From the NCBI GenBank assembly GCA_027063105.1, contig JAMOSL010000028.1, positions 2,886 through 66,885 of the forward strand: 64,000 nucleotides of DNA. The letters are read 5' to 3'. The notes below the pieces were generated by a model. That model saw nothing but the letters and a program-made list of their open reading frames with translations. It had not been told where the DNA came from and ran no database searches. The DNA is from Campylobacteraceae bacterium. GTDB lineage: Bacteria > Campylobacterota > Campylobacteria > Campylobacterales > Sulfurovaceae. Numbering within the stretch: position 1 is the first letter of the stretch; each line of letters opens with the position of its first letter. Below, in pieces: positions 1-64,000 of the stretch. The position numbers and the translations under genes were made by a program.

Positions 1-72
1 TTATTGCGTTCTTTGCGTTAAAATCTAAGTGTAATGATTAGGTAGTTGAAATAATAATTCATCAACGATTGC

Positions 73-89
73 CCCCAGTTAAACTGGGG
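73..89 (-). terminator. G/C-rich hairpin just 3' of the nuoN stop; possible end of the nuo operon
   Basis: ccccag-ttaaa-ctgggg forms a perfect 6-bp stem 22 nt downstream of the nuoN stop. It is the only G/C-rich element in an AT-rich spacer. There is no clear U-tract. Confidence 0.35.
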
Positions 90-110
90 ATAATATAAAA
101 TTACTAAGGA

Positions 111-1601
111 TTAATATCCACTAGCACTTACCATATAGAAGATATATGATATTAGAGGTTGCATGAAGAATACTGATGATACAGTTGCAACAACAGCTAT
201 ACCAATAATTGTCATTAGAGGTTTTGTAATATTGTAATAAACTGTTTTATTATCATTTGATGGAGCCATTAAAAACATATATACTATTAATTTCAAATAA
301 TAATATGCTGCGATAGCTGAATTTAGACCCATTATAATTGCTAACCATATATAACCAGAATCAACTGCTGCACTCATGATATAAATTTTTCCCCAAAACA
401 CAGAGAAAGGTGGAATACCTGCTAAAGATAACATAAATAGACCCATTACAGCTGCACCCATTGGCATAACTTGAACTAACCCAGCAAATTTTTCATAAGG
501 GTGATCAAATCTATCATGGTGTACATTGTTTTTATGTCGGCTAATCCATAGCATTGTAAATGCTCCGAGGTTAGTAAACATAAATAATCCATAATATAAG
601 AATACACCTGTATTTGCTTTTGTTGTATCAAGGGCAATGGCTGCCATAACAAAACCAGCATGAGAAATAGAACTATATGCTAACATTCTCTTCACATCTT
701 GTTGAACTAATGCCATCATATTTGCTAATGTCATAGTAAGAACAGCCAAAACTAGAATTAAGATTCTAACCCACTCTATCCCTAAATCTATATACATACC
801 AAATATACGCATAGCAACAACAAATACAGCAATTTTAGGAACAATTGACATATATCCTGCTAGTGGAGCAGAAGCACCTTCATAAACATCAGGTGCCCAA
901 GTATGGAATGGGAAAAGAGATAATTTAAATCCAAATGCAACTAGTAGAAATATTGAACCTACCAATATTGCACCCATAACTGCTGGTTCATCTATTCTAC
1001 CTTGAAGTACATCAGCTACTTGATAAAGTTCAACACTTCCTGTAAGAGCATAGATAATAGCAGAACCCATAACAAAGAAACTTGCTGCTAATGCACCCAT
1101 AGTAAAGTATTTAATTGATGCTTCAATGGCATTATCTCTATTATGAAGAGCAATAAGTGTATATAATGATAATGAAGATGTTTCAATACCTACAAATATA
1201 AGAATAAGGTTATCACTTGATACCATAAATTGGAATCCAGCAATCATAAATAAGAAAAGTGCAAAAAATTCTGGATATGAGTATTCATGAAATCTTTTAG
1301 ATGTAAGGGCTAGAGGAATAAATAACATAGATGCTATTAATATTAATAGTTGGGAAACAATTGAAAGTCCATCAATAAGCATTACGTCAAAAAATCCCCG
1401 TTCATTTACATTTAATCCCATAACTGAACCGAAATCAATAAATAGAATCAAAATTGTCATCATAACATAGAGAGATTTATGCAATCCATCTTTTAGTAGG
1501 TCGATTATTAATATAATTAATCCACCTGCGATAGCAATAAGCATTGGTGATAGTGTAACTAAGTTTAAAGAAGCTAAACTCACATTAATTGGCTCTAACA
1601 T
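111..1601 (-). CDS. nuoN: NADH-quinone oxidoreductase subunit N
   Basis: 496-aa polytopic antiporter-like protein with the motif [18 protein letters not shown]. It is the last gene of the nuo operon and shares a TAATG stop/start overlap with nuoM. Confidence 0.93.
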
Positions 1602-3127
1602 TATTTTGCCTCCTTAATTGTCTTACTAAGTATTATTGTCTCTTTTGCTTCAGCAGTTTGTGCCTTTTCATGCATAAAACTAATTAATGCTTTCACACTT
1701 GTATCAATTGGTTCTAAAACAGGTTTAGGATATACGCCAAGCCATATAACAATAGCTACAAGAGGAACAAGAGCAGTTAATTCTCTACCATTTAAGTCTG
1801 GTAAATTTTCATTTTTTTCATTTGTAATTGGTCCAAAGAAAGTTCTTTTATATAGTCTTAACATATAAACTGCACCAAGTATAATAGTTGTACCAGCTAG
1901 TATAGTTGCAATTGGAGATATACTATAGAAACCTAGAAGAACTAGAAATTCTCCAACAAAACCGATAGTTAAAGGTAATCCAACTGATGCCATTAACATA
2001 ATACCAAAGATAAGAGCATATTTAGGCATAACCGAAGCTAACCCACCAAACTCACTCATCATTTTCGTACCTCTTCTGTCATATATTACACCAACTAACA
2101 TAAATAATGCACCAGATACAATACCATGTGATAGCATCAAAAAGATTGAACCACTGATACCCTCTGCATTCATTGCGAATGTACCAAGAACAATAACACC
2201 CATATGTGATACAGATGAGTATGCAATGACTTGCTTTATATCCTCTTGTGCATAAGCTATCATTGCTGTATATATAATCATAATGACGGCTATGACAGTG
2301 ATAAATGGAATCATAATTACAGAAGCATCAGGAAATAACGGAAGAGAAAATCTAACAAAACCATAAGTACCCATTTTAAGGAGTACAGCTGCTAGTATAA
2401 CAGAACCAATTGTTGGTGCTTGTCCATGTGCATAAGGTAACCAAGTGTGGAATGGAAACATTGGTACTTTAATTGCAAATCCTGCAAAAAGAGCTAAAAA
2501 TAACCATATTTGATAATCAACAGGTAGTACCAATGCATACCAATCGGTAATAGAGAAACTCCAAACACCTGATACACTTTGGTATAAATAAGCCATAAAT
2601 AATAGACCAACAAGCATGATTAAAGAACCTGTAAATGTATACAAGAAAAATTTAATAGATGCATATATTCTTAGAGGTCCACCCCATGCACCAATAATAT
2701 ATAACATTGGAACAAGAGATAATTCCCAGAATAGATAAAATACAATCGCATCAAGAGCTACAAAAACACCAATCATTGTCATCTCTAAAAATAGAAGAGA
2801 TATAATCATATTTTTAATATCTTTTTCAATACTCATGCCTATCATACCAAGAAGAGTCATTAGTGCAGCCATAACTACGATAAATAGACTGATTCCATCA
2901 ACACCTACATAATAATTTATGCCAAAATCAGGAACTAAAGGAATGAGTTCTATAAACTGCATTCCAGCATTTGTTCCATCAAAACTCATCCAGAGCCAAA
3001 TAGCAAGTAGTAACTCTACTGTTGCTACACTGATACCATAAACTCTAGCGCTACTTTTATCAACAACAAACCCCAACAATCCTGCAATTGCGGGGAAAAA
3101 TATCAATACACTTAAAATATTATCCAT
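1601..3127 (-). CDS. nuoM: NADH-quinone oxidoreductase subunit M
   Basis: 508 aa with the ND4/NuoM-type motif [20 protein letters not shown]. Operon position fits. Confidence 0.93.
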
Positions 3128-3138
3128 CTATCTACTCC

Positions 3139-5049
3139 TTAAGCTTTTAATGTATAGATTGTTGCTACAAGTAACATTATAACTAATCCAACTGCCATCC
3201 AGTTAAGATAGTTAGAGAGGTTACCTGTTTGCATTTTTCTAGTATTATCCCCACCTTTATAGAACATATTCGCAATTCCATCTACAGTGGCATCAACAAT
3301 TTTCATATCAACAGATTTCCATAGCATAGTTGAAATCAAAGCATAAGGCTTAGAGATAAACTCTGCATAAAAAGCAGGGATATAATACTGATTTTTCAAA
3401 AGTTGATAGATAAAACTATTTTCAACTTTTTCATTTCTAACCAAACCATTAGCATATTTTTTATAAGCTAATAATATTCCACCAATAGCAAATATTAGAA
3501 CAAGAATTCCTAAATATAATGCTAATTCATGCGTATGATGACTCATCTCATAATTTGGCATAATTTCTAAACTTGTCGTAATAAACTTGTGAAATTCTTC
3601 TTGAAAGAATCCAGCTATCATTGCTAATAGTGCTAATGGACTCATTGCAATAAGTACAAATTTATACATTTCATGTGGATGAATATTAAATTCTTTATAT
3701 CTTTCATTTCCATCAAAGGTTAAGAACACTTGTCTAAAGCTATAAAATGCTGTCATTCCAGCTGTTACAACAAGTATTGTCCATAAAACTAAAGTACCTT
3801 CATTAAATGCTGTTTCAATAATTGCATCTTTTGAGAAGAAACCAGCAAATGGTGGAATACCTGCAAGAGCTATAGAAGCGATACCCATATAGAGGTAAGT
3901 TCCTCTCATCACCCTTTTAAGTCCACCCATTTTAAAGATGTCTAGTTCATCATGCATTGCATGCATAACATTACCAGCACCTAAAAATAGAAGAGCTTTA
4001 AAGAATGCATGAGCTGCTAAATGGAAAAGTGCAATCCAGTAAGCTCCTAATCCAGCGGCAGCGAACATATAACCTAACTGTGAAAGTGTAGAGTACGCAA
4101 TAATTCTTTTAAGGTCTCTCTCTATTAAAGCCATAGATGCTGCAAAGAATGCTACAAATGTACCAAGAGATGCTATAAAGAAGCTAACTTCAGATACTTC
4201 AGGCATTGAATATAAAGGGTTAGCTCTAATTACTAAGAAAACCCCTGCTGTTACCATTGTTGCTGCATGAATTAAAGCAGAAACAGGTGTAGGACCTTCC
4301 ATTGCATCTGTTAACCAAGTATGTAGAGGAAATTGTGCTGATTTTCCCATTGCTCCAATAAATAGTGCAATAGCAGCAGTTGTTAAAATTGCATCATCTA
4401 AATATGGAAGTGCAGGGAAAACAACATCATATTGAAGTGAACCTGTACTCCAGTAAAGAACAAAGATACCAACAAGCATAGCAAGGTCAGCAATACGGTT
4501 TACAATAAATGCTTCATTTGCTGCCCAAGATGGAGAGATTGATGGATTAACATCTGGAGACTCATCAGGTTTATGATACCAAAAACCAATAAGTAACCAA
4601 GAACAGACACCAACTCCTTCCCAACCAATAAATAATCCTGCAAAGTTATCACTCATAACAAGTATTAACATAGAGAATACAAATGCTGATAGGTAAGAGA
4701 AAAATCTGTTAAAACTTTTGTCATGATCCATATAACCAATAGAATAAATATGAACAACAGTCGAAACTAAAGTTACAACAACCATCATTGTAACACTTAT
4801 CTGGTCAACAACGAATCCAAATGGAATATCTAAATCACCAGCACTGATCCAATCCATCATTGTAACATGAATACCATGACCAGTCTGAACAACATAAGTT
4901 GCAAGAATAGCTGAGGCAACAAATGAAGTTGCTAATAGAAGTGAAGAGATTACTCCAATAAAAGTCTTTTTAGGAGTCATTCCAAAAAGAGCAGCAAAAA
5001 GAGAACCAACTAACGGTGCAAAAAGTGCAATATATACAAACTTTTCCAT
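3139..5049 (-). CDS. nuoL: NADH-quinone oxidoreductase subunit L
   Basis: 636 aa with GKSAQFPLHTWLTDAMEGPTPVSALIHAATMV (ND5/NuoL signature) and a long C-terminal extension. Confidence 0.93.
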   Translation of the reverse strand: MEKFVYIALFAPLVGSLFAALFGMTPKKTFIGVISSLLLATSFVASAILATYVVQTGHGIHVTMMDWISAGDLDIPFGFVVDQISVTMMVVVTLVSTVVHIYSIGYMDHDKSFNRFFSYLSAFVFSMLILVMSDNFAGLFIGWEGVGVCSWLLIGFWYHKPDESPDVNPSISPSWAANEAFIVNRIADLAMLVGIFVLYWSTGSLQYDVVFPALPYLDDAILTTAAIALFIGAMGKSAQFPLHTWLTDAMEGPTPVSALIHAATMVTAGVFLVIRANPLYSMPEVSEVSFFIASLGTFVAFFAASMALIERDLKRIIAYSTLSQLGYMFAAAGLGAYWIALFHLAAHAFFKALLFLGAGNVMHAMHDELDIFKMGGLKRVMRGTYLYMGIASIALAGIPPFAGFFSKDAIIETAFNEGTLVLWTILVVTAGMTAFYSFRQVFLTFDGNERYKEFNIHPHEMYKFVLIAMSPLALLAMIAGFFQEEFHKFITTSLEIMPNYEMSHHTHELALYLGILVLIFAIGGILLAYKKYANGLVRNEKVENSFIYQLLKNQYYIPAFYAEFISKPYALISTMLWKSVDMKIVDATVDGIANMFYKGGDNTRKMQTGNLSNYLNWMAVGLVIMLLVATIYTLKA

Positions 5050-5051
5050 TA

Positions 5052-5354
5052 TTACCCTTTCATAGATGCTAAATCATCAAGATTAAGCGTTCCAAATTTT
5101 TTGTAAAGAACAATTAAAAGTCCTAAACCAACTGCTACTTCACTAGCTGCTACTGCGATAATAAAGAAAGCAAACATTTGACCTGTCAAATCATTATAAT
5201 AATAAGACACTGCAGCAAAAGCTATATTTGCTGCATTTAACATAATCTCTGTTGCAAAAAATAACATCAAAAGATTTCTTCTTCTTAAAACTCCTACAAG
5301 ACCAACTGAAAATACTAATCCAGAGAGTACAAGGTAATGACTAAGACCTATCAT
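5052..5354 (-). CDS. nuoK: NADH-quinone oxidoreductase subunit K
   Basis: 100-aa, three-helix ND4L-like protein located between nuoJ and nuoL. Confidence 0.9.
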   Translation of the reverse strand: MIGLSHYLVLSGLVFSVGLVGVLRRRNLLMLFFATEIMLNAANIAFAAVSYYYNDLTGQMFAFFIIAVAASEVAVGLGLLIVLYKKFGTLNLDDLASMKG

Positions 5355-5908
5355 TTTATTATCTCCTCTTTTTCTATTATTATATCTTCTTGAGTAGTTA
5401 AACTATTATCCATTTTTTTACCTGCTAATATAATACCTGAAATCATTGCAACTAAAAGCATAAGCGCAGCAACTTCAAATGGAACTAAGTATTTTGTAAA
5501 TAGAACTAATCCAACTGATTGAGCATTTCCTGCACCTTCTATCGGAGGATACATAGATTGAATATTATCACCCATAATTGGAGCTATAAATATAATTACT
5601 AACATTAAGGCGATCATACCACCTAAAAAGAATACTAAATAATTTGATGTTGTATTCTCTTTAATATCTCGAGTAGCATCAAAGAACATCATTGCAAATG
5701 CATATAGAGCCATTACAGCTCCTACATATACTATTAATTGAACTACACCTAAAAAATCTGCTTCCAATAGGAAGAAGAAACCAGAAATAAAAACCATGCC
5801 TCCAGCTAGTGAAGTCATAGCATAAAGTATATTTTTTGTTAAAACCGTTACTAAAAAAAGTCCTATAGTTAGGACTGAAAATAAATAAAAGGCTATTTGT
5901 TCATACAT
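5351..5908 (-). CDS. nuoJ: NADH-quinone oxidoreductase subunit J
   Basis: 185-aa ND6-like membrane protein with a 4-nt overlap with nuoK. Operon position fits. Confidence 0.88.
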   Translation of the reverse strand: MYEQIAFYLFSVLTIGLFLVTVLTKNILYAMTSLAGGMVFISGFFFLLEADFLGVVQLIVYVGAVMALYAFAMMFFDATRDIKENTTSNYLVFFLGGMIALMLVIIFIAPIMGDNIQSMYPPIEGAGNAQSVGLVLFTKYLVPFEVAALMLLVAMISGIILAGKKMDNSLTTQEDIIIEKEEIIK

Positions 5909-5925
5909 TTTTTCTCCTTTTTATT

Positions 5926-6549
5926 TTAGTACGCAAGTGGCGTTTTCTTGATATTCTCATCAGCATTTGGACTAACAGCACCAAATCCATCAAATTCTTT
6001 CTGTTGCTTAAGTGCATCAATAGGTGTTAGCATATCTTCAAATAATGAAAAACTAGCTCTCTGTTCCGAAGCTGTTTCATATCGTCCACCATGAACAATT
6101 GCAAGTTCAGGACACACTTCTGCACAATATCCACAAAATATGCATCTACCAAAGTTAATTGTATATTCACTAACCTCTTTTCTTTGATTTTCATCATATC
6201 TTGTATCCATTTTAATACAATCAGAGATACAAATTTTTTCACATAATCCACACCCAATACATCTATAGTGACCACTTTCAAGAAGTCTTAACATATCATG
6301 TATTGCTCTATATCTTGGAGAAATAGGAAGCTTCTCTAAAGGATATTTAATTGTATGCATTTTACCACCAAAGAGAGCATTTTTCATCTCTCTAAGGGTT
6401 ACCCATAGTCCAACAAAAAGTTCACCTTTAACAGTTCTTTTTGCTACTTGACCGAACTTACCTAATCCTGTTTCAGGGGTATGTTCTAAATCTAACATTC
6501 TGTAAGATTGTTCTCCTACATTTCTATTTTTAAATTCTTCTAAACTCAT
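5926..6549 (-). CDS. nuoI: NADH-quinone oxidoreductase subunit I (2x[4Fe-4S] ferredoxin-type)
   Basis: Two CxxCxxCxxxCP-type motifs (CIGCGLCEKIC and CIFCGYCAEVCP). 207 aa. Confidence 0.92.
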   Translation of the reverse strand: MSLEEFKNRNVGEQSYRMLDLEHTPETGLGKFGQVAKRTVKGELFVGLWVTLREMKNALFGGKMHTIKYPLEKLPISPRYRAIHDMLRLLESGHYRCIGCGLCEKICISDCIKMDTRYDENQRKEVSEYTINFGRCIFCGYCAEVCPELAIVHGGRYETASEQRASFSLFEDMLTPIDALKQQKEFDGFGAVSPNADENIKKTPLAY

Positions 6550-6558
6550 ATCTACTCC

Positions 6559-7587
6559 TTATATCATCATCACAATAGCTGTGATGAGAATGTTTACTAG
6601 GGCTAATGGCATAAGAACTTTCCAACATAGCCACATTAATTGGTCTGGTCTGATATGTGGCCAAGATGCTCTAACCCATAACATCAGAAAGAAGAAGAAT
6701 GAAATTTTAAGAATTATAATAAACCAACCAGCAATAAATCCTAAATCATTATATCCACCAAGGAACATTACAGATGCTAAAATAGCTACTGTAATCATAT
6801 TAGCATATTCACCAATAAAGAACATACCCCATCTCATACCACTATACTCTGTTGCATACCCAGATATAACTTCTGCTTCATGTTCAAGAAGGTCAAATGG
6901 TGTTCTGTTTGTTTCTGCAAATCCTGCGATTAAGAATAAAACAAATGCTACAGGTTGTTGCCAAATTAGCCACTCTGTAAATTCACCAGCTTGATATTCA
7001 TTGAAATCTACTAGAGATAATGAACCAACTAACATGATAGGTGCTAAAATAGATAACCCTGTAACAACTTCATAACTTAAAAATTGGATAGCTGTTCTAG
7101 CACTTCCGATAATACCCCATTTATTAGCTTGAGCCATACCTGCTAAAAGTGGACCATATAATCCAGCAGCCATCATTCCTAAAACAAATAATATACCAAC
7201 ATTTATATCAGCTGCTATTGATGGTACAAATGTTCCACCTAATATTGGAATAAATTCAGGAATTATAAAGTCAGGAAAAACAGGTACGGATGCTAAAGCT
7301 ATAAATGCTGTTGCTGCTGTAATTGCTGGTGCTATTTGAAAAATTAATTTATTAGCATTTTGTGGAATAATATCCTCTTGAGTAAAAAGTTTAATACCAT
7401 CTGCTGCAATTTGTAAAAGACCAAAAGGACCAACATGAGTAGGTCCTAATCTTCTTTGCATAAATGCCAAAATCTTACGCTCTATATAAGTACCAAATCC
7501 AGCTATTGCTGAGATTATTGTCAGAATAATTATCGCTTTGATAACTACTCCTAGACTGGTAACTTCAGGTAATACTGTTGCGTCCAT
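6559..7587 (-). CDS. nuoH: NADH-quinone oxidoreductase subunit H
   Basis: 342 aa with an ND1-type signature (RRLGPTHVGPFGLLQ; EAEVISGYATEYSGMRWGMFF). Confidence 0.93.
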   Translation of the reverse strand: MDATVLPEVTSLGVVIKAIIILTIISAIAGFGTYIERKILAFMQRRLGPTHVGPFGLLQIAADGIKLFTQEDIIPQNANKLIFQIAPAITAATAFIALASVPVFPDFIIPEFIPILGGTFVPSIAADINVGILFVLGMMAAGLYGPLLAGMAQANKWGIIGSARTAIQFLSYEVVTGLSILAPIMLVGSLSLVDFNEYQAGEFTEWLIWQQPVAFVLFLIAGFAETNRTPFDLLEHEAEVISGYATEYSGMRWGMFFIGEYANMITVAILASVMFLGGYNDLGFIAGWFIIILKISFFFFLMLWVRASWPHIRPDQLMWLCWKVLMPLALVNILITAIVMMI

Positions 7588-7589
7588 AT

Positions 7590-10046
7590 CTACACCTTTT
7601 TAATTGTTACGATTTTATATCTATCTCTACCAAATAGAGAATATACATCTTTGTCACTTTTGAAATCAGGGATAGATACAATATCGCCACCCATTCTATC
7701 ATCAGCTACTACACCTAATACCATACTTTCTTTTCCAAAGTTAACTTCAACTTTATCACCTAAGGCTTTTGCCTTAGAAGGACTTGCATAAAGAGAGAAA
7801 CTCTCAAAGATTTGATGTGTTTTATCTGTGAAATCATTAAATTGTCTTTGAGGATTACATCTATATGCAATTTCTCCATCTAAGACAATACTATCATCAA
7901 ACTTGTTTACTTCAAAATCACTATCTCTTTTCATTAAGTTTTCTAAAGCATAACCTCTATTCTCTTCACCACTATTTGTATAACCATTTGGTAAATCATC
8001 AAAGTTAGCAGAGATAAATCCTCTTTTTGATGCAAGTAAAGGAGTCCAATCAATAGTTAAATCTTGATTACATCCTAAAGATTTCATCAAATCATTTAAC
8101 TCATAGCCTTTATATTCCAATGCAGAATTTGTTGGAGTAACTCTTTTATTCATATTTGTAAGAGTTCCCTCTTGTTGATTCATTGCTGGAATATCAAAAT
8201 CTCCACTTCCTAAAGCAGATATTTCAAAATCACCTATTTCATTATATCCAACAACATATCCATCTTCACTCTCATCAAGTTCACAAATTAATGCTACACC
8301 TAAAGAGTTGGTTTTTGGTGGTATCATCGCTACTTTCATGTTACAACTAGTTTCAATTAATGCAACAAGGTTAGCTAAATTTTTAGCTTTAGGATGATAA
8401 TATAAATCCTCACCTATTATTAGGGAGAATGTCTCTTTTTTCTTCATGATTTTAGTAAATGTATCAGCAAATTTAGAATCACCACCAACAAGAGTTACTA
8501 ATTCATTAACATCTACTTCAACCTCTTTCTCAACCATTTCAGGAACTTTCTTAGTTATCTCTTTACTCTCACCAGTAGCTTTATCTGTCACTGTTTCTGT
8601 GATAGACTTCATTACTTTCTCTTTAACTATTACTGTTTTAGTTGAATGGAATGAGTTAATATAATCTATAGTATCTTCTGCTAATTTTGATTTATCTGCG
8701 AATAGGTCTAAAATAAGATATAAAACTGCCTCTTCTTGACCGACTTTATGGGCAAATGTAACTATATTTTTACCCATATCTGATATTAAAGAGTCAGCAA
8801 TTGGATGGAAATATAAACCTGAACCTTTATTCATTTTTTGAATATTATTAAAGGCGTATCTAGCATTTGGATTATCATTTCTTAGACTAGCTCCAACACT
8901 AATTACAAAATCCGTTTTCATAATCTCTTTAAAATCACTACCATAAAGAATTTGACCTGCTGGTTTTGAATATGCTCTTAAGAATTGTTGAAAAGCATAA
9001 GCATCAGAGTTAACTAATTTTTTACCAAATTCATCTTTCAGAGTTTGAAGCATTAAAGCCTCTTCATTAGTAATAACAGAGTTGAATTTAATTGTATCAG
9101 CTTTTTTAAGTGCTTCTACAGCCCTATCAAATGCCTCTTTATCTTTACCTTCTACACGATTTTCAAAATCATAACCAAATCTACCAGCTCCACATAGAGA
9201 TACATAGTTCCACTCATTTGTAACTCTATAAATCTTCTCTGTCTTATCTTCTATCGATGTATGTTTTGTTTCATAATAAATCTGGCAACCACTACTACAA
9301 TGAGCACAAGTTGCAGGAACTCTTTTTAATTCCCATGCGTTAGTTGTATATACAAAATCTTTACTAACTAAAGCACCCACAGGACATACAGCAATACACT
9401 CACCACAATCACTACAATTTGTTTGGTCTGTTCCATTACTTGGCACAATTACAGATTTTTGTAATTTATTCCACATAGCATAGGCATCTTTTGGCATTAA
9501 ACTTTTCTGCTCTTTACCAAGCTTTTCTCCACCTCTAGGGCCTGTTTTAATGGCACTATCACCCATCATATCTTTACATACTGTAGTACATCGTTCACAC
9601 ACAATACATAAACCTGCATCATAATGTAAAATACTACTCCATTCTATAGTTTCTCTTTTTGTATCAGGTATCATATAACTCTGTGAGTCAACACCTAATT
9701 CTAGAGTATAATTTTGAAGTTCACACTCACCACTTTGGTCACATACTCCACATTGAAGAGGGTGATTAACATCATAAACTTCCATAATAGCTCGACGCTC
9801 TTCTAAAATCTCTTCAGTTGTAGTAGTAACTTCCATCCCATCTTTGGCTTTAGCATTACATGCATAGACTCTTTTTCCATCAGCTTCTACCAAACAGATA
9901 CGACAAGCTAATGTTGGCGAACATCTTGTAAGGTAGCAGATAGCAGGAATAAATATATCATTAGCACGGGCAGCATTTAGAATATATTCACCCTCTTGAG
10001 TTTTATATTCAATACCGTCAATTTTAATTGTTATTTCATTACTCAT
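7590..10046 (-). CDS. nuoG: NADH-quinone oxidoreductase subunit G (distal of two tandem paralogs)
   Basis: 818 aa. The N-terminus has 2Fe-2S Cys spacing (CYLTRCSPTLACRIC...C). Then come HPLQCGVCDQSGEC, CIVCERCTTVC and CSDCGECIAVCP, followed by a large molybdopterin-oxidoreductase-like domain. Confidence 0.88.
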   Translation of the reverse strand: MSNEITIKIDGIEYKTQEGEYILNAARANDIFIPAICYLTRCSPTLACRICLVEADGKRVYACNAKAKDGMEVTTTTEEILEERRAIMEVYDVNHPLQCGVCDQSGECELQNYTLELGVDSQSYMIPDTKRETIEWSSILHYDAGLCIVCERCTTVCKDMMGDSAIKTGPRGGEKLGKEQKSLMPKDAYAMWNKLQKSVIVPSNGTDQTNCSDCGECIAVCPVGALVSKDFVYTTNAWELKRVPATCAHCSSGCQIYYETKHTSIEDKTEKIYRVTNEWNYVSLCGAGRFGYDFENRVEGKDKEAFDRAVEALKKADTIKFNSVITNEEALMLQTLKDEFGKKLVNSDAYAFQQFLRAYSKPAGQILYGSDFKEIMKTDFVISVGASLRNDNPNARYAFNNIQKMNKGSGLYFHPIADSLISDMGKNIVTFAHKVGQEEAVLYLILDLFADKSKLAEDTIDYINSFHSTKTVIVKEKVMKSITETVTDKATGESKEITKKVPEMVEKEVEVDVNELVTLVGGDSKFADTFTKIMKKKETFSLIIGEDLYYHPKAKNLANLVALIETSCNMKVAMIPPKTNSLGVALICELDESEDGYVVGYNEIGDFEISALGSGDFDIPAMNQQEGTLTNMNKRVTPTNSALEYKGYELNDLMKSLGCNQDLTIDWTPLLASKRGFISANFDDLPNGYTNSGEENRGYALENLMKRDSDFEVNKFDDSIVLDGEIAYRCNPQRQFNDFTDKTHQIFESFSLYASPSKAKALGDKVEVNFGKESMVLGVVADDRMGGDIVSIPDFKSDKDVYSLFGRDRYKIVTIKKV

Positions 10047-10048
10047 CT

Positions 10049-12292
10049 TTAACTATCCATTTTTTCTAATTTTGGTTGACTAAATCTATAAGAGGATACC
10101 AAAGTGCTACTTAATCCCATATCGAAAGTAGGATTAATAGCAATAGTTCCTTTCATTAATGTATCAATCTTAAACACTCTTTCATAATTAACGCCATTTA
10201 AAGTAAATTTAATTTTATCTTTATCTTTTAATTTTGCTACTGTGGCAAATTGAGAAGAACCCTTTAATACAGTTTCATTACTTAGATATTCACTTTTATT
10301 TGTAAATGCAGAAAACTGTGTTCCCTTATTACAATTATAGATTACACTGCCATCATAAGTTGGAAGAGTTGAAATTTCATCTAAATCTAAATTTTGTTCA
10401 TGATTGACTATATCTAATAAATATCCTCTATGCTCATTACCTATACTATCAAAATAATCTGGTAATTCATCAAATTTAATTGATTTATAACCATTCTTAA
10501 TAGGCAGATGAGGTGTATAATCTATTGTATATTTATTATTTAAACCTAAAGCATTTGCAATATCATTTAATACATATCCATGATACTCTAATCCTACATT
10601 TGTTGGAACAACTCTCTTATCAACAGTTGTAAAAGTTCCTTCTTGTTGATTAAGAGCAGGTATATCTAAATCAGTATTACCTAAAGCACTCAATACAAAA
10701 TCTCCTTCTGTATTATAACCGATTGTGTACCCATTTACCTCATCACTAAGGTCGCATATTAAAGAAACACCTAAAGCATTAGTAGCAGGTGGAACTATAA
10801 GAACTTCAAAGTTAGTATGAATTTCTATCAGTCCAAGTAATTTTGCAATATTCTTAGCTTGTGGATGATTATATAAATCTGAACCGATAACTAAACTAAA
10901 TCCAGATTTCCTGTTTAAAGATTTTGATAAATCAGCTAATTCCTCTTCTCCAATATTGCTCTCTGCACTTAGATTTCCAATATCTAAATCATCTAAATAA
11001 TTTTTAATATTCTCATCATCACTATTTATTAAAGTTCTAGCTAAAAGAGCTGTAACACCCTCTTCACTACCAACTTCATACTTAATAAATTGTGTAATAA
11101 TTTCTTTCATTGAATAATCTTCCATTGGATGCATATATATTACTCTAGCTCGTTTTCGTCTACTTGCCATTGTAATATGATATTTAACCATTGGATTATC
11201 ATCATTAATTCTTGAACCTAATACTATGATACCTTGTGATTTAGAGATATTTTCAAGATTTCCACTATATAAGGATTTGCCTGTAATGCTATTAAATTCA
11301 TTTAAAAATTTCTGATAACCTCTAGCTTCATCACATACTAAATTAATATCATATTTTTCTTTTATATTTTGAAGAATTAATGCCTCTTCATTTGTAATAG
11401 TTGCACTAAATCTAATAGTATCAGCTTTTTTAAATGCTTCTACTGCATTATCAAATGCTATTTCATCTTTGGTTACATTATTATTAGCATAATCAAATCC
11501 AAACCTACCAGCACCACAGAGAGATGAAAACTCATAATTATTTGTTACTCGATATATTTTTTTCTCATTATTAAAAATGCTATCTGCTTTAACCTCATAA
11601 CTAAGTTGACAGGCAGAACTACAATGAGAACAACTAGCAGGAATCTTATTTAATTCCCATGCATTTGATGAGTATTTAAAATCTGTACTAACTAATGCTC
11701 CAACAGGACATACAGACATACATTCCCCACAATTACTACAATCTTCATCTAGTTTTGTATTAATAATAGTAGAGTTATATCCACCTGAACTGATTGCTAA
11801 AACATTGTCTCCTACAATTTCGGTACAAACTCTTACACATTTTTCACACATAATACATAAAGATGGGTCATAAGATATAAATCCCCAATCTTGAACTGGT
11901 CTATGTTGCTCTTTAGCCGTAAATGTTTGTTTATCTACCTCAAATTCCATTGTCTTATTTTGTAAATCACACTCTCCACTCTTATCACATACTCCACATT
12001 CTAAAGGGTGATTTACATCATAAAGTTTCATAATATTTTTTCGTTGTTTTTCTATTTCTGGAGTTGAAGTTGTAATAATCGCCCCATTAATAGCTTTTTC
12101 TTGGCAAGATAATATCATCCCTTCAACACCCTCAACGGCAACAACGCACATTCTACAACTAGCAATAGGTGCAACTTTTGTTAAGTAACACATAGTTGGG
12201 ATATAAATATCATTAGCTCTAGCAATATTTAATATTGTATCACCAGCAACACCTTCACAATCCTTACCATTAATTTTAATTGAAATAGACAT
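10049..12292 (-). CDS. Second NuoG-like Fe-S subunit (proximal paralog)
   Basis: 747 aa with the same cluster-ligand layout as the 818-aa protein (CYLTKVAPIASCRMC; HPLECGVCDKSGEC; CIMCEKCVRVC; CSNCGECMSVCP). It aligns with that protein along its whole length by eye. Confidence 0.8.
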   Translation of the reverse strand: MSISIKINGKDCEGVAGDTILNIARANDIYIPTMCYLTKVAPIASCRMCVVAVEGVEGMILSCQEKAINGAIITTSTPEIEKQRKNIMKLYDVNHPLECGVCDKSGECDLQNKTMEFEVDKQTFTAKEQHRPVQDWGFISYDPSLCIMCEKCVRVCTEIVGDNVLAISSGGYNSTIINTKLDEDCSNCGECMSVCPVGALVSTDFKYSSNAWELNKIPASCSHCSSACQLSYEVKADSIFNNEKKIYRVTNNYEFSSLCGAGRFGFDYANNNVTKDEIAFDNAVEAFKKADTIRFSATITNEEALILQNIKEKYDINLVCDEARGYQKFLNEFNSITGKSLYSGNLENISKSQGIIVLGSRINDDNPMVKYHITMASRRKRARVIYMHPMEDYSMKEIITQFIKYEVGSEEGVTALLARTLINSDDENIKNYLDDLDIGNLSAESNIGEEELADLSKSLNRKSGFSLVIGSDLYNHPQAKNIAKLLGLIEIHTNFEVLIVPPATNALGVSLICDLSDEVNGYTIGYNTEGDFVLSALGNTDLDIPALNQQEGTFTTVDKRVVPTNVGLEYHGYVLNDIANALGLNNKYTIDYTPHLPIKNGYKSIKFDELPDYFDSIGNEHRGYLLDIVNHEQNLDLDEISTLPTYDGSVIYNCNKGTQFSAFTNKSEYLSNETVLKGSSQFATVAKLKDKDKIKFTLNGVNYERVFKIDTLMKGTIAINPTFDMGLSSTLVSSYRFSQPKLEKMDS

Positions 12293-12293
12293 A

Positions 12294-14303
12294 TTAGACC
12301 ACCGCCATTGATATATAATAACATCTCATACATCTCTCTGCTTCGCTAATAGCCTCTTCACCAGTAAATCCTAAATTAACTTCTCGATTATTATATTTTC
12401 TTTCATCAGTTTCTAGTTTTTCACTAACTACTCTAGGTAATCCTGGCATCCAACCTGTAACTTTTTCTTTTTTATCGTAAACTTTGAGCTTATTTAAATG
12501 GTCTTCCATTATTTCATCGTCAGTTAGACTAACTTTGCCATCATAAATATATCTAGTAATTACACTAGATGCTCTTTTAGCTTGTCCTACTGCATTAACT
12601 ATAGTCATAGGTCCATATTCACAGTCACCAGATGCAAATAATCCATCTCTACTTGTCATGTAATCTTTACCATTTGTTAAAATTGTATTCCAAGATGTTA
12701 ATTTTAAATCCCACTTTTCTGGTATAAGTTGTAAGTCTGCTGCTTGAGATACGGCAGGAATTAAAAAATCACAATCAATTTCAAAATCACCATCATCTAT
12801 TTTAACAAGTTGAGCTCTACCACCATCAGGGTCTGGAACTAATTCGAACTTGTTAATTAATAATTTCGTTATCTGATTATTTTCATCGAATATCTCTTCA
12901 ACAGCAGAGTGGAATATAAACTCAACACCCTCTTCAACTGCTTCATGATACTCTTCGTAAGTTGTATTTCTAATAATTGTTTTTTCATCTCTACGATAAA
13001 TCATAATTACTTTTTTCGCACCTTCACGAATAGAACATCTGACAACATCCATAGATGTAAATCCACCACCAACACATACAACTGTTTTATCTTTTAAGTC
13101 ATCAGAAGCAGATGAACCAATGCCATATTTAGTCCAAAGATTAACTTTATCAAGCATATCAATAGCACCCCAATAACCATCCATATCTGATTTTTCGTTT
13201 TTAGCTCTAACTTTTTTTGATAATCTTGTTCCAAAAGCTAACATAGTTGCATCATATTCTGCATCTATCTCTTCTAATCTTTTATCATCTACTCTATGGT
13301 TTGCATATACAGTTACTGCTTCCATAGAAGTAACAAGTTCAATATCTTTGTTATATTTATCTATTGGCATACGATACTCTGGAACACCAACAGCTACTTC
13401 ACCACCTAAAACAGGAAGTTCTTCAAAAATATCAACTTTAATACCTTCTAATGCTAAATAGTATGCAGTAGTTAAACCAGCTGGTCCAGCTCCAATAATC
13501 GCTACTTTTTTACCATCATTTTTAAGAGGTTTTGGTTCATATGGGTGTTGCCAATCTAATCCGTGGTCTGTCTCATAATCAGCACCTAATCTTTTAAGTT
13601 CCATAATTGATATTGGTTCATCAAGATTTGTTCGTCTACAAGCATCTTCACAAGGGTGTGGACATACTCTACCACATGTATGAGCTAAAGGCATAGTCTG
13701 TCTAGTTGCACCTAAAGATTCAGTGAATACCATATCTCTTACACCCTCAATATATGCAGGAATATCAACATGAGCAGGACACATATCAGTACAAGGTGCT
13801 GTCACCTTTGCAATATAATTTATATCTTGATCATAGTGTTTTGATTGCTCTTGATTATCAATACATTTATCAAATTGCTCTTTATAATGTTTCATTAAAT
13901 CTAATATTGGTTTAGGTACAGTTCTACCTATTTCACATTTAGACGTTACCATCATAGTTTCACTAACTTCTGTTAAATGTTCTATATCTTCATGACTTCC
14001 ATCACCTCTTGCTATTTTATCTAATAGGTCAAAGAGAATTCTACCACCCCATCTACCAGGAGCACATCTACCACAAGCTTCAGAGTATACTTGATATTGA
14101 GCTGCATATTCTGTAGCCAATCTAACAGCATCAACATCCTCTTGGAATATTGCTACACCGTCCCATCCAATAAATGCCTTTGAGCTTCTATCAGCAGTGT
14201 AATCCTCAGGGAGTTTGAATGCAGAGCTACTCCACTCTTCAGATGATTTACCTCTATTGTCAATAAATTCATCTTGCCAAGTAGAGAAAACAACAGCAGA
14301 CAT
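12294..14303 (-). CDS. Protein in the nuoF slot: NuoF-C-terminal-like Fe-S segment fused to a GltD/SudA-type FAD/NAD(P)H oxidoreductase
   Basis: 669 aa. EACGRCAPGRWGG...SKCEIG resembles the NuoF N3-cluster region with the third Cys replaced by Gly. PCTDMCPAHVDIPAYI and CGRVCPHPCEDAC are GltD/DPD domain-II-type motifs. There are two GxGxxG motifs (VAIIGAGPAGL, VVCVGGGFTSMD) and a terminal CMRC. It shares a TAATG overlap with the upstream 100-aa gene. Confidence 0.8.
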   Translation of the reverse strand: MSAVVFSTWQDEFIDNRGKSSEEWSSSAFKLPEDYTADRSSKAFIGWDGVAIFQEDVDAVRLATEYAAQYQVYSEACGRCAPGRWGGRILFDLLDKIARGDGSHEDIEHLTEVSETMMVTSKCEIGRTVPKPILDLMKHYKEQFDKCIDNQEQSKHYDQDINYIAKVTAPCTDMCPAHVDIPAYIEGVRDMVFTESLGATRQTMPLAHTCGRVCPHPCEDACRRTNLDEPISIMELKRLGADYETDHGLDWQHPYEPKPLKNDGKKVAIIGAGPAGLTTAYYLALEGIKVDIFEELPVLGGEVAVGVPEYRMPIDKYNKDIELVTSMEAVTVYANHRVDDKRLEEIDAEYDATMLAFGTRLSKKVRAKNEKSDMDGYWGAIDMLDKVNLWTKYGIGSSASDDLKDKTVVCVGGGFTSMDVVRCSIREGAKKVIMIYRRDEKTIIRNTTYEEYHEAVEEGVEFIFHSAVEEIFDENNQITKLLINKFELVPDPDGGRAQLVKIDDGDFEIDCDFLIPAVSQAADLQLIPEKWDLKLTSWNTILTNGKDYMTSRDGLFASGDCEYGPMTIVNAVGQAKRASSVITRYIYDGKVSLTDDEIMEDHLNKLKVYDKKEKVTGWMPGLPRVVSEKLETDERKYNNREVNLGFTGEEAISEAERCMRCYYISMAVV

Positions 14304-14605
14304 TACTTAGCCTTCTCTTCATCAGTCTGGGAGGACTTTCTTAATGCTATATTTTGACGAGCTTCTTTTGTTGCTTCATCGGCTTTCTTAACAACAATAG
14401 TCCAATCAACTTCATTAAATTTTAGTGAATTCATTAAATCATGACCTTGCTCTTTTATAACATCTGCACTTTTTTGAATAGATGAGAAATCATCAATTTC
14501 AAAGAGGAAGATACCAACCTCTGCAACTTTTAAATCTGTATCAATAAGCTCTACCATTCTATCATAAAATTCATCTTTCAAATGTCTTAAATCATATCGT
14601 TTCAT
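14303..14605 (-). CDS. Small Cys-free protein in the nuoE slot
   Basis: 100 aa with no cysteine, so it cannot bind the NuoE 2Fe-2S cluster. It sits 9 nt after nuoD and overlaps the next gene by 1 nt. Confidence 0.6.
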   Translation of the reverse strand: MKRYDLRHLKDEFYDRMVELIDTDLKVAEVGIFLFEIDDFSSIQKSADVIKEQGHDLMNSLKFNEVDWTIVVKKADEATKEARQNIALRKSSQTDEEKAK

Positions 14606-14614
14606 TGTACCTCC

Positions 14615-15844
14615 TTAACGGTCAACTTCACCAAATACAATATTGGTACTACCAATAATGGTTACAACATCAGCTATATATGTTCCTACTAAAATTTCTT
14701 GAAGTAGTCCTGTGTGGAAGAAGCTAGGAGCTCTACATTTTAATCTATATGCGTAAGGCTCTCCTTCTGATTTAATATAGAAACCTAATTCACCTTTTGG
14801 AGATTCTGTTGGTGCATATACCTCTCCAACTGGTGGTCTCATACCTTGTGTTACAAGCACAAAATGTTGCATTAAGGCATAATTCTGTGTCATAATTTCC
14901 TCTTTTGGTGCAGATATATATTGTGGAGAGTGTGCCATTAGTTTAGGTTCTGTTTTACTATGCATTGGAATAAGTTGTCTAAGAATTCTAACAGATTGTC
15001 TCATCTCTTCCATATATAAAGAATATCGTCCATAACTATCACATTTATCAGATACAGGAATATCAAAATCTAGTTCTCCATATAACTCATAAGGTTCTTC
15101 TTTACGAATATCATATTTAACTCCACTACCTCTTAACATCACCCCTGTACAGCCCCAAGATTGAGCATCTTCAGCACTAATAACACCAACATCTTCTAAA
15201 CGCATTTTCCAAATTCTGTTTTCTGTTAAAAGTGCTTCATAAGTATGTTCTATCTCATGATTTATTTTTGTACAGAATTTAGATAAATCTGTTAGCCATC
15301 TATTTGGTAAATCTAATGGAACACCACCTATTCTAACAGCAGAGTGAGTTAATCTAGCTCCACAATAATCTTCCATTAAATCCATTGCGAATTCTCTTTC
15401 ACGGAAAGCATATAAGAATACACTCATCGCTCCGACATCAAGTGCATGAGTTGCAACAAAGAATAAATGTGAAATAATACGGTTTAATTCAAGAAGCATA
15501 GTTCTAATAACTTGAGCTCTTCTAGGAACTTCAAGACCTAATAATCTCTCTACACTTAGGGCATAAGCATAATTATTTGAAGTTGAAGCTATATAATCTA
15601 ATCTATCAGTTGTTGGTAGAAATTCATTATATGTCATATTTTCGGCCATCTTTTCGATACCACGATGTAGATACCCAATATCAGGATAGGCTTTTTTAAC
15701 TAATTCACCCTCTAGTTCCAACACCAATCTAAGCTGACCATGAGCTGATGGATGTTGAGGACCAAAGTTGATAACCATAGTATTGTCATCTCTTTCAAAG
15801 TTTAGGTTTTCAAAGAATGGGGTTAATTTATTGGTTACTTGCAT
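14615..15844 (-). CDS. nuoD: NADH-quinone oxidoreductase subunit D
   Basis: 409 aa with the [14 protein letters not shown] signature; 49-kDa-subunit-like throughout. Confidence 0.93.
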
Positions 15845-15853
15845 ATTCTCTCC

Positions 15854-16645
15854 CTACTTTCTTTTACTTAAAGTTTTTGTACCTGTTGTATAGTCAACCA
15901 TAAATGTTTTACTATAAGCTATTGGATTTTCTTCTTCTTTATCTTTATTGATTTCTGAACCAAATGGAACTTCGTATCCGACTCTTGAGAACCTTTGACC
16001 ATCATATCTGTCTACATTAGATGGGTCTCTATTCTCTGGACCAATAACATCTCTATATTCTTTTCCAAATATTTTATCAACCTCATACCATGAAGCAAAC
16101 TCATCTCCTTGGAGTGGATATGTCTTAAGTAGAGGGTGACCTTCCCAATCATCTGGCATAAGAATTCTTTTTAAGAAAGGATGATTATTTGCTTTTATGC
16201 CAAACATATCAAACATTTCTCTCTCTGCAAAGTTCGCACTTTTGAAAAGACTAACAACTGATTTAACAGCTTCTTCTGGTTGAATACGACAGACAATTCT
16301 AACTCTTTTTGCCTCATTAAGATTTAACATTTGATAAAAAACTTCAAATTCTTTATCTTTTGCTAAATAATCAACTGCACTCATTTCGCTTAACATTGTA
16401 TATCCAGACTCATTTTTAAGAGTCTCTAATGCTTTAAAGTTATCTGTCGAATTAATAACTATTCTTAATTGTCCAAGCTCTATAGCAAATTCTTTAAGTT
16501 CAATAACATCTGACAGAGTTTTTACAACGCTATCAAAGTGTGAACCCTCTTCAACCATTTCTTTTGGAACTCGTGGAGCTACCCAAAATCTATCTGTATA
16601 ATAAGACTTTTTTTGAACATCATCTTTTGGTACATATTTTCTCAT
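15854..16645 (-). CDS. nuoC: NADH-quinone oxidoreductase subunit C
   Basis: 263 aa with 30-kDa-subunit motifs (FAEREMFDMFGI..F..HP). Operon position fits. Confidence 0.9.
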   Translation of the reverse strand: MRKYVPKDDVQKKSYYTDRFWVAPRVPKEMVEEGSHFDSVVKTLSDVIELKEFAIELGQLRIVINSTDNFKALETLKNESGYTMLSEMSAVDYLAKDKEFEVFYQMLNLNEAKRVRIVCRIQPEEAVKSVVSLFKSANFAEREMFDMFGIKANNHPFLKRILMPDDWEGHPLLKTYPLQGDEFASWYEVDKIFGKEYRDVIGPENRDPSNVDRYDGQRFSRVGYEVPFGSEINKDKEEENPIAYSKTFMVDYTTGTKTLSKRK

Positions 16646-16646
16646 A

Positions 16647-17159
16647 TTAAACTATCCTCTGCTTAACATTTTTTTTCATATCTGCTGACTCTCTTCTAAT
16701 TTTCTTTTGAAGCATCATCATTGCATATTGAAGGGTTTCTGGACGAGGTGCACAGCCTGGAAGATATATATCAACTGGAACAATTCTGTCAACACCTTGA
16801 ACTGTTGCATAAGTATTAAACATACCACCTGTATTTGCACAACTTCCCATAGATATAACCCATTTAGGTTCACTCATTTGGTCATATAGTCTTCTAGCAA
16901 ATTCAGCATGTTTCTTAGATAAAGTTCCAGCCAATATCATAACATCAGCTTGTCTAGGAGAGGCTCTAAAAATAGTACCCATTCTGTCAAAGTCATATCT
17001 ACTAGCACCTGATGCCATCATTTCAATAGCACAACAAGCCAAACCATAAGTTAAGGGCCACAAAGAGTTACTTCGTCCCCAGTTTACAAGTTTATCAACC
17101 GAAGTTAACGCTATTGGTAATCCAGCTGAACTGGCATAATTTACTTGATGTTGTGCCAT
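16647..17159 (-). CDS. nuoB: NADH-quinone oxidoreductase subunit B
   Basis: 170 aa with [10 protein letters not shown]...GSCANTGG...PGCAPRPE, the N2-cluster ligands. Confidence 0.93.
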
Positions 17160-17530
17160 TCAAGTGCTCCTTTTTTCCATGCATAGACGAAACCTATCGT
17201 CAAAAGTAATATAAACAGAATCATCTCTGCAAAACCGAACCAACCAAGCAATTTAAAATCTATTGCCCATGGAAACATAAATATAATCTCTACATCAAAA
17301 AGAATAAAAAGTAGAGCAATCAAATAAAACTGAATTGAAATAACATTTGGTTGTTTTGTTACCTCAGGCCCACATTCATAAATTGATAATTTTAGCTTCT
17401 GCGTATCAAGCCTTGCCAATTTCCGACTTACAATTCTAGCTAATGCTAAAGTTGCAGGGAAAGCAATAGCTGTCATTGCAAATAGAATAAAAACACCAAA
17501 ATATGGATGTTCTGTTACCACATGAGTCAT
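17141..17530 (-). CDS. nuoA: NADH-quinone oxidoreductase subunit A
   Basis: 129-aa, three-helix ND3-like protein ([15 protein letters not shown]). First gene of the operon. Confidence 0.9.
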
Positions 17531-17720
17531 TATAACCCCTTTCCTATAACGAGAATAATCTCAGAGAATTTTGCTTAATCATAACAAAAAAGAGGTTAAA
17601 GTGTTGATAGTATATTATTATCAAATCATTACTTTTTTTAGTGTAACAATGTGAAACAAGAAATTAGCATAAAAAGGCAATAAAAGCACAATCAATGCTA
17701 TATATTCTCATGATTGGATA

Positions 17721-19376
17721 TTAAATGAGTTTCTCAAAGGTAACTAATTCACCTCTTTTGAGTCTTGGAATTATATCATTTCTTATTTTACGAATTAGAA
17801 AACTTTTTTTATTGAAATCTATCATATTATTACTTGCTATATCTTTTAAAACTTTTGAATAGTATCTTTGCAAAATCCATAAAAGACTTTTATTTAAACC
17901 CATTTCATCCATTATTTTAATATTTTCATCAATGATTAGACCCATAAGAATAGGGTCTTTATATTCCTTTTTTATAATTAAATCAAATATATTTTGATAA
18001 TCTCCAAAAAAGCTTTTATCAATTACATTTAAAACATTATCAGCCAATGCTGGTTTATCCAAAATAGTTTTTAAAATATTCTGTAATTCAATTTTATCTA
18101 TATTATTAGAAAAACTTTTTTGAACTTTTGAAATATCTACTGACTTCCCGAATAGGATAGGGGAAACTCCTAAATATGTTGATGCCATTGGAATATAAAA
18201 ATCTTGCATAATAGGGCTAAGTGAAAATAGATACCCCTTTATCTCTTTAAATGCTTCCTCTTTATCTCTTGGATTATAAAGATCATATTTTTTTGTCGTT
18301 GCCTCTAATATGAATGGAATTAATGGTATGGCCTCTCTTAAAAGTTTAGCAACAATATCACTCTTCCCTTGTGAAATCATATCTGCTGGATCTTGACCAT
18401 CTGGGAATAAAACAATACCTCCATCAAATCCAGAGATTGTAAGCATTTTAGATGCTTTTAATCCAGCCCCAATACCTGCTTTATCACCATCATATGCTAG
18501 TATGATATATGGTGAACCTTTTCTTAACAGAGGTAAATGTTCAGCAGTTAGTGCTGTTCCTAGAGTTGCTACAGCCTCTGTAAATCCTGCTTGATGAAAA
18601 CTAATGACATCTAAATAGCCTTCGCAAACAATTAGCTTTTTATTTTTATAAATAGATTCTTTTGCTTTATGATAGCCATATAATAATCTTGATTTGTTAA
18701 ATAGTTTTGTTTGAGGTGAATTTATATATTTAGCTGGATGATTACCTAGAGTTCTTCCACCAAATCCAACTATCGAACCATTAGATGAATATATAGGAAA
18801 TATAACTCTCTCAACAAGCCTTGCATAAAATTCGCCTCTTTCACCTTTTGCAATAACTCCAGACTCTTCGGCTTTTGGAAATGGAAAAAGATTTGATGAT
18901 AAAAAGTTTAAGACATTTTGACCTTTTCCAACATATCCAATCTCAAATTTTTCAATAGAACTGTTTGTTATTCCTCTATTATATAAATACTCTTTTGCCT
19001 CTTTATTTAAATCCAAATTCTTTACATACCATTTTTGAACACTTTCTAAAACTCGTTTAGATTCACTATAATCACTACTTCCTTTTGTATATTGCAGAGT
19101 AAAATTATAAGTAGATGCGACCTTTTCTATAGCTTCTGGATAACTAAGCTTCTCTATTTCCATTACAAATTTAATAGCATCGCCACCAACACCACAACCA
19201 AAGCAGTGATATATTTGCTTAGAAGGACTTACTACAAAGCTAGGAGTTTTCTCTCCATGAAATGGGCAATTTGCTTTAAAATTTGCTCCAGCTTTTTTTA
19301 GTTCAATATAGTTACCAATTACATCTATAATATCAACTGTACTTTTTAATATTTCTATTGAGTTATTTTCTATCAT
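17721..19376 (-). CDS. dnaG: DNA primase
   Basis: 551 aa with a zinc-ribbon (CPFHGEKTPSFVVSPSKQIYHCFGCG) and a TOPRIM region (VCEGYLDVIS...YDGDKAG). Confidence 0.92.
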   Translation of the reverse strand: MIENNSIEILKSTVDIIDVIGNYIELKKAGANFKANCPFHGEKTPSFVVSPSKQIYHCFGCGVGGDAIKFVMEIEKLSYPEAIEKVASTYNFTLQYTKGSSDYSESKRVLESVQKWYVKNLDLNKEAKEYLYNRGITNSSIEKFEIGYVGKGQNVLNFLSSNLFPFPKAEESGVIAKGERGEFYARLVERVIFPIYSSNGSIVGFGGRTLGNHPAKYINSPQTKLFNKSRLLYGYHKAKESIYKNKKLIVCEGYLDVISFHQAGFTEAVATLGTALTAEHLPLLRKGSPYIILAYDGDKAGIGAGLKASKMLTISGFDGGIVLFPDGQDPADMISQGKSDIVAKLLREAIPLIPFILEATTKKYDLYNPRDKEEAFKEIKGYLFSLSPIMQDFYIPMASTYLGVSPILFGKSVDISKVQKSFSNNIDKIELQNILKTILDKPALADNVLNVIDKSFFGDYQNIFDLIIKKEYKDPILMGLIIDENIKIMDEMGLNKSLLWILQRYYSKVLKDIASNNMIDFNKKSFLIRKIRNDIIPRLKRGELVTFEKLI

Positions 19377-19400
19377 TTAGAAATTATACTATAATCTTAG

Positions 19401-20429
19401 TTACTCCTCAATATTTAATAATTGATCTTTATAGAGTTTTGTAAAGATTTGATAAAAAATTAATATAATAAATATAAATATAATTAATCCCCAAAATCCA
19501 TCTTCTATATTACTAAAAATAAATATTCCTAGTAATGTAAAAAATATTTGAATAAGATATAGGACTATCACTGTAATTTTTATATTATTGTTAAATATAT
19601 TTAATAAAATATGATGAATATGACTTTTATCAGCTTTAAATGGAGATTGACCATGACTTATACGCCTAATAAATACAATAATAGTATCTAATATTGGTAA
19701 AGCAGATAGATAAAATATACTAATAGGATGAATATGTGTTATTGCTTTTATACTTAGCATAGATATTATAAAACCAAGCATTAAACTCCCACTATCTCCC
19801 ATAAAAATAGATGCTGGATTCCAATTTAATATTAAAAATCCAAATAATGCAAAAATTGTTGATATACTAAGTATAAAGATAAAATTATCATTATTTGAGT
19901 ATCCAATATATGCTAACGATGATATTATTATTAATGCTATTCCACCACTTAACCCATCTAATCCATCTATAAGATTGAAAGCATTCGTGAAACTTACAAC
20001 AGCAATTAGAGTAAATGGAAATGCAAAATATCCTAAGCTTAAAGTCTCACCTAAATATATTCCTAATATGTCAATTCTAATATCATTTAATGATAATAGT
20101 GCAGTAGCACTTGTTATAACAAAAAGTTTTATCTTTGGAGAAACTTCGTTAATATCATCCCAAATACCTATGAAAAATACACCTAATATAGCACTGAATG
20201 CCCATAAATATGATTGAAAAATAGATATATAAAAAAATGGAGCAATGGTAAAGACACTTAAAAAAATTCCTATACCAGCCCCTCTCGGTGTTATCTTTAT
20301 ATGAGAACTTCTTTCATTTGGTATATCTATAAGGTTAAAATATTTGGCATAACTTATAATTATTTTTATAAAAATAATTGAAAATAAAAAAGATAAAAAT
20401 GACATTATATAAAGTTTTGTTTCTATCAA
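19401..20429 (-). CDS. Polyprenyl-phosphate sugar-1-phosphate transferase (MraY/WecA family, GT4)
   Basis: 342-aa polytopic protein with the NLIDGLDGL and FMGDSGS motifs typical of WecA/MraY. Confidence 0.8.
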   Translation of the reverse strand: MIETKLYIMSFLSFLFSIIFIKIIISYAKYFNLIDIPNERSSHIKITPRGAGIGIFLSVFTIAPFFYISIFQSYLWAFSAILGVFFIGIWDDINEVSPKIKLFVITSATALLSLNDIRIDILGIYLGETLSLGYFAFPFTLIAVVSFTNAFNLIDGLDGLSGGIALIIISSLAYIGYSNNDNFIFILSISTIFALFGFLILNWNPASIFMGDSGSLMLGFIISMLSIKAITHIHPISIFYLSALPILDTIIVFIRRISHGQSPFKADKSHIHHILLNIFNNNIKITVIVLYLIQIFFTLLGIFIFSNIEDGFWGLIIFIFIILIFYQIFTKLYKDQLLNIEE

Positions 20430-20497
20430 AAAATACTCCTTAGCTTAAGATATTTATTATAGCCAAAAAAGAATGAGAATAGATAATTAGAGTAATA

Positions 20498-21604
20498 TCA
20501 TATTTGTTTTGAACTATGTCTAGATATAGCTATTAAAGATAATATAGCTATCAGTGCCTCTATCAAGAACATACTCTCTCCATATATTTTTCCTGCCAAT
20601 AATGCCCCTACTGAACCACCTAATCCAAATGCTATTCCTAAAAAGAATTGTTGAGCTAGTTTTTTTTGAGTATAGAGAGAAAATACATAAGATATTGATG
20701 CTGTATGATATAGTGCAAAAGTTATAGCATGAAGAGATTGTGATATAAAAATCATAGTTATAGAATTTGGATATAAATATAGTATCAACCATCTAATAAC
20801 CGTCATAATAATAGCAAATTGTATTATGGTTAACAGATTTCTTTGGAGCAGAGAACCTTGAAAATATAACATTATAATTTCGCATACAACCCCAAAACTC
20901 CACATCCAACTAGTCATCTCTAAAGATATTCCATGGCTTGTTTCATATATTGTAAAAAAATTATAAAATCCACCAAAACTAACTTGCATGAAAAATATGC
21001 TAATCCAAAACCAAGGATATTTTATAATAGAAAAAGGTTCTTGATGATCTGTTGTTTCCATTTTTGTATCTTGGTCATAATATATAATCATTGTTCCAAA
21101 AATCGCTGTTAATAGCGTAAATGAGATTAAGTAATATAGAGCTTCATATGCTGAAGTAAGAACTTGTCCTAGCCATAAAGCTGTTAACATAAATCCGATA
21201 GAGCCATATAATCTAATTTTTCCATATCGGCTTTTAGATAGAGTATGCAGAGATATAGTTTCTACATAAGGAAGAGATATTCCCATACTTGCCCCAAATA
21301 GTAAATTTGCTAATAAATATAGCCAAAAATTATCTATTGTTCCTAAGAATATAATAGTTGATAGTAAAGATAAAAATAGAGATATTACAAATATTTTATG
21401 GTCAAGAGTTATAAATCTACGAAATACAAATGGTATTATAAAACGCATGAATGGTGCAGATGCATATATTATTCCAACTTCAACATTATTATAATTAAAG
21501 TCTAGTAGTAATTTTGGCATAAAAATAATATATACAGCAACTAAAGAGAAATAAAATAGATAATAGAGAGCTAAGGGTATCTCTATTAAGATTTTTGATT
21601 GCAT
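20498..21604 (-). CDS. MFS-type transporter
   Basis: 368 aa with about 12 predicted TM helices in two 6-helix halves. No specific family recognised. Confidence 0.65.
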   Translation of the reverse strand: MQSKILIEIPLALYYLFYFSLVAVYIIFMPKLLLDFNYNNVEVGIIYASAPFMRFIIPFVFRRFITLDHKIFVISLFLSLLSTIIFLGTIDNFWLYLLANLLFGASMGISLPYVETISLHTLSKSRYGKIRLYGSIGFMLTALWLGQVLTSAYEALYYLISFTLLTAIFGTMIIYYDQDTKMETTDHQEPFSIIKYPWFWISIFFMQVSFGGFYNFFTIYETSHGISLEMTSWMWSFGVVCEIIMLYFQGSLLQRNLLTIIQFAIIMTVIRWLILYLYPNSITMIFISQSLHAITFALYHTASISYVFSLYTQKKLAQQFFLGIAFGLGGSVGALLAGKIYGESMFLIEALIAILSLIAISRHSSKQI

Positions 21605-21606
21605 AT

Positions 21607-22128
21607 TTATTGTTCTAAAGTTTTATCTTGATTCGTCTTAATAAGAACTGTTCCTGATAATAAATCATGGAGAGATTTTCTATCATCTCTAAAAAATGCC
21701 ATAAATAATCCGAAAATAGATATTATGGATAATATTTCAAAATAGTATCTAAGTATTATTGCTAAAGGATGAGGTTTTTGGAGTGTTTTACTATCAACTA
21801 ATTTTATTGCATAAGCTCTACATCCAGGAGTTTGCCCACTTCTCCAAAAAAATAAAAATATAATTATAAAGTTAGGTATTAAAATATATAGCCAACCCTC
21901 TATTTTATGTTCTTGAAACTCTTGCAGAGAACCTATAATTAAATATGTAACAATATACATCAGTGGCATTAAAAGCATAAATAAATCTGTAATAAAAGCT
22001 TTTATTTTTAATCCTATAGGAGCATAATTTATAGATAATTTTATTGAATAATTATTCTTTGTTTTATCGGATATATTGCCTTTTTTAATATCTCTGAATC
22101 TTGGTTTCTTTGCCATAATAGTTTCCAT
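21607..22128 (-). CDS. RDD-family membrane protein
   Basis: 173 aa with three TM segments and a conserved R..D..D-like pattern (FRDDRKSLHDLLSGT). Confidence 0.55.
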   Translation of the reverse strand: METIMAKKPRFRDIKKGNISDKTKNNYSIKLSINYAPIGLKIKAFITDLFMLLMPLMYIVTYLIIGSLQEFQEHKIEGWLYILIPNFIIIFLFFWRSGQTPGCRAYAIKLVDSKTLQKPHPLAIILRYYFEILSIISIFGLFMAFFRDDRKSLHDLLSGTVLIKTNQDKTLEQ

Positions 22129-22169
22129 TTATAATAAGTTCTAAAATTAATTTATATTTTTTTGAAGAG

Positions 22170-22201
22170 GTGAAGAAAGAGATTATTAAACCGTTGAAAG
22201 C
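22170..22201 (-). terminator. AT-rich 10-bp hairpin after the outer-membrane protein gene
   Basis: agattattaa-(12 nt)-ttaataatct is a perfect inverted repeat 26 nt 3' of the stop at 22227. There is no strong U-tract. Confidence 0.35.
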
Positions 22202-22226
22202 TTAATAATCTATATAATTTAGTTGA

Positions 22227-22931
22227 TTAGAATTTATAACTTACAGCCACAGTTACAGTATCAACTGAAGAATCATTTTCTATAGCATACTCTGTGCCAT
22301 TAACACCTAGAAGACTATCATAAGAAGCATCAGCAATAACTACATAATCAAGAGATACAGATACATTTTGGTTAAATGCAAATCCTGCACCTAAACCCCA
22401 AGAGAAACCATCTTTATCTGTTGTACCTGAAATAGCACCATAATTTACATCATATGTAGCTATAGAATAACCTAAAAGTGCATATAAATTAAATGTATCA
22501 GATATTGAATAAGATGGTTTGGCATAAATACCATAAGCGCTTAAATCTGCTGAACCTTGTCCACCCAAATTTTTATCAAGTGCAGGAACATCTTCATCTC
22601 CCATACCTTTCCAATATCTATATTCAACTGCTAAATATTCATTTATTTTATAACCAATTTGAAACATTACTGTATCATAGTCCAAATCTAAATTAGAATT
22701 ATATTCATATTGAACATTAGTTATATGATTTTCTGCTGTTATAGTTCTTTCAAAACCTAATGCTCCATAACCTAATCCTAGATAAAAACCAGCTTCATTT
22801 ACTATTACTTCTTCTTCCATCATTGCAGGAACTTCTACTATAGGCTCTTCTATTGGAACAATATCTCCACCTGCAAAAGTGAACGAACTCATTGCTAATA
22901 TAGTTGTTAATGATAATACAATTTTTTTCAT
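22227..22931 (-). CDS. Outer-membrane beta-barrel protein (OmpA-beta-barrel/Opa-like family)
   Basis: 234 aa with a signal peptide (MKKIVLSLTTILAMSSFTFA), alternating amphipathic strands and the C-terminal ...VSYKF aromatic signature. Confidence 0.7.
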   Translation of the reverse strand: MKKIVLSLTTILAMSSFTFAGGDIVPIEEPIVEVPAMMEEEVIVNEAGFYLGLGYGALGFERTITAENHITNVQYEYNSNLDLDYDTVMFQIGYKINEYLAVEYRYWKGMGDEDVPALDKNLGGQGSADLSAYGIYAKPSYSISDTFNLYALLGYSIATYDVNYGAISGTTDKDGFSWGLGAGFAFNQNVSVSLDYVVIADASYDSLLGVNGTEYAIENDSSVDTVTVAVSYKF

Positions 22932-23035
22932 TTTAAATCCTTTTAAAAATTTCTTTTTTCTTATTTAATATAAATGAATTATATCATATTCTATTTATAA
23001 ATGTCAAGGGTTTTTTAAAATTTATTAACAAATAA

Positions 23036-23656
23036 TTAACAATGGGTTAATAAACACTCTTTAAATAGATATTTATGCTCATTTGGTAAAATATTATATA
23101 GTTCATTAGCTAAATCTCTAATTTCCCATAATGCACTTTTACTACTTCTAAGTGTAATAAAGTTTTGGAGACTTCTCGCATTAATCGTCCAAGTTAACTC
23201 CGTTCTATAACTTTCTGGTAGACAAAATTTAGCTATATCATTGCTAACACCTTTTTTTAAAATATCTTGTAGGTTATTAAGTGCTTGAATAGAAGCTGTA
23301 TCAACTAACTTATTATTCGTTAAAACTATGAATTTACTAGCTCCATGATAATCATCTTCTTTGAAAGACTCTATATTTTTTAATTCTTTAAGTGTATATC
23401 TAGTTGATTTTACACTAGGACTTGCAATTCTATGTCTGGCAAGTTCTTGAAGTAATGCACGGCTTACTCCTGTAATGTAAAAATTATAGGATAAGTGTTC
23501 TAAAGTTGAGGCATGTTTAAACTTATTTCCAACTCTATCAATTAGTTCTTTATCTTTCTCACCACCACTATCACTCTTATCAAAACTACTCCAACAAGTC
23601 CTAATAGCATGAGAACATACTTCTAATGGTGTATAGTGTAAAAGTGTAACTTTCAT
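23036..23656 (-). CDS. thyX: Flavin-dependent thymidylate synthase
   Basis: ThyX motif RHRIASPSVKSTRY. I chose the start at MKVTLLHYTP (AAGGA 6 nt upstream) rather than the longer track ORF that begins at 23695. Confidence 0.92.
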   Translation of the reverse strand: MKVTLLHYTPLEVCSHAIRTCWSSFDKSDSGGEKDKELIDRVGNKFKHASTLEHLSYNFYITGVSRALLQELARHRIASPSVKSTRYTLKELKNIESFKEDDYHGASKFIVLTNNKLVDTASIQALNNLQDILKKGVSNDIAKFCLPESYRTELTWTINARSLQNFITLRSSKSALWEIRDLANELYNILPNEHKYLFKECLLTHC

Positions 23657-23717
23657 ACAAATCCTTTTAAAATTGCTTTTACGATATAATAGCATTATTA
23701 AATAAAAAAGATAAAAT

Positions 23718-25103
23718 ATGATAAAAAAAGTAGCTATATTAGGTCGTCCTAATGTCGGGAAGAGTTCCCTATTTAACCGTTTGGCAAGAGTTCGAGATGC
23801 GATTACATCAGATGTATCTGGAACTACTAGAGATGTAAAAAAACGAATTGTAACAATTTCTGGAGATAGAGATTTTGAGGTTCTTGATACAGGTGGTATT
23901 GATTATAGTTCTGAACTATTCAGTAAAGTAGCAGAGCTTTCTTTAAGAGCTGGAGCAAATGCAGATGTTATTATATATATGGTAGATGGAAAAAGTATAC
24001 CAGCTGATGAAGATAAAGAACTTTTTTACCGTCTTCAAGAGCTTAATATTCCATTAGCATTAGTTGTTAACAAAATAGATAATGATAAAGAAGAAGAAAA
24101 CTATTGGGATTTTTTAGAGTTTGGAGCAGATAGAACATTTCCTATGTCAGTTAGTCATAATAGGTACTTTAATGATGTTTATGAGTGGCTTGAGGAGTAT
24201 ATTCCAAAAAGAGTTGTTGTAGAGCAAGAGATTTCTCAATCGAAAGATATTCATAATTTTGAAGAAAGTCTAATAGATATTAATACACAAGATGAAGAGA
24301 TAGACAATGATATTAGAGTAGCTATTATTGGAAGAGTAAATACTGGTAAAAGTTCCCTTCTTAATTCTCTTTTAGGTGAAGAACGCTCAGTAGTTAGTGA
24401 TGTAGCTGGTACAACCATTGACCCTATTGATGAAATGATAGAACATAATAATTATAATATTACATTTATAGATACAGCAGGGATTAGAAGGAGAAGTAAA
24501 ATAGTTGGCATAGAAAAATATGCATTAGGAAGAACAACAGCTATTTTGGAGAAAGCTAACCTTGTATTATTAATGATTGATGCAACAGTTGGTGTCACAG
24601 AACTAGATGAGAGGGTTGCAGGACTTATTGATAAACACCGTTTAGCTTGTTTAATAGTAATTAATAAATGGGATATTCGAGAAGATAAAAATTATGAAGA
24701 TGCAGTTAATGATATTCGAGATGAATTAAAATTTTTGCACTATGCACCATTAATTACAATATCAGCAAAAACGGGAATGAGAGTACATAAAATATTAGAT
24801 CAAATTACGGCTATATTTGAGAGATACAAGCAACGAATTTCAACATCTAAACTAAATGATGTATTAAGAGAAGCGATAAATAGACATCATCTACCATCTT
24901 ATAATGGAGCTTATGTAAAAATTAAATTTGCAACACAATATGAAACGAAACCACCTAAAATTGCTTTAATTAGTAATAGACCTGATGGAGTACATTTTAG
25001 TTATAAACGATATTTATCTAATTTTATAAGAAGTAGATTTGATTTTGAAGGTGTACCTTTAGATATAGTAGCTAGAAAAAGAGGAGAAAGGTTAGAAGAG
25101 TAA
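23718..25103 (+). CDS. der: Ribosome-biogenesis GTPase Der/EngA
   Basis: Two tandem G domains (GRPNVGKSS and GRVNTGKSS P-loops; DTGG and DTAG; NKID and NKWD) plus a KH-like C-terminus. Confidence 0.93.
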   Translation: MIKKVAILGRPNVGKSSLFNRLARVRDAITSDVSGTTRDVKKRIVTISGDRDFEVLDTGGIDYSSELFSKVAELSLRAGANADVIIYMVDGKSIPADEDKELFYRLQELNIPLALVVNKIDNDKEEENYWDFLEFGADRTFPMSVSHNRYFNDVYEWLEEYIPKRVVVEQEISQSKDIHNFEESLIDINTQDEEIDNDIRVAIIGRVNTGKSSLLNSLLGEERSVVSDVAGTTIDPIDEMIEHNNYNITFIDTAGIRRRSKIVGIEKYALGRTTAILEKANLVLLMIDATVGVTELDERVAGLIDKHRLACLIVINKWDIREDKNYEDAVNDIRDELKFLHYAPLITISAKTGMRVHKILDQITAIFERYKQRISTSKLNDVLREAINRHHLPSYNGAYVKIKFATQYETKPPKIALISNRPDGVHFSYKRYLSNFIRSRFDFEGVPLDIVARKRGERLEE

Positions 25104-25114
25104 TCTTCTAACCT
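25089..25114. terminator. Bidirectional rho-independent terminator between convergent der and fusA
   Basis: aggttagaaga-gtaa-tcttctaacct forms an 11-bp perfect stem, followed by cttttaaa. It overlaps the der stop and lies 12 nt from the fusA stop. Confidence 0.6.
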
Positions 25115-25125
25115 CTTTTAAATTA

Positions 25126-27207
25126 TTAACCGTTTCTCTTTGCAATAATTTCTTTTGCAACATTTTGAGGAACTTCATCATAATGGTCAAATTCCATAGC
25201 ATAAGTAGCACGACCTTGAGTCATACTTCTTAGGTCTGTAGAATATCCGAACATTTCTGATAATGGAACAAATGCGTCTATAATCTTGTTACCAGATCTA
25301 TCACCCATTCCACTTACTTGACCTCTTCTTTTAGAGATGTCACCAATAACATCACCCATATAATCTTCAGGTACTTCAACTTCAACCTTCATTCTTGGTT
25401 CAAGAATAACTGGTTTAGCTTCTCTACAACCATCTCTAAAACCCATTGAACCAGCAAGTTTAAATGCCATTTCAGATGAATCTACATCATGATATGAACC
25501 ATCATAAAGAGTTACTTTAATATCTTCAATAGGATAACCAGCTTGGATACCTCTACCCATTGCTTCTGAAATACCTTTATTAACTGCAGGAATAAATTCT
25601 TTTGGAATTACACCACCTTTAATAGAGTCAACAAATTCGTAACCATCACCTGCTTTTTGAGGTTCAATTTTAAGATATACATGTCCAAACTGACCTCTAC
25701 CACCAGACTGTTTAGCATATTTATATTCTTTCTTAACAGATTCTCTAATAGTCTCTCTATAGGCAACTTGAGGTGCACCAATATCAGCTTCAACTTTAAA
25801 TTCTCTCATCATTCTATCAACAAGAATTTCAAGGTGAAGTTCACCCATTCCAGAGATAATAGTTTGACCAGATTCTTCATCTGTAGCTACTCTAAATGAT
25901 GGATCTTCTTGAGCTAGTTTACCTAATGCAATACCCATTTTCTCTTGGTCAGCTTTTGTTTTTGGTTCAACAGCAACAGAGATAACTGGATCTGGAAACT
26001 CCATTCTTTCAAGAATAACTCTATCTTTTTCACCTGCAAGTGTATCACCTGTAAGTGTACTTTTAAGACCAACAACTGCACCAATCTCACCTGCATAGAT
26101 AGCATCAACTTCTTCTCTTTTAATGGCGTGCATCTTAAGAAGTCGTCCGATACGCTCTTTTTTACCTTTAGTTGTGTTATATACATAAGAGCCAGAATGA
26201 AGTACGCCACGGTATACACGAATAAATGTTAACTGACCAACGAAAGGATCAGTCATAATCTTAAATCCAAGTGCAGCAAACTCACCATCATCAGTAGACT
26301 CTACAATAACCTCTGTACCATCTTCATACTCACCTCTAATCTCTTCAACCTCAGTTGGAGCAGGGAGGTAATCAACAACAGCATCAAGAAGAGTCTGAAC
26401 ACCTTTATTTTTAAAGGCAGTACCACAAGTCATAGGAATCATAGAGATAGCTAAAGTTGCAGCCTTGATACCAGCTTTGATTTCATCTTCGCTAAGGGCT
26501 TCGCCCTCCATGAATTTTTCCATCAACTCATCACTAGTCTCAGAGACTGCTTCTATAAGCTTTTCTCTATACTCTTCAGCGAGTTCTACCAAATCTTCAG
26601 GAATAGCAGTCTCTTCAAACTCTTGACCCATCAATGATTGATCATCATTCCAGATAGTTGCTTTCATTGTCACAAGGTTAATAATACCTTTGAAGTTCTC
26701 TTCAGCACCAATAGGGATTTGAATAGGAACAGCATTTGATTTTAGTCTTTCATTGATTTGTCTTTCAACTTCAAAGAAATCTGCACCAGTTCGGTCCATT
26801 TTATTAACAAATACCATTCTTGGAACACGGTATTTGTTTGCTTGTCTCCAAACAGTCTCAGATTGTGGTTGAACCCCACCAACTGAACAAAATACTGCAA
26901 CAGCACCATCAAGAACTCTCATAGATCGCTCAACTTCGATAGTAAAGTCAACATGCCCAGGAGTATCAATAATATTAATCTGGTGACCTTCCCACTCACA
27001 AGTAGTTGCAGCAGAAGTAATAGTAATACCTCTCTCTTGCTCTTGTTCCATCCAGTCCATTGTTGCAGCACCATCATGTACTTCACCAATTTTATGAGAT
27101 ACACCTGTATAGAATAAAATTCTTTCAGTTGTAGTTGTTTTACCTGCATCAATGTGAGCTGCGATACCAATATTTCTTACTTTATCAAGATTGTGACTTC
27201 TTCCCAT
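25126..27207 (-). CDS. fusA: Elongation factor G
   Basis: 693 aa with [15 protein letters not shown] and DTPGHVDF; full EF-G architecture. Confidence 0.97.
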
Positions 27208-27218
27208 AACTTAATTCC

Positions 27219-27704
<486 letters not shown>

Positions 27705-27733
27705 TTATAATCTAAAATGTTTGATTTACTCAA

Positions 27734-27763
27734 GTATTATCCCCTAAGGATTAATGATAATAC
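27734..27763 (-). promoter_or_regulatory. Hairpin in the rpsL-rpsG intercistronic spacer (candidate S7 translational operator)
   Basis: gtattatc-(14 nt)-gataatac forms an 8-bp stem inside the 108-nt spacer. The loop contains the palindrome cctaagg. Confidence 0.3.
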
Positions 27764-27795
27764 CTGCCTACTCTCGACTCTACTAGTTCTAATAA

Positions 27796-28167
27796 TTATT
27801 TAGGTTTTTTAGTACCATATTTAGAACGAGCAACTCTTCTGTTTGCAACACCTGAAGTATCTAATGCACCACGAACTATGTGATACTTAACACCAGGTAA
27901 ATCTTTTACTCTTCCGCCTCTTACTAGAACGATTGAGTGTTCTTGAAGGTTATGACCTTCACCACCAATATATGAAATTACTTCAAATCCACTAGTCAAT
28001 CTAACTTTAGCTACTTTTCTTAAAGCTGAGTTAGGTTTTTTAGGTGTAGTTGTATATACTCGTGTACATACTCCTCTTCTTTGTGGACAGCTTACTAAAG
28101 CTGGTGATTTTGATTTTTTAATCACTCTTTTTCGTTCTTTACGAATTAACTGATTTATAGTTGGCAA
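27796..28167 (-). CDS. rpsL: 30S ribosomal protein S12
   Basis: 123 aa, [13 protein letters not shown]...[11 protein letters not shown]. Confidence 0.97.
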
Positions 28168-28209
28168 ATCGTCTCCTTTTTTATGTATGGTAAATTAAAA
28201 TAGTCAAAC

Positions 28210-28215
28210 ATTATA
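28210..28215 (-). promoter_or_regulatory. Candidate -10 box (TATAAT) of the str operon
   Basis: The minus strand reads tttacTATAATg, 43 nt upstream of the rpsL ATG and 8 nt after the stop of the preceding glycosyltransferase gene. Confidence 0.35.
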
Positions 28216-28222
28216 GTAAAAC

Positions 28223-28990
28223 TTACTTCATTTTAACTGAATACTTTAGTATTTCAAGTAGAAAAAGTGGTGTAGATATGAAGTTTCGTCTCCATAATCT
28301 TCTAGGCTCTTTGAAAAATCTAGGTAGCCACTCTAAGTGCATATTAATCCAAAAATTAGATGGCCTCACAATTTTATTAGCATAAAAATCAAATACAGCA
28401 CCTATAGATGAGGCAATTTTGAAATTTAATTTATCTCTATTCTTATATAACCATTTCTCCTGTTTAGGTGCAGTCATTCCAATAAAAAGAACATCAGGAG
28501 TAAATCTATTAATTCGTTCTATAATCTCACTATTTTCATTTTCTGAAAAAGTATCTTTAAATGGAGGAGAGTAACTATCTATTCTTATATTTGGATATTC
28601 TTTAAATATTTTTTGTTTTATAATATTCAATGTATCTTGAGATGCACCCATATAAAATACTTTACCATTAATATTATTTAATAATTCTAATAAATGTTGA
28701 TGTAAATTAGCACCAGCTATCTTTTTTATTTTTTTATTTTTTAATATTTTAGATGCTAGGATAATTCCACTTCCATCAGGTAGTAAAGTATCAGAATTAT
28801 TCAAAGCTTTATAAAAAACCTCATCATCTTTAGCCACCACAAAAGAGTGTGGATTAATGGTATTAATAATCTGCTTTTTATCATTTAATTTTATACTTGA
28901 TAGGTTATCAGTAAAAACTGAATATCCCATAATATCTATATTTTTATACATTATGACTCTCTTTAAATATGTTAAGAAAATTCTTTTCAA
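28223..28990 (-). CDS. WecG/TagA/CpsF-family glycosyltransferase (GT26)
   Basis: 255 aa with family-typical ...INTINPHSF..A..D..F...LN..D.LLPDGSGI... and GMTAPKQEKW. The true start may be Met14 (28951). Confidence 0.8.
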   Translation of the reverse strand: MKRIFLTYLKRVIMYKNIDIMGYSVFTDNLSSIKLNDKKQIINTINPHSFVVAKDDEVFYKALNNSDTLLPDGSGIILASKILKNKKIKKIAGANLHQHLLELLNNINGKVFYMGASQDTLNIIKQKIFKEYPNIRIDSYSPPFKDTFSENENSEIIERINRFTPDVLFIGMTAPKQEKWLYKNRDKLNFKIASSIGAVFDFYANKIVRPSNFWINMHLEWLPRFFKEPRRLWRRNFISTPLFLLEILKYSVKMK

Positions 28991-30044
28991 ATTTTCTTAG
29001 TGTAAAATGATTTAAATATCTATCTCTACAATATATAGAAGTTTCTCTATTTAATAAAGTATTAACAGCTTGATTCAAAGCATTTTCCAGATTATCCAAA
29101 TTATTTAAAATAATTCCACTTTTGTTATCTAAAATATATGGAATTGAACCTTCATCTGTAGATATGATAGGTATTCCATAAGATAAAGCTTCTAAAATAG
29201 TTAATGGAAAAGCTTCATTTTTATATCTTGTTGGAAACATAAATATATCACTTTTTTTAAATAAATCACTCTTCTCTTTTCCATTTATAAAACCATAAAA
29301 AACTACTTTTTTAGATAAATCATTTTCTTCTAAATATCTAAAAAATTCCTCCTTATCATCATCATCTTGCCAACCACCAGCAAAATGATAATATATCCCT
29401 CTATCTTTAGTTTTATTTGCTAATTCTAAAACAGAAAAATAGCCCTTAGACTTTATCATATTTGATAAATATAGTATATCAACTCTATCTTTTTTAACAA
29501 ATTCTATATTATTTAGAATATTTTCTACACCATTTGGAAGATAATATACTTTATCAAAAGATTTAATCTTATTGAAATCAGAAAATAATATTGGGCTAAG
29601 AAGTATTAAATTAACATTTTTTATAAAAAAAGAGGTGAGTTTTAGATTTCTTTCTGAAGATGATACAAAATTATTAATTCCTTTTGTATGATAATGGTAA
29701 TATATATTTACATTTTTAAATAATCTATAGATTTTCCATAATGATGATACAACTAAATCTCTATAAAATGCAACACCACTAATAGATGCTGTAAAATATA
29801 TTTTATTAGGACGAAAAGATATTAAAGCCCATAGAATTTTAATATATAGCTCTATAACCAAATATATCTTTTTAATACTAATTTTACCAATATCACTTAT
29901 AGTATCAGATGATTTAATAGTTATATAATAACAGTCGAATTCTTCATTTATATTTTGACTAGATGATATAAAATCTCCAACTTTAGATGCTCCATGAGCT
30001 GGTGGTGAGCGATGAAGAATGGATAATAATTTAATTTTTTGCAT
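28944..30044 (-). CDS. Glycosyltransferase family 1 (GT4-type)
   Basis: 366 aa with the C-terminal EAFPLTILEALSYGIPIISTDEGSIPYIL (E-x7-E region). Confidence 0.75.
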   Translation of the reverse strand: MQKIKLLSILHRSPPAHGASKVGDFISSSQNINEEFDCYYITIKSSDTISDIGKISIKKIYLVIELYIKILWALISFRPNKIYFTASISGVAFYRDLVVSSLWKIYRLFKNVNIYYHYHTKGINNFVSSSERNLKLTSFFIKNVNLILLSPILFSDFNKIKSFDKVYYLPNGVENILNNIEFVKKDRVDILYLSNMIKSKGYFSVLELANKTKDRGIYYHFAGGWQDDDDKEEFFRYLEENDLSKKVVFYGFINGKEKSDLFKKSDIFMFPTRYKNEAFPLTILEALSYGIPIISTDEGSIPYILDNKSGIILNNLDNLENALNQAVNTLLNRETSIYCRDRYLNHFTLRKFEKNFLNIFKESHNV

Positions 30045-31047
30045 ATTTTGTTCCTAATATATGTAATAATTTTTTTTCAAACAGATAACTACTATTATTT
30101 ATACTTTTTAATATAATCTCTTTAATTAAAAATAGTTGTAGTATATTTAGTATATTATTATCAATTTGTGATAATATATAATCAATTAAATCAACATTAT
30201 CTAATTTATTTAATAATTTACCAACCATATAATGATATTTTATTAAATCAAAATATTCAATTCCATCTTCTATAAAATACTCAAAATCAAATATTGTATA
30301 TTCTTCTTTATTTTTTATGATATTCCAAGGTGTAAAGTCACCATGTTCATATACTAGATTATACTTCTGTCTTGATATATTTATAATAGAATTAGTAACA
30401 TCAAGATATTCTTTTAAATTAATATCTTCTTTTAAACTTCCTAATATACTATTAATTCTAGGATGTTCAGATAATGAGTATTTGCTATTTCTACCTCTAC
30501 TAAAATCAGATAATATATTCTTTAATTTTGAGCTTGATATATTATCAATAATACCATTTAAAGGTTTTAAAATTATAAATGGTATTTCGTTAAAAGTTGA
30601 ATATAAAAGATACTCTTTAGATAAAATATCCATAGCATTCTTTTCATTTTTGATATGCTCTATACCTGTATTAGTAATAGGATATTTTAAGTAAGCAATA
30701 ACTCTATACTTCTTATCTTGAAGTTGAAGTACAACTTTATCTCTATCTGTTGCCAAATAGATTGATGATATTAAATTTTGATTTAATTTTTTTTCTAAAA
30801 AGTTTATAAACTTAGATTTCTCATATAAATTTGTTTTATATAAAACTCTACTAAATATATTGAGTTTACTAAATAAAAAATTTAAAAAAAATTTAAAAAA
30901 TTTACCATTCTTAGAAAAAGGATTATATAGATTAAAAGAGTTACTTGCTATTTGATTATTATCAATAGCTAAAAGTAATTTGGGATTATTTTTTGTTGGA
31001 ATAGATACATATCTATTTGATGAGGTAAAAAAATTAATATCTATCAC
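30031..31047 (-). CDS. Choline/ethanolamine-kinase or APH-fold small-molecule kinase (LicA-like)
   Basis: 338 aa. The catalytic-loop-like YEHGDFTPWNII and the IFDFEYF motif match the ChoK/APH HxDxxxxN and IDxEY signatures. Confidence 0.6.
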   Translation of the reverse strand: MIDINFFTSSNRYVSIPTKNNPKLLLAIDNNQIASNSFNLYNPFSKNGKFFKFFLNFLFSKLNIFSRVLYKTNLYEKSKFINFLEKKLNQNLISSIYLATDRDKVVLQLQDKKYRVIAYLKYPITNTGIEHIKNEKNAMDILSKEYLLYSTFNEIPFIILKPLNGIIDNISSSKLKNILSDFSRGRNSKYSLSEHPRINSILGSLKEDINLKEYLDVTNSIINISRQKYNLVYEHGDFTPWNIIKNKEEYTIFDFEYFIEDGIEYFDLIKYHYMVGKLLNKLDNVDLIDYILSQIDNNILNILQLFLIKEIILKSINNSSYLFEKKLLHILGTKYAKN

Positions 31048-31808
31048 TATTTAATCTTTATTTTAACTATGGTAAAAACTATCAATCTAAAAATATAAGA
31101 AAATATATTTTCAATGGTAGATAATCCTGCATATTTTCTAGCTATATATCCCTCTCTTAACCTCTTAAAGAAAGGCATATTTCCACTAATTCCACCTAGC
31201 CTAAAATTAGTTAGAGGTTTATTTATATAATAAAATTTATTTTTATCCTTTAATAAAGATTTAAGTACAAATTGATAATCTGCATGAGATGCCAAATTAA
31301 TATTATATATATGCTCTTTATACTCTTCATCTGAAATAAACATGGTTGGATGGCTAAATGTCATAGAGTAATATTTAAACTTTAATATAGAAGGATTGTA
31401 ATTAAATCTTCTTCTCTCTTTACTCTCTAAAATATCATATCTATCTCCATGGAATATAGATTTATTGGGATTTTCTTGATATGCTTTAACAACCATTTCT
31501 ATCGTATTAAATTCATACCAATCATCACTATTAACCATACCGATTAATTTACCTTTGGCTAACTTAATACCTTTATTCATAGCATCATAGAGACCTTTAT
31601 CTTCTTCACTAATCCAATAATTAATTATATCTCTATTATCTTTAATAATATCTATAGTTTTATCTGTTGAGCCACCATCTATAATTATATATTCAATATT
31701 TTGATAACTTTGTTCTTTTATACTATTTATAGTCTGCTGTAAATACTTTTCACCATTATATACAACTGTAATAATGCTTACTAATATATTATCTCTTTTC
31801 AAATTCAT
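31047..31808 (-). CDS. Glycosyltransferase family 2
   Basis: 253 aa with VSIITVVYNGEKYL...IIIDGGSTD...NSDD (DxD-type). Confidence 0.85.
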   Translation of the reverse strand: MNLKRDNILVSIITVVYNGEKYLQQTINSIKEQSYQNIEYIIIDGGSTDKTIDIIKDNRDIINYWISEEDKGLYDAMNKGIKLAKGKLIGMVNSDDWYEFNTIEMVVKAYQENPNKSIFHGDRYDILESKERRRFNYNPSILKFKYYSMTFSHPTMFISDEEYKEHIYNINLASHADYQFVLKSLLKDKNKFYYINKPLTNFRLGGISGNMPFFKRLREGYIARKYAGLSTIENIFSYIFRLIVFTIVKIKIK

Positions 31809-33051
31809 ATCCTTTTTTTATTTTTATTAAAAGATCACTGTTTTTTAATTTTCTATTTTTAGTAGATACAATAGTTCCTGCTGCCATCCATAATAATAGA
31901 AATTCAGCAGAATATATTGCATAAGAATTAATCATCCATAGCAATAAATATATTACAATATAATATCCACAAGCCCTAGTAATAATATTTCTTGAAGCAA
32001 AAATACCTAAATAGGCTGCCGGAAGTAAGATTAAGAGATGCAATGCCATCATTATAATTCCACCTTTCAATATCATTTGGAGATATCCAACTTCATTGGC
32101 CATTCTATTTGGATTATCACCACCTAATCCATGTCTACGAGTATATTCAAAATATGGACTATAATATGTACCTGATGCACCTTTTCCTATAATTAATTGA
32201 TAAGGTTCTAAATCAGCAAATAATTCAACAAATAAAAATGTTCTTGTATCTGTTTGTGCATCTTCATCACCTTCAACTTTTTCTATCATTTTATCTACTT
32301 GTGAAAGTAGCAACATCATAAATATTAATATTCCAAATAAAACGGATATTTTTTTATACATTCCTACCTCCTTCTGTCTATAAAACTCAAATATCATAAA
32401 TGATATAATCATTAATATTAGCCCTAAATTTGCTCTTTGCCCAGAAAATATAGAATTTATTATAAACGCTAAAAGAGTTATATATGCTATTCGTTTATTT
32501 CGTTTATTATGATACATAGATGTCATAAATAAAATAGGTAAGAATACCATGTCTTTTGATATTCCAAAAATAAAATTCATACTATAAAATGGACTGCCTA
32601 ATGTTAATATAGAACCAATTAAAGATAGTGTTGATATAAAATCGAAAATCATTATCCAATTAAATATATTAAATCCAAATACAACCGCTAATGGACTCAT
32701 CCATGCCCAACCAATTAAAAAGTGCCCAAAAACTGTAATAAATGCTTGTGGATTTAAAGACAATGCTCTAAAAACTGTAATAAAACACCAACTAATTAAT
32801 AAAAAAAACATCACTTTAAAATAAGTATTTGTATCAAAATTTTTAAAAGCTATTTTGAAAAAGAATATTAATAATAGAATACTAGATAAATTCATAAATA
32901 ACATGCTAATTAATCTTATTATTCCACTTCCACCACCTGTAGCATTAAATATAAAAGCATTAATCATTGAACCAAACAGAATTATTTTAAGAGCTTGAAT
33001 CCTATTTATTTTTAGCATAAAATCTTTTTTTGAGAAAACTAATAATATCAA
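31789..33051 (-). CDS. O-antigen polymerase/ligase-family membrane protein (Wzy-like)
   Basis: 420 aa with about 10-11 TM helices and one large loop (EGDEDAQTDTR...RHGLGGDNPNR). It lies in the glycan operon. The start is uncertain. Confidence 0.55.
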   Translation of the reverse strand: MILLVFSKKDFMLKINRIQALKIILFGSMINAFIFNATGGGSGIIRLISMLFMNLSSILLLIFFFKIAFKNFDTNTYFKVMFFLLISWCFITVFRALSLNPQAFITVFGHFLIGWAWMSPLAVVFGFNIFNWIMIFDFISTLSLIGSILTLGSPFYSMNFIFGISKDMVFLPILFMTSMYHNKRNKRIAYITLLAFIINSIFSGQRANLGLILMIISFMIFEFYRQKEVGMYKKISVLFGILIFMMLLLSQVDKMIEKVEGDEDAQTDTRTFLFVELFADLEPYQLIIGKGASGTYYSPYFEYTRRHGLGGDNPNRMANEVGYLQMILKGGIIMMALHLLILLPAAYLGIFASRNIITRACGYYIVIYLLLWMINSYAIYSAEFLLLWMAAGTIVSTKNRKLKNSDLLIKIKKGYEFEKR

Positions 33052-33649
33052 AAATAGGTCTTATATTATTCTTCAAAAAGTTTTTAATAATTAAATATAT
33101 ATTTGGATTACATGCATGTGCATCTTTTATTGGAACTCTCCAATTCGCTCCATAATGTTTTATAAGATATTTCTCTGATTCCTTAGGAATTTTAAATTTA
33201 CTATCCATAAAATTATAATCTACAATATCTATTAAATATTTCTCTTTTAACCTTTCATTTCCAAACTCTCTATATCCAAATAATTTTTTTCTAAATATAT
33301 ATATATCTATATACTCACCATTACGAATTAAGCTTAAAATATCATCTGCATATCGACCTATTGTAAAATTATTGTTTAAAAAAATATTTAAAATATTTAA
33401 AAAATCGTCTCTATCTTCATCTAAGATAGCTACATCTATGTCTTCATCATGGGTTATAAAATCATTTTCTCTAATAGCTCCGAGGAGTGTTCCATAAGCT
33501 AAGGTAAAAATAATATTATGACTATCCATTATTTTTTGAAATTCTAATAAATTATCTTGTGCTATCTTTTTATCTATAAATTTTGAGCCTAATATAAATT
33601 TATAGGGTTCAAAATTTATATTTCCTTTATTTGTTTTAATAATTTGCAT
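33002..33649 (-). CDS. LicD-family phospho-headgroup transferase
   Basis: 215 aa. YGTLLGAIRENDFITHDEDIDVAI matches the LicD signature (GTLLGA.R...FIPWDDD.D). Confidence 0.8.
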   Translation of the reverse strand: MQIIKTNKGNINFEPYKFILGSKFIDKKIAQDNLLEFQKIMDSHNIIFTLAYGTLLGAIRENDFITHDEDIDVAILDEDRDDFLNILNIFLNNNFTIGRYADDILSLIRNGEYIDIYIFRKKLFGYREFGNERLKEKYLIDIVDYNFMDSKFKIPKESEKYLIKHYGANWRVPIKDAHACNPNIYLIIKNFLKNNIRPIFDIISFLKKRFYAKNK

Positions 33650-35454
33650 TATATATCTTTTAGTTTCTCTATCATAAATTCATTATCATTAAAATCTTTT
33701 ACTGCAATTCTGATATATTCTTTGTTCTCAAATCCAATTTTCCCTGTTAAGTCTTTTATATACAAATCATATCTATCTAATAATATCTCTGTAAGTTCTA
33801 AAGCTGAAAATTTACTATTTACCTCTATTAAAAAGTAGTTTGCTTGAGAATATATAACGCTAAGATAATCTATCTCTTTTAATCTATTATAGAATCTATC
33901 TCTCTCATTTGCAATAACATCACAAGCTTTTGTATAATCTTTTTTATATTTACCTATTGTCTGTAAAAAGAATTCACCATAAGAATTTATATTCCAAATA
34001 GTTAATTCTTCCTCTATTTTATTCATAATTTCTTCATTGCTTGTAGCTAATATACCAAGTCTAACACCAGGTACACCATAACTTTTTGAGATACTTTTTA
34101 TTATTATAAGATTTGAATAATTATCTAAAATATTTTGTTCCAACATACTCTCATCTTCGCCATTAGTCGAAAAATCTACAAATGATTCATCTAATATAAT
34201 ATTCTTATTCATATCTTTTAATTTTGATACTAAAATAATTAAATCATTTTTTGAAATGAAGTTTCCACTAGGATTATCTGGATTTATAAGTAGTAAATTA
34301 TCTGATATTTTTGCTAACTCTAACATATTATTTAGATCATAAGAAAACTCTTTGTTCTCTGGTATAAATTTAACAATTCGATCGTATCCTAAACTTTCTG
34401 GATATTCGTTAAATGTTGGAAATGCTAATCCAAATGTTCCATCTATAACATCGCCTAATCCTCGAATAATTTCAGATGCACCATTACCTACTATAATATT
34501 TTCACTCTCAATTCCAAACATTTTTCCAGCTAAAAGCCTTTGTGTCTCTTGTCCTGATGGATATTGAGATATAAGTTCATAAAAATAAGCTTTCATCTCT
34601 TCTTGCATCTTTTGTGTTGGAAAGTAAGGATTAACTAAATAGCAAAAGTCTTTTAATTCAGGAAATCTCCAATATCCACCATATCTGGCTTGAATAAGTT
34701 TTAATTTTTCTTTTGCATTTGGTGCAAATATAATTTCTGAATTAGCCTTATCTTGAATATCATCTATCTCATACCACTTTTCACCATTTAATCTCTTTGC
34801 TCTCAATTCATGTCCATCTAAAATAGTTAGAACTCTAAGAACAGATTCATAATATTCATTATCTCCCATAGCTTTTGAGTAAGCTTCTAAAAATGGAATA
34901 TATATTTTATTACTAAATTCTTTTGAAAATTTATATATATTTACTGTTTTATAATAGTTATTTACATCTTGAAATCGAAAGGTCTTTTTAGGTAAAAAAT
35001 TTATTATATTATCTTCATCATCTAGTGTTACAGAAGTTCCATCCATCCAAGCTTCATATTTATCTACAATTGCTAAAGATTTTCTTTCATCCTCTACTAA
35101 ATCTTGTAATATTTTTTTATCAAATATAATATCACTTTCTAATAAAATAGTATCGTCTTCTGCTAATTTATCCCTTGCGAGAAATAGAGAATATATATTA
35201 TTTGTTTTATCATATATTGGATTTTCTACATACTCTATCTCTACATCTTTATATCTGTCTCCAATATGAGAAATTAGATTATCTTTTTTGTATCCAACAA
35301 CTAAAATAAGTTTTTTTATTCCTACGCTATTTATATTCTCTAGTGCTTGTTTAATTAATGTTTCTCCATTAACCTCTAACATACATTTTGTATTCTCTTT
35401 TGTATGTTTACCTAACCTACTTCCTGTTCCTGCTGCGAGCATTAGACCCTGCAT
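33649..35454 (-). CDS. Bifunctional LicC-like nucleotidyltransferase / class I-II aminotransferase-fold PLP enzyme
   Basis: 601 aa. The N-terminal LMLAAGTGSRLG is a sugar/phospho-base nucleotidyltransferase loop. The C-terminal NPDNPSG and SISKSYGVPGVRLG are the PLP-lysine motif of the HisC/CobD fold. Confidence 0.8.
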   Translation of the reverse strand: MQGLMLAAGTGSRLGKHTKENTKCMLEVNGETLIKQALENINSVGIKKLILVVGYKKDNLISHIGDRYKDVEIEYVENPIYDKTNNIYSLFLARDKLAEDDTILLESDIIFDKKILQDLVEDERKSLAIVDKYEAWMDGTSVTLDDEDNIINFLPKKTFRFQDVNNYYKTVNIYKFSKEFSNKIYIPFLEAYSKAMGDNEYYESVLRVLTILDGHELRAKRLNGEKWYEIDDIQDKANSEIIFAPNAKEKLKLIQARYGGYWRFPELKDFCYLVNPYFPTQKMQEEMKAYFYELISQYPSGQETQRLLAGKMFGIESENIIVGNGASEIIRGLGDVIDGTFGLAFPTFNEYPESLGYDRIVKFIPENKEFSYDLNNMLELAKISDNLLLINPDNPSGNFISKNDLIILVSKLKDMNKNIILDESFVDFSTNGEDESMLEQNILDNYSNLIIIKSISKSYGVPGVRLGILATSNEEIMNKIEEELTIWNINSYGEFFLQTIGKYKKDYTKACDVIANERDRFYNRLKEIDYLSVIYSQANYFLIEVNSKFSALELTEILLDRYDLYIKDLTGKIGFENKEYIRIAVKDFNDNEFMIEKLKDI

Positions 35455-35455
35455 T

Positions 35456-36703
35456 TTATCTCCTTTTCCAGAGTAATTTCTCTCTGTTTATGTAATATCC
35501 CCGAAATAGCAGTCCTGACAACTCATATATAACAATAGAGAATGCCACCATATATATATCATTAAATAATATAGAACTTATGCTAATAGCTATTAAATAT
35601 ATAAAAGATGCATAAATTAAACTATTATTTGCGTATTTTATATGTCCAAATCCAGCTAATAATGGATAACCAACTAATGCACTCATAATTCCAAATATAG
35701 AACCACTAAATACAATAATAAATAATTTTGACAACATTATATCTTCTACATTAAAAACTAACAATAGTAATTCTTTATTGAAATACATTGTTGGTATTAA
35801 TATTATTATAGATAATAGTATTATAGATAAAAAAATCTTTTTAAAAAATCTAATATCTTTTGTTCTGCTCATATAAGGATAAATTGTTTGAGATACTACT
35901 CCACCTAAGCTCATAAAAGCAAAAAAAAGCTTTTCAACCATAGAATAATATCCAACTGCTATATTTCCAAAATATATTCCTATTATAGCTGTAGCATAAT
36001 ATCTACTACCATTATTAGCAACTCTGGATAAAAAGAAATGATAACTATCTACAAATTGTTTTTTTAATATATCAAATTTTGGAATTTTAAATTTAATATC
36101 AAATAATTTATTTATAAGAAATAAAGAGTATATTCCTCCCAAAATTGCCCCTAATGAATTTAAAATAGGAACAAATATATAATCATTTTCATCTTTTACA
36201 AAAACAAAAATTAAAACCGTAAATATGACTCTAAATGAAACATTTATATATGTAATATATTTCATTCTTTCCATTCCTTGAAAAAACCAAGTAGGGAATA
36301 AAACCGTTCCTAATACTATACCAAATGTCATATAATATAATAATGCATTTTTGCTAAAACTTTCTATAAAAAAGATTAGAAAAAATAATATCAAAAACGA
36401 TAAAATAAACAGAATCGTTTGTATTATAATGACTGAAGAAAAAATTTCTGTAACTTTTTGATGATTATCTCTATTTATAGAGAGTTCTCTGGTTGCAGAC
36501 AAACTAAATCCAAAACTAACTATGATAGTAAAAAACATAACAATAGATAATGCAAAATTAATTAATCCAAAATTCTCAACACCTAAAACTCTAACAAGAT
36601 ATGGTAAAGTTATAAGTGGCAGTATCATATTAATTCCTTGCAACGCAGAAAGTGAAAAAAAGTTTGATAGGAGTCTTTTTTTATCTTCTGTAAGTTTTAA
36701 CAT
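35456..36703 (-). CDS. wzx: Wzx-type polysaccharide flippase (MOP superfamily)
   Basis: 415 aa with about 12 TM helices and the N-terminal FFSLSALQGINMILPLITLPYLVRVLG signature of O-unit flippases. Confidence 0.8.
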   Translation of the reverse strand: MLKLTEDKKRLLSNFFSLSALQGINMILPLITLPYLVRVLGVENFGLINFALSIVMFFTIIVSFGFSLSATRELSINRDNHQKVTEIFSSVIIIQTILFILSFLILFFLIFFIESFSKNALLYYMTFGIVLGTVLFPTWFFQGMERMKYITYINVSFRVIFTVLIFVFVKDENDYIFVPILNSLGAILGGIYSLFLINKLFDIKFKIPKFDILKKQFVDSYHFFLSRVANNGSRYYATAIIGIYFGNIAVGYYSMVEKLFFAFMSLGGVVSQTIYPYMSRTKDIRFFKKIFLSIILLSIIILIPTMYFNKELLLLVFNVEDIMLSKLFIIVFSGSIFGIMSALVGYPLLAGFGHIKYANNSLIYASFIYLIAISISSILFNDIYMVAFSIVIYELSGLLFRGYYINREKLLWKRR

Positions 36704-36706
36704 AAA

Positions 36707-37798
36707 TTAATTATTCTTTTTAATATACCAGTTGTATAGCTTTTCAATTCCATCACTAAGTTCAACAGTATGTTTCCAACCTAAATTATTTAGTTTTGTT
36801 ACATCTGTAAGCTTTTTCATTGTTCCATCAGGTTTATCTGTATTAAAATATAACTTACCATTAAATCCAATAGTATCCTTTATTGTATATGCTAACTCTT
36901 TAATGCTTATATCAATACCTGTACCTATGTTAATATGAGTATTTCTAACCTCTTTTTCATTTTCTGGATAGGTATCTTTAAAATCTCTATTCTCCATTAA
37001 GAAAACACAAGCATCTGCCATATCTAAACTCCAAAGAAATTCTCTTCGTGGTAACCCACTACCCCAAATTTCTATCTGAAGCTTATTATTTGAACAATGT
37101 ACACCATAACTATCTAATTTAGCAATAATATCCTCTTTAGAACTATTACCATCTATATCTTCAATAGGTAGAGAATTTAAATCAGCTCTAATATCCACCC
37201 AATTATCATCTTCTAACGCTTTACCTAAATGTATTTTTCTAATTAATGCAGGTAGTACATGACTCTTTACTAAATCAAAATTATCATTTGGTCCATAGAG
37301 ATTAGTAGGCATTACAGATATAAAATTTGTACCATATTGTAAATTATAACTTTCACACATCTTAATTCCTGCAATTTTTGCAACAGCATAAGGCTCATTT
37401 GTATACTCTAATGGAGAAGTTAATAATACATTCTCATTCATAGGCTGAGGTGCTTCTTTAGGATATATACAAGTGCTTCCTAAATATAAAAGTTTTTCAA
37501 CACCATTAAGATAACTTTGGTGAATAATATTATTTTGAACTTGAATATTTTCATATATAAATTCTGCACGATATATATTGTTTGCAATAATACCACCAAC
37601 TTTAGCTGCTGCTAAAATAACAAATTCTGGCTTTTCTTCTTTGAAGAATTTAGAAACAGCATAACTGTCTAATAAATCTAACTCTTTATGGGTTCTGCCA
37701 ATAATATTATTATAGCCCTTCGATTTTAAGTTTGCTACAATTGCACTACCAACTAATCCATTATGACCAGCTACATATATTTTTGAATTTAAATTCAC
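36707..37798 (-). CDS. fcl: GDP-L-fucose synthase (GDP-4-keto-6-deoxymannose 3,5-epimerase/4-reductase)
   Basis: 363 aa with a GTG start, KIYVAGHNGLVGSAI, the YAVAKIAG catalytic YxxxK, and PTNLYGPNDNF. Confidence 0.88.
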   Translation of the reverse strand: MNLNSKIYVAGHNGLVGSAIVANLKSKGYNNIIGRTHKELDLLDSYAVSKFFKEEKPEFVILAAAKVGGIIANNIYRAEFIYENIQVQNNIIHQSYLNGVEKLLYLGSTCIYPKEAPQPMNENVLLTSPLEYTNEPYAVAKIAGIKMCESYNLQYGTNFISVMPTNLYGPNDNFDLVKSHVLPALIRKIHLGKALEDDNWVDIRADLNSLPIEDIDGNSSKEDIIAKLDSYGVHCSNNKLQIEIWGSGLPRREFLWSLDMADACVFLMENRDFKDTYPENEKEVRNTHINIGTGIDISIKELAYTIKDTIGFNGKLYFNTDKPDGTMKKLTDVTKLNNLGWKHTVELSDGIEKLYNWYIKKNN

Positions 37799-37863
37799 TA
37801 AAGACCTTTTTAATAAAGTTTATCATAAATCAATAATATCACTATTTATCTTATAATAAAATT
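37784..37863. repeat. Direct repeat copy A (first 15 nt of fcl plus its upstream region)
   Basis: 80 nt that aligns with 38477-38560 at roughly 80-85% identity with two small indels (hand alignment). Confidence 0.85.
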
Positions 37864-37866
37864 ATA

Positions 37867-38376
37867 TCATATATTCATACTTATAATTTTTGCAGGATTA
37901 CCTGCTACTATAGTATTTACTGCTACATCTTTTATTACAACTGAACCAGCACCAATAATAGAGTTATCCCCTATCTTAATATTACCTATGATTACACTGT
38001 TTGGAGCTATTATAACATTATCTCCGATTATTGGAGAACCTAGATTATTGCCATCTTTATCCATTTTATTACCTATTGTTGTATTATGTTTTAAAGTTAC
38101 ATTATTCCCTATAACAACATCAGCATTTAAAACTGTACCTCTGCCATGATGTATAATTAAGCCTCTTCCTATTTTTGTTGAAGCTGGTATTTCACAGCCT
38201 AAGACTATATCAGTAATAAATTTATATATAATAATTATAGGTGCAAAAAGTATGTATAAGAATCTATTAGTCATTCTTTTACGAAAATATCTCATAATAG
38301 TATATGATATCACTATTATTTTACCTTTTATATTTTTATTATTTTTATTATCTTCTATAATATTATTTATTAACAT
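37867..38376 (-). CDS. Hexapeptide-repeat O-acetyltransferase (CysE/WcaB-like)
   Basis: 169 aa with left-handed beta-helix repeats (IGRGLIIHHGRGTVLNADVVIGNNVTL...IGDNVIIAPNSVIIGNIKIGDNSIIGAGSVV). Confidence 0.8.
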   Translation of the reverse strand: MLINNIIEDNKNNKNIKGKIIVISYTIMRYFRKRMTNRFLYILFAPIIIIYKFITDIVLGCEIPASTKIGRGLIIHHGRGTVLNADVVIGNNVTLKHNTTIGNKMDKDGNNLGSPIIGDNVIIAPNSVIIGNIKIGDNSIIGAGSVVIKDVAVNTIVAGNPAKIISMNI

Positions 38377-38377
38377 C

Positions 38378-38410
38378 TGTATTTCCTCTCATATCCTATT
38401 AATCCACCTT
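38378..38410 (-). pseudogene. Remnant of the 3' end of the ACC-deaminase/DcyD-family gene
   Basis: 18 + 15 nt identical to 40940-40957 and 40979-40993 (the C-terminal codons of the gene at 40935-41816), with a 21-nt internal deletion. It ends exactly at the acetyltransferase ATG. Confidence 0.75.
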
Positions 38411-38491
38411 TAAACTTTAACAAGCAGCTCAAATAATAAACTTAGGTTTCTCTTCTGTAAGAAATCTAACTCTTTATGAATTTGAATTCAC
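38411..38491 (-). pseudogene. Degraded 5' fragment of a second fcl allele
   Basis: The minus strand reads GTGAATTCAAATTCA, then TAAAGAGTTAGATTT, then agaagagaaacctaagtttattatttgagctgcttgttaaagtt. These align with fcl codons 1-5, about 37-42 and about 53-67, with two internal deletions and an in-frame TAA. Confidence 0.7.
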
Positions 38492-38560
38492 TAAAGACCT
38501 TTTAATAAAGTTTATTATAATTATGATATATAATATCAGTACTTATCTTATAGGAGAATT
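38477..38560. repeat. Direct repeat copy B (fcl 5' remnant plus upstream region, now the 5' leader of the MBOAT gene)
   Basis: 84 nt homologous to 37784-37863. It ends in taggagaatt-ATG, which provides the AGGAG ribosome-binding site of the MBOAT gene. Confidence 0.85.
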
Positions 38561-40006
38561 ATGTTATTTAATAGCTATGAGTTTATTTTTATATTTTTGC
38601 CAGTATCTTTTTTGATATATTTTTATCTAAATTATAAAAAATTTATAATTTTATCCAAGGGTTGGCTGATCTTATCATCACTCTTTTTTTATAGTTGGTG
38701 GAATATTATATATTTACCACTTATTTTAATATCTATGTTATTTAATTATTATATTGGTTCAAAATTATCAAAGGATAATAATAAATTTATATTATCTTTT
38801 GGAATAATAATGAATCTATTATTACTGTTCTATTTTAAATATTTTGATTTTTTTCTAGTAAATATAAATATATTATTTCATTTAGATTATGAATTAATAA
38901 ATTTAGCACTACCTCTAGCTATATCATTTTTTACATTTCAACAAATAGCTTATTTAATAGATAGTTATAAACAAGAAACAAAAGAATATGACTTCTTGAA
39001 TTATTCACTTTTTGTCACATTCTTTCCTCAATTAATAGCTGGTCCAATAGTTCATCATAAGGAAATGATGCCACAATTTTCTAAGTTAAATAATAAATTC
39101 ATAAATTATAAGAATATATCAATGGGAATTTTTATATTTTCTATTGGACTATTTAAAAAAGTTATTATTGCTGATACATTTGCTAAATATGCTAACTATG
39201 GATTTAATACATCTCAACCATTAGATTTATTAGAATCATGGATTACTAGTTTATCATATACATTTCAGTTATATTTTGATTTTAGTGGTTATACAGATAT
39301 GGCTATTGGATTAGCTCTTTTATTCAATATTATTCTACCTATAAACTTTAATAGTCCATACAAGGCTTTAAATATTCAAGATTTTTGGAGAAGATGGCAT
39401 ATTACACTTAGTAGATTTTTAAAAGATTATTTATATATTCCATTAGGGGGGAATAGGTATGGAGATATAAGAACTTATTCTAATTTACTAATAACTTTTA
39501 TATTAGCAGGAGTATGGCATGGAGCTGGTTGGACATTTATTTTTTGGGGCTTTCTACATGGTATTGCATTAATAATACATAGAGTATGGAGTAAAGTTTT
39601 AAGATTTAGTATCTCAAAAGTATTTGCATGGTTTATAACTTTTAACTTTATAAATATAGCTTGGGTATTTTTTAGAGCAAATGAATGGAATGATGCTATT
39701 AGAATTTTAAGTGGAATGATTGGATTAAACGGAATACATCTTCCAAGTTTCTTTACTTCAAAGTTATCATTTTTACAACAATATTATAATATAGAATTTA
39801 GTAATTTTTTATCTAATATTCACGGAGACTTAACTATACTAGTATTTTTACCTATAGCGTTTATAATTACTATATTTTTTAATAATTCTATATCATATTT
39901 AAATAAAAACTATACAACTATTCATGCATTCTTTATATCTTTTATTTTGATTATTTCTATATATTCTTTAGGCAATAAATCTGAATTTTTATACTTCAAT
40001 TTTTAA
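38561..40006 (+). CDS. MBOAT-family membrane O-acyltransferase (AlgI/DltB-like)
   Basis: 481 aa, polytopic. It has FWRRWHITLSRFLKDYLYIPLGGNR and the conserved His in VWHGAGW. Confidence 0.88.
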   Translation: MLFNSYEFIFIFLPVSFLIYFYLNYKKFIILSKGWLILSSLFFYSWWNIIYLPLILISMLFNYYIGSKLSKDNNKFILSFGIIMNLLLLFYFKYFDFFLVNINILFHLDYELINLALPLAISFFTFQQIAYLIDSYKQETKEYDFLNYSLFVTFFPQLIAGPIVHHKEMMPQFSKLNNKFINYKNISMGIFIFSIGLFKKVIIADTFAKYANYGFNTSQPLDLLESWITSLSYTFQLYFDFSGYTDMAIGLALLFNIILPINFNSPYKALNIQDFWRRWHITLSRFLKDYLYIPLGGNRYGDIRTYSNLLITFILAGVWHGAGWTFIFWGFLHGIALIIHRVWSKVLRFSISKVFAWFITFNFINIAWVFFRANEWNDAIRILSGMIGLNGIHLPSFFTSKLSFLQQYYNIEFSNFLSNIHGDLTILVFLPIAFIITIFFNNSISYLNKNYTTIHAFFISFILIISIYSLGNKSEFLYFNF

Positions 40007-40014
40007 GGACAATT

Positions 40015-40938
40015 ATGAGAAATAAAAAATGGCTTTTAACACTATTAATATTTATAATTAGTAATATAATCATTATAGAGACAATATATCAGGTAAATAA
40101 TTATGATAGGCACGAAGTTGATTATTTGATAAAAAAAAGAATACCTCAATATAAAAATAAAGAATTTGAAAATATTTTATTAGGTGATAGTCTGGCAAGA
40201 AATGCTTTAGGCAATATGGTAATGCCAAGTGATATAGTTGAACTAACATCAAATAATGCTGTTTCAATGGCAGGAAATTATTTTATTTTAAAAAGGTATT
40301 TAAAAAATAATAAAAAACCCAAAAAACTATATTTATTCTGTATTCCAGATCATTTATATCAAGATTTAAATACACAGCATACATATTCTTATTTTGAAAA
40401 AGTTTTTACAGATAAAAAAGAGATAGCAGAGATACAAAAAATTAAGCCTTCTCTATTTAAAAATCATTTTTCTTTTAATAAATATATAGAAAGTAGATTA
40501 AAAACTTTAAAATTTTTACAATACTATAGAGGAAAACAAAAAGAAAAATTTACTTTGATGATAGAAAAACCATTATGTGAAAAGAAAGATTTTATGAATA
40601 AAGATATTAAAAGAGAAATTAATGATATGCAGATGAATAAAGATATAATTTATGAAATACCAAAAATATATATTGATAAAATGAATAATTTATGTAAAAT
40701 ATTAAATATTAAATTTACAATCGTAATTGAACCTATTCCCGAGGATATAAATAAGATATTTAAGATATCAGCTATTTATAGATATATCAAAAATAAAAAA
40801 ATAAAAATCATCAATATTAATGATTTCTATAACTTTAATAATTATTTTTTTAAAAATGATGGTACACATATTCATGGAAATACAAATTTATATTATCAAA
40901 ATCTTATTAATAAGCATGTCATAAAATTAGAAAGCTAG
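40015..40938 (+). CDS. Membrane-anchored partner of the MBOAT protein, SGNH/DltD/AlgJ-like (tentative)
   Basis: 307 aa with an N-terminal TM anchor, LLGDSLARN (a GDS-like block I) and a C-terminal DGTHIHGN (DxxH-like block V). It starts 8 nt after the MBOAT gene. Confidence 0.5.
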   Translation: MRNKKWLLTLLIFIISNIIIIETIYQVNNYDRHEVDYLIKKRIPQYKNKEFENILLGDSLARNALGNMVMPSDIVELTSNNAVSMAGNYFILKRYLKNNKKPKKLYLFCIPDHLYQDLNTQHTYSYFEKVFTDKKEIAEIQKIKPSLFKNHFSFNKYIESRLKTLKFLQYYRGKQKEKFTLMIEKPLCEKKDFMNKDIKREINDMQMNKDIIYEIPKIYIDKMNNLCKILNIKFTIVIEPIPEDINKIFKISAIYRYIKNKKIKIININDFYNFNNYFFKNDGTHIHGNTNLYYQNLINKHVIKLES

Positions 40939-41816
40939 TTGTATTTCCTCTCATATCTAGCTAACATACTCTCATTTCCTATTAATCCACCTTGATGTAT
41001 ATATAATGTTGTTTCTGTGAATATATCTGGATAGGATGAGACTATAATCCATCCTTTTGGGTCATATAATAAATCAAACTCAATACCATTATTCTTTAAT
41101 TCTTTATAAATATCATAGAATCCTCTATACAATTTGCCAAAATGATATTTTTTTTCTGTATTTAAGATAATTGGGTGATACTTTGTATTTCTTTCCAACA
41201 TTGAAAATTGTTTTTTTAGATACTCTTCATCTCCAACACAAGGAGTTGTATAAACTTTATATTTCAAATGCTTCTGAAGATATAACGCTGTTGTACCTGT
41301 TCCTGAGGGTAAGAAGATTTTTAAATTCTTAATATTATTATTCTCTTTCCATCCAATAATTTCTTTGGCTAATATTTCAATTCCATACTCTGCTTCTTTA
41401 CCTCTAGCCCCCTCTTCTATAAATAAAGTATTATCATCTAAAGATATTTTTTTATCATCTTTAATTGACATATTCATTCCATTTTTTAATGCTCTTAGAT
41501 AATTTCCCTGTGGGTTTTCTTTTAAATATGTAGGTATATGGTCGACAAAATAATCAAATTTCCAATTCTTTATTTTTGCAAGTTCTGACATAGAATACAT
41601 AGCATTTGATTGATTTGAACCATAGGATATGATTTTTTTAATTTTTGGAAAATCTTTTTGTAGATAGTAGTATAATTTTCTAGCTTTATTTCCAGAAAAT
41701 TTAGAGTGAATAGTATCATCTCTTTTAATGTAGAATGAGTCTCCTCTAAAAGAGAACTCATCTATTGAACTAGGTAATTTTAGTTCCTGTTTAAAATTTA
41801 ATTTCTGCCTACGCAA
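40935..41816 (-). CDS. PLP-dependent ACC deaminase / D-cysteine desulfhydrase-family protein
   Basis: 293 aa with YIKRDD....SGNKARKL, the PLP-lysine motif of the family. Its stop shares a CTAG overlap with the convergent gene. Confidence 0.75.
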   Translation of the reverse strand: MRRQKLNFKQELKLPSSIDEFSFRGDSFYIKRDDTIHSKFSGNKARKLYYYLQKDFPKIKKIISYGSNQSNAMYSMSELAKIKNWKFDYFVDHIPTYLKENPQGNYLRALKNGMNMSIKDDKKISLDDNTLFIEEGARGKEAEYGIEILAKEIIGWKENNNIKNLKIFLPSGTGTTALYLQKHLKYKVYTTPCVGDEEYLKKQFSMLERNTKYHPIILNTEKKYHFGKLYRGFYDIYKELKNNGIEFDLLYDPKGWIIVSSYPDIFTETTLYIHQGGLIGNESMLARYERKYN

Positions 41817-42871
41817 TTTAAATCTTCGAATGCTCTTTTTAATCTACCAATCATAGCAACTTCACCTGCTCTTAACCATTTTCTTGGGTCATAATGACCT
41901 TTGTTTGGTTTATCATCTCCATCAGGATTACCAATTTGCCCTTGAAGATAGTCATGATTATCTTTTGCATAATCTCTAACACCATCCCAATATGCCCATT
42001 GAGTATCCGTATCAATATTCATTTTTATAGCTCCATAACTGATAGCTTCTCTAATCTCTTCTAAAGCAGAGCCTGAACCACCATGGAAGACAAAATTAAC
42101 AGGTTTTTCATCCGTTGAATATTTATCTTGAATATATTTTTGTGAGTTATCTAAAATTTTTGGAGTTAATACAACATTACCAGATTTATATACACCATGA
42201 ACATTACCGAAAGATGCAGCAATTGTAAAGTTAGGACTAATTTTACTTAACTCCTCATACGCATAAGCTACCTCTTCTGGTTGAGTATAAAGTAAAGAGT
42301 TGTCAATATTTGTATTATCAACACCATCTTCTTCTCCACCTGTAACACCTAATTCTATCTCTAGTGTCATACCCATTTTACTCATTCTTTCAAGATAAGC
42401 TTTACAAGTAGAAATATTTTCTTCTATTGGTTCTTCTGATAAATCAATCATATGAGATGAAAATAGAGGTTTTCCATATTTTTCAAAATGCTCTTCACTT
42501 GCATCTAACAGACCGTCAATCCAAGGTAAAAGTTTTCTAGCAGCATGGTCTGTATGTAAAATAACAGGAACTCCATAAGCTTCAGCCATAATATGTACAT
42601 GTTTTGCACCAGAGATTGTTCCTAAGACAGCTGACTCAGTACCAGATAGTGCTTTTCCAGCATAAAAAGCTCCACCACCATTACTAAATTGAACTATTAT
42701 AGGAGAATTTACCTCTTTAGCAGATTCTAATACAGCATTTATAGAGTTACTTCCAACTACATTTACAGCAGGAATAGCATATCCTTCTGATTTTGCAATA
42801 GAAAATACTCTTTCCAAATCCTCACCAGAAATTACACCAGCATTAACTACATCTAAAACTTTTGTTGACAT
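41798..42871 (-). CDS. fba: Class II fructose-1,6-bisphosphate aldolase
   Basis: 357 aa, collinear with E. coli FbaA-type sequences (PAVNVVGSNSINAVLESAKEVNSPIIVQFSNGG; HTDH; HGGSGS). Confidence 0.93.
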   Translation of the reverse strand: MSTKVLDVVNAGVISGEDLERVFSIAKSEGYAIPAVNVVGSNSINAVLESAKEVNSPIIVQFSNGGGAFYAGKALSGTESAVLGTISGAKHVHIMAEAYGVPVILHTDHAARKLLPWIDGLLDASEEHFEKYGKPLFSSHMIDLSEEPIEENISTCKAYLERMSKMGMTLEIELGVTGGEEDGVDNTNIDNSLLYTQPEEVAYAYEELSKISPNFTIAASFGNVHGVYKSGNVVLTPKILDNSQKYIQDKYSTDEKPVNFVFHGGSGSALEEIREAISYGAIKMNIDTDTQWAYWDGVRDYAKDNHDYLQGQIGNPDGDDKPNKGHYDPRKWLRAGEVAMIGRLKRAFEDLNCVGRN

Positions 42872-42882
42872 TAATTTTCCTT

Positions 42883-43488
42883 TTATTTAATAACTATTTT
42901 AGCTTTTTTCATTAGATTTTTAGAGAATTTTTGTTGTCTTATTGTCATAATAATATACTCTTCAACCTTTTTAAATGTTAACTGTTTACCTTTTTTATCT
43001 TTAAATGCTTTTTTATTTTTGTTATAAAACTTTTTTGCTTCAGTTTTGCTAACTTTAATAGATTTTAATTTTTTACTCATCCAATACTGAGCAGCCAATT
43101 TATTTTTTTCTGCTTTTGTTACTTCTTTTCTTGAACGAACTTCAATTAAAGTTGTAGCAGCTAAATTTTTTACAATTTCTTCTCTTTGTTTTTTAGGTAA
43201 TCTATCAAAATCTTTTATTTTCCCTTTTGTAGCTATCTTCAGAAATTTATCGGCTTTAATTTTTCTTATATTATAACCATTCACTGTTCCAATAATTGCT
43301 TTACCTGAACGAGATTTATGTTGTACAACTTTTGGTTTTGCACCAACATTTAAATTATCTAAATCAACCATATCACTACCATTACTAGAAGATGCACTTG
43401 ATAAAAGACTATTTTTTAGCTCATCAGCATAGCTCAAAGAGCTTACTGCTAATGATATAACTAGAGTTATTATTACTTTTTTTACCAT
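42883..43488 (-). CDS. Lys-rich secreted protein (SurA-N-like chaperone domain?)
   Basis: I chose the start at MVKKVIITLVISLAVSSLSYA (signal peptide), 1 nt after the PPIase stop. There is no PPIase motif and about 25% of residues are Lys. Confidence 0.5.
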   Translation of the reverse strand: MVKKVIITLVISLAVSSLSYADELKNSLLSSASSSNGSDMVDLDNLNVGAKPKVVQHKSRSGKAIIGTVNGYNIRKIKADKFLKIATKGKIKDFDRLPKKQREEIVKNLAATTLIEVRSRKEVTKAEKNKLAAQYWMSKKLKSIKVSKTEAKKFYNKNKKAFKDKKGKQLTFKKVEEYIIMTIRQQKFSKNLMKKAKIVIK

Positions 43489-43489
43489 A

Positions 43490-44347
43490 CTACTTTTTCT
43501 TCTCTTCAACTTCAACTTTTGCTGTTTCTGTATAAGTTACTTTTGCTTTAGATTTAAGCTCTTTAGCTACTTCTGTTAATTTATCTTGAAATTGTTTTTG
43601 TTTTAAAGATTGAATAATTTTATCTTTTACATCTTTATATAAAATAACTGAACTGTCTTGTGTATTCTCAAGATAAATAATATGGAAACCAAATTGAGTT
43701 TTTACTGGAACTAAAGTAATTTCACCTTTTTTAAGTTTAAATACTGCTTCATCAAATTCTGGTACCATTTGACCTTTAGCAAAACTTCCAAGATCTCCAC
43801 CTTTTGTACTAGTTGGTCCTTTAGATTCAGCTTTTGCTAACTCTATAAATTTATTTTTAAGCTCATTTCCCTTAAGAGATTTTAATTTTTCAATAACATC
43901 TTTAGCTGTTTTTTCATCTGGAACTAAAATATGTCTAGCATGAACTGTTGCTGGAACTTTAAATTTATCTGGATTTTTTGTATAGAAATCTTTTGATTCA
44001 CTATCACTTACAAGTGCATTTTCCATCTGTTTTTTCATCCATAAACTAACAAGTAATTCATCTTGAAGTTTTTCTAAATTTTCTTTAAATTCAGCACTTT
44101 TTTCTATACCATCTTTTTTACTAGCTTTTAAAAATAAAACTCTTTCAACTAATCTTTCTGTAACCATTTTTTGTTGATTTGCAGGTAACTGTTCAAAAGA
44201 TGCTTGAGGTGCTGTAGCTTTTACAAATGACTGTGCATCTTGTTTTGTAATATTTTTTCCATCAACTGTAGCTAAAACATCAGATGCTACTAAACCACTA
44301 ATCATCATTGTTGCAGTAATTGCTGATATTTGTATCAATTTTTTCAT
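43490..44347 (-). CDS. Periplasmic parvulin-type peptidyl-prolyl isomerase (PEB4/HP0175-like)
   Basis: 285 aa with a signal peptide and a parvulin core (ARHILV...GGDLGSF..GQMVPEFD...FGFHIIY). The nth-PPIase-fba synteny matches Campylobacter. Confidence 0.85.
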   Translation of the reverse strand: MKKLIQISAITATMMISGLVASDVLATVDGKNITKQDAQSFVKATAPQASFEQLPANQQKMVTERLVERVLFLKASKKDGIEKSAEFKENLEKLQDELLVSLWMKKQMENALVSDSESKDFYTKNPDKFKVPATVHARHILVPDEKTAKDVIEKLKSLKGNELKNKFIELAKAESKGPTSTKGGDLGSFAKGQMVPEFDEAVFKLKKGEITLVPVKTQFGFHIIYLENTQDSSVILYKDVKDKIIQSLKQKQFQDKLTEVAKELKSKAKVTYTETAKVEVEEKKK

Positions 44348-44443
44348 ATTTTTGAACCTTTATATAAGTTTATTTGATTATGATTATATCTCTGATTAGT
44401 AAATCGTTTATTAACCATTTATCAGATATTTTATTCTAAAAAA

Positions 44444-45106
44444 GTGATAACAATAATGACAATAGTAAAGAGTTCTACAAAAAAAGAAATTGAAGCAATT
44501 AAAGATATATTCTTAGTTAATTACCCTAATAGTGTAAGTGAATTAAATTATAATAGTCTATATGAACTTATAGTTAGTGTAATGCTATCCGCTCAATGTA
44601 CTGATAAAAGAGTTAATATTATAACTCCTAATATTTTTAAAGCCTATCCAGATATTCATTCTTTATCTACTGCATCTTTAGATGATATAAAAGAATATAT
44701 AAATAGTTGTTCTTTTTTCAATAATAAGGCAAAAAATTTAATAAAAATGGCACAAAAAGTTATAGAAGATTTTAATGGAGAGATACCTTTAACACAAAAA
44801 GAATTAATGACTTTAGCAGGAGTTGGTCAAAAAACTGCAAATGTTGTTAGAATAGAGTATATGGAAGCAAATGTGATGGCAGTTGATACTCATGTATTTA
44901 GAGTAGCTCATAGATTAGGATTAAGTAATGCTACGACTGCTACAAAGGTAGAAGATGAGTTAACTAAAAAATTTAAAACAGAGTTGCATATTTTACATCA
45001 AGCAATGGTTCTATTTGGACGCTATAGATGTAAAGCTATAAGTCCAGATTGTGAAAATTGCTTTATGGAAAATTATTGTAAAAGTAAAGCTAGATTTAAA
45101 GTTTAA
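44444..45106 (+). CDS. nth: Endonuclease III
   Basis: HhH-GPD (LAGVGQKTANVV, VDTHVFRV) and a C-terminal 4Fe-4S loop (CKAISPDCENCFMENYC). The start is either GTG 44444 or ATG 44456. Confidence 0.92.
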   Translation: MITIMTIVKSSTKKEIEAIKDIFLVNYPNSVSELNYNSLYELIVSVMLSAQCTDKRVNIITPNIFKAYPDIHSLSTASLDDIKEYINSCSFFNNKAKNLIKMAQKVIEDFNGEIPLTQKELMTLAGVGQKTANVVRIEYMEANVMAVDTHVFRVAHRLGLSNATTATKVEDELTKKFKTELHILHQAMVLFGRYRCKAISPDCENCFMENYCKSKARFKV

Positions 45107-45210
45107 AATTAGAGATTCTTTAACATATCACTAAATCCATATTAAGCATTCCATAAAACCTATTTAGGCCTACTCATAATTAATTATTTTTATATTCATA
45201 AGTGATAAAA

Positions 45211-46575
45211 TCATAACCACCAAACCCTGAATTTTCTTCCTTTTATTTTACCCTTTTTTAATCCATCAAATGCATTTCTAATGCTTCTTTTATCTATTGC
45301 TACAAAAGATTTAGAATCAAAAATATCTATTTTTCCAATTTGTTCACCTGATATGCCAATATCTTTGCTTAATGCACCTAAAATATCACCTGCTCTTACT
45401 TTATTCTTTTTGCCACCATCTATACAGATAGTAGAATATGTAGATTCCATAATAAATTTTCGATCTATTGATATTTTATTAATATCTCTTTTTTCTATAT
45501 TTTTAGCTACATCAAATAGTTTGTCTTTCTCTCTATTTGTATATAAAGTTATAGCTTTACCTCTTGCTCCTGCTCTTGCTGTTCTACCTATTCTATGAGT
45601 ATAAACTTCATCACCATGTGGTATATCATAATTTATTACTAATTCTATATTTTTAACATCAAGTCCCCTAGATGCAACATCAGTAGCAACTAAAACAGCT
45701 ATTGAACCATTTGCAAACATTAAGAGAGCTTCTTCTCTCTCTCTCTGATCTAAGTCGCCTTGTAAGTCCATAGCTGAAAAGTTCTTTTCTCTTAGGAAAT
45801 CAGTTAACTCAATAGTCTCTATCTTCGTATTACAGAATACTAAAGCAGTTTTTGGTTTATATGATTTAAATAATTTTATTAAAGCTTCAGTTTTTGAAGA
45901 TTTTTCAATTTCATAGGCTACCTCTTCAATTGCTAATACTTCATGCGTTGTATCTGCTTTAATTGTTGTAGGTTCTGTTAATATCTCTTTAGCTAATTTT
46001 TGAATATTAGGAGGATATGTAGCAGAAAATAACATAGTATGTCTTTTTTTCGGAATATTAGATATGATTTTTTTAATTTCATCATAAAATCCCATATCAA
46101 CCATTCTATCAGCTTCATCTAGTACTAAAGTATTAATATCTTTTAGATAGATTGTTTCTCTTGATAAGTGGTCTTGGATTCTACCAGCTGTACCAACTAG
46201 AATATGTCCACCTTGTTCTAATGATGCCATTTGTGGACGCATAGGTGTACCACCACATAGAGTTAATATTTTTAGATTGTTTTTATATCTCGCGATGGAA
46301 CGCAACTCTTTTGCTACTTGGTCTGCCAATTCTCTTGTGGGACATAAGATCAAAGTTTGGGGATTTCTATTTTTAGTATCTATTTTTTCAATAATTGGAA
46401 TACCAAAACTAGCAGTTTTTCCAGAGCCAGTTTTGGCTTGGGCTATAATATCTTTTCCATCAAGTAGTATAGGTATAGTAGCCTCTTGAATTGCTGTCAT
46501 AGTTGTATATTCTAGCTGTTCTAAATTCTTAATAAGTTCCGATGATAGGGAGGTAATAGTGTTAAATTTTTTCAT
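45211..46575 (-). CDS. dbpA: DEAD-box ATP-dependent RNA helicase, DbpA-like
   Basis: AQAKTGSGKT, VLDEADRM, SAT and HRIGRTARAG motifs, plus a C-terminal DbpA-type RNA-binding domain (GGKKNKVRAGDILGAL). Confidence 0.88.
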   Translation of the reverse strand: MKKFNTITSLSSELIKNLEQLEYTTMTAIQEATIPILLDGKDIIAQAKTGSGKTASFGIPIIEKIDTKNRNPQTLILCPTRELADQVAKELRSIARYKNNLKILTLCGGTPMRPQMASLEQGGHILVGTAGRIQDHLSRETIYLKDINTLVLDEADRMVDMGFYDEIKKIISNIPKKRHTMLFSATYPPNIQKLAKEILTEPTTIKADTTHEVLAIEEVAYEIEKSSKTEALIKLFKSYKPKTALVFCNTKIETIELTDFLREKNFSAMDLQGDLDQREREEALLMFANGSIAVLVATDVASRGLDVKNIELVINYDIPHGDEVYTHRIGRTARAGARGKAITLYTNREKDKLFDVAKNIEKRDINKISIDRKFIMESTYSTICIDGGKKNKVRAGDILGALSKDIGISGEQIGKIDIFDSKSFVAIDKRSIRNAFDGLKKGKIKGRKFRVWWL

Positions 46576-46593
46576 GCAAAAGTCTACACTAAC

Positions 46594-47499
46594 TTATCTA
46601 TTATTAAGTTGAAGTTCAATTCTCTCTTTTAGTTGTATTAATTCTAATGCTGTTACGTCTTTAAATTGTGAGTTATTAAAAGTATTCTGTCTTTTTGCCA
46701 ACCTTCTAGTATTTATTATTATTTTTTCTTCTAACATGTTTATATCTAATCTTCCATCAAAATAATCTAATGTCTCTTTTATTCCTATAGATTTCATAGA
46801 ATTAGGTGAACGATTATATTTTTTTTCAAGATATGCTACTTCATCAATTAAACCTGTTTCTATCATTTTCTTAGTTCTTATTTTTATTCTTTCACGCAAA
46901 ATATCTCTATCTGTATTAATAGAATATATAGGCAACTTACCTATAATTGTAGATTTTGGTGGATTGTCTCTAAAATAATCTGTTGGGCTTTGAGTTGTTG
47001 ATAGATATATACTTAATGCTTTTTCTATTCTATACTTATCATTAGGAAAGATTCCTGCCATGTATTTATTATCTACATTTACCATCATTTGATACATTTG
47101 TGGCATTTCATATTTTAAAAGATCAGCTACTTCCTCTTTTGTCTCTTGTGAAATAGTGGGAAAAGAAGATATACCATCTATTAGGCTTTTTAAATAGAAA
47201 CTCGTTCCACCTACTATTATTAAATTTTTGTTTTTGTTTTTAGCTTTATTATATATTTTTTTATAAAGTTTTATAAATATAGTAACATCAAAAGCTTCAT
47301 TGGGATAGATTAAATCTATTCCATAATGTTCTATGCCATCTCTCTCTTCTATTGTAGGCTTTGCTGATACAATATCTATCTCTTGGTATATAGATAAAGA
47401 GTCAAGAGATAAGATGATGGCATTAAACTTTTTTGCAATATCAATTGATAACTGAGTTTTTCCAGAGGCAGTTGAACCTATAATTGCTATTTGTCTGAT
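46594..47499 (-). CDS. miaA: tRNA dimethylallyltransferase; N-terminal boundary uncertain (no ATG/GTG/TTG start)
   Basis: The frame is open from 47511 and encodes KALDIRQIAIIGSTASGKTQLSIDIAKKF...DSLSIYQEIDIVSAKP (P-loop and MiaA motifs) upstream of the first ATG at 47106. The end given here is a candidate ATC start preceded by AGAAAG. Confidence 0.75.
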   Translation of the reverse strand: MRQIAIIGSTASGKTQLSIDIAKKFNAIILSLDSLSIYQEIDIVSAKPTIEERDGIEHYGIDLIYPNEAFDVTIFIKLYKKIYNKAKNKNKNLIIVGGTSFYLKSLIDGISSFPTISQETKEEVADLLKYEMPQMYQMMVNVDNKYMAGIFPNDKYRIEKALSIYLSTTQSPTDYFRDNPPKSTIIGKLPIYSINTDRDILRERIKIRTKKMIETGLIDEVAYLEKKYNRSPNSMKSIGIKETLDYFDGRLDINMLEEKIIINTRRLAKRQNTFNNSQFKDVTALELIQLKERIELQLNNR

Positions 47500-47511
47500 A
47501 TCTAATGCTTT

Positions 47512-48330
47512 CTAGTTTGGGTTTACTAAATAATAACTTCCCATAAAGAAGATAGGTATTAATATAAAATATTTAATTGCAACAGCTGTAAAACTAACAA
47601 CTTGACAACCTGTACAAGATATAACTTTACTTGCTTCATATTTAGCATAAGCTAAATATCCGATTGTTAATAGAAATGTCATTATTGTTGCAAAAATTCC
47701 ATAATGATATAATGTTTCTAAAGTCTCTTTTTTCAAAGAAAATAATGGAGTAAATAGAGTTAGTCCTTGAAAGAATAGAAGTTTATTAATTGCACTTTTA
47801 AAATATTCTCTTTTTGAGAAGTTACTATCTGAATTAAATTCACCTTTAGCACCGTTTATTGATAATTTCTTTTCTACCATTTTTCTATGTTTTCTATCTA
47901 GTTTATTTGCAAAAGTTCCACCGAATGTATAATCAAATTTTCTTTGAAGAAGATAACTAAAGTGACCAGAGACAGTCATTGAGTGTTGTTTCCCCATTCT
48001 ATCTTGATATATAAATGTAATTTGTTCATGTCGAGGTATCTCTTCTTCTATATCTGGCATATATAATGATGTCTCAGAGGAGATAGTTTTTCCTGCTGTT
48101 TTAAGTATTCTAGGATTACAAAAGGTATGCCATTCACCATGCGTATCTTTTGCAACAACAACAGATATCGGAATAGCTATCTGAATTGCAGCTAAACCTT
48201 CAGTGTCATTTGCCTCAATAGTTTCTTTCATATCTTGGACAAGTTCATCTACCTCATCATTAAATTTTCTTACATCAGTTGATAGAATATTTATTCTTTC
48301 ATCAGGGTAACGAATAAGCTCTTGTATCAT
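47512..48330 (-). CDS. Peptide-deformylase-like protein with substituted metal ligands and a C-terminal membrane anchor
   Basis: 272 aa. YPDERI and TEGLAAIQIAIP fit PDF motif 1. ETSLY replaces EGCLS, and QRKFDYTFG replaces QHExDHLxG. The C-terminal third has three hydrophobic helices. Confidence 0.7.
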   Translation of the reverse strand: MIQELIRYPDERINILSTDVRKFNDEVDELVQDMKETIEANDTEGLAAIQIAIPISVVVAKDTHGEWHTFCNPRILKTAGKTISSETSLYMPDIEEEIPRHEQITFIYQDRMGKQHSMTVSGHFSYLLQRKFDYTFGGTFANKLDRKHRKMVEKKLSINGAKGEFNSDSNFSKREYFKSAINKLLFFQGLTLFTPLFSLKKETLETLYHYGIFATIMTFLLTIGYLAYAKYEASKVISCTGCQVVSFTAVAIKYFILIPIFFMGSYYLVNPN

Positions 48331-48461
48331 TAAAATAGTCCTTAGTTGTAGAAGTTATAGTAAACTTATTTTAAAACTAAATAGCTTAAAATATTGAATT
48401 TAAAAAAAAGTCTTATTATATTTAGAAGATGAATATCCCTAAAAAAGAGATATTCTTGATT

Positions 48462-48629
48462 TTAGTGGTGACTCTTTAGAATAAGAATAGTCATTCTAAT
48501 ATTAATAGCAACAAATCTAACTAATTGCCATAAAACACAAGTTCTTAAAAATTTTGCTCCACCTAAAGGTATCATTGTCCCAAATTGAGGACTATATGGT
48601 TCTATATGATTTACATGTTTTTTTGACAC
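48462..48629 (-). CDS. Candidate 55-aa small membrane protein (below the ORF-track cutoff)
   Basis: GTG start with AGGAGATAAA immediately upstream. Sequence: MSKKHVNHIEPYSPQFGTMIPLGGAKFLRTCVLWQLVRFVAINIRMTILILKSHH, with one hydrophobic helix. Confidence 0.35.
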   Translation of the reverse strand: MSKKHVNHIEPYSPQFGTMIPLGGAKFLRTCVLWQLVRFVAINIRMTILILKSHH

Positions 48630-48663
48630 TTTATCTCCTAATTATTTTAATTATTTTAATAAA

Positions 48664-48680
48664 CAGAGGAAAAACCTCTG
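48664..48680 (-). terminator. Rho-independent terminator of sqr
   Basis: cagagg-aaaaa-cctctg hairpin 26 nt 3' of the sqr stop, followed on the minus strand by TTTATT. Confidence 0.6.
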
Positions 48681-48705
48681 CATAGCATATTATATAAGAC
48701 AACTC

Positions 48706-50175
48706 TTATTCAGGAATTAAAGTCCATCCTGGTTTAAGTTTTGCTTTCCATATAAATAAATGGTGAAGAATATGCTTAACCCAGTGAGCAGCAAGTCCTA
48801 ATTCTCCAGTTGTACCATTAAGGTCTCTACCAACTCCTGGATATTTTTCAAAATCTGGAACGATTGGGAAAACAGTCATAGCAGCAGCAGTACCAGTAAA
48901 TAGACCTTTACCTGCAGATGCAACACAAGCAGCACCCATTTCTGACATACAAGCAGTATGTGTAGGTTCAGTAGATTTACCTTTTATCATATCAAGAATA
49001 CTTAAAGCAACTGCTTTACCCATCATCGCTGATGGCATACCAGTTCTTGGTGGTGTAGGGTTGATAGGAGTTCCATTTGGTGAACTCATTGGTTTAGAAA
49101 TTAAATGTGGAGGTGCGAAAGCAATTCCTACAGCAAATACATTTCCATAATCTGGGTTTTGAAGAGTTCGTGGCCAGTCAGAAGCTTTCCAATTTTCATA
49201 AGCACCAGCATTATAATTTGCATCAACTTTCATAAATCCATTAGGAGCAAATACTTTACTTGTAATATCACTTCCATCTTTAGCGATAGCTTTTAAGCCA
49301 ACACCTGCGAATGGTGGAATAAGCATAGCAAAATCAAATTCTTGTTCATCCATAGTTCCATCAAGAGACTCATAAGTTACCTTACCAGCTTCAACTTTAT
49401 TAACATGAGCACCAATAATCCAATCCATACCTCTTTCAGCATATAAAGATTCAGCAAATACTTTACTTGAAGTTGCAAATCCACCCATTTTAAAGTGAAG
49501 TCCACCCATACCAAAGTCACCAAGAAATGATTCATTTGTAATAAATGTAATATCTGCCATATCTCTAACACCCTCTGATTTGAGTTTATGTTCAATATTA
49601 AAGATATATTCAAATGCAGCACCTTGACAAGTACACATACCATGACCTGTACCAATTAGGAATGCTTGTCTTTCACCGTTTCTCATTTTTTCAATACAAG
49701 AATCTAATTCGTGACTTGCATGATCTGCATGGTCTGCTGTACATACGGATACTGTATGTTCTCCAAGGTTAGAACCTTCACCAAGACCTGGAGTTGCACC
49801 AAAGTTTAATTTTGGTCCAGTTGCATTAATAAGATAATCATAAGTTAGCTCTTCAGTTGTGCCACTTTTTTCTTCATCTGTATACTCAATAACAATATAT
49901 GGAGTATCCGAATCAGCTTTACCTTCTGGATGAATTCCTAGAGCTTTAGCTTGTCTATAATCAATACCTGCTTTTTTATATACAGGAGCTAGAGGAAATA
50001 CTACCTCTTCAGCTGACATCTCTCCAACACCTACCCAGATGTTTGATGGAATCCAGTTCCAGTTACTATTAGGTGTCACAACAACAACCTCATGTTTTTT
50101 ACCAAGCATATCTTTTATGAATGTAGCAGCTGTATGTCCTGAAACACCACCACCCATTATTACTACTCTTGCCAT
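48706..50175 (-). CDS. sqr: Sulfide:quinone oxidoreductase-type flavoprotein
   Basis: 489 aa with the N-terminal VVIMGGGVSGHTAA FAD fold. WIPSNIWVGVG and the overall layout resemble long SQR types. The subtype is not determined. Confidence 0.78.
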   Translation of the reverse strand: MARVVIMGGGVSGHTAATFIKDMLGKKHEVVVVTPNSNWNWIPSNIWVGVGEMSAEEVVFPLAPVYKKAGIDYRQAKALGIHPEGKADSDTPYIVIEYTDEEKSGTTEELTYDYLINATGPKLNFGATPGLGEGSNLGEHTVSVCTADHADHASHELDSCIEKMRNGERQAFLIGTGHGMCTCQGAAFEYIFNIEHKLKSEGVRDMADITFITNESFLGDFGMGGLHFKMGGFATSSKVFAESLYAERGMDWIIGAHVNKVEAGKVTYESLDGTMDEQEFDFAMLIPPFAGVGLKAIAKDGSDITSKVFAPNGFMKVDANYNAGAYENWKASDWPRTLQNPDYGNVFAVGIAFAPPHLISKPMSSPNGTPINPTPPRTGMPSAMMGKAVALSILDMIKGKSTEPTHTACMSEMGAACVASAGKGLFTGTAAAMTVFPIVPDFEKYPGVGRDLNGTTGELGLAAHWVKHILHHLFIWKAKLKPGWTLIPE

Positions 50176-50337
50176 GGCTATCCTTTCTTCAATAAAATTT
50201 ATCTATTTTGTATTCTAAGACAATTTACTTTAATAAGAAGTTAAATTTTATAATTCTTTTATAATGATTATCAGTTATTATATTAAGGATAAATAGTTAT
50301 TATAGTTATGAAATTATTTATATAGTAGGAGCTAACT

Positions 50338-51843
50338 TTGAAACTTTTAATATCTTTTTTAATACTTTTTGTAATATTAATTCAATCCTCAACTTTACAA
50401 CTTAGTATATCATCTTCACCATCAAGAGTAAATCCTCTGTTAGCAACAGACTCTGCTAGTTCGGAAATTGCAGATTGGATATTCAATGGATTAGTAAAAT
50501 TTGATAAAGATGGTAATATTATTGGAGATTTGGCAAAGAAATTTTACTTTGAAAATAATACAACTTTAGTTTTTGAACTTAGAAAAGGAATCAAATGGCA
50601 TGATGGAGAAATATTTGATGCTGAAGATATTCTTTATACTTTTAATCTTCTAAAGTCTCCAAAATTATTAACTCCTTACAAGGATAACTTCAAATATATT
50701 AAATCAGTTGAAATTATAAATTTATATAAAATAAAAGTAGTATATAAAGAGGCATATTTTAAAGCATTAAGTATATGGATGATGGGTATTTTACCAGAGC
50801 ATCTGTGGAAAAATGAAAATAATCCTATGACATCTAAACTTAATAAAATGCCTATAGGTACAGGTTCTTATATGCTAAAAAAGGCATTTAAAGTAAATGA
50901 AAAAATTATACTAGAAGCCAATCCAGATTATTTACCACATAAGCCAAATATAGATACTATCAAATATAATTATATAGGAGATACCTCAACTGAATTCATT
51001 ACATTAAAGGCAAAGAAATTAGATATAGGTTCATTAAATCCATTACAAATAAATAGACAACTTAATGATGATTTTAAAAGTTATTATAATATTATAGAAC
51101 AACCATCACAATCTTATACATATATGGGATTTAACTTAAGAAAAGAAAAGTTTAAAAATAAAAAAATTAGAGAAGCTCTAAATTATGCAATAGATAAACA
51201 AGAATTAATAGACCTATTATTTTTCTCCCATGGTAAAATATGCAATGGTCCATTTATGCCGAATAGTCCTGTTTATCCTAATAATTATAAACCAAAAGGG
51301 TATAATCCAGAAAAAGCAAAAGAGATATTAAGAGAGTTAGGATTTACAAAAGATAATCCATTTAAATTTGAACTTATTACAAATACAGGAAATGATATTA
51401 GAATTAATGCATCGCAGATAATACAATATCAACTAGCTAAAGTTGGAATAAAAATGTCTATCAGAACAATGGAGTGGCAATCTTTTTTGAATACCGTCGT
51501 AATGCCTCATCAATTTGAAGCAGTTTTAATGGGTTGGAGTTTATCATTAATTCCTGATGCTCATAGTATTTGGCATAGTGAGGGAGATAAACAGGGAGGA
51601 TTTAACTTTATAGGTTATCGCAATAAAATTGTAGATAATTTAATTATAAAATCTCAAAAGATAATAGATTCTATAAAATTTGCAAAAGAGTATCAGAAGA
51701 TATTTAAATTAATAGCTAATGATACACCTTATATTTTCTTATATATTCCGAATAGCATAACCGTAGTTAATAAGAAAATAAAAGGTATTAATCCATCAGT
51801 AATAGGAATTATGCATAATCAAATAGATTGGACTAAAGATTAG
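50338..51843 (+). CDS. ABC-transporter substrate-binding protein, family 5 (peptide/nickel type)
   Basis: 501 aa with a TTG start after AGGAG, a signal peptide and SBP_bac_5-like motifs (KWHDGE.FDAEDI; GTGSY). There is no adjacent permease or ATPase. Confidence 0.85.
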   Translation: MKLLISFLILFVILIQSSTLQLSISSSPSRVNPLLATDSASSEIADWIFNGLVKFDKDGNIIGDLAKKFYFENNTTLVFELRKGIKWHDGEIFDAEDILYTFNLLKSPKLLTPYKDNFKYIKSVEIINLYKIKVVYKEAYFKALSIWMMGILPEHLWKNENNPMTSKLNKMPIGTGSYMLKKAFKVNEKIILEANPDYLPHKPNIDTIKYNYIGDTSTEFITLKAKKLDIGSLNPLQINRQLNDDFKSYYNIIEQPSQSYTYMGFNLRKEKFKNKKIREALNYAIDKQELIDLLFFSHGKICNGPFMPNSPVYPNNYKPKGYNPEKAKEILRELGFTKDNPFKFELITNTGNDIRINASQIIQYQLAKVGIKMSIRTMEWQSFLNTVVMPHQFEAVLMGWSLSLIPDAHSIWHSEGDKQGGFNFIGYRNKIVDNLIIKSQKIIDSIKFAKEYQKIFKLIANDTPYIFLYIPNSITVVNKKIKGINPSVIGIMHNQIDWTKD

Positions 51844-52315
51844 CGTAATAAACACTTCCATCAGGATAAGTATTTACGGTAAGCTTAGAAAAATTTTCTA
51901 AATAATCCCAGAAATCTTTTATAAGAACTTCATCAATATTTTCTAATTCTTTTAATGCTTCTGCCATAGTTCCAAGCCACTCAACTCTTGATTTTTCATA
52001 AATAGAGAAATCATCATGCAGTCTAACCATAAATTCATTTAACTCCATGCCTTTAGTATCTTCATTATAAACTTTTGGTCCGCCACAAATTTCTATAAAG
52101 AATTTAGTATTTTTAATTTTAACTTGTTCAAATTCATCTTCATCTTGAGGAAAAAAGTGAGCTATATCACTATCATAAACTTTATCATAAAAGCTATACA
52201 TTAATTTTTGCATACCTTCATCTCCACCAACAGCATCATAAAAGTCTTTGATAGGGTTCTTAAACTCAACTTTCTTTCCCTTTTCAACAGGTGTAATTTT
52301 ATAATTCATACCCAA
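51833..52315 (-). CDS. Truncated-haemoglobin-like globin (group II/YjbI-like)
   Basis: 160 aa. FYDAVGGDEGMQKLMYSFYDKV...FF...ICGGP..Y...G...L..RLHDDF.I...RVEWLGTMAEAL matches the trHb pattern, including the proximal His. Confidence 0.65.
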   Translation of the reverse strand: MGMNYKITPVEKGKKVEFKNPIKDFYDAVGGDEGMQKLMYSFYDKVYDSDIAHFFPQDEDEFEQVKIKNTKFFIEICGGPKVYNEDTKGMELNEFMVRLHDDFSIYEKSRVEWLGTMAEALKELENIDEVLIKDFWDYLENFSKLTVNTYPDGSVYYANL

Positions 52316-52344
52316 TATCCTTTTTTAAGAGTATTTTATCATAA

Positions 52345-54048
52345 TTATCTACTATTAGAATAGTTTCCTATCCATTCTGCCTTACTTGACATTAATGTTT
52401 GACAACTTCCATATAACATTAAATCTTTAACATATAAACCTTTACTCTTTTCTATTATTCTTTCATTGAAATAATCCATCTTTTTTAGTATTTTTAACTT
52501 ATCACTTCTGCACTCTACACTACTTGAAAATGCTTTATTAGCAGAACTATATAATAAAATATTTGGTATATCATCCTTTCCTATCTCTTTAAAACAATCT
52601 CTCTTTCTCTTTTGTTTTCCATTATTTATAATATTTATATACTCCTCTACCATTTTTTCATCATCAGAAAAATACTGTATAACTTGCAAATCATCAAATA
52701 ATCTTAAATATGTACTAATAGATATATCTAGTGTAGCTTCATGTGCATAATGAGCAGAGTATAATCCTCTTCTTGCAAATTGATAAGAGAGATAATTATC
52801 TGGATATGAAGTTGTATAATCATATAATGCATCACACCATGGAGTATTATCTAATTTACTTGTAGCTATTGGATGAAGTGTTGATTTTAATTTCCCTCTG
52901 ACTGGATTTACACTAAGTGTTCTTATTTCATTTGGATAATCTGTAATTGAACCAACATTAACTTCAACTATACCTTTTGTGTTTGTATCTACAAATCCTA
53001 AATGTGTATGTCCTGATATATATCCTAAAGCATAAGAGTTATTTTTTATAAGATTTTTTATCCATATTTTCTCTTTTGAGTTAAATGCTTTAAGTGGATG
53101 ATGTCCGAATATCATAAATGGTTCTTTATTAATTTTAAATTTATCACTCCATTCTTCTATAATTTTTTGTTGGGGTTTTGTAACTTGACCTATTTCTCCA
53201 GGATTATAATGTCCAGCTATCTTAAAATGACCTAATACATTCAATGGTTTTTTAGTATATGATACTGTATCAATAACTATACCTCCTAAACCTTTTTTGT
53301 TAGAATTTTTTGATGGAATATTAACTCTTTGGGCTAAGAATGAGCTATATTCATCTCTTTCATTATTAAATCTTTTGACAAATATCTCTTGAATAAAGGC
53401 ACTCTTTCCCTTTTTTGTAAAATATCTATTAGTTGTATTTGGAATATATCCAATATCTACAAACTTTAGATACTTATTAATAAATTTACCTTTTGTAAAT
53501 CTTTTATTATCATCAGCATTCTTATTTGTTATAGGATATTTATCATCACATGCAATTGCCCAATCAATTTTATCATTATTATAGTTTCCATTGGTTACCC
53601 CATACCAATAAAAGTCATGATTCCCTAATGCCATTACAAACTTATTTTTATCTACATTTGCTAATGATTCTTCAAATATATCCCACTCATTGGAACATGC
53701 AATATTAAGTGTATCCCCTAAATGAATAACAAAGTTTTCTTTAGCATTGTATTTTTGCAGTGTCCAGTTAAATAGTTGAGGGGAAAATATATCAACCTGA
53801 GGTGGTCTTATCGAAACTTCAGCAAAACTATCTGCATAAAAATTTCTTAAAATAGTTGGGTCTGTATATATATTATTAAATTGATTATCTGCAATTAGAA
53901 TAACTCTATTCTGTAATGGCTCAACTTTGGCTTTATCAAAATATTTTTCATAAGCAACAACTCTCTTAGATAACTCTTCATTAATTCTATCTGCAGTTGT
54001 ACAACCTGTCATCAATATAAGTATAGAAATAAAAATAATTTTTTTCAT
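52345..54048 (-). CDS. Calcineurin-like metallophosphoesterase lipoprotein
   Basis: 567 aa with a lipobox (LMTGCTT) and the motifs HLGDTLN, LGNHDFYW, GHHP and SGHTH. Confidence 0.8.
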   Translation of the reverse strand: MKKIIFISILILMTGCTTADRINEELSKRVVAYEKYFDKAKVEPLQNRVILIADNQFNNIYTDPTILRNFYADSFAEVSIRPPQVDIFSPQLFNWTLQKYNAKENFVIHLGDTLNIACSNEWDIFEESLANVDKNKFVMALGNHDFYWYGVTNGNYNNDKIDWAIACDDKYPITNKNADDNKRFTKGKFINKYLKFVDIGYIPNTTNRYFTKKGKSAFIQEIFVKRFNNERDEYSSFLAQRVNIPSKNSNKKGLGGIVIDTVSYTKKPLNVLGHFKIAGHYNPGEIGQVTKPQQKIIEEWSDKFKINKEPFMIFGHHPLKAFNSKEKIWIKNLIKNNSYALGYISGHTHLGFVDTNTKGIVEVNVGSITDYPNEIRTLSVNPVRGKLKSTLHPIATSKLDNTPWCDALYDYTTSYPDNYLSYQFARRGLYSAHYAHEATLDISISTYLRLFDDLQVIQYFSDDEKMVEEYINIINNGKQKRKRDCFKEIGKDDIPNILLYSSANKAFSSSVECRSDKLKILKKMDYFNERIIEKSKGLYVKDLMLYGSCQTLMSSKAEWIGNYSNSR

Positions 54049-54054
54049 ATTTTA

Positions 54055-54882
54055 TTAACCTTTAATTTGTTCTTTTAAAACATCAATATTAACATCTAAA
54101 TCAAATTGACTATTCTCTTTAAGTCTTTTAAATTCGCTTTCAAATTTAACTTCAACATCTTCCATAAGTTCTAATAGCCTATTTCTCGTATCTTTACTAA
54201 TATCATTTTCATCTAAATTATTATATGATGAGGTAACATTTGCGATTCCATCAATATATACAATTAAAAATTTTCTAGCTTTTCTTACATCTTGAGGTTT
54301 TTCGGTTATTGCAACTAAAATAATATCAGCTCTCTCTAAAGCCTTATGAATTTTATTTTTTAAAAGAGTATCACTTATATTATCTATATCTTTTTTAATT
54401 TGAGATATTTTATCTTGAGCTTCTTGTAAAGTTTCTAAAACAATATCAGCTGATATATCTCCAAAATTATCTAATTTATCTTTTTGTGGATCAAATCCAT
54501 AATATAACCAATATCCAATAATTGCCACAATAGACATAATAATAGAGTCAAAAAGTCCTACTTTCCCTGCAATATAAGCAGAAAACATAGTAGAAATACC
54601 TAAAAGATAAGATGATATTTGTTTATAAGGAATTTTAGGTGCTTTCGTAAGTTTAGCTTTATTATAATCCATCTCTTGAGCAAATCCAATTTTGGATAAT
54701 ATAATAACTCCAAAGAATAATAAAAAAGCTATAATATTTAGTAAAAAAGCCATATAATTTGTTCCAAATAGTGCAATAATAACACTTAAAAAGAGAGGAA
54801 TCAAAAAGAGATATAATAAAAAGCCTTTTTTTATAATTGAGGCATCAGTTTTTTTAGGGTTATATCGTTTCGCTTTACTCAT
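54055..54882 (-). CDS. Membrane protein, XpaC-like (5-bromo-4-chloroindolyl phosphate hydrolysis family; tentative)
   Basis: 275 aa with four N-terminal TM helices and a coiled C-terminal domain carrying KPQDVRKARKFLIVYIDG. Confidence 0.45.
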   Translation of the reverse strand: MSKAKRYNPKKTDASIIKKGFLLYLFLIPLFLSVIIALFGTNYMAFLLNIIAFLLFFGVIILSKIGFAQEMDYNKAKLTKAPKIPYKQISSYLLGISTMFSAYIAGKVGLFDSIIMSIVAIIGYWLYYGFDPQKDKLDNFGDISADIVLETLQEAQDKISQIKKDIDNISDTLLKNKIHKALERADIILVAITEKPQDVRKARKFLIVYIDGIANVTSSYNNLDENDISKDTRNRLLELMEDVEVKFESEFKRLKENSQFDLDVNIDVLKEQIKG

Positions 54883-54983
54883 TATAAACCCTTAAATAGT
54901 TGTGTTAAAGGAGCTATTACTGAATAGCCAACACCAAAAAGCAAGAAGATAAATCCAAATATTTTTTTATATGCAGATGACAT
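54882..54983 (-). CDS. Candidate 33-aa single-helix peptide, translationally coupled to the XpaC-like gene
   Basis: MSSAYKKIFGFIFLLFGVGYSVIAPLTQLFKGL. Its TAA shares a TAATG overlap with the downstream ATG. The ribosome-binding site is weak (AAGG). Confidence 0.3.
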   Translation of the reverse strand: MSSAYKKIFGFIFLLFGVGYSVIAPLTQLFKGL

Positions 54984-55020
54984 TAAAAAACCTTTTTAAA
55001 TTATTATACCAATATATATT

Positions 55021-55149
55021 TTAATTAGGATTGATTTTATAAAAATCTTCCATTGATTTTTTTTGAACAGGTCTGTTACTAAAATAGTGATAATATTTTG
55101 CCAATTTAGGCTTTGCTTTTGCTAGAAGTGGATTATTTTGTTGATTCAT
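55021..55149 (-). CDS. Candidate 42-aa basic peptide
   Basis: MNQQNNPLLAKAKPKLAKYYHYFSNRPVQKKSMEDFYKINPN, with GGAGAAG about 12 nt upstream. It would be the first ORF of the minus-strand operon divergent from napA. Confidence 0.25.
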   Translation of the reverse strand: MNQQNNPLLAKAKPKLAKYYHYFSNRPVQKKSMEDFYKINPN

Positions 55150-55197
55150 CTTTTAACTTCTCCATTACCTTCACTATTGTAAATATTGCTTAAACTT

Positions 55198-55211
55198 TTG
55201 ATATATATCAA
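55198..55211. promoter_or_regulatory. Perfect Crp/Fnr-family operator (TTGAT-N4-ATCAA)
   Basis: TTGATatatATCAA lies 58 nt upstream of the napA ATG, in the divergent region shared with the globin-containing operon. Confidence 0.55.
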
Positions 55212-55213
55212 CT

Positions 55214-55242
55214 GTTGACAATCTTGATAATGGTATCCTAAT
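55214..55242 (+). promoter_or_regulatory. Candidate nap promoter (-35 TTGACA, 17-nt spacer, -10 CCTAAT)
   Basis: A consensus TTGACA at 55214-55219 lies 2 nt after the Fnr-type box. The -10 is only a 4/6 match, and the AGGAG ribosome-binding site is at 55259-55263. Confidence 0.35.
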
Positions 55243-55268
55243 GGTTATAAAAACTAAAAGGAGGATAT

Positions 55269-58121
55269 ATGTCAGTAAGTAGACGAGACTTTTTGAAAAG
55301 TTCAGCAGCAGTAGCAGCTGCAGGTGCAGTGGGGATTTCAGTTCCACAAGAGGCACAAGCAGAAGCAGCTAAGGCAGAATCAAATTGGAGATGGGACAAA
55401 GCAGCATGTCGTTTCTGTGGTACTGGTTGTGGTATTATGTTAGCAACAAAAGGTGGTAAAATTGTTGCAGTTAAAGGTGATCCAGCAGCACCAGTAAATA
55501 GAGGTTTAAATTGTATTAAAGGTTACTTTAATGCTAAAATCATGTATGGAGCAGATAGACTTAAAACTCCACTTCTTAGAATGAATGATAAAGGTGAATT
55601 TGACAAAAAAGGTAAATTCAAACCAGTATCTTGGAAAAGAGCATTTGATGAGATGGAATTTCATGCTAAAAAAGCACTTAAAGCTAGTGGTCCAGAGGGT
55701 GTAGCTGTATTTGCTTCAGGTCAATACACCGTTATGGAAGGATATGCTGCGCAAAAGATGATGAAGGGTGGTTTCCGTTCAAATGCTATTGATCCTAATG
55801 CAAGACATTGTATGGCATCTGCTGTTGTTGGTTTTTATCAAACATTTGGTATAGATGAGCCATCTGGTTGTTATGATGATATTGAAATTACAGATACTAT
55901 TGTAACTTGGGGTTCTAATATGGCAGAGATGCACCCAATTCTTTGGTCTCGTGTATCTGATAGAAAATTATCTAATCCTGATAAAGTTAAAATTGTAAAT
56001 ATTCAAACTTATACTCATAGAACTTGTGATATTGGTGATATTAATATCATATTCTCTCCAAATACTGACCTTGCTTTATGGAATTATATTGCAAGAGAGA
56101 TTGTATACAGAGATAAAAAAGGTGGAGGTAAAGAGGATATTATTGATTGGGATTTCATCAATGAAAATATTGTATTTACAGCAGGTCCTACTAATATTGG
56201 TTATGGTCTGAGAAGAGCAGGTGAAAAATCAATTACTCCTGTTAATCCTGATGGAAGTGCTGGAAAGTATACAGCTCTTGAGATGGAAATTATAAATAAA
56301 GAGATGGAGAAAAAAGTTTCTGCGAAGGAAGCACCTGCACTTGAACCATTTGGTTATAAAGAGGGTGATACAATGAAGCATACTGCTGGTACTCTTAAGC
56401 ACTGGCATATCTCTTTTGAAGATTATAAAAAATCTTTAGAACCATATACACTTGAATATACAGCTGAAATTTCTAAAGGTGATCCTAATGAATCAATGGA
56501 AAGCTTTAAAGAAAAACTTCAAGCACTAGCTGAACTTTATATTGAGAAAAATAGAAAAGTAGTTTCATTTTGGACAATGGGTATGAATCAACATACTAGA
56601 GGTACTTGGGTAAATACACTTAGCTATAATGTTCACTTTATGCTTAATAAACAAGCTCTTCCAGGAAATGGTGCATTCTCATTAACAGGTCAACCTTCAG
56701 CTTGTGGTACAGCTAGAGAAGTTGGAACATTCTGCCATAGATTACCTGCTGATATGATGGTTAAAAATCCTAAGCATAGAGCGATAACTGAAAAAACTTG
56801 GGGAATTCCAGCAGGAACACTTAATCCAGTTGGTAACCAACATATCATGAAAATTCATAGAGATATAGAAGATGGTATTGTTAAGTTTGCTTGGGTGAAT
56901 GTATGTAATGCATATCAAGATAGTGCATCTGCTTCTCATTGGATTAAAGCAGCAAGAGAAATGGATAACTTTATTGTAACTTCAGATGGTTATCCAGGTA
57001 TTTCGGCAAAAGTTTCTGACCTTGTTCTTCCATCAGCAATGATTTATGAAAAATGGGGTGCTTATGGAAATGCTGAAAGAAGAACACAACATTGGAGACA
57101 ACAAGTATTACCAGTAGGTGATGCAATGTCTGATACATGGCAGTGGATGGAATTTGCTAAAAGATTCACAGTTAAAGACCTTTGGGGTGGATATACTCTT
57201 AGAAATGGTAAAAAACTTGCAGATGTTAGAGCAGATGCTAAGAAATTTGATTATACAGATGATACAACTATGTATGATATTCTTTTTGCAAATAAAGGTA
57301 AAGAGTATAAACTTGATATGACTAAATTTCCTCAAGAAGGTTATGACAATTCTGAATGTATCGGAGATAGTCGTAATGTTAAAGGTGGAGATGGCGAAGT
57401 CTTTAAAGGTTATGGGTATATGGTTCATGAATATTTATTTGAAGAGTATGCGTCATTTGGTAGAGGACATGGACATGACCTTGCACCATTTGAAGTTTAT
57501 CATAAAGTTAGAGGACTTAAATGGCCTGTTATTGATGGTAAAGAGACACAGTGGAGATTTAATGTTAAATATGACCCTTATGCAGCAAAAGCAGTTAAAG
57601 ATAGTGGAAATAACTCTACTCATGCATTTTATGGTCCATTAGCTAAAAACTTATTACAAGGTAACCTTAGTGGTCCAGATAAGTCTAAAGGAAAAAAATC
57701 TCTTAAAAATAAAGCTAAGATATTTGCTAGACCATACATGGATCCACCAGAAATGCCAGATGAAAAATATGATACTTGGTTATGTACAGGTAGAGTTCTA
57801 GAGCATTGGCATTCAGGTACTATGACAATGAGAGTTCCAGAACTTTTCCGTGCTGTTCCAGAAGCATTATGTTATATGCACCCTAAAGATGCTAAAGCAA
57901 AAGGTCTTAAAAGAGGTGAACTTGCATGGGTAGAGTCAAGAAGAGGTAAAGTTAAAGCTAGAGTTGAGACAAGAGGAAGAAATAGACCACCACAAGGATT
58001 GGTATTTGTGCCTTGGTTTGATGAGAAGGTATTTATTAATAAAGTTTGTCTTGATGCAACTTGTCCTATGTCTAAACAGACTGATTATAAAAAGTGTGCA
58101 GTAAGCATTAAAAAAGTATAA
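55269..58121 (+). CDS. napA: Periplasmic nitrate reductase catalytic subunit
   Basis: 950 aa with a Tat signal ([17 protein letters not shown]), the N-terminal 4Fe-4S motif CRFCGTGCG and the molybdopterin domains. Confidence 0.97.
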
Positions 58122-58123
58122 AT

Positions 58124-58948
58124 ATGGCTGACTCTAACAACAATAGACGAAAGTTTATGGCAACGACTCTTCAAAGCGTAGGTCTTACGGCTCTTGGTGG
58201 ATTGTTGTGGAGTGGCTATAGTGATGAGGTTAAAGCATCGCCATTAGTTCTTAGACCACCAGCAGCAATTGAAGAAGAAGATTTTTTAAAAGCTTGTATA
58301 AAGTGTGGTTTATGTGCTGAAGCTTGTGTTAATCGTGATAGTAATAAGAATACTGATGGAAGTCAACGAGATGGAACGCTAATAATGGCAAAAGGTGGTG
58401 ACCATAAGATGATAGGAACACCATTTTTTATACCTACAGAGATACCATGTTATATGTGTGATGATATTCCTTGTGTACCTGTATGTCCATCTGGTGCTTT
58501 AGATATGAAAAGTGTTCTTAATAAAGAGAATGAACTTGATATTAATTTAGCAAGAATGGGGTTAGCAGTTGTACATAAAGAATCTTGTGTAGCATTTTGG
58601 GGAATTCAGTGTGATGCTTGTTATAGAGCTTGTCCTATTCAAGGAGAGGCTATCACTATTGAACATCAAAAAAATGATAGAACAGGTAAACATGCTTTTC
58701 TATTACCAATTGTTCATTCTGATATTTGTACTGGTTGTGGCTTATGTGAAAAGGCTTGTATTACAGAAGAACCAGCTATATTCGTATTGCCTGTAGAAGA
58801 GGCAACAGGAAGAGCAGGTAATCATTATGTTAAAGGTTGGGATATGAAAGACCAGCTTAGAGTTAAAGACGCAAAAGAGATACATACTGTAGATGAACGA
58901 AGTGACAAAAAAGCTAGTGATTATCTGAATATGGAGGTAGAATATTAA
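58124..58948 (+). CDS. napG: Periplasmic poly-ferredoxin NapG
   Basis: 274 aa with a Tat-like NNRRKFMATT and four Cys clusters (CIKCGLCAEAC; CYMCDDIPCVPVCP; CDACYRACP; CTGCGLCEKAC). Confidence 0.9.
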   Translation: MADSNNNRRKFMATTLQSVGLTALGGLLWSGYSDEVKASPLVLRPPAAIEEEDFLKACIKCGLCAEACVNRDSNKNTDGSQRDGTLIMAKGGDHKMIGTPFFIPTEIPCYMCDDIPCVPVCPSGALDMKSVLNKENELDINLARMGLAVVHKESCVAFWGIQCDACYRACPIQGEAITIEHQKNDRTGKHAFLLPIVHSDICTGCGLCEKACITEEPAIFVLPVEEATGRAGNHYVKGWDMKDQLRVKDAKEIHTVDERSDKKASDYLNMEVEY

Positions 58949-59751
58949 TGAAAAATATTAAATATTTACTTCTAAGAAGAGTATCACAGTTTACAATTTT
59001 GTTTCTTTATTTTGGTGCTAATGCTTATGGTTGGCATATGTTAGAGGGAACATTCGGGGCTTCAAGATTATTTGGTTTTATACCATTATCTGATCCATAT
59101 ATGGTTATACAAGTATTAGCAAGTGGATTTGTATTAGGTGTTGATGTTCTTTTGGGTGCATTGATAATCATTCTATTCTATATGATAGTGGGAGGACGAG
59201 CTTTTTGTAGTTGGGTATGTCCTATTAATATGGTTACAGATTTAGCTAATTGGTTGAGACGGAAATTGAATCTTGATAAAGAAGAGATTAACTATCGTTT
59301 TATAAAAAGACGAGCTAGATACTGGATTATGGTATTAGGTATTATCGTATCAGCTGTTGTTGGAGTTGCTGCTTTTGAAGTTTTAAGTCCTATCACAATT
59401 ATGCAAAGAGGTATTATCTTTGGTTTTGGTGCAGGGATAGCTGTGGTAATTGCCATATTCCTTTTTGATTTGTTTGGAATTAAAAATGGTTGGTGTGGAC
59501 ATTTATGTCCTTTAGGTGCTACATATTCTATTATTGGAAAGACTAGTTTAATAAGAGTTGACCATAATCATGAGAATTGTACAAATTGTATGGATTGTAA
59601 AGTTGTTTGCCCAGAAAATCAAGTGTTATATATGATAAATAAGGAGAGTATCATGGTTACAGATGGAGAGTGTACCAATTGTGGTCGCTGTATAGATGTT
59701 TGTAATGACGATGCTCTAGAATTTAATATTAGAAATTTTATAAAAAAATAG
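58948..59751 (+). CDS. napH: Membrane quinol-dehydrogenase subunit NapH
   Basis: 267 aa with four TM helices, two CxxxCP motifs (CSWVCPIN, CGHLCPLG) and two C-terminal 4Fe-4S motifs. Confidence 0.9.
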   Translation: MKNIKYLLLRRVSQFTILFLYFGANAYGWHMLEGTFGASRLFGFIPLSDPYMVIQVLASGFVLGVDVLLGALIIILFYMIVGGRAFCSWVCPINMVTDLANWLRRKLNLDKEEINYRFIKRRARYWIMVLGIIVSAVVGVAAFEVLSPITIMQRGIIFGFGAGIAVVIAIFLFDLFGIKNGWCGHLCPLGATYSIIGKTSLIRVDHNHENCTNCMDCKVVCPENQVLYMINKESIMVTDGECTNCGRCIDVCNDDALEFNIRNFIKK

Positions 59752-59766
59752 TATAAAGGAGAGATA

Positions 59767-60723
59767 ATGACAAAAGTTTTAAAAGTTATTGCATTAGGTT
59801 CATTAATTGCTACATCTGCATTATATTCAGCAGGAACAGCAGGTTGTCTTGGTTGTCACGGAGCTTCATTTGAGAAAAAAGCAATGGGTAAATCTAAAGT
59901 CGTAAAAGATATGAGTAAAGAGGATATTATCAAATCACTTAATGGCTATAAAGATGGTTCTTATGGTGGAGCTATGAAAGCTATGATGATAGGACAAGTT
60001 AAGTCTTTGGATGCTGCTGCAATTAATGCTTTGGCAGATGCTATTAAAGGTGATTCGGTTGCTCCAGTAGTTGAATCAGCTCCAGTAACAGAGAAAAAGC
60101 TTATAGATATTAATTCTAAAATGAGAGATGCTAAGAGATTAGAGAAAGAAGATTTAGGAAATAAAAAAGAAGTTTCTGAATTAACTTTAGGTCTTAGACA
60201 AACTGATTTATATAGTGAGAAAGATGAAACAACAGGTGTAAAAACTGATTATAGCAGACCAGCACCAGGAAGTTCAACTAAATTTGAAAGAGCTTATGTT
60301 AATGCTCCTCCTATGATACCTCACTCTGTTGATGGACTATTACCTATTATGCAAAATAATAACCAATGTTTAGGCTGTCATATGCCTGAAGTTGCAAAAA
60401 GCATGGGTGCTACACCACTTCCAGTATCTCATTTTACAAATTACAGACCAGAAACTGTACTTAATAAAGATGGTGAATTGCTAAAAGAGGGTAAAATTGT
60501 TGGTATCAATAAAGGTGATATGGGTAATGTAAGTGATATAGTTATTGCTAAAGCTAAGAAATCAGATAAACTTTATCAAGGTAGATTTAACTGTTCTCAA
60601 TGTCATGCACCACAATCTAAAACTGATACAGTTGTAGGAAATACATTTGAATCAGATGGTCTTACAGATAAATTAAAGGGTCATTCAAGCCTAGCAGATG
60701 CTATGAATGAGGGTGTTGAGTAG
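59767..60723 (+). CDS. napB: NapB di-haem subunit with an N-terminal cytochrome c553-like mono-haem domain (three CxxCH)
   Basis: 318 aa. CLGCHG...GYKDGSYGGAMKAMM closely resembles Desulfovibrio c553. An approximately 70-aa linker follows. The NapB core is then ERAYVNAPPMIPH, CLGCHM and CSQCHA. Confidence 0.85.
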   Translation: MTKVLKVIALGSLIATSALYSAGTAGCLGCHGASFEKKAMGKSKVVKDMSKEDIIKSLNGYKDGSYGGAMKAMMIGQVKSLDAAAINALADAIKGDSVAPVVESAPVTEKKLIDINSKMRDAKRLEKEDLGNKKEVSELTLGLRQTDLYSEKDETTGVKTDYSRPAPGSSTKFERAYVNAPPMIPHSVDGLLPIMQNNNQCLGCHMPEVAKSMGATPLPVSHFTNYRPETVLNKDGELLKEGKIVGINKGDMGNVSDIVIAKAKKSDKLYQGRFNCSQCHAPQSKTDTVVGNTFESDGLTDKLKGHSSLADAMNEGVE

Positions 60724-61250
60724 TGGCAAGTAGAAGAGATTTATTTAACTCTTTTACAAAACCTTTACGACAAAATCAAGAGGAGGATATTCCCCTCTTG
60801 ATTAGACCACCTTATGGAAAAGATGAATCTATTTTTCAGAGTGAGTGTCCAAGTTGTGAAAGTAAAGCTTGTGTTGCTTCTTGTGATGAGAAGATTATCT
60901 TTATTAGTGATGATGGTACACCAACATTAGATTTTTCTAAAAATGGTTGTACTTTTTGTGATGAGTGTGCTAATGTTTGTGAGAAAGATATTTTATCTTT
61001 GAAAAATATAGATACTTCTGAAAAATTAAATGCAATGTTTAAAATATCATTAGAGGGTTGTGTAGCTCATCACGGAGTTATCTGTTATTCTTGTAAGGAA
61101 CCTTGTATTGATGATGCAATTTTATTTAATGGAATGTTTAATCCTATAATAGATGAAGATAAATGTACAGGTTGTGGCTTCTGTATGCCACGATGTCCGG
61201 TTAAAGCAATAGATTATGTAGTTTTAGAATTAAAGGAGAATAAAGAATGA
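60723..61250 (+). CDS. napF: Cytoplasmic Fe-S maturation protein NapF
   Basis: 175 aa with a GTG start, SRRDLF, and several ferredoxin-type Cys motifs (CTFCDECANVC; CTGCGFCMPRCP). Confidence 0.85.
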   Translation: MASRRDLFNSFTKPLRQNQEEDIPLLIRPPYGKDESIFQSECPSCESKACVASCDEKIIFISDDGTPTLDFSKNGCTFCDECANVCEKDILSLKNIDTSEKLNAMFKISLEGCVAHHGVICYSCKEPCIDDAILFNGMFNPIIDEDKCTGCGFCMPRCPVKAIDYVVLELKENKE

Positions 61251-61585
61251 GTTTATCAATAAAGTATCCAAAGATATTTGAGAAGTTAGAAGACAAGGAT
61301 TTAGAGTTAAGGCATCTTTTAGGTATTGATGAAAATTATGAAGATTATGATTCAGAAGAATATGATTTTAATTTTGAAGATTATAATTTTGTTTTATATA
61401 TTGCTGAGCCAATTCAAAATATATTAGGCGAAGATAAAATGAATAAATTATTAGTAAAACTAAGTGAAAATAATTTATTTGAGAATTTTCGAGCAGATGA
61501 GATAGATTTGTATGGAGTTAAAACTGTTCTAAATGAAAATGAATTATCAACTTTATTATTAGATCAGATAGAAAATATTATATGA
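61247..61585 (+). CDS. Acidic 112-aa protein of unknown function inserted in the nap operon
   Basis: 4-nt overlaps with both napF and napL. About 30% of residues are Asp/Glu, there is no Cys and no signal peptide. Confidence 0.6.
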   Translation: MSLSIKYPKIFEKLEDKDLELRHLLGIDENYEDYDSEEYDFNFEDYNFVLYIAEPIQNILGEDKMNKLLVKLSENNLFENFRADEIDLYGVKTVLNENELSTLLLDQIENII

Positions 61586-62532
61586 GAAAGATATTTATTC
61601 CTCTAATATTAATATCAATAACTTGGGCAGTTCCTACAATAATACCAACCTCAATTATAGATATAAATGGAACTGTAAAAGATATGGTGTTAGATGGTGA
61701 TAATTTAATAGTAGCTACTGATATGGGGCATATAGAGGTTATTAATACTATAAATAATAAAAAGATTAGAGATATAAATATTCCTGATATTAAAGATTTT
61801 GTGGGTGATGTAACACCTGCTAGAGTTATGAGTAGTGATGTCATTAATAATAAATATTTACTTCTTAGTGATAGTGGGAAAAGTGGATATACAAATTTAT
61901 TTATTTATGAGAATAATTTAACTCAAATATTATCACCAAAAAATAAGAATACAATTATTAAAGCAAGATTTATAGACAGCACACATATTCTTTTAGGTTA
62001 TTTAAGTAATGAAGTTTCACTTTTAGATTTAACAACTAAAGAAGAAAAATATAAAGTTCAACTAAGTGAATCCAAATTTTCTGATTTTGCTTTAAATGAA
62101 GATAAAAGTAAAGTAGTTTTTGCTTGTGAGAGTGGCATACTAAACTTAGTAGATGTTAAGAGTGGCAAGATATTAAAAGAGTTAAAAGGTCAAAATGTAG
62201 ACAATGTTTATAGAGTTGATTTTAAAAACAACATTATATCAGGTGCAGGTCAAGATAGAAGAGGTTCGATATATAGTGCTTCTAGTGGAAGAGGAAGTTA
62301 TATTACAGGAGACTTCTTAATATATTCAACAGCCTTAAGTCCAAATAGTTCTAAAGTGGCATTTTCAATGGACGAAAAGAATAATATATCAATCTATAAT
62401 AGACTTAGCAAATCAAAAATAGCAATATTAAAAGGTCAGAGAAGTACTCTAAATGCTATAATATTTAAAGATGAAACAAGAATATTTTCATCTAGCGATG
62501 ATAGTAGTATAATGGTATGGGATTTAAAATAA
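61582..62532 (+). CDS. napL: Periplasmic beta-propeller protein NapL
   Basis: 316 aa with a signal peptide (MRKIFIPLILISITWA) and a WD40-like repeat pattern (the last repeat ends SSDDSSIMVWDL). It occupies the expected position between napF and napD. Confidence 0.75.
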   Translation: MRKIFIPLILISITWAVPTIIPTSIIDINGTVKDMVLDGDNLIVATDMGHIEVINTINNKKIRDINIPDIKDFVGDVTPARVMSSDVINNKYLLLSDSGKSGYTNLFIYENNLTQILSPKNKNTIIKARFIDSTHILLGYLSNEVSLLDLTTKEEKYKVQLSESKFSDFALNEDKSKVVFACESGILNLVDVKSGKILKELKGQNVDNVYRVDFKNNIISGAGQDRRGSIYSASSGRGSYITGDFLIYSTALSPNSSKVAFSMDEKNNISIYNRLSKSKIAILKGQRSTLNAIIFKDETRIFSSSDDSSIMVWDLK

Positions 62533-62544
62533 TAAAGGGAAAAA

Positions 62545-62910
62545 ATGAATATTTCAAGTATAGTAGTACAAGCACCATCAGATAATATAGATGCATTAGT
62601 AGAACTTTTTACAGAAGCAGATTATTGTGATTACCATTTCCACGATAAAGAAAGAGGAAAGATTATTCTTACAATAGAAGGTAAAGATGTTGGGGAAGAG
62701 ATTAAGAAATTAGTTAAAATCCAAGAATTACCCCAAGTTATGGCAGCAGATATGATGCAAACCTACCAAGAAGACCAACTGGATGAAGAGATAAAACTAA
62801 TGAACGAACAAGATTTCGTACCAGAAGTTCTGCAAAGAGAAGATATAGACATAAGAGATATTGTTTATAATGGAGATTTAAAAAAGAAAGATTTTTTAGG
62901 TGGAATTTAA
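62545..62910 (+). CDS. napD: NapA chaperone NapD
   Basis: 121 aa. MNISSIVVQ...ILTIEG....EIKKLVKIQELPQV fits the NapD fold pattern. It has an acidic C-terminal tail. Confidence 0.8.
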   Translation: MNISSIVVQAPSDNIDALVELFTEADYCDYHFHDKERGKIILTIEGKDVGEEIKKLVKIQELPQVMAADMMQTYQEDQLDEEIKLMNEQDFVPEVLQREDIDIRDIVYNGDLKKKDFLGGI

Positions 62911-62988
62911 TTAGAAAATAGAAAGATTCAAGAAAGTTTTAAATAGCGATATGCTATAACCTTTTTAATTATAAAAATAGGAATAGAT

Positions 62989-63765
62989 ATGAGCGAAATA
63001 TTAAAAATTGGAAAATATGAATTAGGAAGTAGACTAATTGTTGGTAGTGGGAAATATGATAGTTTTCAAACAACACTAGATGCAACCTTAGCAAGTGGTA
63101 GTGAGTTAATTACAGTAGCAGTAAGAAGAGTCAATATTACTAATCCAAATGAAGAAAATTTAATGAGTTATTTTAAAGATACTAGCGTTAAATTTTTACC
63201 AAATTCAGCAGGTTGTACAACAGCAGAAGATGCTATTACTCTTTTTAGACTTACAAGAGAAGCAACAGGAATTGATTTAATCAAGTTAGAAGTTATTGGG
63301 GACACTCAAAAAACTTTATATCCTGATGTATTAGAGACTATTAAAGCTTGTGAAATTTTGGCAAAAGATGGATTCACAATTATGGCATATACAAGCGATG
63401 ATCCAATTATAGCTAAAAGATTAGAAGATGCTGGAGCACATGCAATTATGCCTTTAGCAGCACCTATTGGTTCAGGACTTGGTATTCAAAATAAATTTAA
63501 TATTCATTTTATTAGAGAAGCTGTTAGCGTACCTGTTATTGTTGATGCTGGAATTGGATGTGCTAGTGATGCAAGTGTAGCTATGGAGTTAGGTGCTGAT
63601 GGTGTTCTTACAAATACAGCTATCGCTCAAGCTAAAAATCCTATGCTAATGGCAGAAGCTATGAAGTATGCAGTTAAAGCAGGAAGAATGAGTTATGAAG
63701 CAGGAAGAATTGCTAAAAGACCTTATGCGACAGCTTCATCTCCTGTAGATGGAATGATATTCTAA
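62989..63765 (+). CDS. thiG: Thiazole synthase
   Basis: 258 aa with LIVGSGKY...TVAVRR...LPNSAGC...KLEVIGD...DAGIG. Confidence 0.95.
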
Positions 63766-63768
63766 AAA

Positions 63769-64000
63769 ATGTATCAATATGATAAAACAAAAAGAGTCTC
63801 TAGTAGATTCTTTTTATTTATACAACTAATATTTCTCTCATTCACTTATATTTTTATATATACAGGATTTATAGCAACTAAACTAGCTATAGAGCAATAT
63901 AATTTATCAAATATATCATTTTTACCAGTGATTTTTTCTATATTCTCTTATCCATATATGTTATATTTATCTAAGGTATTATATATGAAAAGTGGTAAAT
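63769..64000 (+). CDS. Partial ORF (5' end) of a membrane protein, running off the window
   Basis: ATG at 63769, open to the window end (77 codons), with two hydrophobic segments. No family recognised. Confidence 0.35.
   Translation, partial: MYQYDKTKRVSSRFFLFIQLIFLSFTYIFIYTGFIATKLAIEQYNLSNISFLPVIFSIFSYPYMLYLSKVLYMKSGK

What the first reader, a model, noticed from the sequence alone, without database searches (positions are those of the whole stretch)
12294..14605. Complex I input module rebuilt: nuoE/nuoF slots hold a Cys-free 100-aa protein and a NuoF-tail/GltD-type flavoprotein
**Gene order (seen).** The order is nuoA-B-C-D-[100 aa]-[669 aa]-G'-G-H-I-J-K-L-M-N, with spacers of 0-10 nt and TAATG overlaps.

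**The nuoE slot (seen).** The 100-aa product has no cysteine, so it cannot carry the NuoE 2Fe-2S cluster.

**The nuoF slot (seen).** The 669-aa product lacks any recognisable NuoF FMN/NADH region. It does keep a NuoF-C-terminal-like Fe-S segment (EACGRCAPGRWGG ... SKCEIG, third Cys replaced by Gly). That segment is fused to GltD/dihydropyrimidine-dehydrogenase domain-II Cys motifs (PCTDMCPAHVDIPAYI, CGRVCPHPCEDAC), two GxGxxG dinucleotide folds and a terminal CMRC pair.

**Established context.** In Campylobacter jejuni and Helicobacter pylori, NuoE and NuoF are replaced by unrelated proteins. The C. jejuni enzyme is reported to take electrons from flavodoxin rather than NADH.

**Inference.** This operon uses a different solution: a self-contained FAD/NAD(P)H-type oxidoreductase wired into the Fe-S chain. 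That implies a different or additional electron donor, such as NAD(P)H or a ferredoxin-coupled or bifurcating input.
Basis: partly seen in the sequence, partly recalled or inferred. Interest (0 to 1): 0.7.

Follow-up and report, generated by a model that had tools for sequence, protein, structure and literature searches.

The report
NADPH-type flavoprotein in Sulfurovum complex I
In this Sulfurovum respiratory complex I operon the usual NADH-binding subunits are replaced by a small protein shared with Helicobacter, an NADPH-type iron-sulfur flavoprotein and a second NuoG copy; the arrangement is real and conserved, is already described for sulfur-oxidising relatives, and has never been tested biochemically.

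Summary
The window carries a tight minus-strand operon: nuoA-B-C-D, a 100-aa gene, a 669-aa gene, two nuoG copies (G1 747 aa, G2 818 aa), then nuoH-N.

- **669-aa protein.** It has no NuoF FMN/NADH domain. It combines a NuoF C-terminal Fe-S domain with only three Cys, a GltD/NfnB-type two-cluster domain, and FAD and NADPH folds with an invariant Tyr-Arg-Arg motif. Its terminal CMRC is the displaced N-terminal CxxC of GltD-type proteins (a circular permutation).
- **100-aa protein.** It is not a new solution. It is the epsilonproteobacterial NuoX family (PF16514; PDB 2LXR, whose exact sequence is an H. pylori protein).
- **Conservation.** The same order is found in Nitratifractor, Sulfurimonadaceae, Wolinella and other Campylobacterota. 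Distant relatives (about 30% identity) lie outside nuo operons, usually next to a gene with a NuoG-like N-terminus.
- **Prior literature.** The arrangement and an NADP(H)/ferredoxin hypothesis are already published for Sulfurimonas and Sulfurovum (bioRxiv 10.1101/717884).
- **Possibly new.** I did not find this in the literature I searched: Helicobacter "NuoY" is an N-terminally truncated relic of the short NuoG paralog (hhalign 99.3%).
- **Most likely function.** A reversible NADP(H):menaquinone complex I.

The finding is interesting but largely known.

The parts
14303..14605 (-). nuoX: 100-aa Cys-free protein of the epsilonproteobacterial 'NADH-UOR_E' family. Residues 1-74 are the conserved domain; residues 75-100 are a lineage-specific Lys/Glu-rich tail.
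   Evidence: Pfam PF16514 full-length match, 1-74/74, E 1.5e-39. PDB 2LXR 'NADH dehydrogenase I subunit E', 76 aa, E 7.9e-24. That exact sequence is an H. pylori protein (P0391). No Cys.
12294..14303 (-). 669-aa flavoprotein ('F669') in the nuoF slot: a NuoF-tail domain, a permuted GltD/NfnB-type 2x[4Fe-4S] domain, and FAD and NADPH folds.
   Evidence: Pfam and NCBIfam domain hits. PDB sequence matches to StnC, NfnB and the C-termini of NuoF/HydB. 130 orthologs with invariant ligand residues.
13854..14222 (-). F669 residues about 28-150: NuoF C-terminal (cluster N3) domain carrying only three Cys (C77, C80, C123; Gly83 replaces the third Cys).
   Evidence: PF10589 E 4.7e-19. TIGR01959 nuoF_fam profile positions 294-409 of 410. 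Matches to NuoF, HydB and HoxF C-termini. Gly83 invariant in 130/130. AF2 gives a confident helical bundle at residues 59-149.
13563..13802 (-). F669 residues 168-247: Fer4_20 (GltD / dihydropyrimidine dehydrogenase domain II) segment with C171, C175, C210, C214, C218 and C222.
   Evidence: PF14691 E 6.6e-22, profile positions 29-111 only. These Cys are invariant in 130 orthologs.
12579..13511 (-). F669 residues 265-575: FAD fold (GAGPAG at 271) and NADPH fold (GGGFTS at 412; Y436-R437-R438).
   Evidence: PF07992 E 8.4e-26. YRR is invariant across the family. The YRR triplet is the NADPH 2'-phosphate site of T. maritima NfnB according to bioRxiv 10.1101/717884.
12321..12440 (-). F669 residues 622-661: the permuted segment that sits at the N-terminus in GltD/NfnB proteins. 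It ends in C658-x2-C661, two ligands of the GltD-type clusters.
   Evidence: Aligns to residues 1-45 of NfnB-type chains 5vj7_A, 5jca_L and 4ylf_B (E 6e-4 to 2e-3) and to 9bov_A residues 528-567. R657, C658, R660 and C661 are invariant in family alignment A1.
10049..12292 (-). nuoG paralog G1 (747 aa, the short form) with a full set of N-terminal Fe-S motifs. Its C-terminal part (residues about 295-720, nt 10133-11410) is the region homologous to Helicobacter NuoY.
   Evidence: NCBIfam PRK08493 899.7 bits. Cys motifs for N1b, N5, two ferredoxin-type clusters and N7. hhalign NuoY versus G1: 99.3%, E 1.8e-20.
7590..10046 (-). nuoG paralog G2 (818 aa, the long form), ortholog of the single NuoG of Helicobacter and Arcobacter.
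   Evidence: PRK08493 1085.8 bits over residues 5-817. 39% identical to G1 over nearly the full length. Contains an insert of about 25-30 aa between the two ferredoxin-type motifs.
14615..17530 (-). nuoA, nuoB, nuoC and nuoD (quinone-module and connecting subunits), upstream part of the operon.
   Evidence: ORFs. Pfam Complex1_49kDa and Complex1_30kDa for nuoD and nuoC. tblastn synteny in L001-L004.
111..7587 (-). nuoH, I, J, K, L, M and N (membrane arm and NuoI), downstream part of the operon.
   Evidence: ORFs. Junctions. Synteny.

Best explanation
The window comes from a Sulfurovum-like Campylobacterota genome. It encodes the epsilon-type complex I in its full form.

**What the 669-aa protein is (shown by sequence).** It is an NADP(H)-binding FAD flavoprotein with two GltD/NfnB-type [4Fe-4S] clusters. 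The eight Cys ligands include the C-terminal CMRC. This unit is fused behind the C-terminal cluster-N3 domain of NuoF.

**How it most likely works (inferred).**
- The NuoF-tail domain is the adaptor that docks onto the N-terminal 2Fe-2S/4Fe-4S domain of a NuoG-type protein, as NuoF does in canonical complex I.
- The same kind of beta subunit appears to do this in soluble SfrAB-like enzymes, NADP-type formate dehydrogenases and GltD-linked [FeFe]-hydrogenases.
- Here the partner is the short NuoG paralog G1, encoded immediately downstream.
- The C-terminal domain of G1 (the part that survives as NuoY in Helicobacter), together with NuoX, anchors the module on the bona fide NuoG (G2).

**Proposed electron path (inferred).** NADPH -> FAD -> two [4Fe-4S] -> three-Cys N3-like cluster -> G1 clusters -> G2 clusters -> NuoI -> NuoB -> menaquinone.

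**Predicted function.** The enzyme would be a reversible, proton-coupled NADP(H):menaquinone oxidoreductase. In a sulfur-oxidising, nitrate-reducing autotroph it would mainly run in reverse, using quinol and proton-motive force to make NADPH. A flavodoxin/ferredoxin site like that of C. jejuni may be kept in parallel.
For: **Domain content and absence of the FMN domain.**

**Closest solved relative.** The GltD-like domain of StnC (8oh5_C and 9bov_A, residues 102-567; E 3e-71 and 5e-77). This domain was shown experimentally to be a non-bifurcating NADPH entry that feeds an Fe-S chain (PMC10482914).

**Conserved cofactor residues.** The NADPH 2'-phosphate triplet YRR, eight cluster Cys and three N3-site Cys are invariant in 130 orthologs.

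**Permuted C-terminal segment.** It carries the CxxC ligands.

**Synteny.** nuoD-X-F669-G1-G2-nuoH occurs in all 12 Campylobacterota loci that carry F669, counting the window (two are cut within G1 or before G2). They include Nitratifractor, Sulfurimonadaceae and Wolinella succinogenes.

**Distant relatives.**
- Most full-architecture relatives at about 30% identity lie directly upstream of a gene with a NuoG-like N-terminus.
- Six of the ten downstream genes scanned are [FeFe]-hydrogenases and three are molybdopterin/formate-dehydrogenase-like.
- The closest non-Campylobacterota relative (40% identity) sits in an SfrBA-like two-gene module.

**Both NuoG copies look competent.** Each keeps full Fe-S ligand sets.

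**Link of G1 to complex I.** The G1 C-terminal domain persists as NuoY in Helicobacter complex I operons.

**Physiological context.** A nap nitrate-reductase operon and an SQR-like gene lie in the same window.

**Published hypothesis.** An NADP(H)-linked role was proposed for the Sulfurimonas ortholog Suden_1824.
Against: - There is no biochemical or structural evidence for any member of this clade.
- The N3-like site has only three Cys in all Campylobacterota orthologs. All 19 soluble-type relatives keep the canonical four. The cluster may therefore be altered, of a different type, or absent, which would break or retune the proposed wire.
- No complex model could be built. The AF2 monomer was poor (mean pLDDT 58), so docking on G1 rather than G2, and the order G1 -> G2, are inferences from gene order and analogy.
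- Why two complete NuoG Fe-S chains are needed is not explained by a simple linear path.
- The direction of operation in vivo is unknown.
- Whether the genome also has canonical nuoEF elsewhere cannot be seen from one window.
Confidence: 0.55

Rival explanations
1. **Bifurcating or confurcating complex I (McNichol and Sievert hypothesis).** The NfnB-like FAD, or a branch point in one of the two NuoG copies, splits electrons. Quinol plus proton-motive force would then reduce NADP+ and ferredoxin together. In the forward direction, NADPH oxidation would be coupled to both quinone and ferredoxin reduction. This would supply both reductants of the reverse TCA cycle.
For: - F669 is homologous to the bifurcating subunit NfnB (4ylf_B, 5jca_L, 5vj7_A; E about 1e-63).
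- It keeps both low-potential-type [4Fe-4S] clusters.
- Two complete NuoG Fe-S chains are present, which would suit a branched path.
- The hypothesis was put forward for Suden_1824, and the authors report no other known route to reduced ferredoxin in S. denitrificans.
- NuoX and the NuoY-like domain, which in C. jejuni are tied to flavodoxin use, are retained.
Against: - The nearest solved relative is StnC, whose GltD-like FAD has lost bifurcation and acts as a plain NADPH entry.
- No NfnA-like partner is encoded in the operon.
- The Arg near flavin N5 is conserved in both bifurcating and non-bifurcating relatives, so sequence cannot decide.
- The same operon occurs in Wolinella succinogenes. 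From my own knowledge this is a heterotroph that does not depend on the reverse TCA cycle.
Confidence: 0.2
2. **Soluble side enzyme.** F669 and G1 form a free SfrAB-like NADPH oxidoreductase, for example NADPH:ferredoxin or flavodoxin, or another acceptor. It would be co-transcribed with nuo genes without being physically part of complex I.
For: - All non-Campylobacterota relatives belong to soluble-type modules outside nuo operons.
- G1 has all its own Fe-S motifs and could act as an independent alpha subunit.
Against: - The pair sits in the middle of the operon, between nuoD/X and nuoG/H, with junctions of 1-2 nt and a one-base overlap. This holds in every Campylobacterota locus seen.
- G1 is a close full-length paralog of the epsilon-type NuoG (39-41% identity, 550-625 bits). 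It is only about 30% identical (about 250 bits) to the SfrA-like alpha.
- The G1 C-terminal relic (NuoY) is kept in Helicobacter nuo operons that have lost F669. The C. jejuni gene in that slot is reported to mediate flavodoxin-to-complex-I electron transfer.
Confidence: 0.12
3. **Independent replacement.** Sulfurovum would have solved the loss of NuoE/NuoF in a way unrelated to that of C. jejuni and H. pylori.
For: H. pylori NuoY shows no significant similarity to F669 (E 0.49) and has no Pfam domain.
Against: - NuoX is shared.
- NuoY is homologous to the C-terminal two-thirds of G1 specifically: a G1 profile gives 62-67 bits and E about 1e-15 to 5e-17 at Z = 1e6.
- hhalign gives 99.3% for NuoY versus G1, against 59% versus G2.
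- The Helicobacter type therefore looks like a reduced form of the Sulfurovum/Wolinella type.
Confidence: 0.08

Closest known systems
Non-canonical complex I of chemoautotrophic Campylobacteria (Sulfurimonas denitrificans Suden_1824 / 1823 / 1822; McNichol and Sievert, bioRxiv 10.1101/717884)
   Same: - The same operon: an NfnB-like protein replaces NuoF.
- It is followed by a short and then a long NuoG.
- The preprint states this is universally conserved in Sulfurimonas and Sulfurovum.
- The YRR NADPH residues and cluster Cys are noted there too.
- A Sulfurimonadaceae locus (L003) is 69% identical with identical gene order.
   Different: Nothing essential. The parts of the preprint I read do not mention:
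- the NuoF-tail domain;
- the three-Cys site;
- the circular permutation;
- the link between NuoY and the short NuoG.
Campylobacter jejuni / Helicobacter pylori flavodoxin-dependent complex I (NuoX/NuoY; Cj1575c/Cj1574c; the H. pylori genes in locus L081)
   Same: - NuoX is the same family (PF16514, PDB 2LXR).
- NuoG (G2) is the same NCBIfam family, PRK08493.
- Helicobacter NuoY is homologous to the C-terminal domain of G1.
   Different: - Helicobacter has no F669 and no Fe-S half of G1.
- The donor shown experimentally for C. jejuni is flavodoxin, not a pyridine nucleotide.
- C. jejuni NuoY itself was not retrieved here.
StnC GltD-like domain of the Sporomusa-type transhydrogenase StnABC (PDB 8oh5; also 9bov)
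   Same: - It is the best solved sequence match, covering F669 residues 169-662.
- It shares the same permuted order, with the CxxC segment after the flavin folds.
- It feeds NuoG-type clusters.
   Different: - In StnC the GltD unit is inserted inside a NuoG-like polypeptide and passes electrons to a bifurcating NuoEF-like StnAB module.
- Here it is a separate protein fused to a NuoF tail, and there is no NuoE/NuoF-type FMN module.
NfnB / SudA / GltD small-subunit family (for example T. maritima NfnB 4ylf_B, P. furiosus NfnI 5jca_L)
   Same: FAD and NADPH folds, two [4Fe-4S] clusters and the YRR motif.
   Different: - The canonical order has the CxxC segment at the N-terminus.
- There is no NuoF-tail domain.
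- NfnB works with NfnA and bifurcates at its FAD.
Beta subunits of soluble enzymes whose alpha subunit has a NuoG-like N-terminus: SfrAB-like NADPH oxidoreductases, NADP-type formate dehydrogenases, GltD-linked [FeFe]-hydrogenases
   Same: - Identical full-length architecture at 27-40% identity.
- The gene lies directly upstream of the NuoG-like alpha gene.
- SfrB and SfrA are described as GltD-like and NuoG-like in PMC7483475.
   Different: - These are stand-alone soluble modules.
- They keep the canonical four-Cys N3 motif SCGKCxPCRxG.
- Assigning particular loci to SfrAB or FdhAB rests on domain content and my own knowledge, not on a test.
Mbx-like complexes with a gltD-related flavoprotein (Degli Esposti 2015, PMC4758237)
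   Same: It is a precedent for a GltD-type NAD(P)H flavoprotein attached to a complex I-like membrane module. A similar cluster was seen in L071.
   Different: There the flavoprotein is described as substituting for NuoI, in a hydrogenase-derived complex with no NuoG and no NuoF tail.

Membership tests
NuoF (complex I 51-kDa subunit) | FMN/NADH-binding domain (Pfam Complex1_51K, PF01512) | tested here: not met
   No PF01512 hit, even at E <= 1. NCBIfam nuoF models match only profile positions 294-409 of 410, at 55.7 bits against a cutoff of 558.
NuoF (complex I 51-kDa subunit) | C-terminal four-Cys [4Fe-4S] N3 domain (PF10589) | tested here: inconclusive
   The domain is present (PF10589 68.5 bits, cutoff 23.5). 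Only three of the four Cys remain; Gly83 is invariant in 130/130 orthologs. Cluster binding is not testable here.
GltD / NfnB / SudA-type NADPH Fe-S flavoprotein | Fer4_20 domain with eight Cys for two [4Fe-4S] clusters | tested here: met
   PF14691 77.9 bits. C171, C175, C210, C214, C218, C222, C658 and C661 are invariant. The order is circularly permuted.
GltD / NfnB / SudA-type NADPH Fe-S flavoprotein | FAD fold plus NADPH fold with a 2'-phosphate-binding Tyr-Arg-Arg | tested here: met
   PF07992 91.5 bits. GAGPAG at 271, GGGFTS at 412, and Y436-R437-R438 invariant. The role of the YRR triplet is as stated.
GltD / NfnB / SudA-type NADPH Fe-S flavoprotein | Flavin-based bifurcation at the FAD (NfnB only) | not testable with these tools
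   Sequence does not discriminate. The nearest solved relative, StnC, is non-bifurcating.
SfrB-like beta subunits (NuoF tail + permuted GltD unit) paired with a NuoG-like alpha | Full-length architecture, with a gene for a NuoG-like N-terminus immediately downstream | tested here: met
   Full-length alignment with relatives at 30-40% identity. G1 starts 1 nt after the F669 stop codon. The same adjacency is seen in most distant full-architecture loci.
SfrB-like beta subunits (NuoF tail + permuted GltD unit) paired with a NuoG-like alpha | Canonical four-Cys N3 motif SCGKCxPCRxG | tested here: not met
   19 of 19 distant relatives have it. The window protein and all 130 Campylobacterota orthologs have ACGRCAPGRWG.
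NuoE (complex I 24-kDa subunit) | Thioredoxin-like fold with four Cys binding the 2Fe-2S cluster N1a | tested here: not met
   The 100-aa protein has zero Cys. There is no NuoE Pfam hit; the only significant hit is PF16514.
Epsilonproteobacterial NuoX (PF16514, NADH-UOR_E; PDB 2LXR) | Full-length match to the family model and a position directly after nuoD | tested here: met
   PF16514 1-74/74, 134.6 bits. 2LXR E 7.9e-24 over residues 1-74. The same position is seen in 14 other loci.
Sulfurimonas/Sulfurovum-type non-canonical complex I | Order nuoD - NuoX - NfnB-like flavoprotein - short NuoG - long NuoG - nuoH | tested here: met
   Window gene order. Description in bioRxiv 10.1101/717884. Identical order in L001-L003, L086, L089 and L090, and in L082 with a split G2.
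StnC (GltD unit inserted in a NuoG-like polypeptide) | A single polypeptide with a 2Fe-2S domain, the GltD unit and the NuoG remainder | tested here: not met
   F669 and G1 are separate ORFs. F669 begins with a NuoF tail, not a 2Fe-2S domain.

The most novel reading that the evidence does not exclude
The full epsilon-type complex I (NuoX + F669 + G1 + G2) could be a branched, proton-motive-force-driven machine. It would take electrons from menaquinol and reduce both NADP+ (at F669) and ferredoxin or flavodoxin (at the NuoX / G1 C-terminal / G2 site).

If so, it would be the missing source of low-potential reductant for the reverse TCA cycle in sulfur-oxidising Campylobacterota. The flavodoxin-only enzyme of Helicobacter and Campylobacter would then be a reduced descendant that lost F669 and the Fe-S half of G1.
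Probability: 0.2. Interest if true: 0.85.

Novelty: already known. Interest (0 to 1): 0.4.

Why it matters
How sulfur- and hydrogen-oxidising Campylobacterota make NADPH and reduced ferredoxin for the reverse TCA cycle is an open question. These bacteria dominate dark, sulfidic habitats and use the reverse TCA cycle to fix CO2. This operon is the leading candidate, but no enzyme of this type has been purified or imaged.

The analysis here sharpens the target in four ways:
- It defines the cofactor-binding residues.
- It shows that the NuoF-tail domain is a general adaptor to NuoG-like proteins across many phyla.
- It flags a clade-specific three-Cys cluster site.
- It shows the same operon in Wolinella succinogenes, which from my own knowledge is genetically tractable, so the hypothesis can be tested by knockout and membrane assays.

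The link between Helicobacter NuoY and the short NuoG also gives a simple evolutionary series for the unusual complex I of two major pathogens.

Tried and rejected
**AlphaFold2 model of the 669-aa protein.**
- Only homologs at 82-95% identity were admissible for the alignment.
- The model was poor: mean pLDDT 58, pTM 0.46.
- Only the helical bundle at residues 59-149 was confident, so I ran no fold search and drew no conclusions about distances or interfaces.

**Cys147 as a possible fourth ligand of the N3-like site.** Rejected: it is conserved in only 56 of 130 orthologs.

**H. pylori NuoY as a stripped-down F669.** Rejected: BLASTP E 0.49.

**Genome-collection scan with the family alignment.**
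- Only four Campylobacterota loci were returned.
- I completed the survey with exact-protein look-ups anchored on NuoX.
- C. jejuni itself was never retrieved, so the NuoY result is shown only for two Helicobacter species.

**Literature that could not be read.** Weerakoon and Olson 2008 and the S. denitrificans genome paper are not held. What they say is taken second-hand.

**RNA features.** tRNA and Rfam scans of the window found nothing.

**Origin of G1.** I considered that G1 was acquired together with F669 from an SfrA-like gene. G1 is far closer to G2 than to the SfrA-like alpha, so a duplication within the epsilon-type NuoG family is preferred.

Full report
**1. Observation**

The region is part of a compact minus-strand operon. 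The genes are nuoA (17141-17530), nuoB, nuoC and nuoD (14615-15844). They are followed by a 100-aa gene (14303-14605), a 669-aa gene (12294-14303) and two nuoG copies, G1 (747 aa, 10049-12292) and G2 (818 aa, 7590-10046). nuoH to nuoN (111-7587) complete the operon.

Junctions range from a 19-nt overlap to a 17-nt spacer. TAATG overlaps occur at the 100-aa/669-aa and nuoM/nuoN junctions. The 100-aa product has no cysteine.

The Pfam domains of the 669-aa product are as follows:

| Domain | Residues | E-value |
|---|---|---|
| NADH_4Fe-4S (PF10589) | 73-145 | 4.7e-19 |
| Fer4_20 (PF14691) | 168-247 | 6.6e-22 |
| Pyr_redox_2 (PF07992) | 265-575 | 8.4e-26 |
| Complex1_51K (PF01512) | none | no hit at E <= 1 |

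NCBIfam NuoF models match only their last 115 or so positions. The one correction is that the second dinucleotide motif is GGGFTS rather than GxGxxG.

**2. Organism and conservation**

G+C content is about 30%. The 120 best protein clusters matching the 669-aa protein are 82-95% identical, all 669-670 aa long, and the named ones come from Sulfurovum, Sulfurovaceae or Campylobacterota. In a library clustered at 50% identity the whole clade collapses into one cluster. The next full-length relatives are only 30-40% identical.

**3. Anatomy of the 669-aa protein (F669)**

*Relatives with solved structures.* Sequence search of solved structures splits F669 into two parts.
- Residues about 28-150 match the C-terminal cluster-N3 domain of NuoF, HydB and HoxF.
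- Residues 169-662 match the GltD-like domain of StnC (9bov_A E 5e-77; 8oh5_C E 3e-71; chain residues 102-567).
- The same residues match NfnB-type proteins more weakly (E about 1e-63).

*Circular permutation.* The last 40 residues align to the first 45 residues of NfnB-type chains (E 6e-4 to 2e-3) and to 9bov_A residues 528-567. Relative to GltD/NfnB the Fe-S domain is therefore circularly permuted. The terminal C658-x2-C661 is the CxxC that normally opens the domain. This fits the Pfam result, where Fer4_20 matches only profile positions 29-111.

*Conserved ligands.* The following holds in a family alignment and in 130 Campylobacterota orthologs.
- Eight Cys are invariant: C171, C175, C210, C214, C218, C222, C658 and C661. 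That is enough for two [4Fe-4S] clusters.
- Y436-R437-R438 is also invariant. According to the Sulfurimonas preprint this triplet binds the NADPH 2'-phosphate in T. maritima NfnB.

*The three-Cys site.*
- The NuoF-type site keeps C77, C80 and C123, with Gly83 in place of the third Cys in 130 of 130 orthologs.
- C147 is not conserved and is not a substitute ligand.
- All 19 distant soluble-type relatives keep the canonical SCGKCxPCRxG.
- The three-Cys site is therefore a clade feature under selection. Its cluster type is unknown.

**4. The 100-aa protein**

It is a full-length member of Pfam PF16514 (E 1.5e-39). It matches the NMR structure 2LXR, 'NADH dehydrogenase I subunit E', at E 7.9e-24. 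That exact sequence is an H. pylori protein (P0391). It is therefore NuoX, the same protein that replaces NuoE in H. pylori, with a 25-residue tail added. It is not a NuoE homolog and is not specific to this operon type.

**5. Synteny survey**

| Arrangement after nuoD | Where found |
|---|---|
| X - F669 - G1 - G2 (locus truncated in some) | window; L001-L004 (Nitratifractor, Campylobacterales, Sulfurimonadaceae; F669 68-79% identical); L082 (Wolinella succinogenes); L085-L090 (MAGs and metagenome contigs) |
| X - Y - G | L081 (H. pylori, Y 328 aa), L084 (H. burdigaliensis, Y 268 aa) |
| X - G | L083 (Arcobacter MAG) |

Every Campylobacterota ortholog of F669 that I saw sits between nuoX and G1.

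Outside the phylum the picture differs.
- Full-architecture relatives lie outside nuo operons, and most lie directly upstream of a gene with a NuoG-like N-terminus.
- Of the ten such downstream genes scanned, six are [FeFe]-hydrogenases and three are molybdopterin/formate-dehydrogenase-like.
- The closest outside relative (40% identity) forms an SfrBA-like pair with an 859-aa NuoG-like/molybdopterin protein.

Orthologs are inside nuo operons. The wider family is not, but its constant neighbour is a NuoG-like domain, which supports an interface with NuoG.

**6. The two NuoG copies and NuoY**

Both copies keep the Cys/His motifs for N1b, N5 and two ferredoxin-type clusters. All G1 copies and most G2 copies also keep N7. 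G2 carries an insert of about 25-30 residues. G1 and G2 are 39-41% identical over their full length. That is far closer than either is to the SfrA-like alpha, so they are paralogs within the epsilon-type NuoG family.

H. pylori NuoY has no Pfam domain and no similarity to F669 (E 0.49). It does align to the C-terminal part of G1.

| Comparison | Result |
|---|---|
| BLASTP, H. pylori NuoY vs window G1 | E 4e-12 |
| Profile of six G1 vs H. pylori and H. burdigaliensis NuoY (Z = 1e6) | 66.9 and 62.5 bits; E 5e-17 and 1e-15 |
| Profile of G2 vs the same two NuoY | 6.9 and 26.9 bits |
| hhalign, NuoY vs G1 | 99.3%, E 1.8e-20, 290 columns (NuoY 13-307 to G1 295-720) |
| hhalign, NuoY vs G2 | 59% |

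Helicobacter NuoY is therefore an N-terminally truncated relic of the short NuoG paralog. I found no statement of this in the literature I could search. C. jejuni NuoY was not retrieved, so extending the result to it is an inference.

**7. Literature**

A 2019 preprint (10.1101/717884) makes the following points.
- In S. denitrificans, Suden_1824 replaces NuoF and is an NfnB homolog with conserved NADPH and cluster residues.
- Two NuoG copies follow it, Suden_1823 (short) and Suden_1822 (long).
- This composition is 'universally conserved' in Sulfurimonas and Sulfurovum.
- Weerakoon and Olson (2008) had already noted it.
- The authors propose reverse electron transport that reduces NADP+ and ferredoxin together.

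Other papers give useful context.
- The Stn cryo-EM paper shows that the GltD-like unit of StnC is a non-bifurcating NADPH entry.
- The earlier Stn paper places SfrB and SfrA in the same GltD-like and NuoG-like families.
- Degli Esposti (2015) describes mbx-like complexes with a gltD-related flavoprotein.
- A 2019 review states that A. butzleri has canonical nuoEF, so the phylum holds several operon types.

**8. Mechanism**

*Shown.* Domain content, ligand and NADPH-motif conservation, the permutation, the strict operon position, the family-wide adjacency to NuoG-like genes, and the homology between NuoY and G1.

*Inferred.*
- The NuoF-tail domain docks F669 onto a NuoG N-terminal domain, most simply G1.
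- The G1 C-terminal domain and NuoX hold the module on G2.
- Electrons pass NADPH -> FAD -> 2x[4Fe-4S] -> three-Cys cluster -> G1 -> G2 -> NuoI -> NuoB -> menaquinone.
- The reaction is reversible. The window also carries a nap nitrate-reductase operon and an SQR-like gene, which suggests a sulfur-oxidising, nitrate-reducing lifestyle. In such an organism the useful direction is proton-motive-force-driven NADP+ reduction.

I put the main explanation at 0.55, the bifurcating version at 0.2 and a detached soluble enzyme at 0.12.

*Open points.* The role of a second complete NuoG chain and the nature of the three-Cys site remain unexplained.

**9. Verdict**

The feature is real, conserved and biologically important. 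Both its gene-level description and the NADP(H)/ferredoxin hypothesis are already published, so I class it as already known.

The claim of a solution different from that of C. jejuni and H. pylori is not.

The added value here is:
- the detailed cofactor map;
- the circular permutation;
- the clade-specific three-Cys site;
- the wider family context;
- the presence of the same operon in Wolinella;
- the NuoY-G1 relationship.

Noticed in passing
L081 6234-7220 (H. pylori), L084 6231-7037 (H. burdigaliensis); window 10133-11410: The 'NuoY' protein that fills the nuoF slot in Helicobacter is homologous to the C-terminal two-thirds of the short NuoG paralog G1 (hhalign 99.3%, E 1.8e-20), not to G2 or F669. 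It looks like an N-terminally truncated second NuoG. I did not find this stated in the searched literature.
   Followed up: yes
L083 6001-8732 (Arcobacter sp. MAG): A third operon variant: nuoD-nuoX is followed directly by a single 823-aa NuoG, with neither F669 nor NuoY. NuoX therefore occurs with three different neighbours, and its partner is probably NuoG or the core complex.
   Followed up: partly
L082 10445-12234 (Wolinella succinogenes): The long NuoG (G2) is called as two genes (309 aa, then a second one from 11529) with a gap of about 150 nt. This could be a frameshift, a real split or an annotation issue.
   Followed up: no
L022, L050, L033, L071 (Ktedonobacter, Limnocylindria, Acidobacteriota and Fermentibacteraceae MAGs): GltD-type or StnC-like fused flavoproteins lie within a few kb of NuoB/NuoD homologs. 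L071 is a complete mbx-like cluster ending in a GltD-like gene. These may be other cases of NADPH-type flavoproteins attached to complex I-like modules outside Campylobacterota.
   Followed up: no
P0243, P0244, P0251, P0252 (alignment A1, columns about 75-85): Several of the closest non-Campylobacterota relatives also lack the third N3 Cys but carry an extra Cys directly before the first one (CCxxC), perhaps a compensating ligand. The Campylobacterota proteins have no such Cys.
   Followed up: partly
window 55269-63765 (+) and 48706-50175 (-): A periplasmic nitrate reductase (nap) operon: a 950-aa TAT-signal molybdopterin subunit, a ferredoxin-type subunit and a NapB-like cytochrome c. A 489-aa Pyr_redox_2 protein that could be a sulfide:quinone oxidoreductase lies upstream. 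Both fit a nitrate-reducing sulfur oxidiser.
   Followed up: partly
window 28000-44000: A long minus-strand gene cluster with very low G+C (22-26%, against about 30-34% elsewhere). It begins with a WecG/TagA-type glycosyltransferase and is probably a surface-polysaccharide locus, possibly acquired horizontally.
   Followed up: no
window 46594-47106 (-) and 47512-48330 (-): The 170-aa ORF matches only positions 100-242 of the IPP transferase (MiaA) model, so miaA may be truncated, frameshifted or started upstream at a non-listed codon. The neighbouring peptide deformylase ORF is 272 aa, with about 120 residues beyond the deformylase domain.
   Followed up: no

What the first reader, a model, noticed from the sequence alone, without database searches (positions are those of the whole stretch)
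30031..35454. Lic-like phospho-headgroup decoration module with a nucleotidyltransferase-PLP enzyme fusion
**Seen.** Three genes within a few kb of one operon resemble the LicA, LicC and LicD components:
- A ChoK/APH-fold kinase (EHGDFTPWNI, IFDFEYF).
- A 601-aa protein with a LicC-like nucleotidyltransferase N-terminus (LMLAAGTGSRLG). Its C-terminal half is a class I/II aminotransferase-fold PLP domain (NPDNPSG; SISKSYGVPGVRLG).
- A LicD-family transferase (YGTLLGAIRENDFITHDEDIDV).

**Established.**
- LicA, LicC and LicD attach phosphocholine to glycans via CDP-choline.
- The HisC/CobD fold includes L-threonine-O-3-phosphate decarboxylase.
- LicC-like enzymes fused or adjacent to aminotransferases also activate 2-aminoethylphosphonate.

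**Inference.** The headgroup is probably not choline. It is more likely an amino-alcohol phosphate made in situ. One route would be kinase acting on Ser or Thr, followed by PLP decarboxylation to phosphoethanolamine or aminopropanol phosphate, or by transamination of a keto-phosphate. The product would then be CDP/CMP-activated and transferred by LicD onto the Wzx/Wzy repeat unit. No PEP mutase is present in the window, which argues against the phosphonate route unless that gene lies elsewhere.
Basis: partly seen in the sequence, partly recalled or inferred. Interest (0 to 1): 0.65.

Follow-up and report, generated by a model that had tools for sequence, protein, structure and literature searches.

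The report
Serine-phosphate-to-CDP-ethanolamine enzyme with LicD transferase
A surface-sugar operon carries a widespread but apparently unstudied two-in-one enzyme that most likely makes activated phosphoethanolamine from phosphoserine, which a partner LicD transferase then attaches to the cell-surface polysaccharide; the neighbouring kinase is not part of this route.

Summary
The sequence observation is correct. On the minus strand of one tight Wzx-type glycan operon lie a continuous 601-aa fusion of a LicC/PntC-like cytidylyltransferase with a CobD-like PLP domain (33649-35454), a LicD gene whose start overlaps the fusion's stop (33002-33649), and an APH/ChoK-fold kinase (30031-31047).

The fusion is not an artefact. 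Full-length ~600-aa homologues occur across Campylobacterota, Bacteroidales, Clostridia and Coriobacteriia.

- **Module.** The conserved module is the fusion plus LicD: a LicD gene lies within 6 kb in 67 of 80 genome loci.
- **Kinase.** It never accompanies the fusion (0 of 80 loci). Its own homologues sit in kinase-GT4-WecG blocks that lack the fusion, so it belongs to the glycan backbone genes.
- **PLP domain.** It keeps every catalytic residue. Its closest characterised relative is the L-serine-phosphate decarboxylase SmCobD, and it shares decarboxylase-type motifs that HisC lacks.
- **Relatives.** Some are fused or adjacent to N-methyltransferases, a GNAT or a TagF-like transferase.
- **Phosphonate route.** No PEP mutase is nearby.

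Best reading: phosphoserine is decarboxylated to phosphoethanolamine, activated to CDP-ethanolamine, and transferred by LicD. No biochemistry exists and the substrate is inferred. This is a new variant of the Lic/Pnt logic, of moderate to good interest.

The parts
33649..35454 (-). 601-aa bifunctional gene: N-terminal LicC/PntC-like cytidylyltransferase fused to a C-terminal CobD-like PLP enzyme
   Evidence: A continuous ORF with one terminal stop. It hits PF12804/PF00483 and PF00155. Full-length homologues are widespread. The AlphaFold model has pLDDT 82. Its best Foldseek hits are the PntC-AEPT fusion 6pd1/6pd2, then SmCobD 6oux, then SeCobD.
34720..35454 (-). Cytidylyltransferase domain (aa 1-245), with the G-x-G-x-R loop LAAGTGSRLG, the NNIYS motif, LLESD (Glu106) and NEYYE
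   Evidence: Best PDB sequence hits are Tde-PntC 6pd1 (59 bits) and then LicC 1jyk (48 bits). Glu106 aligns with Tde-PntC Glu104, a ligand of the primary amine of AEP; LicC has Asp at this position. The motifs are invariant in 42 homologues.
33652..34692 (-). CobD-like PLP domain (aa 255-601). Key residues: YGGYW N-terminal arm, GNGASE, Asn394, Asp422-Glu-Ser-Phe425, Lys457 (Schiff base, codon 34084-34086), Arg465, Lys567, Arg582
   Evidence: Best PDB hit is 6oux, the SmCobD L-Ser-P decarboxylase (157 bits). Next come 3ftb (101), 3fkd (87), HisC 8bj1 (80) and SeCobD (74). TIGR01140 CobD scores 148 bits and TIGR01141 HisC scores 135 bits, both below their cut-offs. Residue mapping is from the alignment. 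The DE[SA]F and GNG..E motifs are present in 79 of 79 fusions.
33002..33649 (-). LicD-family phosphotransferase (215 aa), whose start overlaps the fusion's stop
   Evidence: PF04991 scores 45 bits against a cut-off of 22.6. NCBIfam Mf1 cholinephosphotransferase scores 81 bits, below its cut-off. The junction reads TAATG. A LicD-family gene lies immediately downstream of the fusion in 48 loci and within 6 kb in 67 of 80 loci.
35456..36703 (-). Wzx-type flippase, immediately upstream of the fusion
   Evidence: PF01943 scores 179 bits. It is 81-89% identical to Wzx in the syntenic loci L085 and L087.
31789..33051 (-). Hydrophobic 420-aa protein, a Wzy-like polymerase candidate by position only
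   Evidence: No Pfam or NCBIfam hit. Orthologues at 47-80% identity hold the same position in L085-L087. The assignment rests on position only.
31047..31808 (-). GT2 glycosyltransferase
   Evidence: PF00535 scores 104 bits.
30031..31047 (-). APH/ChoK-fold small-molecule kinase. It belongs to the backbone glycosyltransferase block, not to the headgroup module
   Evidence: Model pLDDT is 95. Foldseek matches APH, ChoK and FN3K with TM 0.45-0.52. Catalytic residues are invariant. The conserved context is kinase-GT4-(GT4)-WecG without the fusion. It is absent from all 80 fusion loci.
28944..30044 (-). GT4 glycosyltransferase, always downstream of the kinase
   Evidence: PF00534 scores 84 bits.
28223..28990 (-). 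WecG/TagA-family glycosyltransferase, the last gene of the operon before rpsL
   Evidence: PF03808 scores 169 bits.
36707..38376 (-). First two genes of the operon: a WcaB-like hexapeptide acetyltransferase (37867-38376) and a GDP-L-fucose synthase (36707-37798)
   Evidence: NF047922 Fcl scores 434 bits. WcaB scores 105-110 bits, below its cut-off.

Best explanation
The 601-aa protein is a bifunctional CDP-ethanolamine synthase.

1. Its C-terminal CobD-like PLP domain decarboxylates L-serine O-phosphate, a central metabolite of serine biosynthesis, to phosphoethanolamine.
2. Its N-terminal LicC/PntC-like domain condenses the phosphoethanolamine with CTP to give CDP-ethanolamine.
3. The LicD-family enzyme, whose start overlaps the fusion's stop, transfers phosphoethanolamine from CDP-ethanolamine onto a sugar hydroxyl of the undecaprenyl-linked repeat unit on the cytoplasmic face.
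4. Wzx then flips the unit. The result is a zwitterionic phosphodiester decoration of the O-antigen or capsule.

The neighbouring APH-fold kinase is a separate component of the backbone GT2-kinase-GT4-WecG block. It probably acts on a sugar or on the lipid-linked glycan.

**Shown:** domain families, intact catalytic residues, the fusion-LicD linkage, and the independence of the kinase.
**Inferred:** decarboxylase rather than transaminase chemistry, Ser-P as substrate, CTP as nucleotide, and the acceptor.
For: - **PLP domain placement.** Its nearest characterised relative is SmCobD/SMUL_1544 (157 bits, 33.5% identity over 331 aligned positions). NCBI names that protein norcobamide serine-O-phosphate decarboxylase. 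An unbootstrapped neighbour-joining tree places the fusion clade sister to the SmCobD-like clade. Both lie inside the CobD group and outside HisC.
- **Catalytic residues.** Lys457, Asp422, Asn394, Arg465 and Arg582 align with the corresponding SeCobD and HisC residues.
- **Decarboxylase-type motifs.** GNG-x-[ST]-E and DE[SA]F (Phe where both HisC sequences have Tyr) are shared with SeCobD and SmCobD. They are present in 79 of 79 fusions and 118 of 120 SmCobD-like proteins.
- **N-terminal domain.** It is closer to the primary-amine-specific PntC than to LicC. It carries Glu106 at the PntC Glu104 position, where LicC has Asp. The whole protein's best structural match is the PntC-AEPT fusion.
- **LicD linkage.** A LicD-family gene lies within 6 kb in 67 of 80 loci and immediately downstream in 48. 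In the window the two genes share a TAATG overlap.
- **No kinase needed.** No kinase of the window's family lies near the fusion in 80 loci, and no other kinase appeared among the recurrent neighbour clusters. This fits a substrate drawn from central metabolism.
- **Amine-tailoring partners.**
  - A SAM methyltransferase follows the fusion in L004-L006.
  - Triple fusions exist: NTP+PLP+methyltransferase and NTP+PLP+GNAT. A TagF-like+PLP fusion also exists.
  - An unfused PLP-then-NTP pair in L088/L089 sits with a CDP-alcohol phosphatidyltransferase and three methyltransferases. The best solved relative of one of them is a set of phosphoethanolamine N-methyltransferases (4krh, E 7e-10).
- **Precedent.** A LicD-family enzyme, Mf1, transfers phosphoethanolamine from CDP-ethanolamine in vitro (PMC11982090). 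Cj1436 decarboxylates L-Ser-P to ethanolamine-P for a Campylobacter capsule (PMC11800397).
Against: - No enzyme of the fusion clade has been assayed, and identity to SmCobD is only about a third.
- The domain scores below the curated cut-offs of both CobD (148 bits against 290) and HisC (135 against 277).
- Two positions differ from the solved decarboxylases: the SeCobD HGG motif is YGG, and SeCobD Arg323 is Lys567.
- Cj1437, a DHAP transaminase, may be from the same PLP family. I could not obtain it or Cj1436, so the transaminase/serinol-P alternative was not tested against its best exemplar.
- The W-x-[IV]-N motif that I first took as decarboxylase-specific is not conserved in the SmCobD-like clade (9 of 120).
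- The CDP-alcohol transferase in L088 is closest to PssA-type models at sub-threshold scores, so that operon's chemistry is not settled.
- The two closest genome homologues, L001 and L002, have no LicD nearby and sit among ATP-grasp, Mur-ligase-like and PGA_cap genes.
- The syntenic loci L085 and L086 have LicD without the fusion.
Confidence: 0.58

Rival explanations
1. The architecture and LicD transfer are the same, but the PLP domain is a transaminase like Cj1437. It converts dihydroxyacetone phosphate plus glutamate to (S)-serinol phosphate, so the donor is CDP-serinol.
For: DHAP is also a central metabolite and needs no kinase. Cj1437, which may be from the same PLP family, performs this reaction in a Campylobacter capsule pathway (PMC11800397). 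The HisC model scores almost as high as the CobD model (135 against 148 bits).
Against: The DE[SA]F motif (Phe, not the Tyr of both HisC sequences) and the GNG..E motif group the domain with proven decarboxylases. The nearest characterised relative is a decarboxylase. Association with several N-methyltransferases, one of them PMT-like, fits ethanolamine-to-choline chemistry better than serinol. To my knowledge no CDP-serinol or serinol-phosphate diester glycan has been described.
Confidence: 0.12
2. The APH-fold kinase phosphorylates L-Thr or L-Ser. The PLP domain decarboxylates the product to (R)-1-aminopropan-2-ol phosphate or to phosphoethanolamine. That is then CDP-activated and transferred by LicD.
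For: The kinase is an intact small-molecule kinase in the same operon. Canonical CobD acts on L-Thr-P (1lc5/1lkc rank high in structure search). From memory, and not checked here, Rhodobacter BluE is a non-GHMP L-Thr kinase that works with CobD.
Against: The kinase family is absent from all 80 fusion loci, even at E<=1. Its homologues sit in kinase-GT4-WecG blocks without the fusion, and in three cases without LicD. In the window it is separated from the fusion and LicD by the Wzy-like and GT2 genes. The PLP domain is much closer to the Ser-P enzyme (157 bits) than to the Thr-P enzyme (74 bits).
Confidence: 0.1
3. Phosphonate route. The PLP domain transaminates phosphonoacetaldehyde to 2-aminoethylphosphonate, and the N-terminal domain makes CMP-AEP as in the PntC-AEPT fusion. 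Ppm and Ppd would be encoded elsewhere.
For: The N-terminal domain and the whole-protein model are most similar to Tde1415 PntC-AEPT. PntC systems are also linked to LicD-like transferases (PMC6697681).
Against: No PEP mutase family hit was found in any of the 59 window ORFs of at least 100 aa that were scanned. The EDKxxxxxNS motif is absent from all six frames of the window. In 4020 ORFs of 80 loci it appears only in two LicD proteins, by chance. The PLP domain is class I/II CobD-like, not the class V AEPT.
Confidence: 0.04
4. The product is phosphocholine, or a mono- or dimethyl intermediate. Phosphoethanolamine made by the fusion would be N-methylated by a methyltransferase encoded elsewhere, and LicD would transfer phosphocholine.
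For: Methyltransferases are fused or adjacent to the fusion in relatives. The syntenic locus L087 has a methyltransferase in the same slot, before LicD. The window's LicD is closest to the Mf1 cholinephosphotransferase model.
Against: No methyltransferase lies in this operon or elsewhere in the window. Fusion of the decarboxylase to the cytidylyltransferase argues for direct use of phosphoethanolamine. The N-terminal domain resembles the sterically restricted PntC more than LicC.
Confidence: 0.06

Closest known systems
Tde1415 PntC-AEPT fusion of Treponema denticola (PDB 6pd1/6pd2; Rice et al. 2019, PMC6697681)
   Same: The domain order and logic are the same. An N-terminal LicC-like cytidylyltransferase is fused to a C-terminal PLP enzyme that makes the primary-amine substrate, and the system is linked to LicD-like transferases for cell-surface tailoring. 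It is the best sequence hit for the N-terminal domain and the best structural hit for the whole model. Glu106 matches Glu104.
   Different: The PLP domain here is class I/II CobD-like (PF00155), not a class V AEP transaminase. No ppm or ppd accompanies it (0 of 80 loci). The predicted chemistry is decarboxylation of a phosphate ester, not transamination of a phosphonate.
SmCobD / SMUL_1544, L-serine O-phosphate decarboxylase of Sulfurospirillum multivorans (PDB 6oux)
   Same: It is the closest characterised relative of the PLP domain (157 bits, 33.5% identity). The two share the catalytic set, GNG-x-T/S-E, DESF and the YL-x-NPY arm. The predicted reaction is the same.
   Different: SmCobD is a stand-alone ~390-aa protein that feeds norcobamide synthesis. 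Its N-terminal arm reads AGSHSPS where the fusion reads YGGYW. It belongs to a sister clade. Here the product is passed to a fused cytidylyltransferase in a glycan operon.
Campylobacter jejuni HS:2 capsule enzymes Cj1436 (Ser-P decarboxylase), Cj1437 (DHAP transaminase), Cj1438C (amidoligase) and Cj1435 (phosphatase) (PMC11800397)
   Same: PLP enzymes make ethanolamine-P or serinol-P from central metabolites to decorate a surface polysaccharide in the same phylum.
   Different: There the amine is joined as an amide to glucuronate and the phosphate is then removed. Here the phosphate is kept, CDP-activated and transferred as a phosphodiester. The window has no ATP-grasp ligase or HAD phosphatase. 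Similarity to Cj1436 and Cj1437 could not be measured.
Lic pathway (LicB/LicA/LicC/LicD) for phosphocholine decoration
   Same: A LicC-type cytidylyltransferase works with a LicD transferase that acts on a glycan. Mf1, a LicD-family enzyme, accepts CDP-ethanolamine (PMC11982090).
   Different: There is no choline permease and no LicA-type step linked to the module. The headgroup is made de novo by a PLP enzyme. The cytidylyltransferase is closer to PntC than to LicC.
Eukaryotic Kennedy and serine-decarboxylase/phosphoethanolamine-methyltransferase routes (Pcyt2; plant and Plasmodium SDC plus PMT). Comparison from general knowledge
   Same: Ethanolamine-P is converted to CDP-ethanolamine, with optional N-methylation to the choline series. 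A PMT-like methyltransferase occurs in the unfused bacterial operon L088.
   Different: Eukaryotes decarboxylate free serine and then phosphorylate it, using a different cytidylyltransferase fold. Here phosphoserine would be decarboxylated directly, and the product goes to a glycan.

Membership tests
LicD family (PF04991) | Match to the family HMM above the curated cut-off, with the acidic DxD-type motif | tested here: met
   PF04991 scores 45.2 bits against a cut-off of 22.6. The HDEDIDV motif is present.
LicD family (PF04991) | Equivalence to a characterised cholinephosphotransferase (NCBIfam NF045866, Mf1) | tested here: not met
   81 bits against a cut-off of 225. It is a family member but not an equivalog, so donor specificity stays open.
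Lic phosphocholine pathway (LicA/B/C/D) | A LicA choline kinase functionally linked to LicC and LicD | tested here: not met
   The kinase has the APH/ChoK fold but hits no choline-kinase HMM. It never co-occurs with the fusion (0 of 80 loci), and it occurs without LicD in L081-L083.
Lic phosphocholine pathway (LicA/B/C/D) | A LicB-type choline permease in the locus | tested here: not met
   The Pfam scans covered 59 of the 63 window ORFs of at least 100 aa and found no such transporter. The only transporter found is an MFS_1_like protein at 20498-21604, outside the operon.
LicC/PntC-type cytidylyltransferases | Nucleotidyltransferase fold with the G-x-G-x-R loop, and homology extending through the substrate-binding half | tested here: met
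   PF12804 and PF00483 exceed their cut-offs. Residues 2-232 align to 6pd1 and residues 3-238 to 1jyk.
LicC/PntC-type cytidylyltransferases | CTP specificity and the identity of the phospho-alcohol substrate | not testable with these tools
   The only indirect cue is Glu106, which matches PntC Glu104 where LicC has Asp.
PntC-AEPT phosphonate tailoring fusions | A C-terminal class V AEP transaminase, with neighbouring ppm and ppd | tested here: not met
   The C-terminal domain is PF00155, class I/II. No Ppm motif or family was found in the window or in 80 loci.
CobD threonine/serine-phosphate decarboxylases (TIGR01140) | Score above the equivalog cut-off | tested here: not met
   147.8 bits against a cut-off of 290.55. 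It is the top-scoring model but is not reached.
CobD threonine/serine-phosphate decarboxylases (TIGR01140) | Fold-type I PLP catalytic set (Lys, Asp, Asn, two Arg) plus the GNG..E and DE[AS]F motifs shared by SeCobD and SmCobD | tested here: met
   Lys457, Asp422, Asn394, Arg465, Arg582, GNGASE and DESF are all present.
CobD threonine/serine-phosphate decarboxylases (TIGR01140) | The N-terminal HGG motif and the second substrate-phosphate Arg (SeCobD Arg323) | tested here: not met
   The fusion has YGG in place of HGG and Lys567 in place of Arg323. Both changes are conserved across the fusions.
CobD threonine/serine-phosphate decarboxylases (TIGR01140) | Cobamide nucleotide-loop gene context | tested here: not met
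   The gene sits in a glycan operon, and no cobamide genes occur in the window.
CobD threonine/serine-phosphate decarboxylases (TIGR01140) | Decarboxylase activity on L-Ser-P or L-Thr-P | not testable with these tools
   This needs an enzyme assay.
HisC histidinol-phosphate aminotransferase (TIGR01141) | Score above cut-off, the G-[AS]-D-E and DEAY motifs, and a his-operon context | tested here: not met
   135.4 bits against a cut-off of 276.55. The motifs read GNGASE and DESF instead. The context is a glycan operon.
Wzx/Wzy-dependent polysaccharide locus | Wzx flippase, Wzy polymerase and an initiating transferase | tested here: inconclusive
   Wzx is clear (PF01943, 179 bits). The 420-aa membrane protein has no Wzy_C hit. 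A WecA-like transferase (PF00953) lies about 8 kb away at 19401-20429.

The most novel reading that the evidence does not exclude
The fusion defines a widespread prokaryotic route that makes CDP-ethanolamine directly from phosphoserine. With the methyltransferases that are fused or adjacent in some lineages, it would also make CDP-choline-series donors without imported choline. The donors would feed LicD or TagF-type glycan decoration in gut Bacteroidales, Prevotella, Clostridia and vent Campylobacterota. In unfused form they would feed a CDP-alcohol-transferase lipid pathway. That would amount to a bacterial, phosphoserine-based counterpart of the Kennedy pathway.
Probability: 0.4. Interest if true: 0.72.

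Novelty: new variant of a known kind. Interest (0 to 1): 0.56.

Why it matters
Phosphoethanolamine and phosphocholine on bacterial glycans shape immune recognition (CRP, pentraxins, natural antibodies), resistance to cationic peptides, and the zwitterionic character linked to immunomodulatory capsules.

The known routes take phosphoethanolamine from membrane phosphatidylethanolamine in the periplasm (EptA-type enzymes), or they depend on imported choline (the Lic pathway). A cytoplasmic, de novo CDP-ethanolamine route from phosphoserine would be a third mechanism.

It would give a function to a gene family currently labelled only "aminotransferase class I/II-fold PLP-dependent enzyme". That family has 362 clusters (at 50% identity) with E<=1e-30, and most of the 150 best listed are ~600-aa fusions. 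Many come from human and ruminant gut Bacteroidales and Prevotella.

It would also provide a simple genomic marker, fusion plus LicD, for predicting zwitterionic surface glycans. The methyltransferase-bearing variants make choline-independent phosphocholine decoration a testable idea.

Tried and rejected
- **Kinase as part of the module: rejected.** Three tests failed. phmmer and a family HMM found no kinase in the 80 fusion loci. Six kinase contexts were inspected. Synteny was compared with L085 and L087.
- **Phosphonate route: rejected.** Pfam scans of 59 of the 63 window ORFs of at least 100 aa, plus an EDKxxxxxNS motif search, found no PEP mutase.
- **Housekeeping HisC: rejected.** Scores, motifs and context all argue against it.
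- **Cj1436 and Cj1437: not obtained.** The key paper, PMC8524856, is not held. Neither protein appeared among the 120 best SmCobD relatives or the cluster names I inspected. The serinol rival therefore stays open.
- **Literature.** Seven full-text searches found no description of this fusion or of a bacterial LicD pathway fed by Ser-P decarboxylation. This covers open-access text only.
- **W-x-[IV]-N motif: dropped.** It is present in SeCobD, SmCobD and the fusions but in only 9 of 120 SmCobD-like proteins.
- **Promoter scan: uninformative.** In this AT-rich DNA it found 90 sites against 95 expected.
- **Cluster names: uninformative.** Names of stand-alone relatives gave no functional information.
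- **L088 CDP-alcohol transferase: not confirmed.** I hoped to show it was a choline/ethanolamine phosphotransferase. NCBIfam places it nearest PssA-type models at sub-threshold scores, so I treat that operon only as supportive.
- **P0270 methyltransferase domain: uninformative.** It gave no informative PDB hit.

Full report
**1. What is in the sequence**

The window is AT-rich. G+C is 22-26% across the glycan locus and about 29-37% in the flanks. It looks like a vent-type Campylobacterota genome, for three reasons:
- The closest fusion homologues come from Sulfurimonas, Halarcobacter, Nitratifractor and hydrothermal-vent metagenomes.
- A nuo operon lies at 111-17530 and a nap operon at 55269-62532.
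- The glycan operon ends just before rpsL, rpsG and fusA.

From 38376 down to 28223 on the minus strand, ten genes are packed with overlaps or gaps of a few bases:

| Coordinates | Gene |
|---|---|
| 37867-38376 | WcaB-like acetyltransferase |
| 36707-37798 | GDP-fucose synthase |
| 35456-36703 | Wzx |
| 33649-35454 | 601-aa fusion |
| 33002-33649 | LicD |
| 31789-33051 | 420-aa hydrophobic protein with no family hit |
| 31047-31808 | GT2 |
| 30031-31047 | 338-aa kinase |
| 28944-30044 | GT4 |
| 28223-28990 | WecG |

The fusion frame has one stop, at its end. The fusion's TAA overlaps the LicD ATG as TAATG. The Wzx stop lies one base before the fusion's ATG, which has an AAGGAG upstream.

**2. 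The fusion is a real and common protein**

A protein search returned more than 100 clusters of ~601-aa proteins at 71-93% identity, all with the same two Pfam domains. A scan of species-representative genomes returned 80 loci:
- 70-76% identity in Campylobacterota.
- 47-53% identity in Bacteroides, Prevotella, Hoylesella, Parabacteroides, Tannerellaceae, Clostridia, Butyrivibrio, Faecalicoccus and Coriobacteriaceae.

A search of cluster representatives with the PLP half alone found 362 clusters at E<=1e-30. Most of the best 150 are ~600 aa with the PLP domain starting near residue 255. A missed stop or a chimera is excluded.

**3. Which genes travel together**

I extracted ORFs from the 80 loci and clustered them.
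- A LicD-family gene lies within 6 kb of the fusion in 67 loci. It is the immediately downstream gene in 48.
- The kinase has no homologue in any of the 80 loci by phmmer. A family HMM also finds none at E<=1.

The kinase's own family has 259 proteins, almost all unnamed. I inspected six of its contexts:
- Hydrogenimonas urashimensis, a Pseudomonadales MAG and a third contig carry kinase-GT4-GT4-WecG, with no fusion and no LicD.
- L085 (kinase 57% identical) is syntenic with the window from Fcl to rpsL/rpsG, but Wzx is followed directly by LicD.
- L087 (kinase 72%, Wzx 89%) has a 213-aa methyltransferase in the slot where the window has the fusion.
- L086 also has LicD and the kinase without the fusion.

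In these syntenic loci LicD is only 49-55% identical to the window's LicD. The flanking Wzx, Wzy-like, GT2 and GT4 genes are 47-89% identical, and 68-89% in L085 and L087. The Wzx-LicD junction therefore behaves as a variable headgroup cassette. The kinase belongs to the conserved backbone block.

The kinase itself is a good APH/ChoK-fold enzyme. The model has pLDDT 95. Foldseek matches APH(2''), APH(3'), choline kinase, FN3K and MTR kinase with TM 0.45-0.52. Lys104, Glu135, HGD..N and DFE are invariant. Its substrate is unknown. Its linkage to GT4 and WecG suggests a sugar or a lipid-linked intermediate; that is inference.

**4. The PLP domain**

Sequence comparison with solved structures gives these scores:

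| PDB entry | Protein | Bits |
|---|---|---|
| 6oux | SMUL_1544/SmCobD | 157 |
| 3ftb | annotated HisC | 101 |
| 3fkd | annotated CobD | 87 |
| 8bj1 | plant HisC | 80 |
| 1lc5 | Salmonella CobD | 74 |

NCBI names the 6oux protein norcobamide serine-O-phosphate decarboxylase. The entry 3ftb groups with SeCobD at 168 bits.

NCBIfam ranks the CobD model first (148 bits) and HisC second (135 bits). Both are far below their cut-offs, so the domain is an equivalog of neither.

In a MAFFT alignment with SeCobD, SmCobD, 3ftb, 3fkd, E. coli HisC and plant HisC:
- The Schiff-base Lys (Lys457), Asp422, Asn394, Arg465 and Arg582 are all in place.
- GNGASE and DESF match the decarboxylases (GNGETE/DEAF and GNGATE/DESF). 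Both HisC sequences have G-A-D-E and DEAY.
- These two motifs hold in 79 of 79 fusions and 118 of 120 SmCobD-like proteins.

There are also differences from the solved decarboxylases. The SeCobD HGG motif is YGG(Y/F)W, and Arg323 is Lys567. Both changes are conserved in the fusion family.

A neighbour-joining tree, without support values, puts the fusion clade sister to the SmCobD-like stand-alone clade. Both lie inside the CobD group with HisC outside. The fusion clade in this tree includes the unfused L088 protein and the multi-domain variants. Foldseek on the whole-protein model (pLDDT 82) ranks the PntC-AEPT fusion first, then SmCobD, SeCobD and HisC.

**5. The cytidylyltransferase domain**

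The best sequence hits are Tde-PntC (59 bits, residues 2-232) and pneumococcal LicC (48 bits, residues 3-238). Rice et al. report that PntC binds the primary amine of AEP with Glu104 and Glu196. LicC has the smaller Asp at both positions and a larger pocket for trimethylammonium (PMC6697681). The window protein has Glu106 in LLESD at the Glu104 position, and acidic residues in NEYYE near the second position. That fits a small primary-amine phospho-alcohol.

**6. Rosetta-stone and neighbour evidence for the product**

All of the following partners act on, or use, a CDP-activated amino-alcohol phosphate.

- *Extra fused domains.*
  - P0270 and P0299 add a SAM methyltransferase. P0299 has lost the Lys.
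  - P0378 adds a GNAT.
  - P0376 adds a GT4.
  - P0241 joins the PLP domain to a TagF-like CDP-alcohol phosphotransferase.
- *Campylobacterota loci L004-L006.* A methyltransferase follows the fusion, ahead of LicD.
- *Thirteen Bacteroidales and Clostridia loci.* An ornithine-cyclodeaminase/mu-crystallin gene lies between the fusion and LicD.
- *Unfused orthologues, L088/L089.*
  - A 371-aa PLP gene (33% identical) is followed, with an overlap, by a 259-aa NTP-transferase gene (35% identical).
  - Next come a methyltransferase and a CDP-alcohol phosphatidyltransferase, with two further methyltransferases nearby.
  - One methyltransferase's best solved relatives are nematode, plant and Plasmodium phosphoethanolamine N-methyltransferases (4krh, E 7e-10).
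  - The CDP-alcohol transferase is nearest PssA-type models at sub-threshold scores.

The multiple N-methyltransferases point to the ethanolamine-to-choline series.

- *SmCobD-like stand-alone clade.* It sits in glycan loci beside CapK-like or ATP-grasp ligases and a HAD phosphatase. That is the Cj1436/Cj1438/Cj1435 logic for amidating uronic acids (PMC11800397).

**7. Mechanism proposed**

1. Phosphoserine is decarboxylated by the PLP domain to phosphoethanolamine.
2. Phosphoethanolamine plus CTP gives CDP-ethanolamine on the N-terminal domain.
3. LicD transfers phosphoethanolamine to the lipid-linked repeat unit.
4. Wzx flips the unit.

Two precedents exist for parts of this scheme. Mf1, a LicD-family enzyme and the closest NCBIfam model to the window's LicD, uses CDP-ethanolamine in vitro (PMC11982090). 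Cj1436 and SmCobD decarboxylate L-Ser-P.

The domain identities, the intact active sites, the fusion-LicD linkage and the independence of the kinase are shown. The substrate, the choice of decarboxylation over transamination, the nucleotide and the acceptor are inferred.

**8. Rivals**

- *Serinol-P by DHAP transamination.* This is the main rival. I could not obtain Cj1437 to place it.
- *The Thr-P/kinase version.* The co-occurrence data and the 157 against 74 bit preference for the Ser-P enzyme weaken it.
- *AEP.* It is disfavoured by the absence of Ppm in the window and in 80 loci and by the PLP class.
- *Methylation to phosphocholine.* It is plausible in relatives, but no methyltransferase is present in this window.

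**9. Caveats**

- The two closest genome homologues, L001 and L002, lack LicD and sit among ATP-grasp, Mur-ligase-like and PGA_cap genes. The family's product evidently has more than one use.
- L085 and L086 show that this short LicD subfamily can work without an adjacent fusion.
- The tree has no support values.
- The literature check covers open-access text only.

**10. Verdict**

- The module is a new variant of the Lic/Pnt headgroup-activation logic. It is built on a common but, as far as I could find, uncharacterised enzyme family.
- Interest is moderate to good.

Noticed in passing
L088:8001-13815 and L089 (same coordinates): Unfused orthologues of both halves of the fusion form an operon in a 58% G+C organism. 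A 371-aa PLP gene overlaps a 259-aa NTP-transferase gene. A CDP-alcohol phosphatidyltransferase and three SAM methyltransferases accompany them. The best PDB hits of one methyltransferase are phosphoethanolamine N-methyltransferases. This may be a bacterial PE/PC headgroup pathway.
   Followed up: partly
P0270, P0299, P0378, P0376, P0241 (representative search): Multi-domain variants of the family exist: NTP+PLP+SAM-methyltransferase, NTP+PLP+GNAT, GT4+NTP+PLP, and TagF-like+PLP. P0299 seems to have lost the Schiff-base Lys (LSVTHG) and the GNG motif.
   Followed up: partly
L085:1324-3221, L087:272-1558, window 33002-36703: The slot between Wzx and LicD varies among otherwise syntenic loci. 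It holds the fusion in the window, a 213-aa methyltransferase in L087, and nothing in L085. LicD is much more diverged (49-55%) than its neighbours, as expected for a swappable serotype cassette.
   Followed up: partly
L009, L012, L019, L026, L028, L031, L038, L048, L060, L077-L080 (e.g. L012:11809-12750): In 13 loci an ornithine-cyclodeaminase/mu-crystallin-family gene sits between the fusion and LicD. It may modify the amine further, for example into an opine-type carboxyethyl derivative, but its role is unexplained.
   Followed up: no
L001 and L002 (e.g. L002:4769-14355): The two closest genome homologues of the fusion (74-75% identity, Sulfurimonas and Halarcobacter) have no LicD. They are flanked by ATP-grasp proteins, a Mur-ligase-like protein, a PGA_cap protein and a BaxI-like membrane protein. 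This suggests a different use of the product.
   Followed up: partly
L090:5662-10149 (Aliarcobacter butzleri), L091:7001-9808 (Pedobacter), L092:6144-8873: Stand-alone proteins about 50% identical to SmCobD are common outside cobamide contexts. They lie in glycan loci beside CapK-like or ATP-grasp ligases and a HAD phosphatase, or between two methyltransferases. The norcobamide enzyme therefore looks like a recruit from glycan-decoration chemistry.
   Followed up: partly
L081:8755-10014, L083:8043-9368, L086:13908-15194: A ~420-440-aa protein with weak thymidylate-kinase or P-loop hits recurs near the kinase-GT4-WecG block. The window has no counterpart.
   Followed up: no
PDB 3fkd and 3ftb (alignments): The Porphyromonas gingivalis protein deposited as CobD (3fkd) aligns a His where the Schiff-base Lys should be (SFSHAYG). 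The Clostridium acetobutylicum protein deposited as HisC (3ftb) groups with Salmonella CobD (168 bits) and has the HGG motif.
   Followed up: no
window 38561-40938 (+): An MBOAT-family O-acyltransferase (481 aa) and an adjacent 307-aa protein with no family hit are transcribed divergently from the glycan operon. They may O-acylate the same polymer.
   Followed up: no
window 19401-20429 (-): A WecA/MraY-family polyprenyl-phosphate sugar-phosphate transferase (PF00953) lies about 8 kb from the operon, beyond fusA, rpsG, rpsL, engA and thyX. It is a candidate initiating enzyme for the WecG-containing pathway.
   Followed up: no
window 7590-14303 (-): The nuo operon has two tandem NuoG-like ORFs (818 and 747 aa). 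It also has a 669-aa protein that combines a NuoF-type 4Fe-4S region with a GltD/pyridine-nucleotide-disulphide-oxidoreductase domain, in place of standard NuoE/F.
   Followed up: no
window 28000-44000: G+C falls to 22-26% across the glycan locus from about 29-37% in the flanks. This is typical of a variable, horizontally exchanged surface-polysaccharide region.
   Followed up: no

Follow-up and report, generated by a model that had tools for sequence, protein, structure and literature searches.

Peptide deformylase (PDF) recognises the formyl group through its metal centre, and in the Escherichia coli enzyme the C-terminal helix is the ribosome-binding element. The peptide deformylase homolog of Staphylococcus aureus has substituted motifs and is inactive, and the inactive def paralogues of Firmicutes are, to our knowledge, soluble and def-sized, without a membrane module, a CxxC motif or an sqr neighbourhood. 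A 'peptide deformylase homolog' of S. aureus is mentioned in PMC2064037. Judged by description only, these paralogues resemble the protein reported here, PDFL (PDF-like membrane protein), in that an additional gene of the PDF family, with degenerate catalytic motifs, accompanies an active def. The type 1B PDFs (Def, EC 3.5.1.88; Helicobacter pylori 2EW5/2EW7, E. coli 1BS4/4AZ4) have the same fold as the N-terminal part of PDFL and share with it Gln50, Glu88, Gln131, Asp135 and Gly139 (E. coli numbering). Unlike these enzymes, PDFL has all of the Cys, His and His ligands and the catalytic Glu replaced and is longer by about 115 residues, which include three membrane helices and a CxxC motif. 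Its gene adjoins sqr instead of fmt or clpP, in a genome that also has a normal def.

Through sulfide:quinone oxidoreductase (SQR), electrons from sulfide enter the respiratory chain in those Campylobacterota that are the main primary producers of hydrothermal vents, sulfidic caves and oxygen-minimum zones. The SQRs of Campylobacterota belong to types II, IV and VI, of which type IV is near-universal in Sulfurimonas (Han and Perner, 2015; PMC4584964). In that study and in other searchable papers SQR is treated as a single-subunit monotopic enzyme. The SQR studied here has two conserved neighbours. No deformylase-like gene or small ORF linked to sqr was found in the searchable full-text literature.

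The window, the whole stretch of 64,000 nucleotides that was analysed, contains these three genes on the minus strand in the order SQR, small ORF and PDFL, running from 50175 down to 47512:

48706..50175, minus strand: SQR homologue, 489 aa, long form, first gene of the cluster (PDB matches, Pfam Pyr_redox_2)
48462..48629, minus strand: conserved small ORF, 55 aa, GTG start, middle gene of the cluster
47512..48330, minus strand: PDFL, 272 aa, ATG to TAG (list of open reading frames)

The last of these frames, the subject of a preliminary description of this DNA, was confirmed in its extent. The window SQR matched the structures of the SQRs of Aquifex aeolicus (3hyv, E=4.4e-40) and A. ferrooxidans (3sz0, E=8e-33) in the PDB, has no signal peptide, and keeps Cys opposite the 3hyv cysteines in 'siCtaeha', 'sCfGpayef' and 'aiCia' (three positions of the printed alignment), as expected of the FAD-binding disulfide reductase fold and the redox cysteines of type I SQR. 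It is 66-88% identical in all related loci and near-universal in its family, with the same SQR in 37 of 40 genomes. It appears to be of the type IV or type VI lineage, type IV being favoured only from this near-universality. The small protein, of 53-59 aa in the conserved cluster, has the motif TMxP...RTCxxWQxxRFxxINxKMxxxxxKSH; one Cys is nearly invariant, and the C-terminal helix is both hydrophobic and amphipathic. In 93 loci its ORF separates the genes for SQR and PDFL. The 85 distinct sequences are 50-66 aa long, R29, Q35, F39, N43, M46, K52 and S53 being invariant and C31 kept in 95%; the dN/dS of the small protein is 0.10-0.13.

The arrangement is widely conserved. SQR together with the small ORF lies upstream of PDFL in 19 of 20 related loci, and the small ORF and/or SQR does so in 64 of the 80 loci from named genomes; the same order was seen in metagenome contigs and in the cultured Nitratiruptor sp. 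SB155-2 (AP009178.1) and Nitrosophilus kaiyonis (AP025696.1). On a tree of the PDFL family, a link to SQR is seen in 83 of 97 members, which are spread over the whole tree, and there are about four departures from it. PDFL is on the same strand as the small ORF and 11-250 nt downstream of it, and the median intergenic gaps within the triad are 31.5 nt and 86.5 nt. No terminator-like sites were found on the minus strand between the triad genes, a promoter scan gave nothing better than shuffles, and the genes flanking the triad vary from locus to locus. The triad spans at least three families of chemolithoautotrophic Campylobacterales (Sulfurovaceae, Sulfurimonadaceae and Nitratiruptoraceae). 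Full-length PDFL matches were obtained only in the family groups f1, f7, f8, f9, f10 and f12 and in one f6 genome; among the 401 sampled Campylobacterota genomes, none was found in f2, f3, f4, f5, f11, f13 or f14. This gene neighbourhood speaks for a functional link between PDFL and SQR, not for a particular mechanism.

The N-terminal part of PDFL comprises a PDF-like domain with the remains of the three deformylase motifs:

47857..48330, minus strand: PDF-fold domain, residues 1-158, predicted to be cytoplasmic (AlphaFold2, Foldseek, alignment to 2ew5)
48181..48198, minus strand: motif 1 remnant GLAAIQ, residues 45-50, Gln50 retained
48061..48075, minus strand: degenerate motif 2, ETSLY for EGCLS, residues 86-90, Cys ligand replaced by Ser
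47929..47946, minus strand: degenerate motif 3, QRKFDY for QHExDH, residues 129-134

The homology to PDF proposed in the preliminary description was borne out by Pfam, in which PF01327 matched residues 3-149 at profile positions 2-155/156 (E=1.3e-29; 103 bits, cut-off 22.8). The top phmmer match of PDFL in the PDB was the H. pylori PDF 2ew5 (E=8e-17); the alignment is collinear from residue 3 to residue 157 and takes in the C-terminal helix. The AlphaFold2 model has a mean pLDDT of 87.3, most residues before about position 130 exceeding 90, and was aligned by Foldseek to E. coli, H. pylori and other PDF chains with TM-scores of 0.86-0.92 (target-normalised), an rmsd of about 2 Å and 26-29% identity. 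PDFL scored below the cut-off of each NCBIfam def equivalog (TIGR00079, 79.4 against 103.95 bits; NF009484, 78.3 against 190 bits; NF001159, 69.5 against 125 bits).

The earlier readings of the motifs (GLAAxQ kept, EGCLS changed to ETSLY, and QHExDH changed to QRKFDY with loss of both His and the catalytic Glu) all agree with the sequence, and we extended them to 97 members of the family. In motif 1, the Gln50 column is Gln in 93 of the 97, the Gly45 column is Ala in 56, and the first Gly of GxGxAAxQ is never Gly. The Glu of motif 2 is present in every member, and the column of the metal-ligand Cys holds Thr in 74, Ser in 21 and Cys in only 2. Motif 3 of the window protein has Arg and Tyr in place of the two His and Lys in place of the catalytic Glu. 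Across the family, the H132 column contains R (87), Q (9) or E (1), the E133 column K (84), Q (6), M (4), H (2) or Y (1), and the H136 column Y (85), F (10) or I (2), so that these three columns (E. coli numbering) are never H, E and H, and Cys90 occurs in 2/97. Glu88, Gln131 and Asp135 (E. coli numbering) are kept in all 97. Intact ligands at shifted positions were also looked for and a displaced metal site was ruled out: among the 97 members His reaches at most 49% and Cys at most 8% in any column of the PDF domain, which has no conserved His or Cys elsewhere. As judged from these alignments, the metal site and the general base are lost throughout the PDFL family, and PDFL, as already suspected in the preliminary description, is a conserved putative pseudo-enzyme with a PDF fold.

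A homology search returned 139 full-length PDFL homologues with E-values down to 1e-85, and homologues of different families are 30-92% identical, with intact frames of 255-283 aa. Comparison with the nearest relative (L110) gave a dN/dS of 0.083, comparable to that of SQR (0.088). PDFL is thus under strong purifying selection, and its frame is not a chance one because of the number of full-length homologues and this low ratio. NCBI and JGI records label members of the family 'peptide deformylase', which is the wrong name and inflates the def counts of the genomes that carry them. A bona fide def, for which the preliminary description had recommended a search, is present elsewhere in the same genome, with EGCLS and QHEMEH intact and adjoining clpP (G000:C202). 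All but one of the 401 sampled Campylobacterota genomes gave a def-like match, and the def entry IMZ28_RS10910 in the transcriptome supplement of Sulfurovum indicum is taken to be the canonical gene.

The C-terminal part of PDFL forms a membrane module:

47524..47811, minus strand: membrane module, residues 174-269 (AlphaFold2 helices, hydropathy and charge pattern; no Pfam match)
47605..47616, minus strand: invariant CxxC (CTGC), residues 239-242, followed by invariant Gln243

The module consists of an amphipathic lead-in and three hydrophobic helices (about 183-199, 210-229 and 244-268), in keeping with the three helices of the preliminary description; the model places helices at residues 174-197, 201-235 and 240-269. 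In the window protein only the second and third pass a Kyte-Doolittle threshold of 1.4 with a 19-residue window, and the first is hydrophobic family-wide, with a median best 17-residue window of 2.0. The family-wide charges (K+R/D+E) are 2.6/1.4 before the first helix, 0.6/1.5 in loop 1 and 2.1/1.0 in loop 2. Because of this charge bias around the helices, the predicted topology is N-in and C-out, with the PDF-like domain and the CxxC facing the cytoplasm at the membrane surface. The CxxC opens the third helix, where the membrane is predicted to meet the cytoplasm. Both of its cysteines are present in 100% of the 97 members and the motif is invariant in alignments A1-A4; C239, C242 and Q243 are the only invariant residues in the C-terminal half. 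A third Cys ('CPTFS') precedes the first membrane helix in 88% of the members and is absent from the window protein, where the column is Asp (NSDSNFSKREY). The preliminary description had missed the invariant CxxC as well as the conserved upstream partners, the SQR flavoprotein and the 55-aa protein.

Pfam and NCBIfam searches with the membrane module and the small ORF gave no family match, NdhL being a chance match (E=0.69). A profile of the module retrieved only 49 clusters among 1.84 billion protein representatives, and every named source was from Campylobacterota. The full-length clusters are 255-274 aa long with the module in the same position. Fusions of the module to other N-terminal domains were sought in this exhaustive profile search, which returned the same architecture throughout, apart from fragments and two odd records, P0139 (320 aa) and P0143 (182 aa). 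The combination of a PDF-like fold, a dead motif of the QRKxDY type, three C-terminal helices and C-x-x-C-Q defines a family that had so far not been described, and the window protein fits this definition.

Since PDFL is the third gene of a conserved SQR cluster in sulfur-oxidising Campylobacterota, it probably assists in the oxidation of sulfide. Our main reading, to which we assign a probability of about 0.5, is that PDFL is a non-catalytic, cytoplasm-facing membrane accessory of a three-gene SQR module. Its helices and cysteines would provide a docking site for SQR, a monotopic protein, for the amphipathic small protein or for both, and the dead deformylase groove would be reused to bind an extended peptide segment or another ligand, and PDFL would thereby assemble, stabilise or regulate SQR. 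The CxxC and Cys31 of the small protein, together with the third Cys in the 88% of members that have it (the window protein not being one of them), may form a thiol, sulfane-sulfur or metal site. If this reading is true, this SQR usually has two unstudied dedicated partners, a 55-aa Cys protein and a dead deformylase with a CxxC anchor, and heterologous assays that use only the SQR flavoprotein may leave some of the system out. PDFL would then be a clean case in which the duplicate of an essential translation enzyme has been turned into a binding module held at the membrane.

We consider it quite improbable that PDFL and the 55-aa protein are dedicated biogenesis factors for the SQR, which lacks a signal peptide. 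In that case the dead groove would capture a nascent or N-terminal SQR segment at the membrane and the Cys-bearing helices would help to insert, translocate or load SQR; as a variant, three or four cysteines would constitute a sulfane-sulfur acceptor that takes the SQR polysulfide on the cytoplasmic face. If true, such a role would bear on the long-standing problem of how an SQR lacking an export signal arrives at its place on the membrane.

Among the alternatives to an SQR accessory, it is possible, if rather unlikely, that PDFL is itself a thiol-redox, sulfane-sulfur or metal-handling membrane protein, in which the Cys module does the work, the PDF domain is a scaffold and SQR is one context of a reactive-sulfur response and not a bound partner. 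The three invariant residues of the C-terminal half and the frequent third Cys are consistent with such a role, and so are some of the loci that depart from the triad; these departures also count against the accessory reading. Twelve of the 97 members are away from any SQR; one SQR-less paralogue clade lies downstream of genes for a MerR protein, an AhpD-like (CMD) protein and a DsrE-like protein with a signal peptide, and another SQR-less clade lies between DUF4332 and DUF309. Moreover, three near-complete (99-100%) genomes of the same family (G329, G172 and G289) keep SQR and the small ORF and have no PDFL anywhere at E<=1e-5, and PDFL is therefore dispensable for this SQR; in G329 and G172 a Mo-oxidoreductase gene directly follows SQR and the small ORF. 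However, the PDF domain is under the same constraint as the membrane module (dN/dS 0.085 and 0.080, respectively) and keeps its structural residues Glu88, Gln131 and Asp135 in every member, which argues for a role of its own, and the SQR-linked members are found across the whole tree.

It is distinctly unlikely that PDFL tethers ribosomes or nascent chains to the membrane, an idea raised in the preliminary description, in which the dead PDF would dock at the exit tunnel via a basic helix and/or bind formyl-Met N-termini, thus holding the translation of, for example, SQR or the small protein at the membrane. The basic helix of residues 146-158 (RKHRKMVEKKLSI), the counterpart of the type 1B PDF C-terminal helix, is retained, and the PDF-like domain is predicted to be cytoplasmic. 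However, the sequence of this helix is only moderately conserved and doubles as the linker to the membrane part, and the metal centre is absent. There are also no translation genes among the conserved neighbours, and some genomes that keep the SQR do without PDFL.

That PDFL is still an enzyme, performing metal-independent chemistry on another amide, ester or sulfur substrate via Glu86, Gln50 and Asp133 together with Arg130, Lys131 and Tyr134, is very improbable. Glu86, Gln129 and Asp133 are invariant and Gln50 nearly so, and Arg, Lys and Tyr are conserved at the former ligand positions (87, 84 and 85 of 97, respectively), which would favour it. However, the residues that are kept have a structural role in all PDFs, and some clades have QQMMDF or QQQMDF where others have QRKxDY, so that the replacement residues are no fixed catalytic set. 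We know of no precedent, and searches of the full-text literature found none. Finally, a decaying def paralogue or an annotation artefact without function, which the loss of all catalytic residues might indicate, has a negligible probability given the intact 255-283-aa frames across families at 30-92% identity, the dN/dS of about 0.08 and the invariant motifs.

With respect to the downstream side of the triad, the preliminary description had placed the PDFL stop codon in frame with the adjacent miaA, two codons upstream of its open frame. The TAG is indeed in the miaA frame ('VNPN*KALDIRQIAIIGSTASGKT'), which is open straight after the stop; the distance did not hold, the first start-like codon, ATC, being the fifth codon after the stop and not the second. 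A coupling of the two genes was rejected, as no miaA occupies this place in any of the more than 100 related loci outside the window. The adjacency is incidental and functionally unrelated to PDFL: in the 92%-identical nearest relative, dbpA directly follows PDFL and starts where miaA starts in the window.

The genes considered here lie on one strand:

48706-50175, minus strand: SQR homologue (sulfide:quinone oxidoreductase, gene sqr), 489 aa, upstream of PDFL on the same strand
48462-48629, minus strand: small ORF, 55 aa, between sqr and PDFL
47512-48330, minus strand: PDFL, the peptide deformylase (PDF)-like membrane protein, one open frame of 272 codons from ATG to TAG
46594-47511, minus strand: miaA (TIGR00174, 244 bits)

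The Pfam model PF01327 (Pep_deformylase) covers residues 3-149 of PDFL, corresponding to profile positions 2-155 of 156, with E=1.3e-29 and 103 bits (gathering score 22.8). Among solved structures, the best sequence match was the Helicobacter pylori PDF 2ew5 (E=8e-17), and E. coli PDF came next. An AlphaFold2 model, for which a family alignment of 80 sequences served as input, had a mean pLDDT of 87.3, and Foldseek matched it to PDF structures from E. coli, H. pylori and other sources with target-normalised TM scores of 0.86-0.92, an rmsd of ~2 Å and 26-29% identity. These results bear out the PDF fold proposed in the preliminary description, and residue-level alignments agree with its motif readings, namely that GLAAIQ is retained while EGCLS has become ETSLY and QHExDH has become QRKFDY. 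PDFL resembles the type 1B PDFs of E. coli and H. pylori in fold, but lacks EGCLS and QHExDH. It also scored far under the cut-offs of all four NCBIfam models naming 'peptide deformylase' (TIGR00079, 79.4 bits vs. 103.95).

The protein database contained 139 full-length relatives of 50-92% identity, nearly all 270-275 aa long, and searching 401 Campylobacterota genomes in six frames added members down to ~30% identity. Residue columns were tallied over 97 distinct members aligned with the canonical def product of the window's own genome. The Cys ligand column held Thr (74), Ser (21) or Cys (2), the first His ligand column Arg (87), Gln (9) or Glu (1), the second His ligand column Tyr (85), Phe (10) or Ile (2), and the catalytic Glu column Lys (84), Gln (6), Met (4), His (2) or Tyr (1). 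Structural residues of PDF were retained, with Glu88, Gln131 and Asp135 present in 97/97 members, Gln50 in 93/97 and Gly139 in 90/97. When a shifted metal site was sought in the PDF-like domain, His reached at most 49% and Cys at most 8% of members in the remaining columns; therefore, the objection that the ligands are intact at shifted positions fails. The pseudo-enzyme originally proposed for the single protein is supported, and the dead site is a trait of the entire conserved family. The very divergent members P0152, P0161 and P0162 keep the motif-2 Cys ('EECIS', 'ESCES' and 'EHCVS'), although the catalytic Glu and the two His ligands are gone; these proteins may represent stages passed through as the metal site was lost.

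Comparison with the nearest relative (L110, 92% identical) gave a dN/dS of 0.083 for PDFL, with 0.085 for the PDF-like domain and 0.080 for the membrane part; SQR of the same genome pair gave 0.088. The gene is not decaying but is under purifying selection. A bona fide def, which the preliminary description had proposed to look for, is present in the same genome on a separate contig, where it adjoins clpP and encodes 178 aa with EGCLS and QHEMEH intact. Of the 401 sampled genomes, 400 had a def-like match.

In the AlphaFold2 model, the PDF C-terminal helix (residues 146-158) is followed by a disordered linker, with pLDDT <50 at residues 167-170, and by helices at 174-197, 201-235 and 240-269. 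Hydropathy of the window protein clearly supported the last two, while across the family all three segments were hydrophobic, with a median best 17-residue Kyte-Doolittle window of 2.0 for the first two and a mean of 1.7 across 25 residues for the third. Model and family-wide hydropathy therefore agree with the three hydrophobic C-terminal helices noted earlier. Family values for K+R and D+E were 2.6 and 1.4 before the first helix, 0.6 and 1.5 in loop 1, and 2.1 and 1.0 in loop 2, which fits the positive-inside rule for a predicted three-helix topology with N-in and C-out. The sole invariant residues of the C-terminal half, Cys239, Cys242 and Gln243 (C-T-G-C-Q), are located where the third helix begins, at the predicted cytoplasmic interface. 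A third Cys ('CPTFS') precedes the first membrane helix in 88% of members; its column in the window protein is Asp168 (47827-47829, 'NSDSNFSKREY'), and the Cys is lost in the nearest clade too. No Pfam model was found for the membrane module, and its profile matched only 49 clusters among 1.84 billion representative proteins, the full-length ones being 255-274 aa long with the module at residues ~156-272. Given so few clusters and such uniform placement, the module is essentially private to the PDFL family. The only exceptions to the standard architecture are P0139 (320 aa) and P0143 (182 aa), in which the CxxC and the last two helices come after unrelated N-terminal sequence; both records are probably chimeras or wrongly called metagenome ORFs.

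The SQR homologue matched the SQRs of Aquifex (3hyv, E=4.4e-40) and A. ferrooxidans (E=8e-33) with cysteines aligned, and no signal peptide was detected on it. The order SQR, small ORF, PDFL was found in 19/20 loci of the genome search, the twentieth (L005) having just ~1.5 kb of contig upstream of PDFL. The small ORF and/or SQR lay upstream in 64/80 named genome records. The same order occurred in metagenome contigs and in two complete genomes, those of Nitratiruptor sp. SB155-2 and Nitrosophilus kaiyonis; the PDFLs of these two are only ~30% identical to that of the window. Median intergenic gaps were 31.5 and 86.5 nt, no terminator-like site was seen on the coding strand of the triad, and the flanking genes varied by locus (miaA, rpsI/rplM, a PsrA-like Mo-oxidoreductase, dbpA, an SDF transporter). 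That the small ORF is a genuine gene is shown by 85 distinct sequences of 50-66 aa with a dN/dS of 0.10-0.13, invariant Arg29, Gln35, Phe39, Asn43, Met46, Lys52 and Ser53, and Cys31 in 95%.

On the maximum-likelihood family tree, 83/97 members were SQR-linked and the unlinked ones formed ~4 groups. Three genomes of the window's family (G329, G172 and G289; 99-100% complete) retained SQR and a 50-55-aa small ORF, while a whole-genome search for PDFL gave no match at E<=1e-5; therefore, PDFL is a frequent but dispensable partner of SQR, and the small ORF a tighter one. At these loci (L107, G329:C85; L108, G172:C32; L109, G289:C2), a TAT-signal Mo-oxidoreductase (PsrA/TtrA-like, ~805 aa) directly follows the small ORF in G329 and G172; the same gene lies downstream of PDFL in L025/L026. 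A Sulfurimonas paralogue clade (L085, L089, L092, L094, L104) is located away from sqr, downstream of genes for a MerR regulator, an AhpD-like CMD protein (PF02627) and a DsrE-like protein (PF02635) with a hydrophobic, signal-peptide-like N-terminal stretch. Another clade (L029-L031) lies between Pfam-confirmed DUF4332 (helix-hairpin-helix) and DUF309 genes. On the opposite strand runs a cluster of putative ApbE, DUF3570-like, DUF4266-like and TlpA-like thioredoxin genes. These non-sqr contexts still suggest sulfur or thiol chemistry rather than translation.

PDFL combines a non-catalytic PDF fold with a three-helix anchor in which a CxxC is invariant; it is under purifying selection, and its gene shows operon-like linkage to sqr and to the gene for a small protein that carries a cysteine. 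We give a probability of about 0.5 to its being an accessory of the SQR module. Its PDF-like domain and cysteines would face the cytoplasm. At the membrane, PDFL might dock SQR, which is monotopic, the small amphipathic protein, or both; the old substrate groove could be reused for binding, and the cysteines may form a site for thiol chemistry, sulfane sulfur or a metal. An autonomous membrane protein handling thiols or sulfur, as the loci away from sqr might suggest and the frequent SQR linkage would not, is a tentative second reading. The tether to ribosomes or nascent chains envisaged in the preliminary description seems unlikely, none of the conserved neighbours having a role in translation. 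A new metal-free enzyme in the retained fold is very improbable, and junk, for a gene under such selection, can practically be dismissed.

A survey of spread, likewise proposed in the preliminary description, found full-length PDFL in 16/20 genomes of the window's own family (f1), 28/34 of f7, which groups with Sulfurimonas and Sulfuricurvum, 7/8 of f8, and in f9, f10, f12 and one f6 genome. Since f1 loci group on the tree with named Sulfurovum and Nitratifractor records, f1 is probably Sulfurovaceae. Families f2, f3, f4, f5 and f11 (118, 158, 7, 3 and 19 genomes) gave no full-length PDFL, only def-strength matches. Of 80 loci in the species-level collection, 76 were labelled Campylobacterota, two Epsilonproteobacteria and two had no taxon label. 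The most divergent clusters lack an organism label; therefore, 'restricted to Campylobacterota' covers named sources and is no proof of absence elsewhere. In some Sulfurimonadaceae genomes there were three matches, two of them PDFL copies and the third def. Source annotations read 'peptide deformylase' or 'hypothetical protein', a Sulfurimonas review (PMC4584964) treats SQR as a stand-alone enzyme, and full-text searches of the literature yielded no paper tying a deformylase-like gene to sqr or describing a membrane-anchored dead PDF. PDFL has branched off from PDF as a pseudo-enzyme, with a membrane module private to its family and a genomic partnership that is new.

The PDFL stop codon had also been described as lying in frame just ahead of miaA. 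This is true in the window, where the miaA frame opens directly past the TAG (KALDIRQIAIIGSTASGKT), but it is window-specific, as miaA was found downstream of PDFL in none of the other related loci. We therefore dropped miaA as a conserved partner, the conserved neighbours being the upstream sqr and small ORF. No ATG, GTG or TTG precedes the miaA P-loop, the first start-like codon of the frame being ATC (47497-47499), and this copy is the only miaA found in the 81%-complete assembly. In L110, dbpA (DEAD-box helicase) starts 15 nt past the PDFL stop, whereas in the window miaA separates it from PDFL. The two sequences stay in step through 'TAGAAxGxATTAxATAT' and diverge exactly at the L110 dbpA ATG, a pattern suggesting that an insertion or deletion took place recently at the PDFL/miaA junction.
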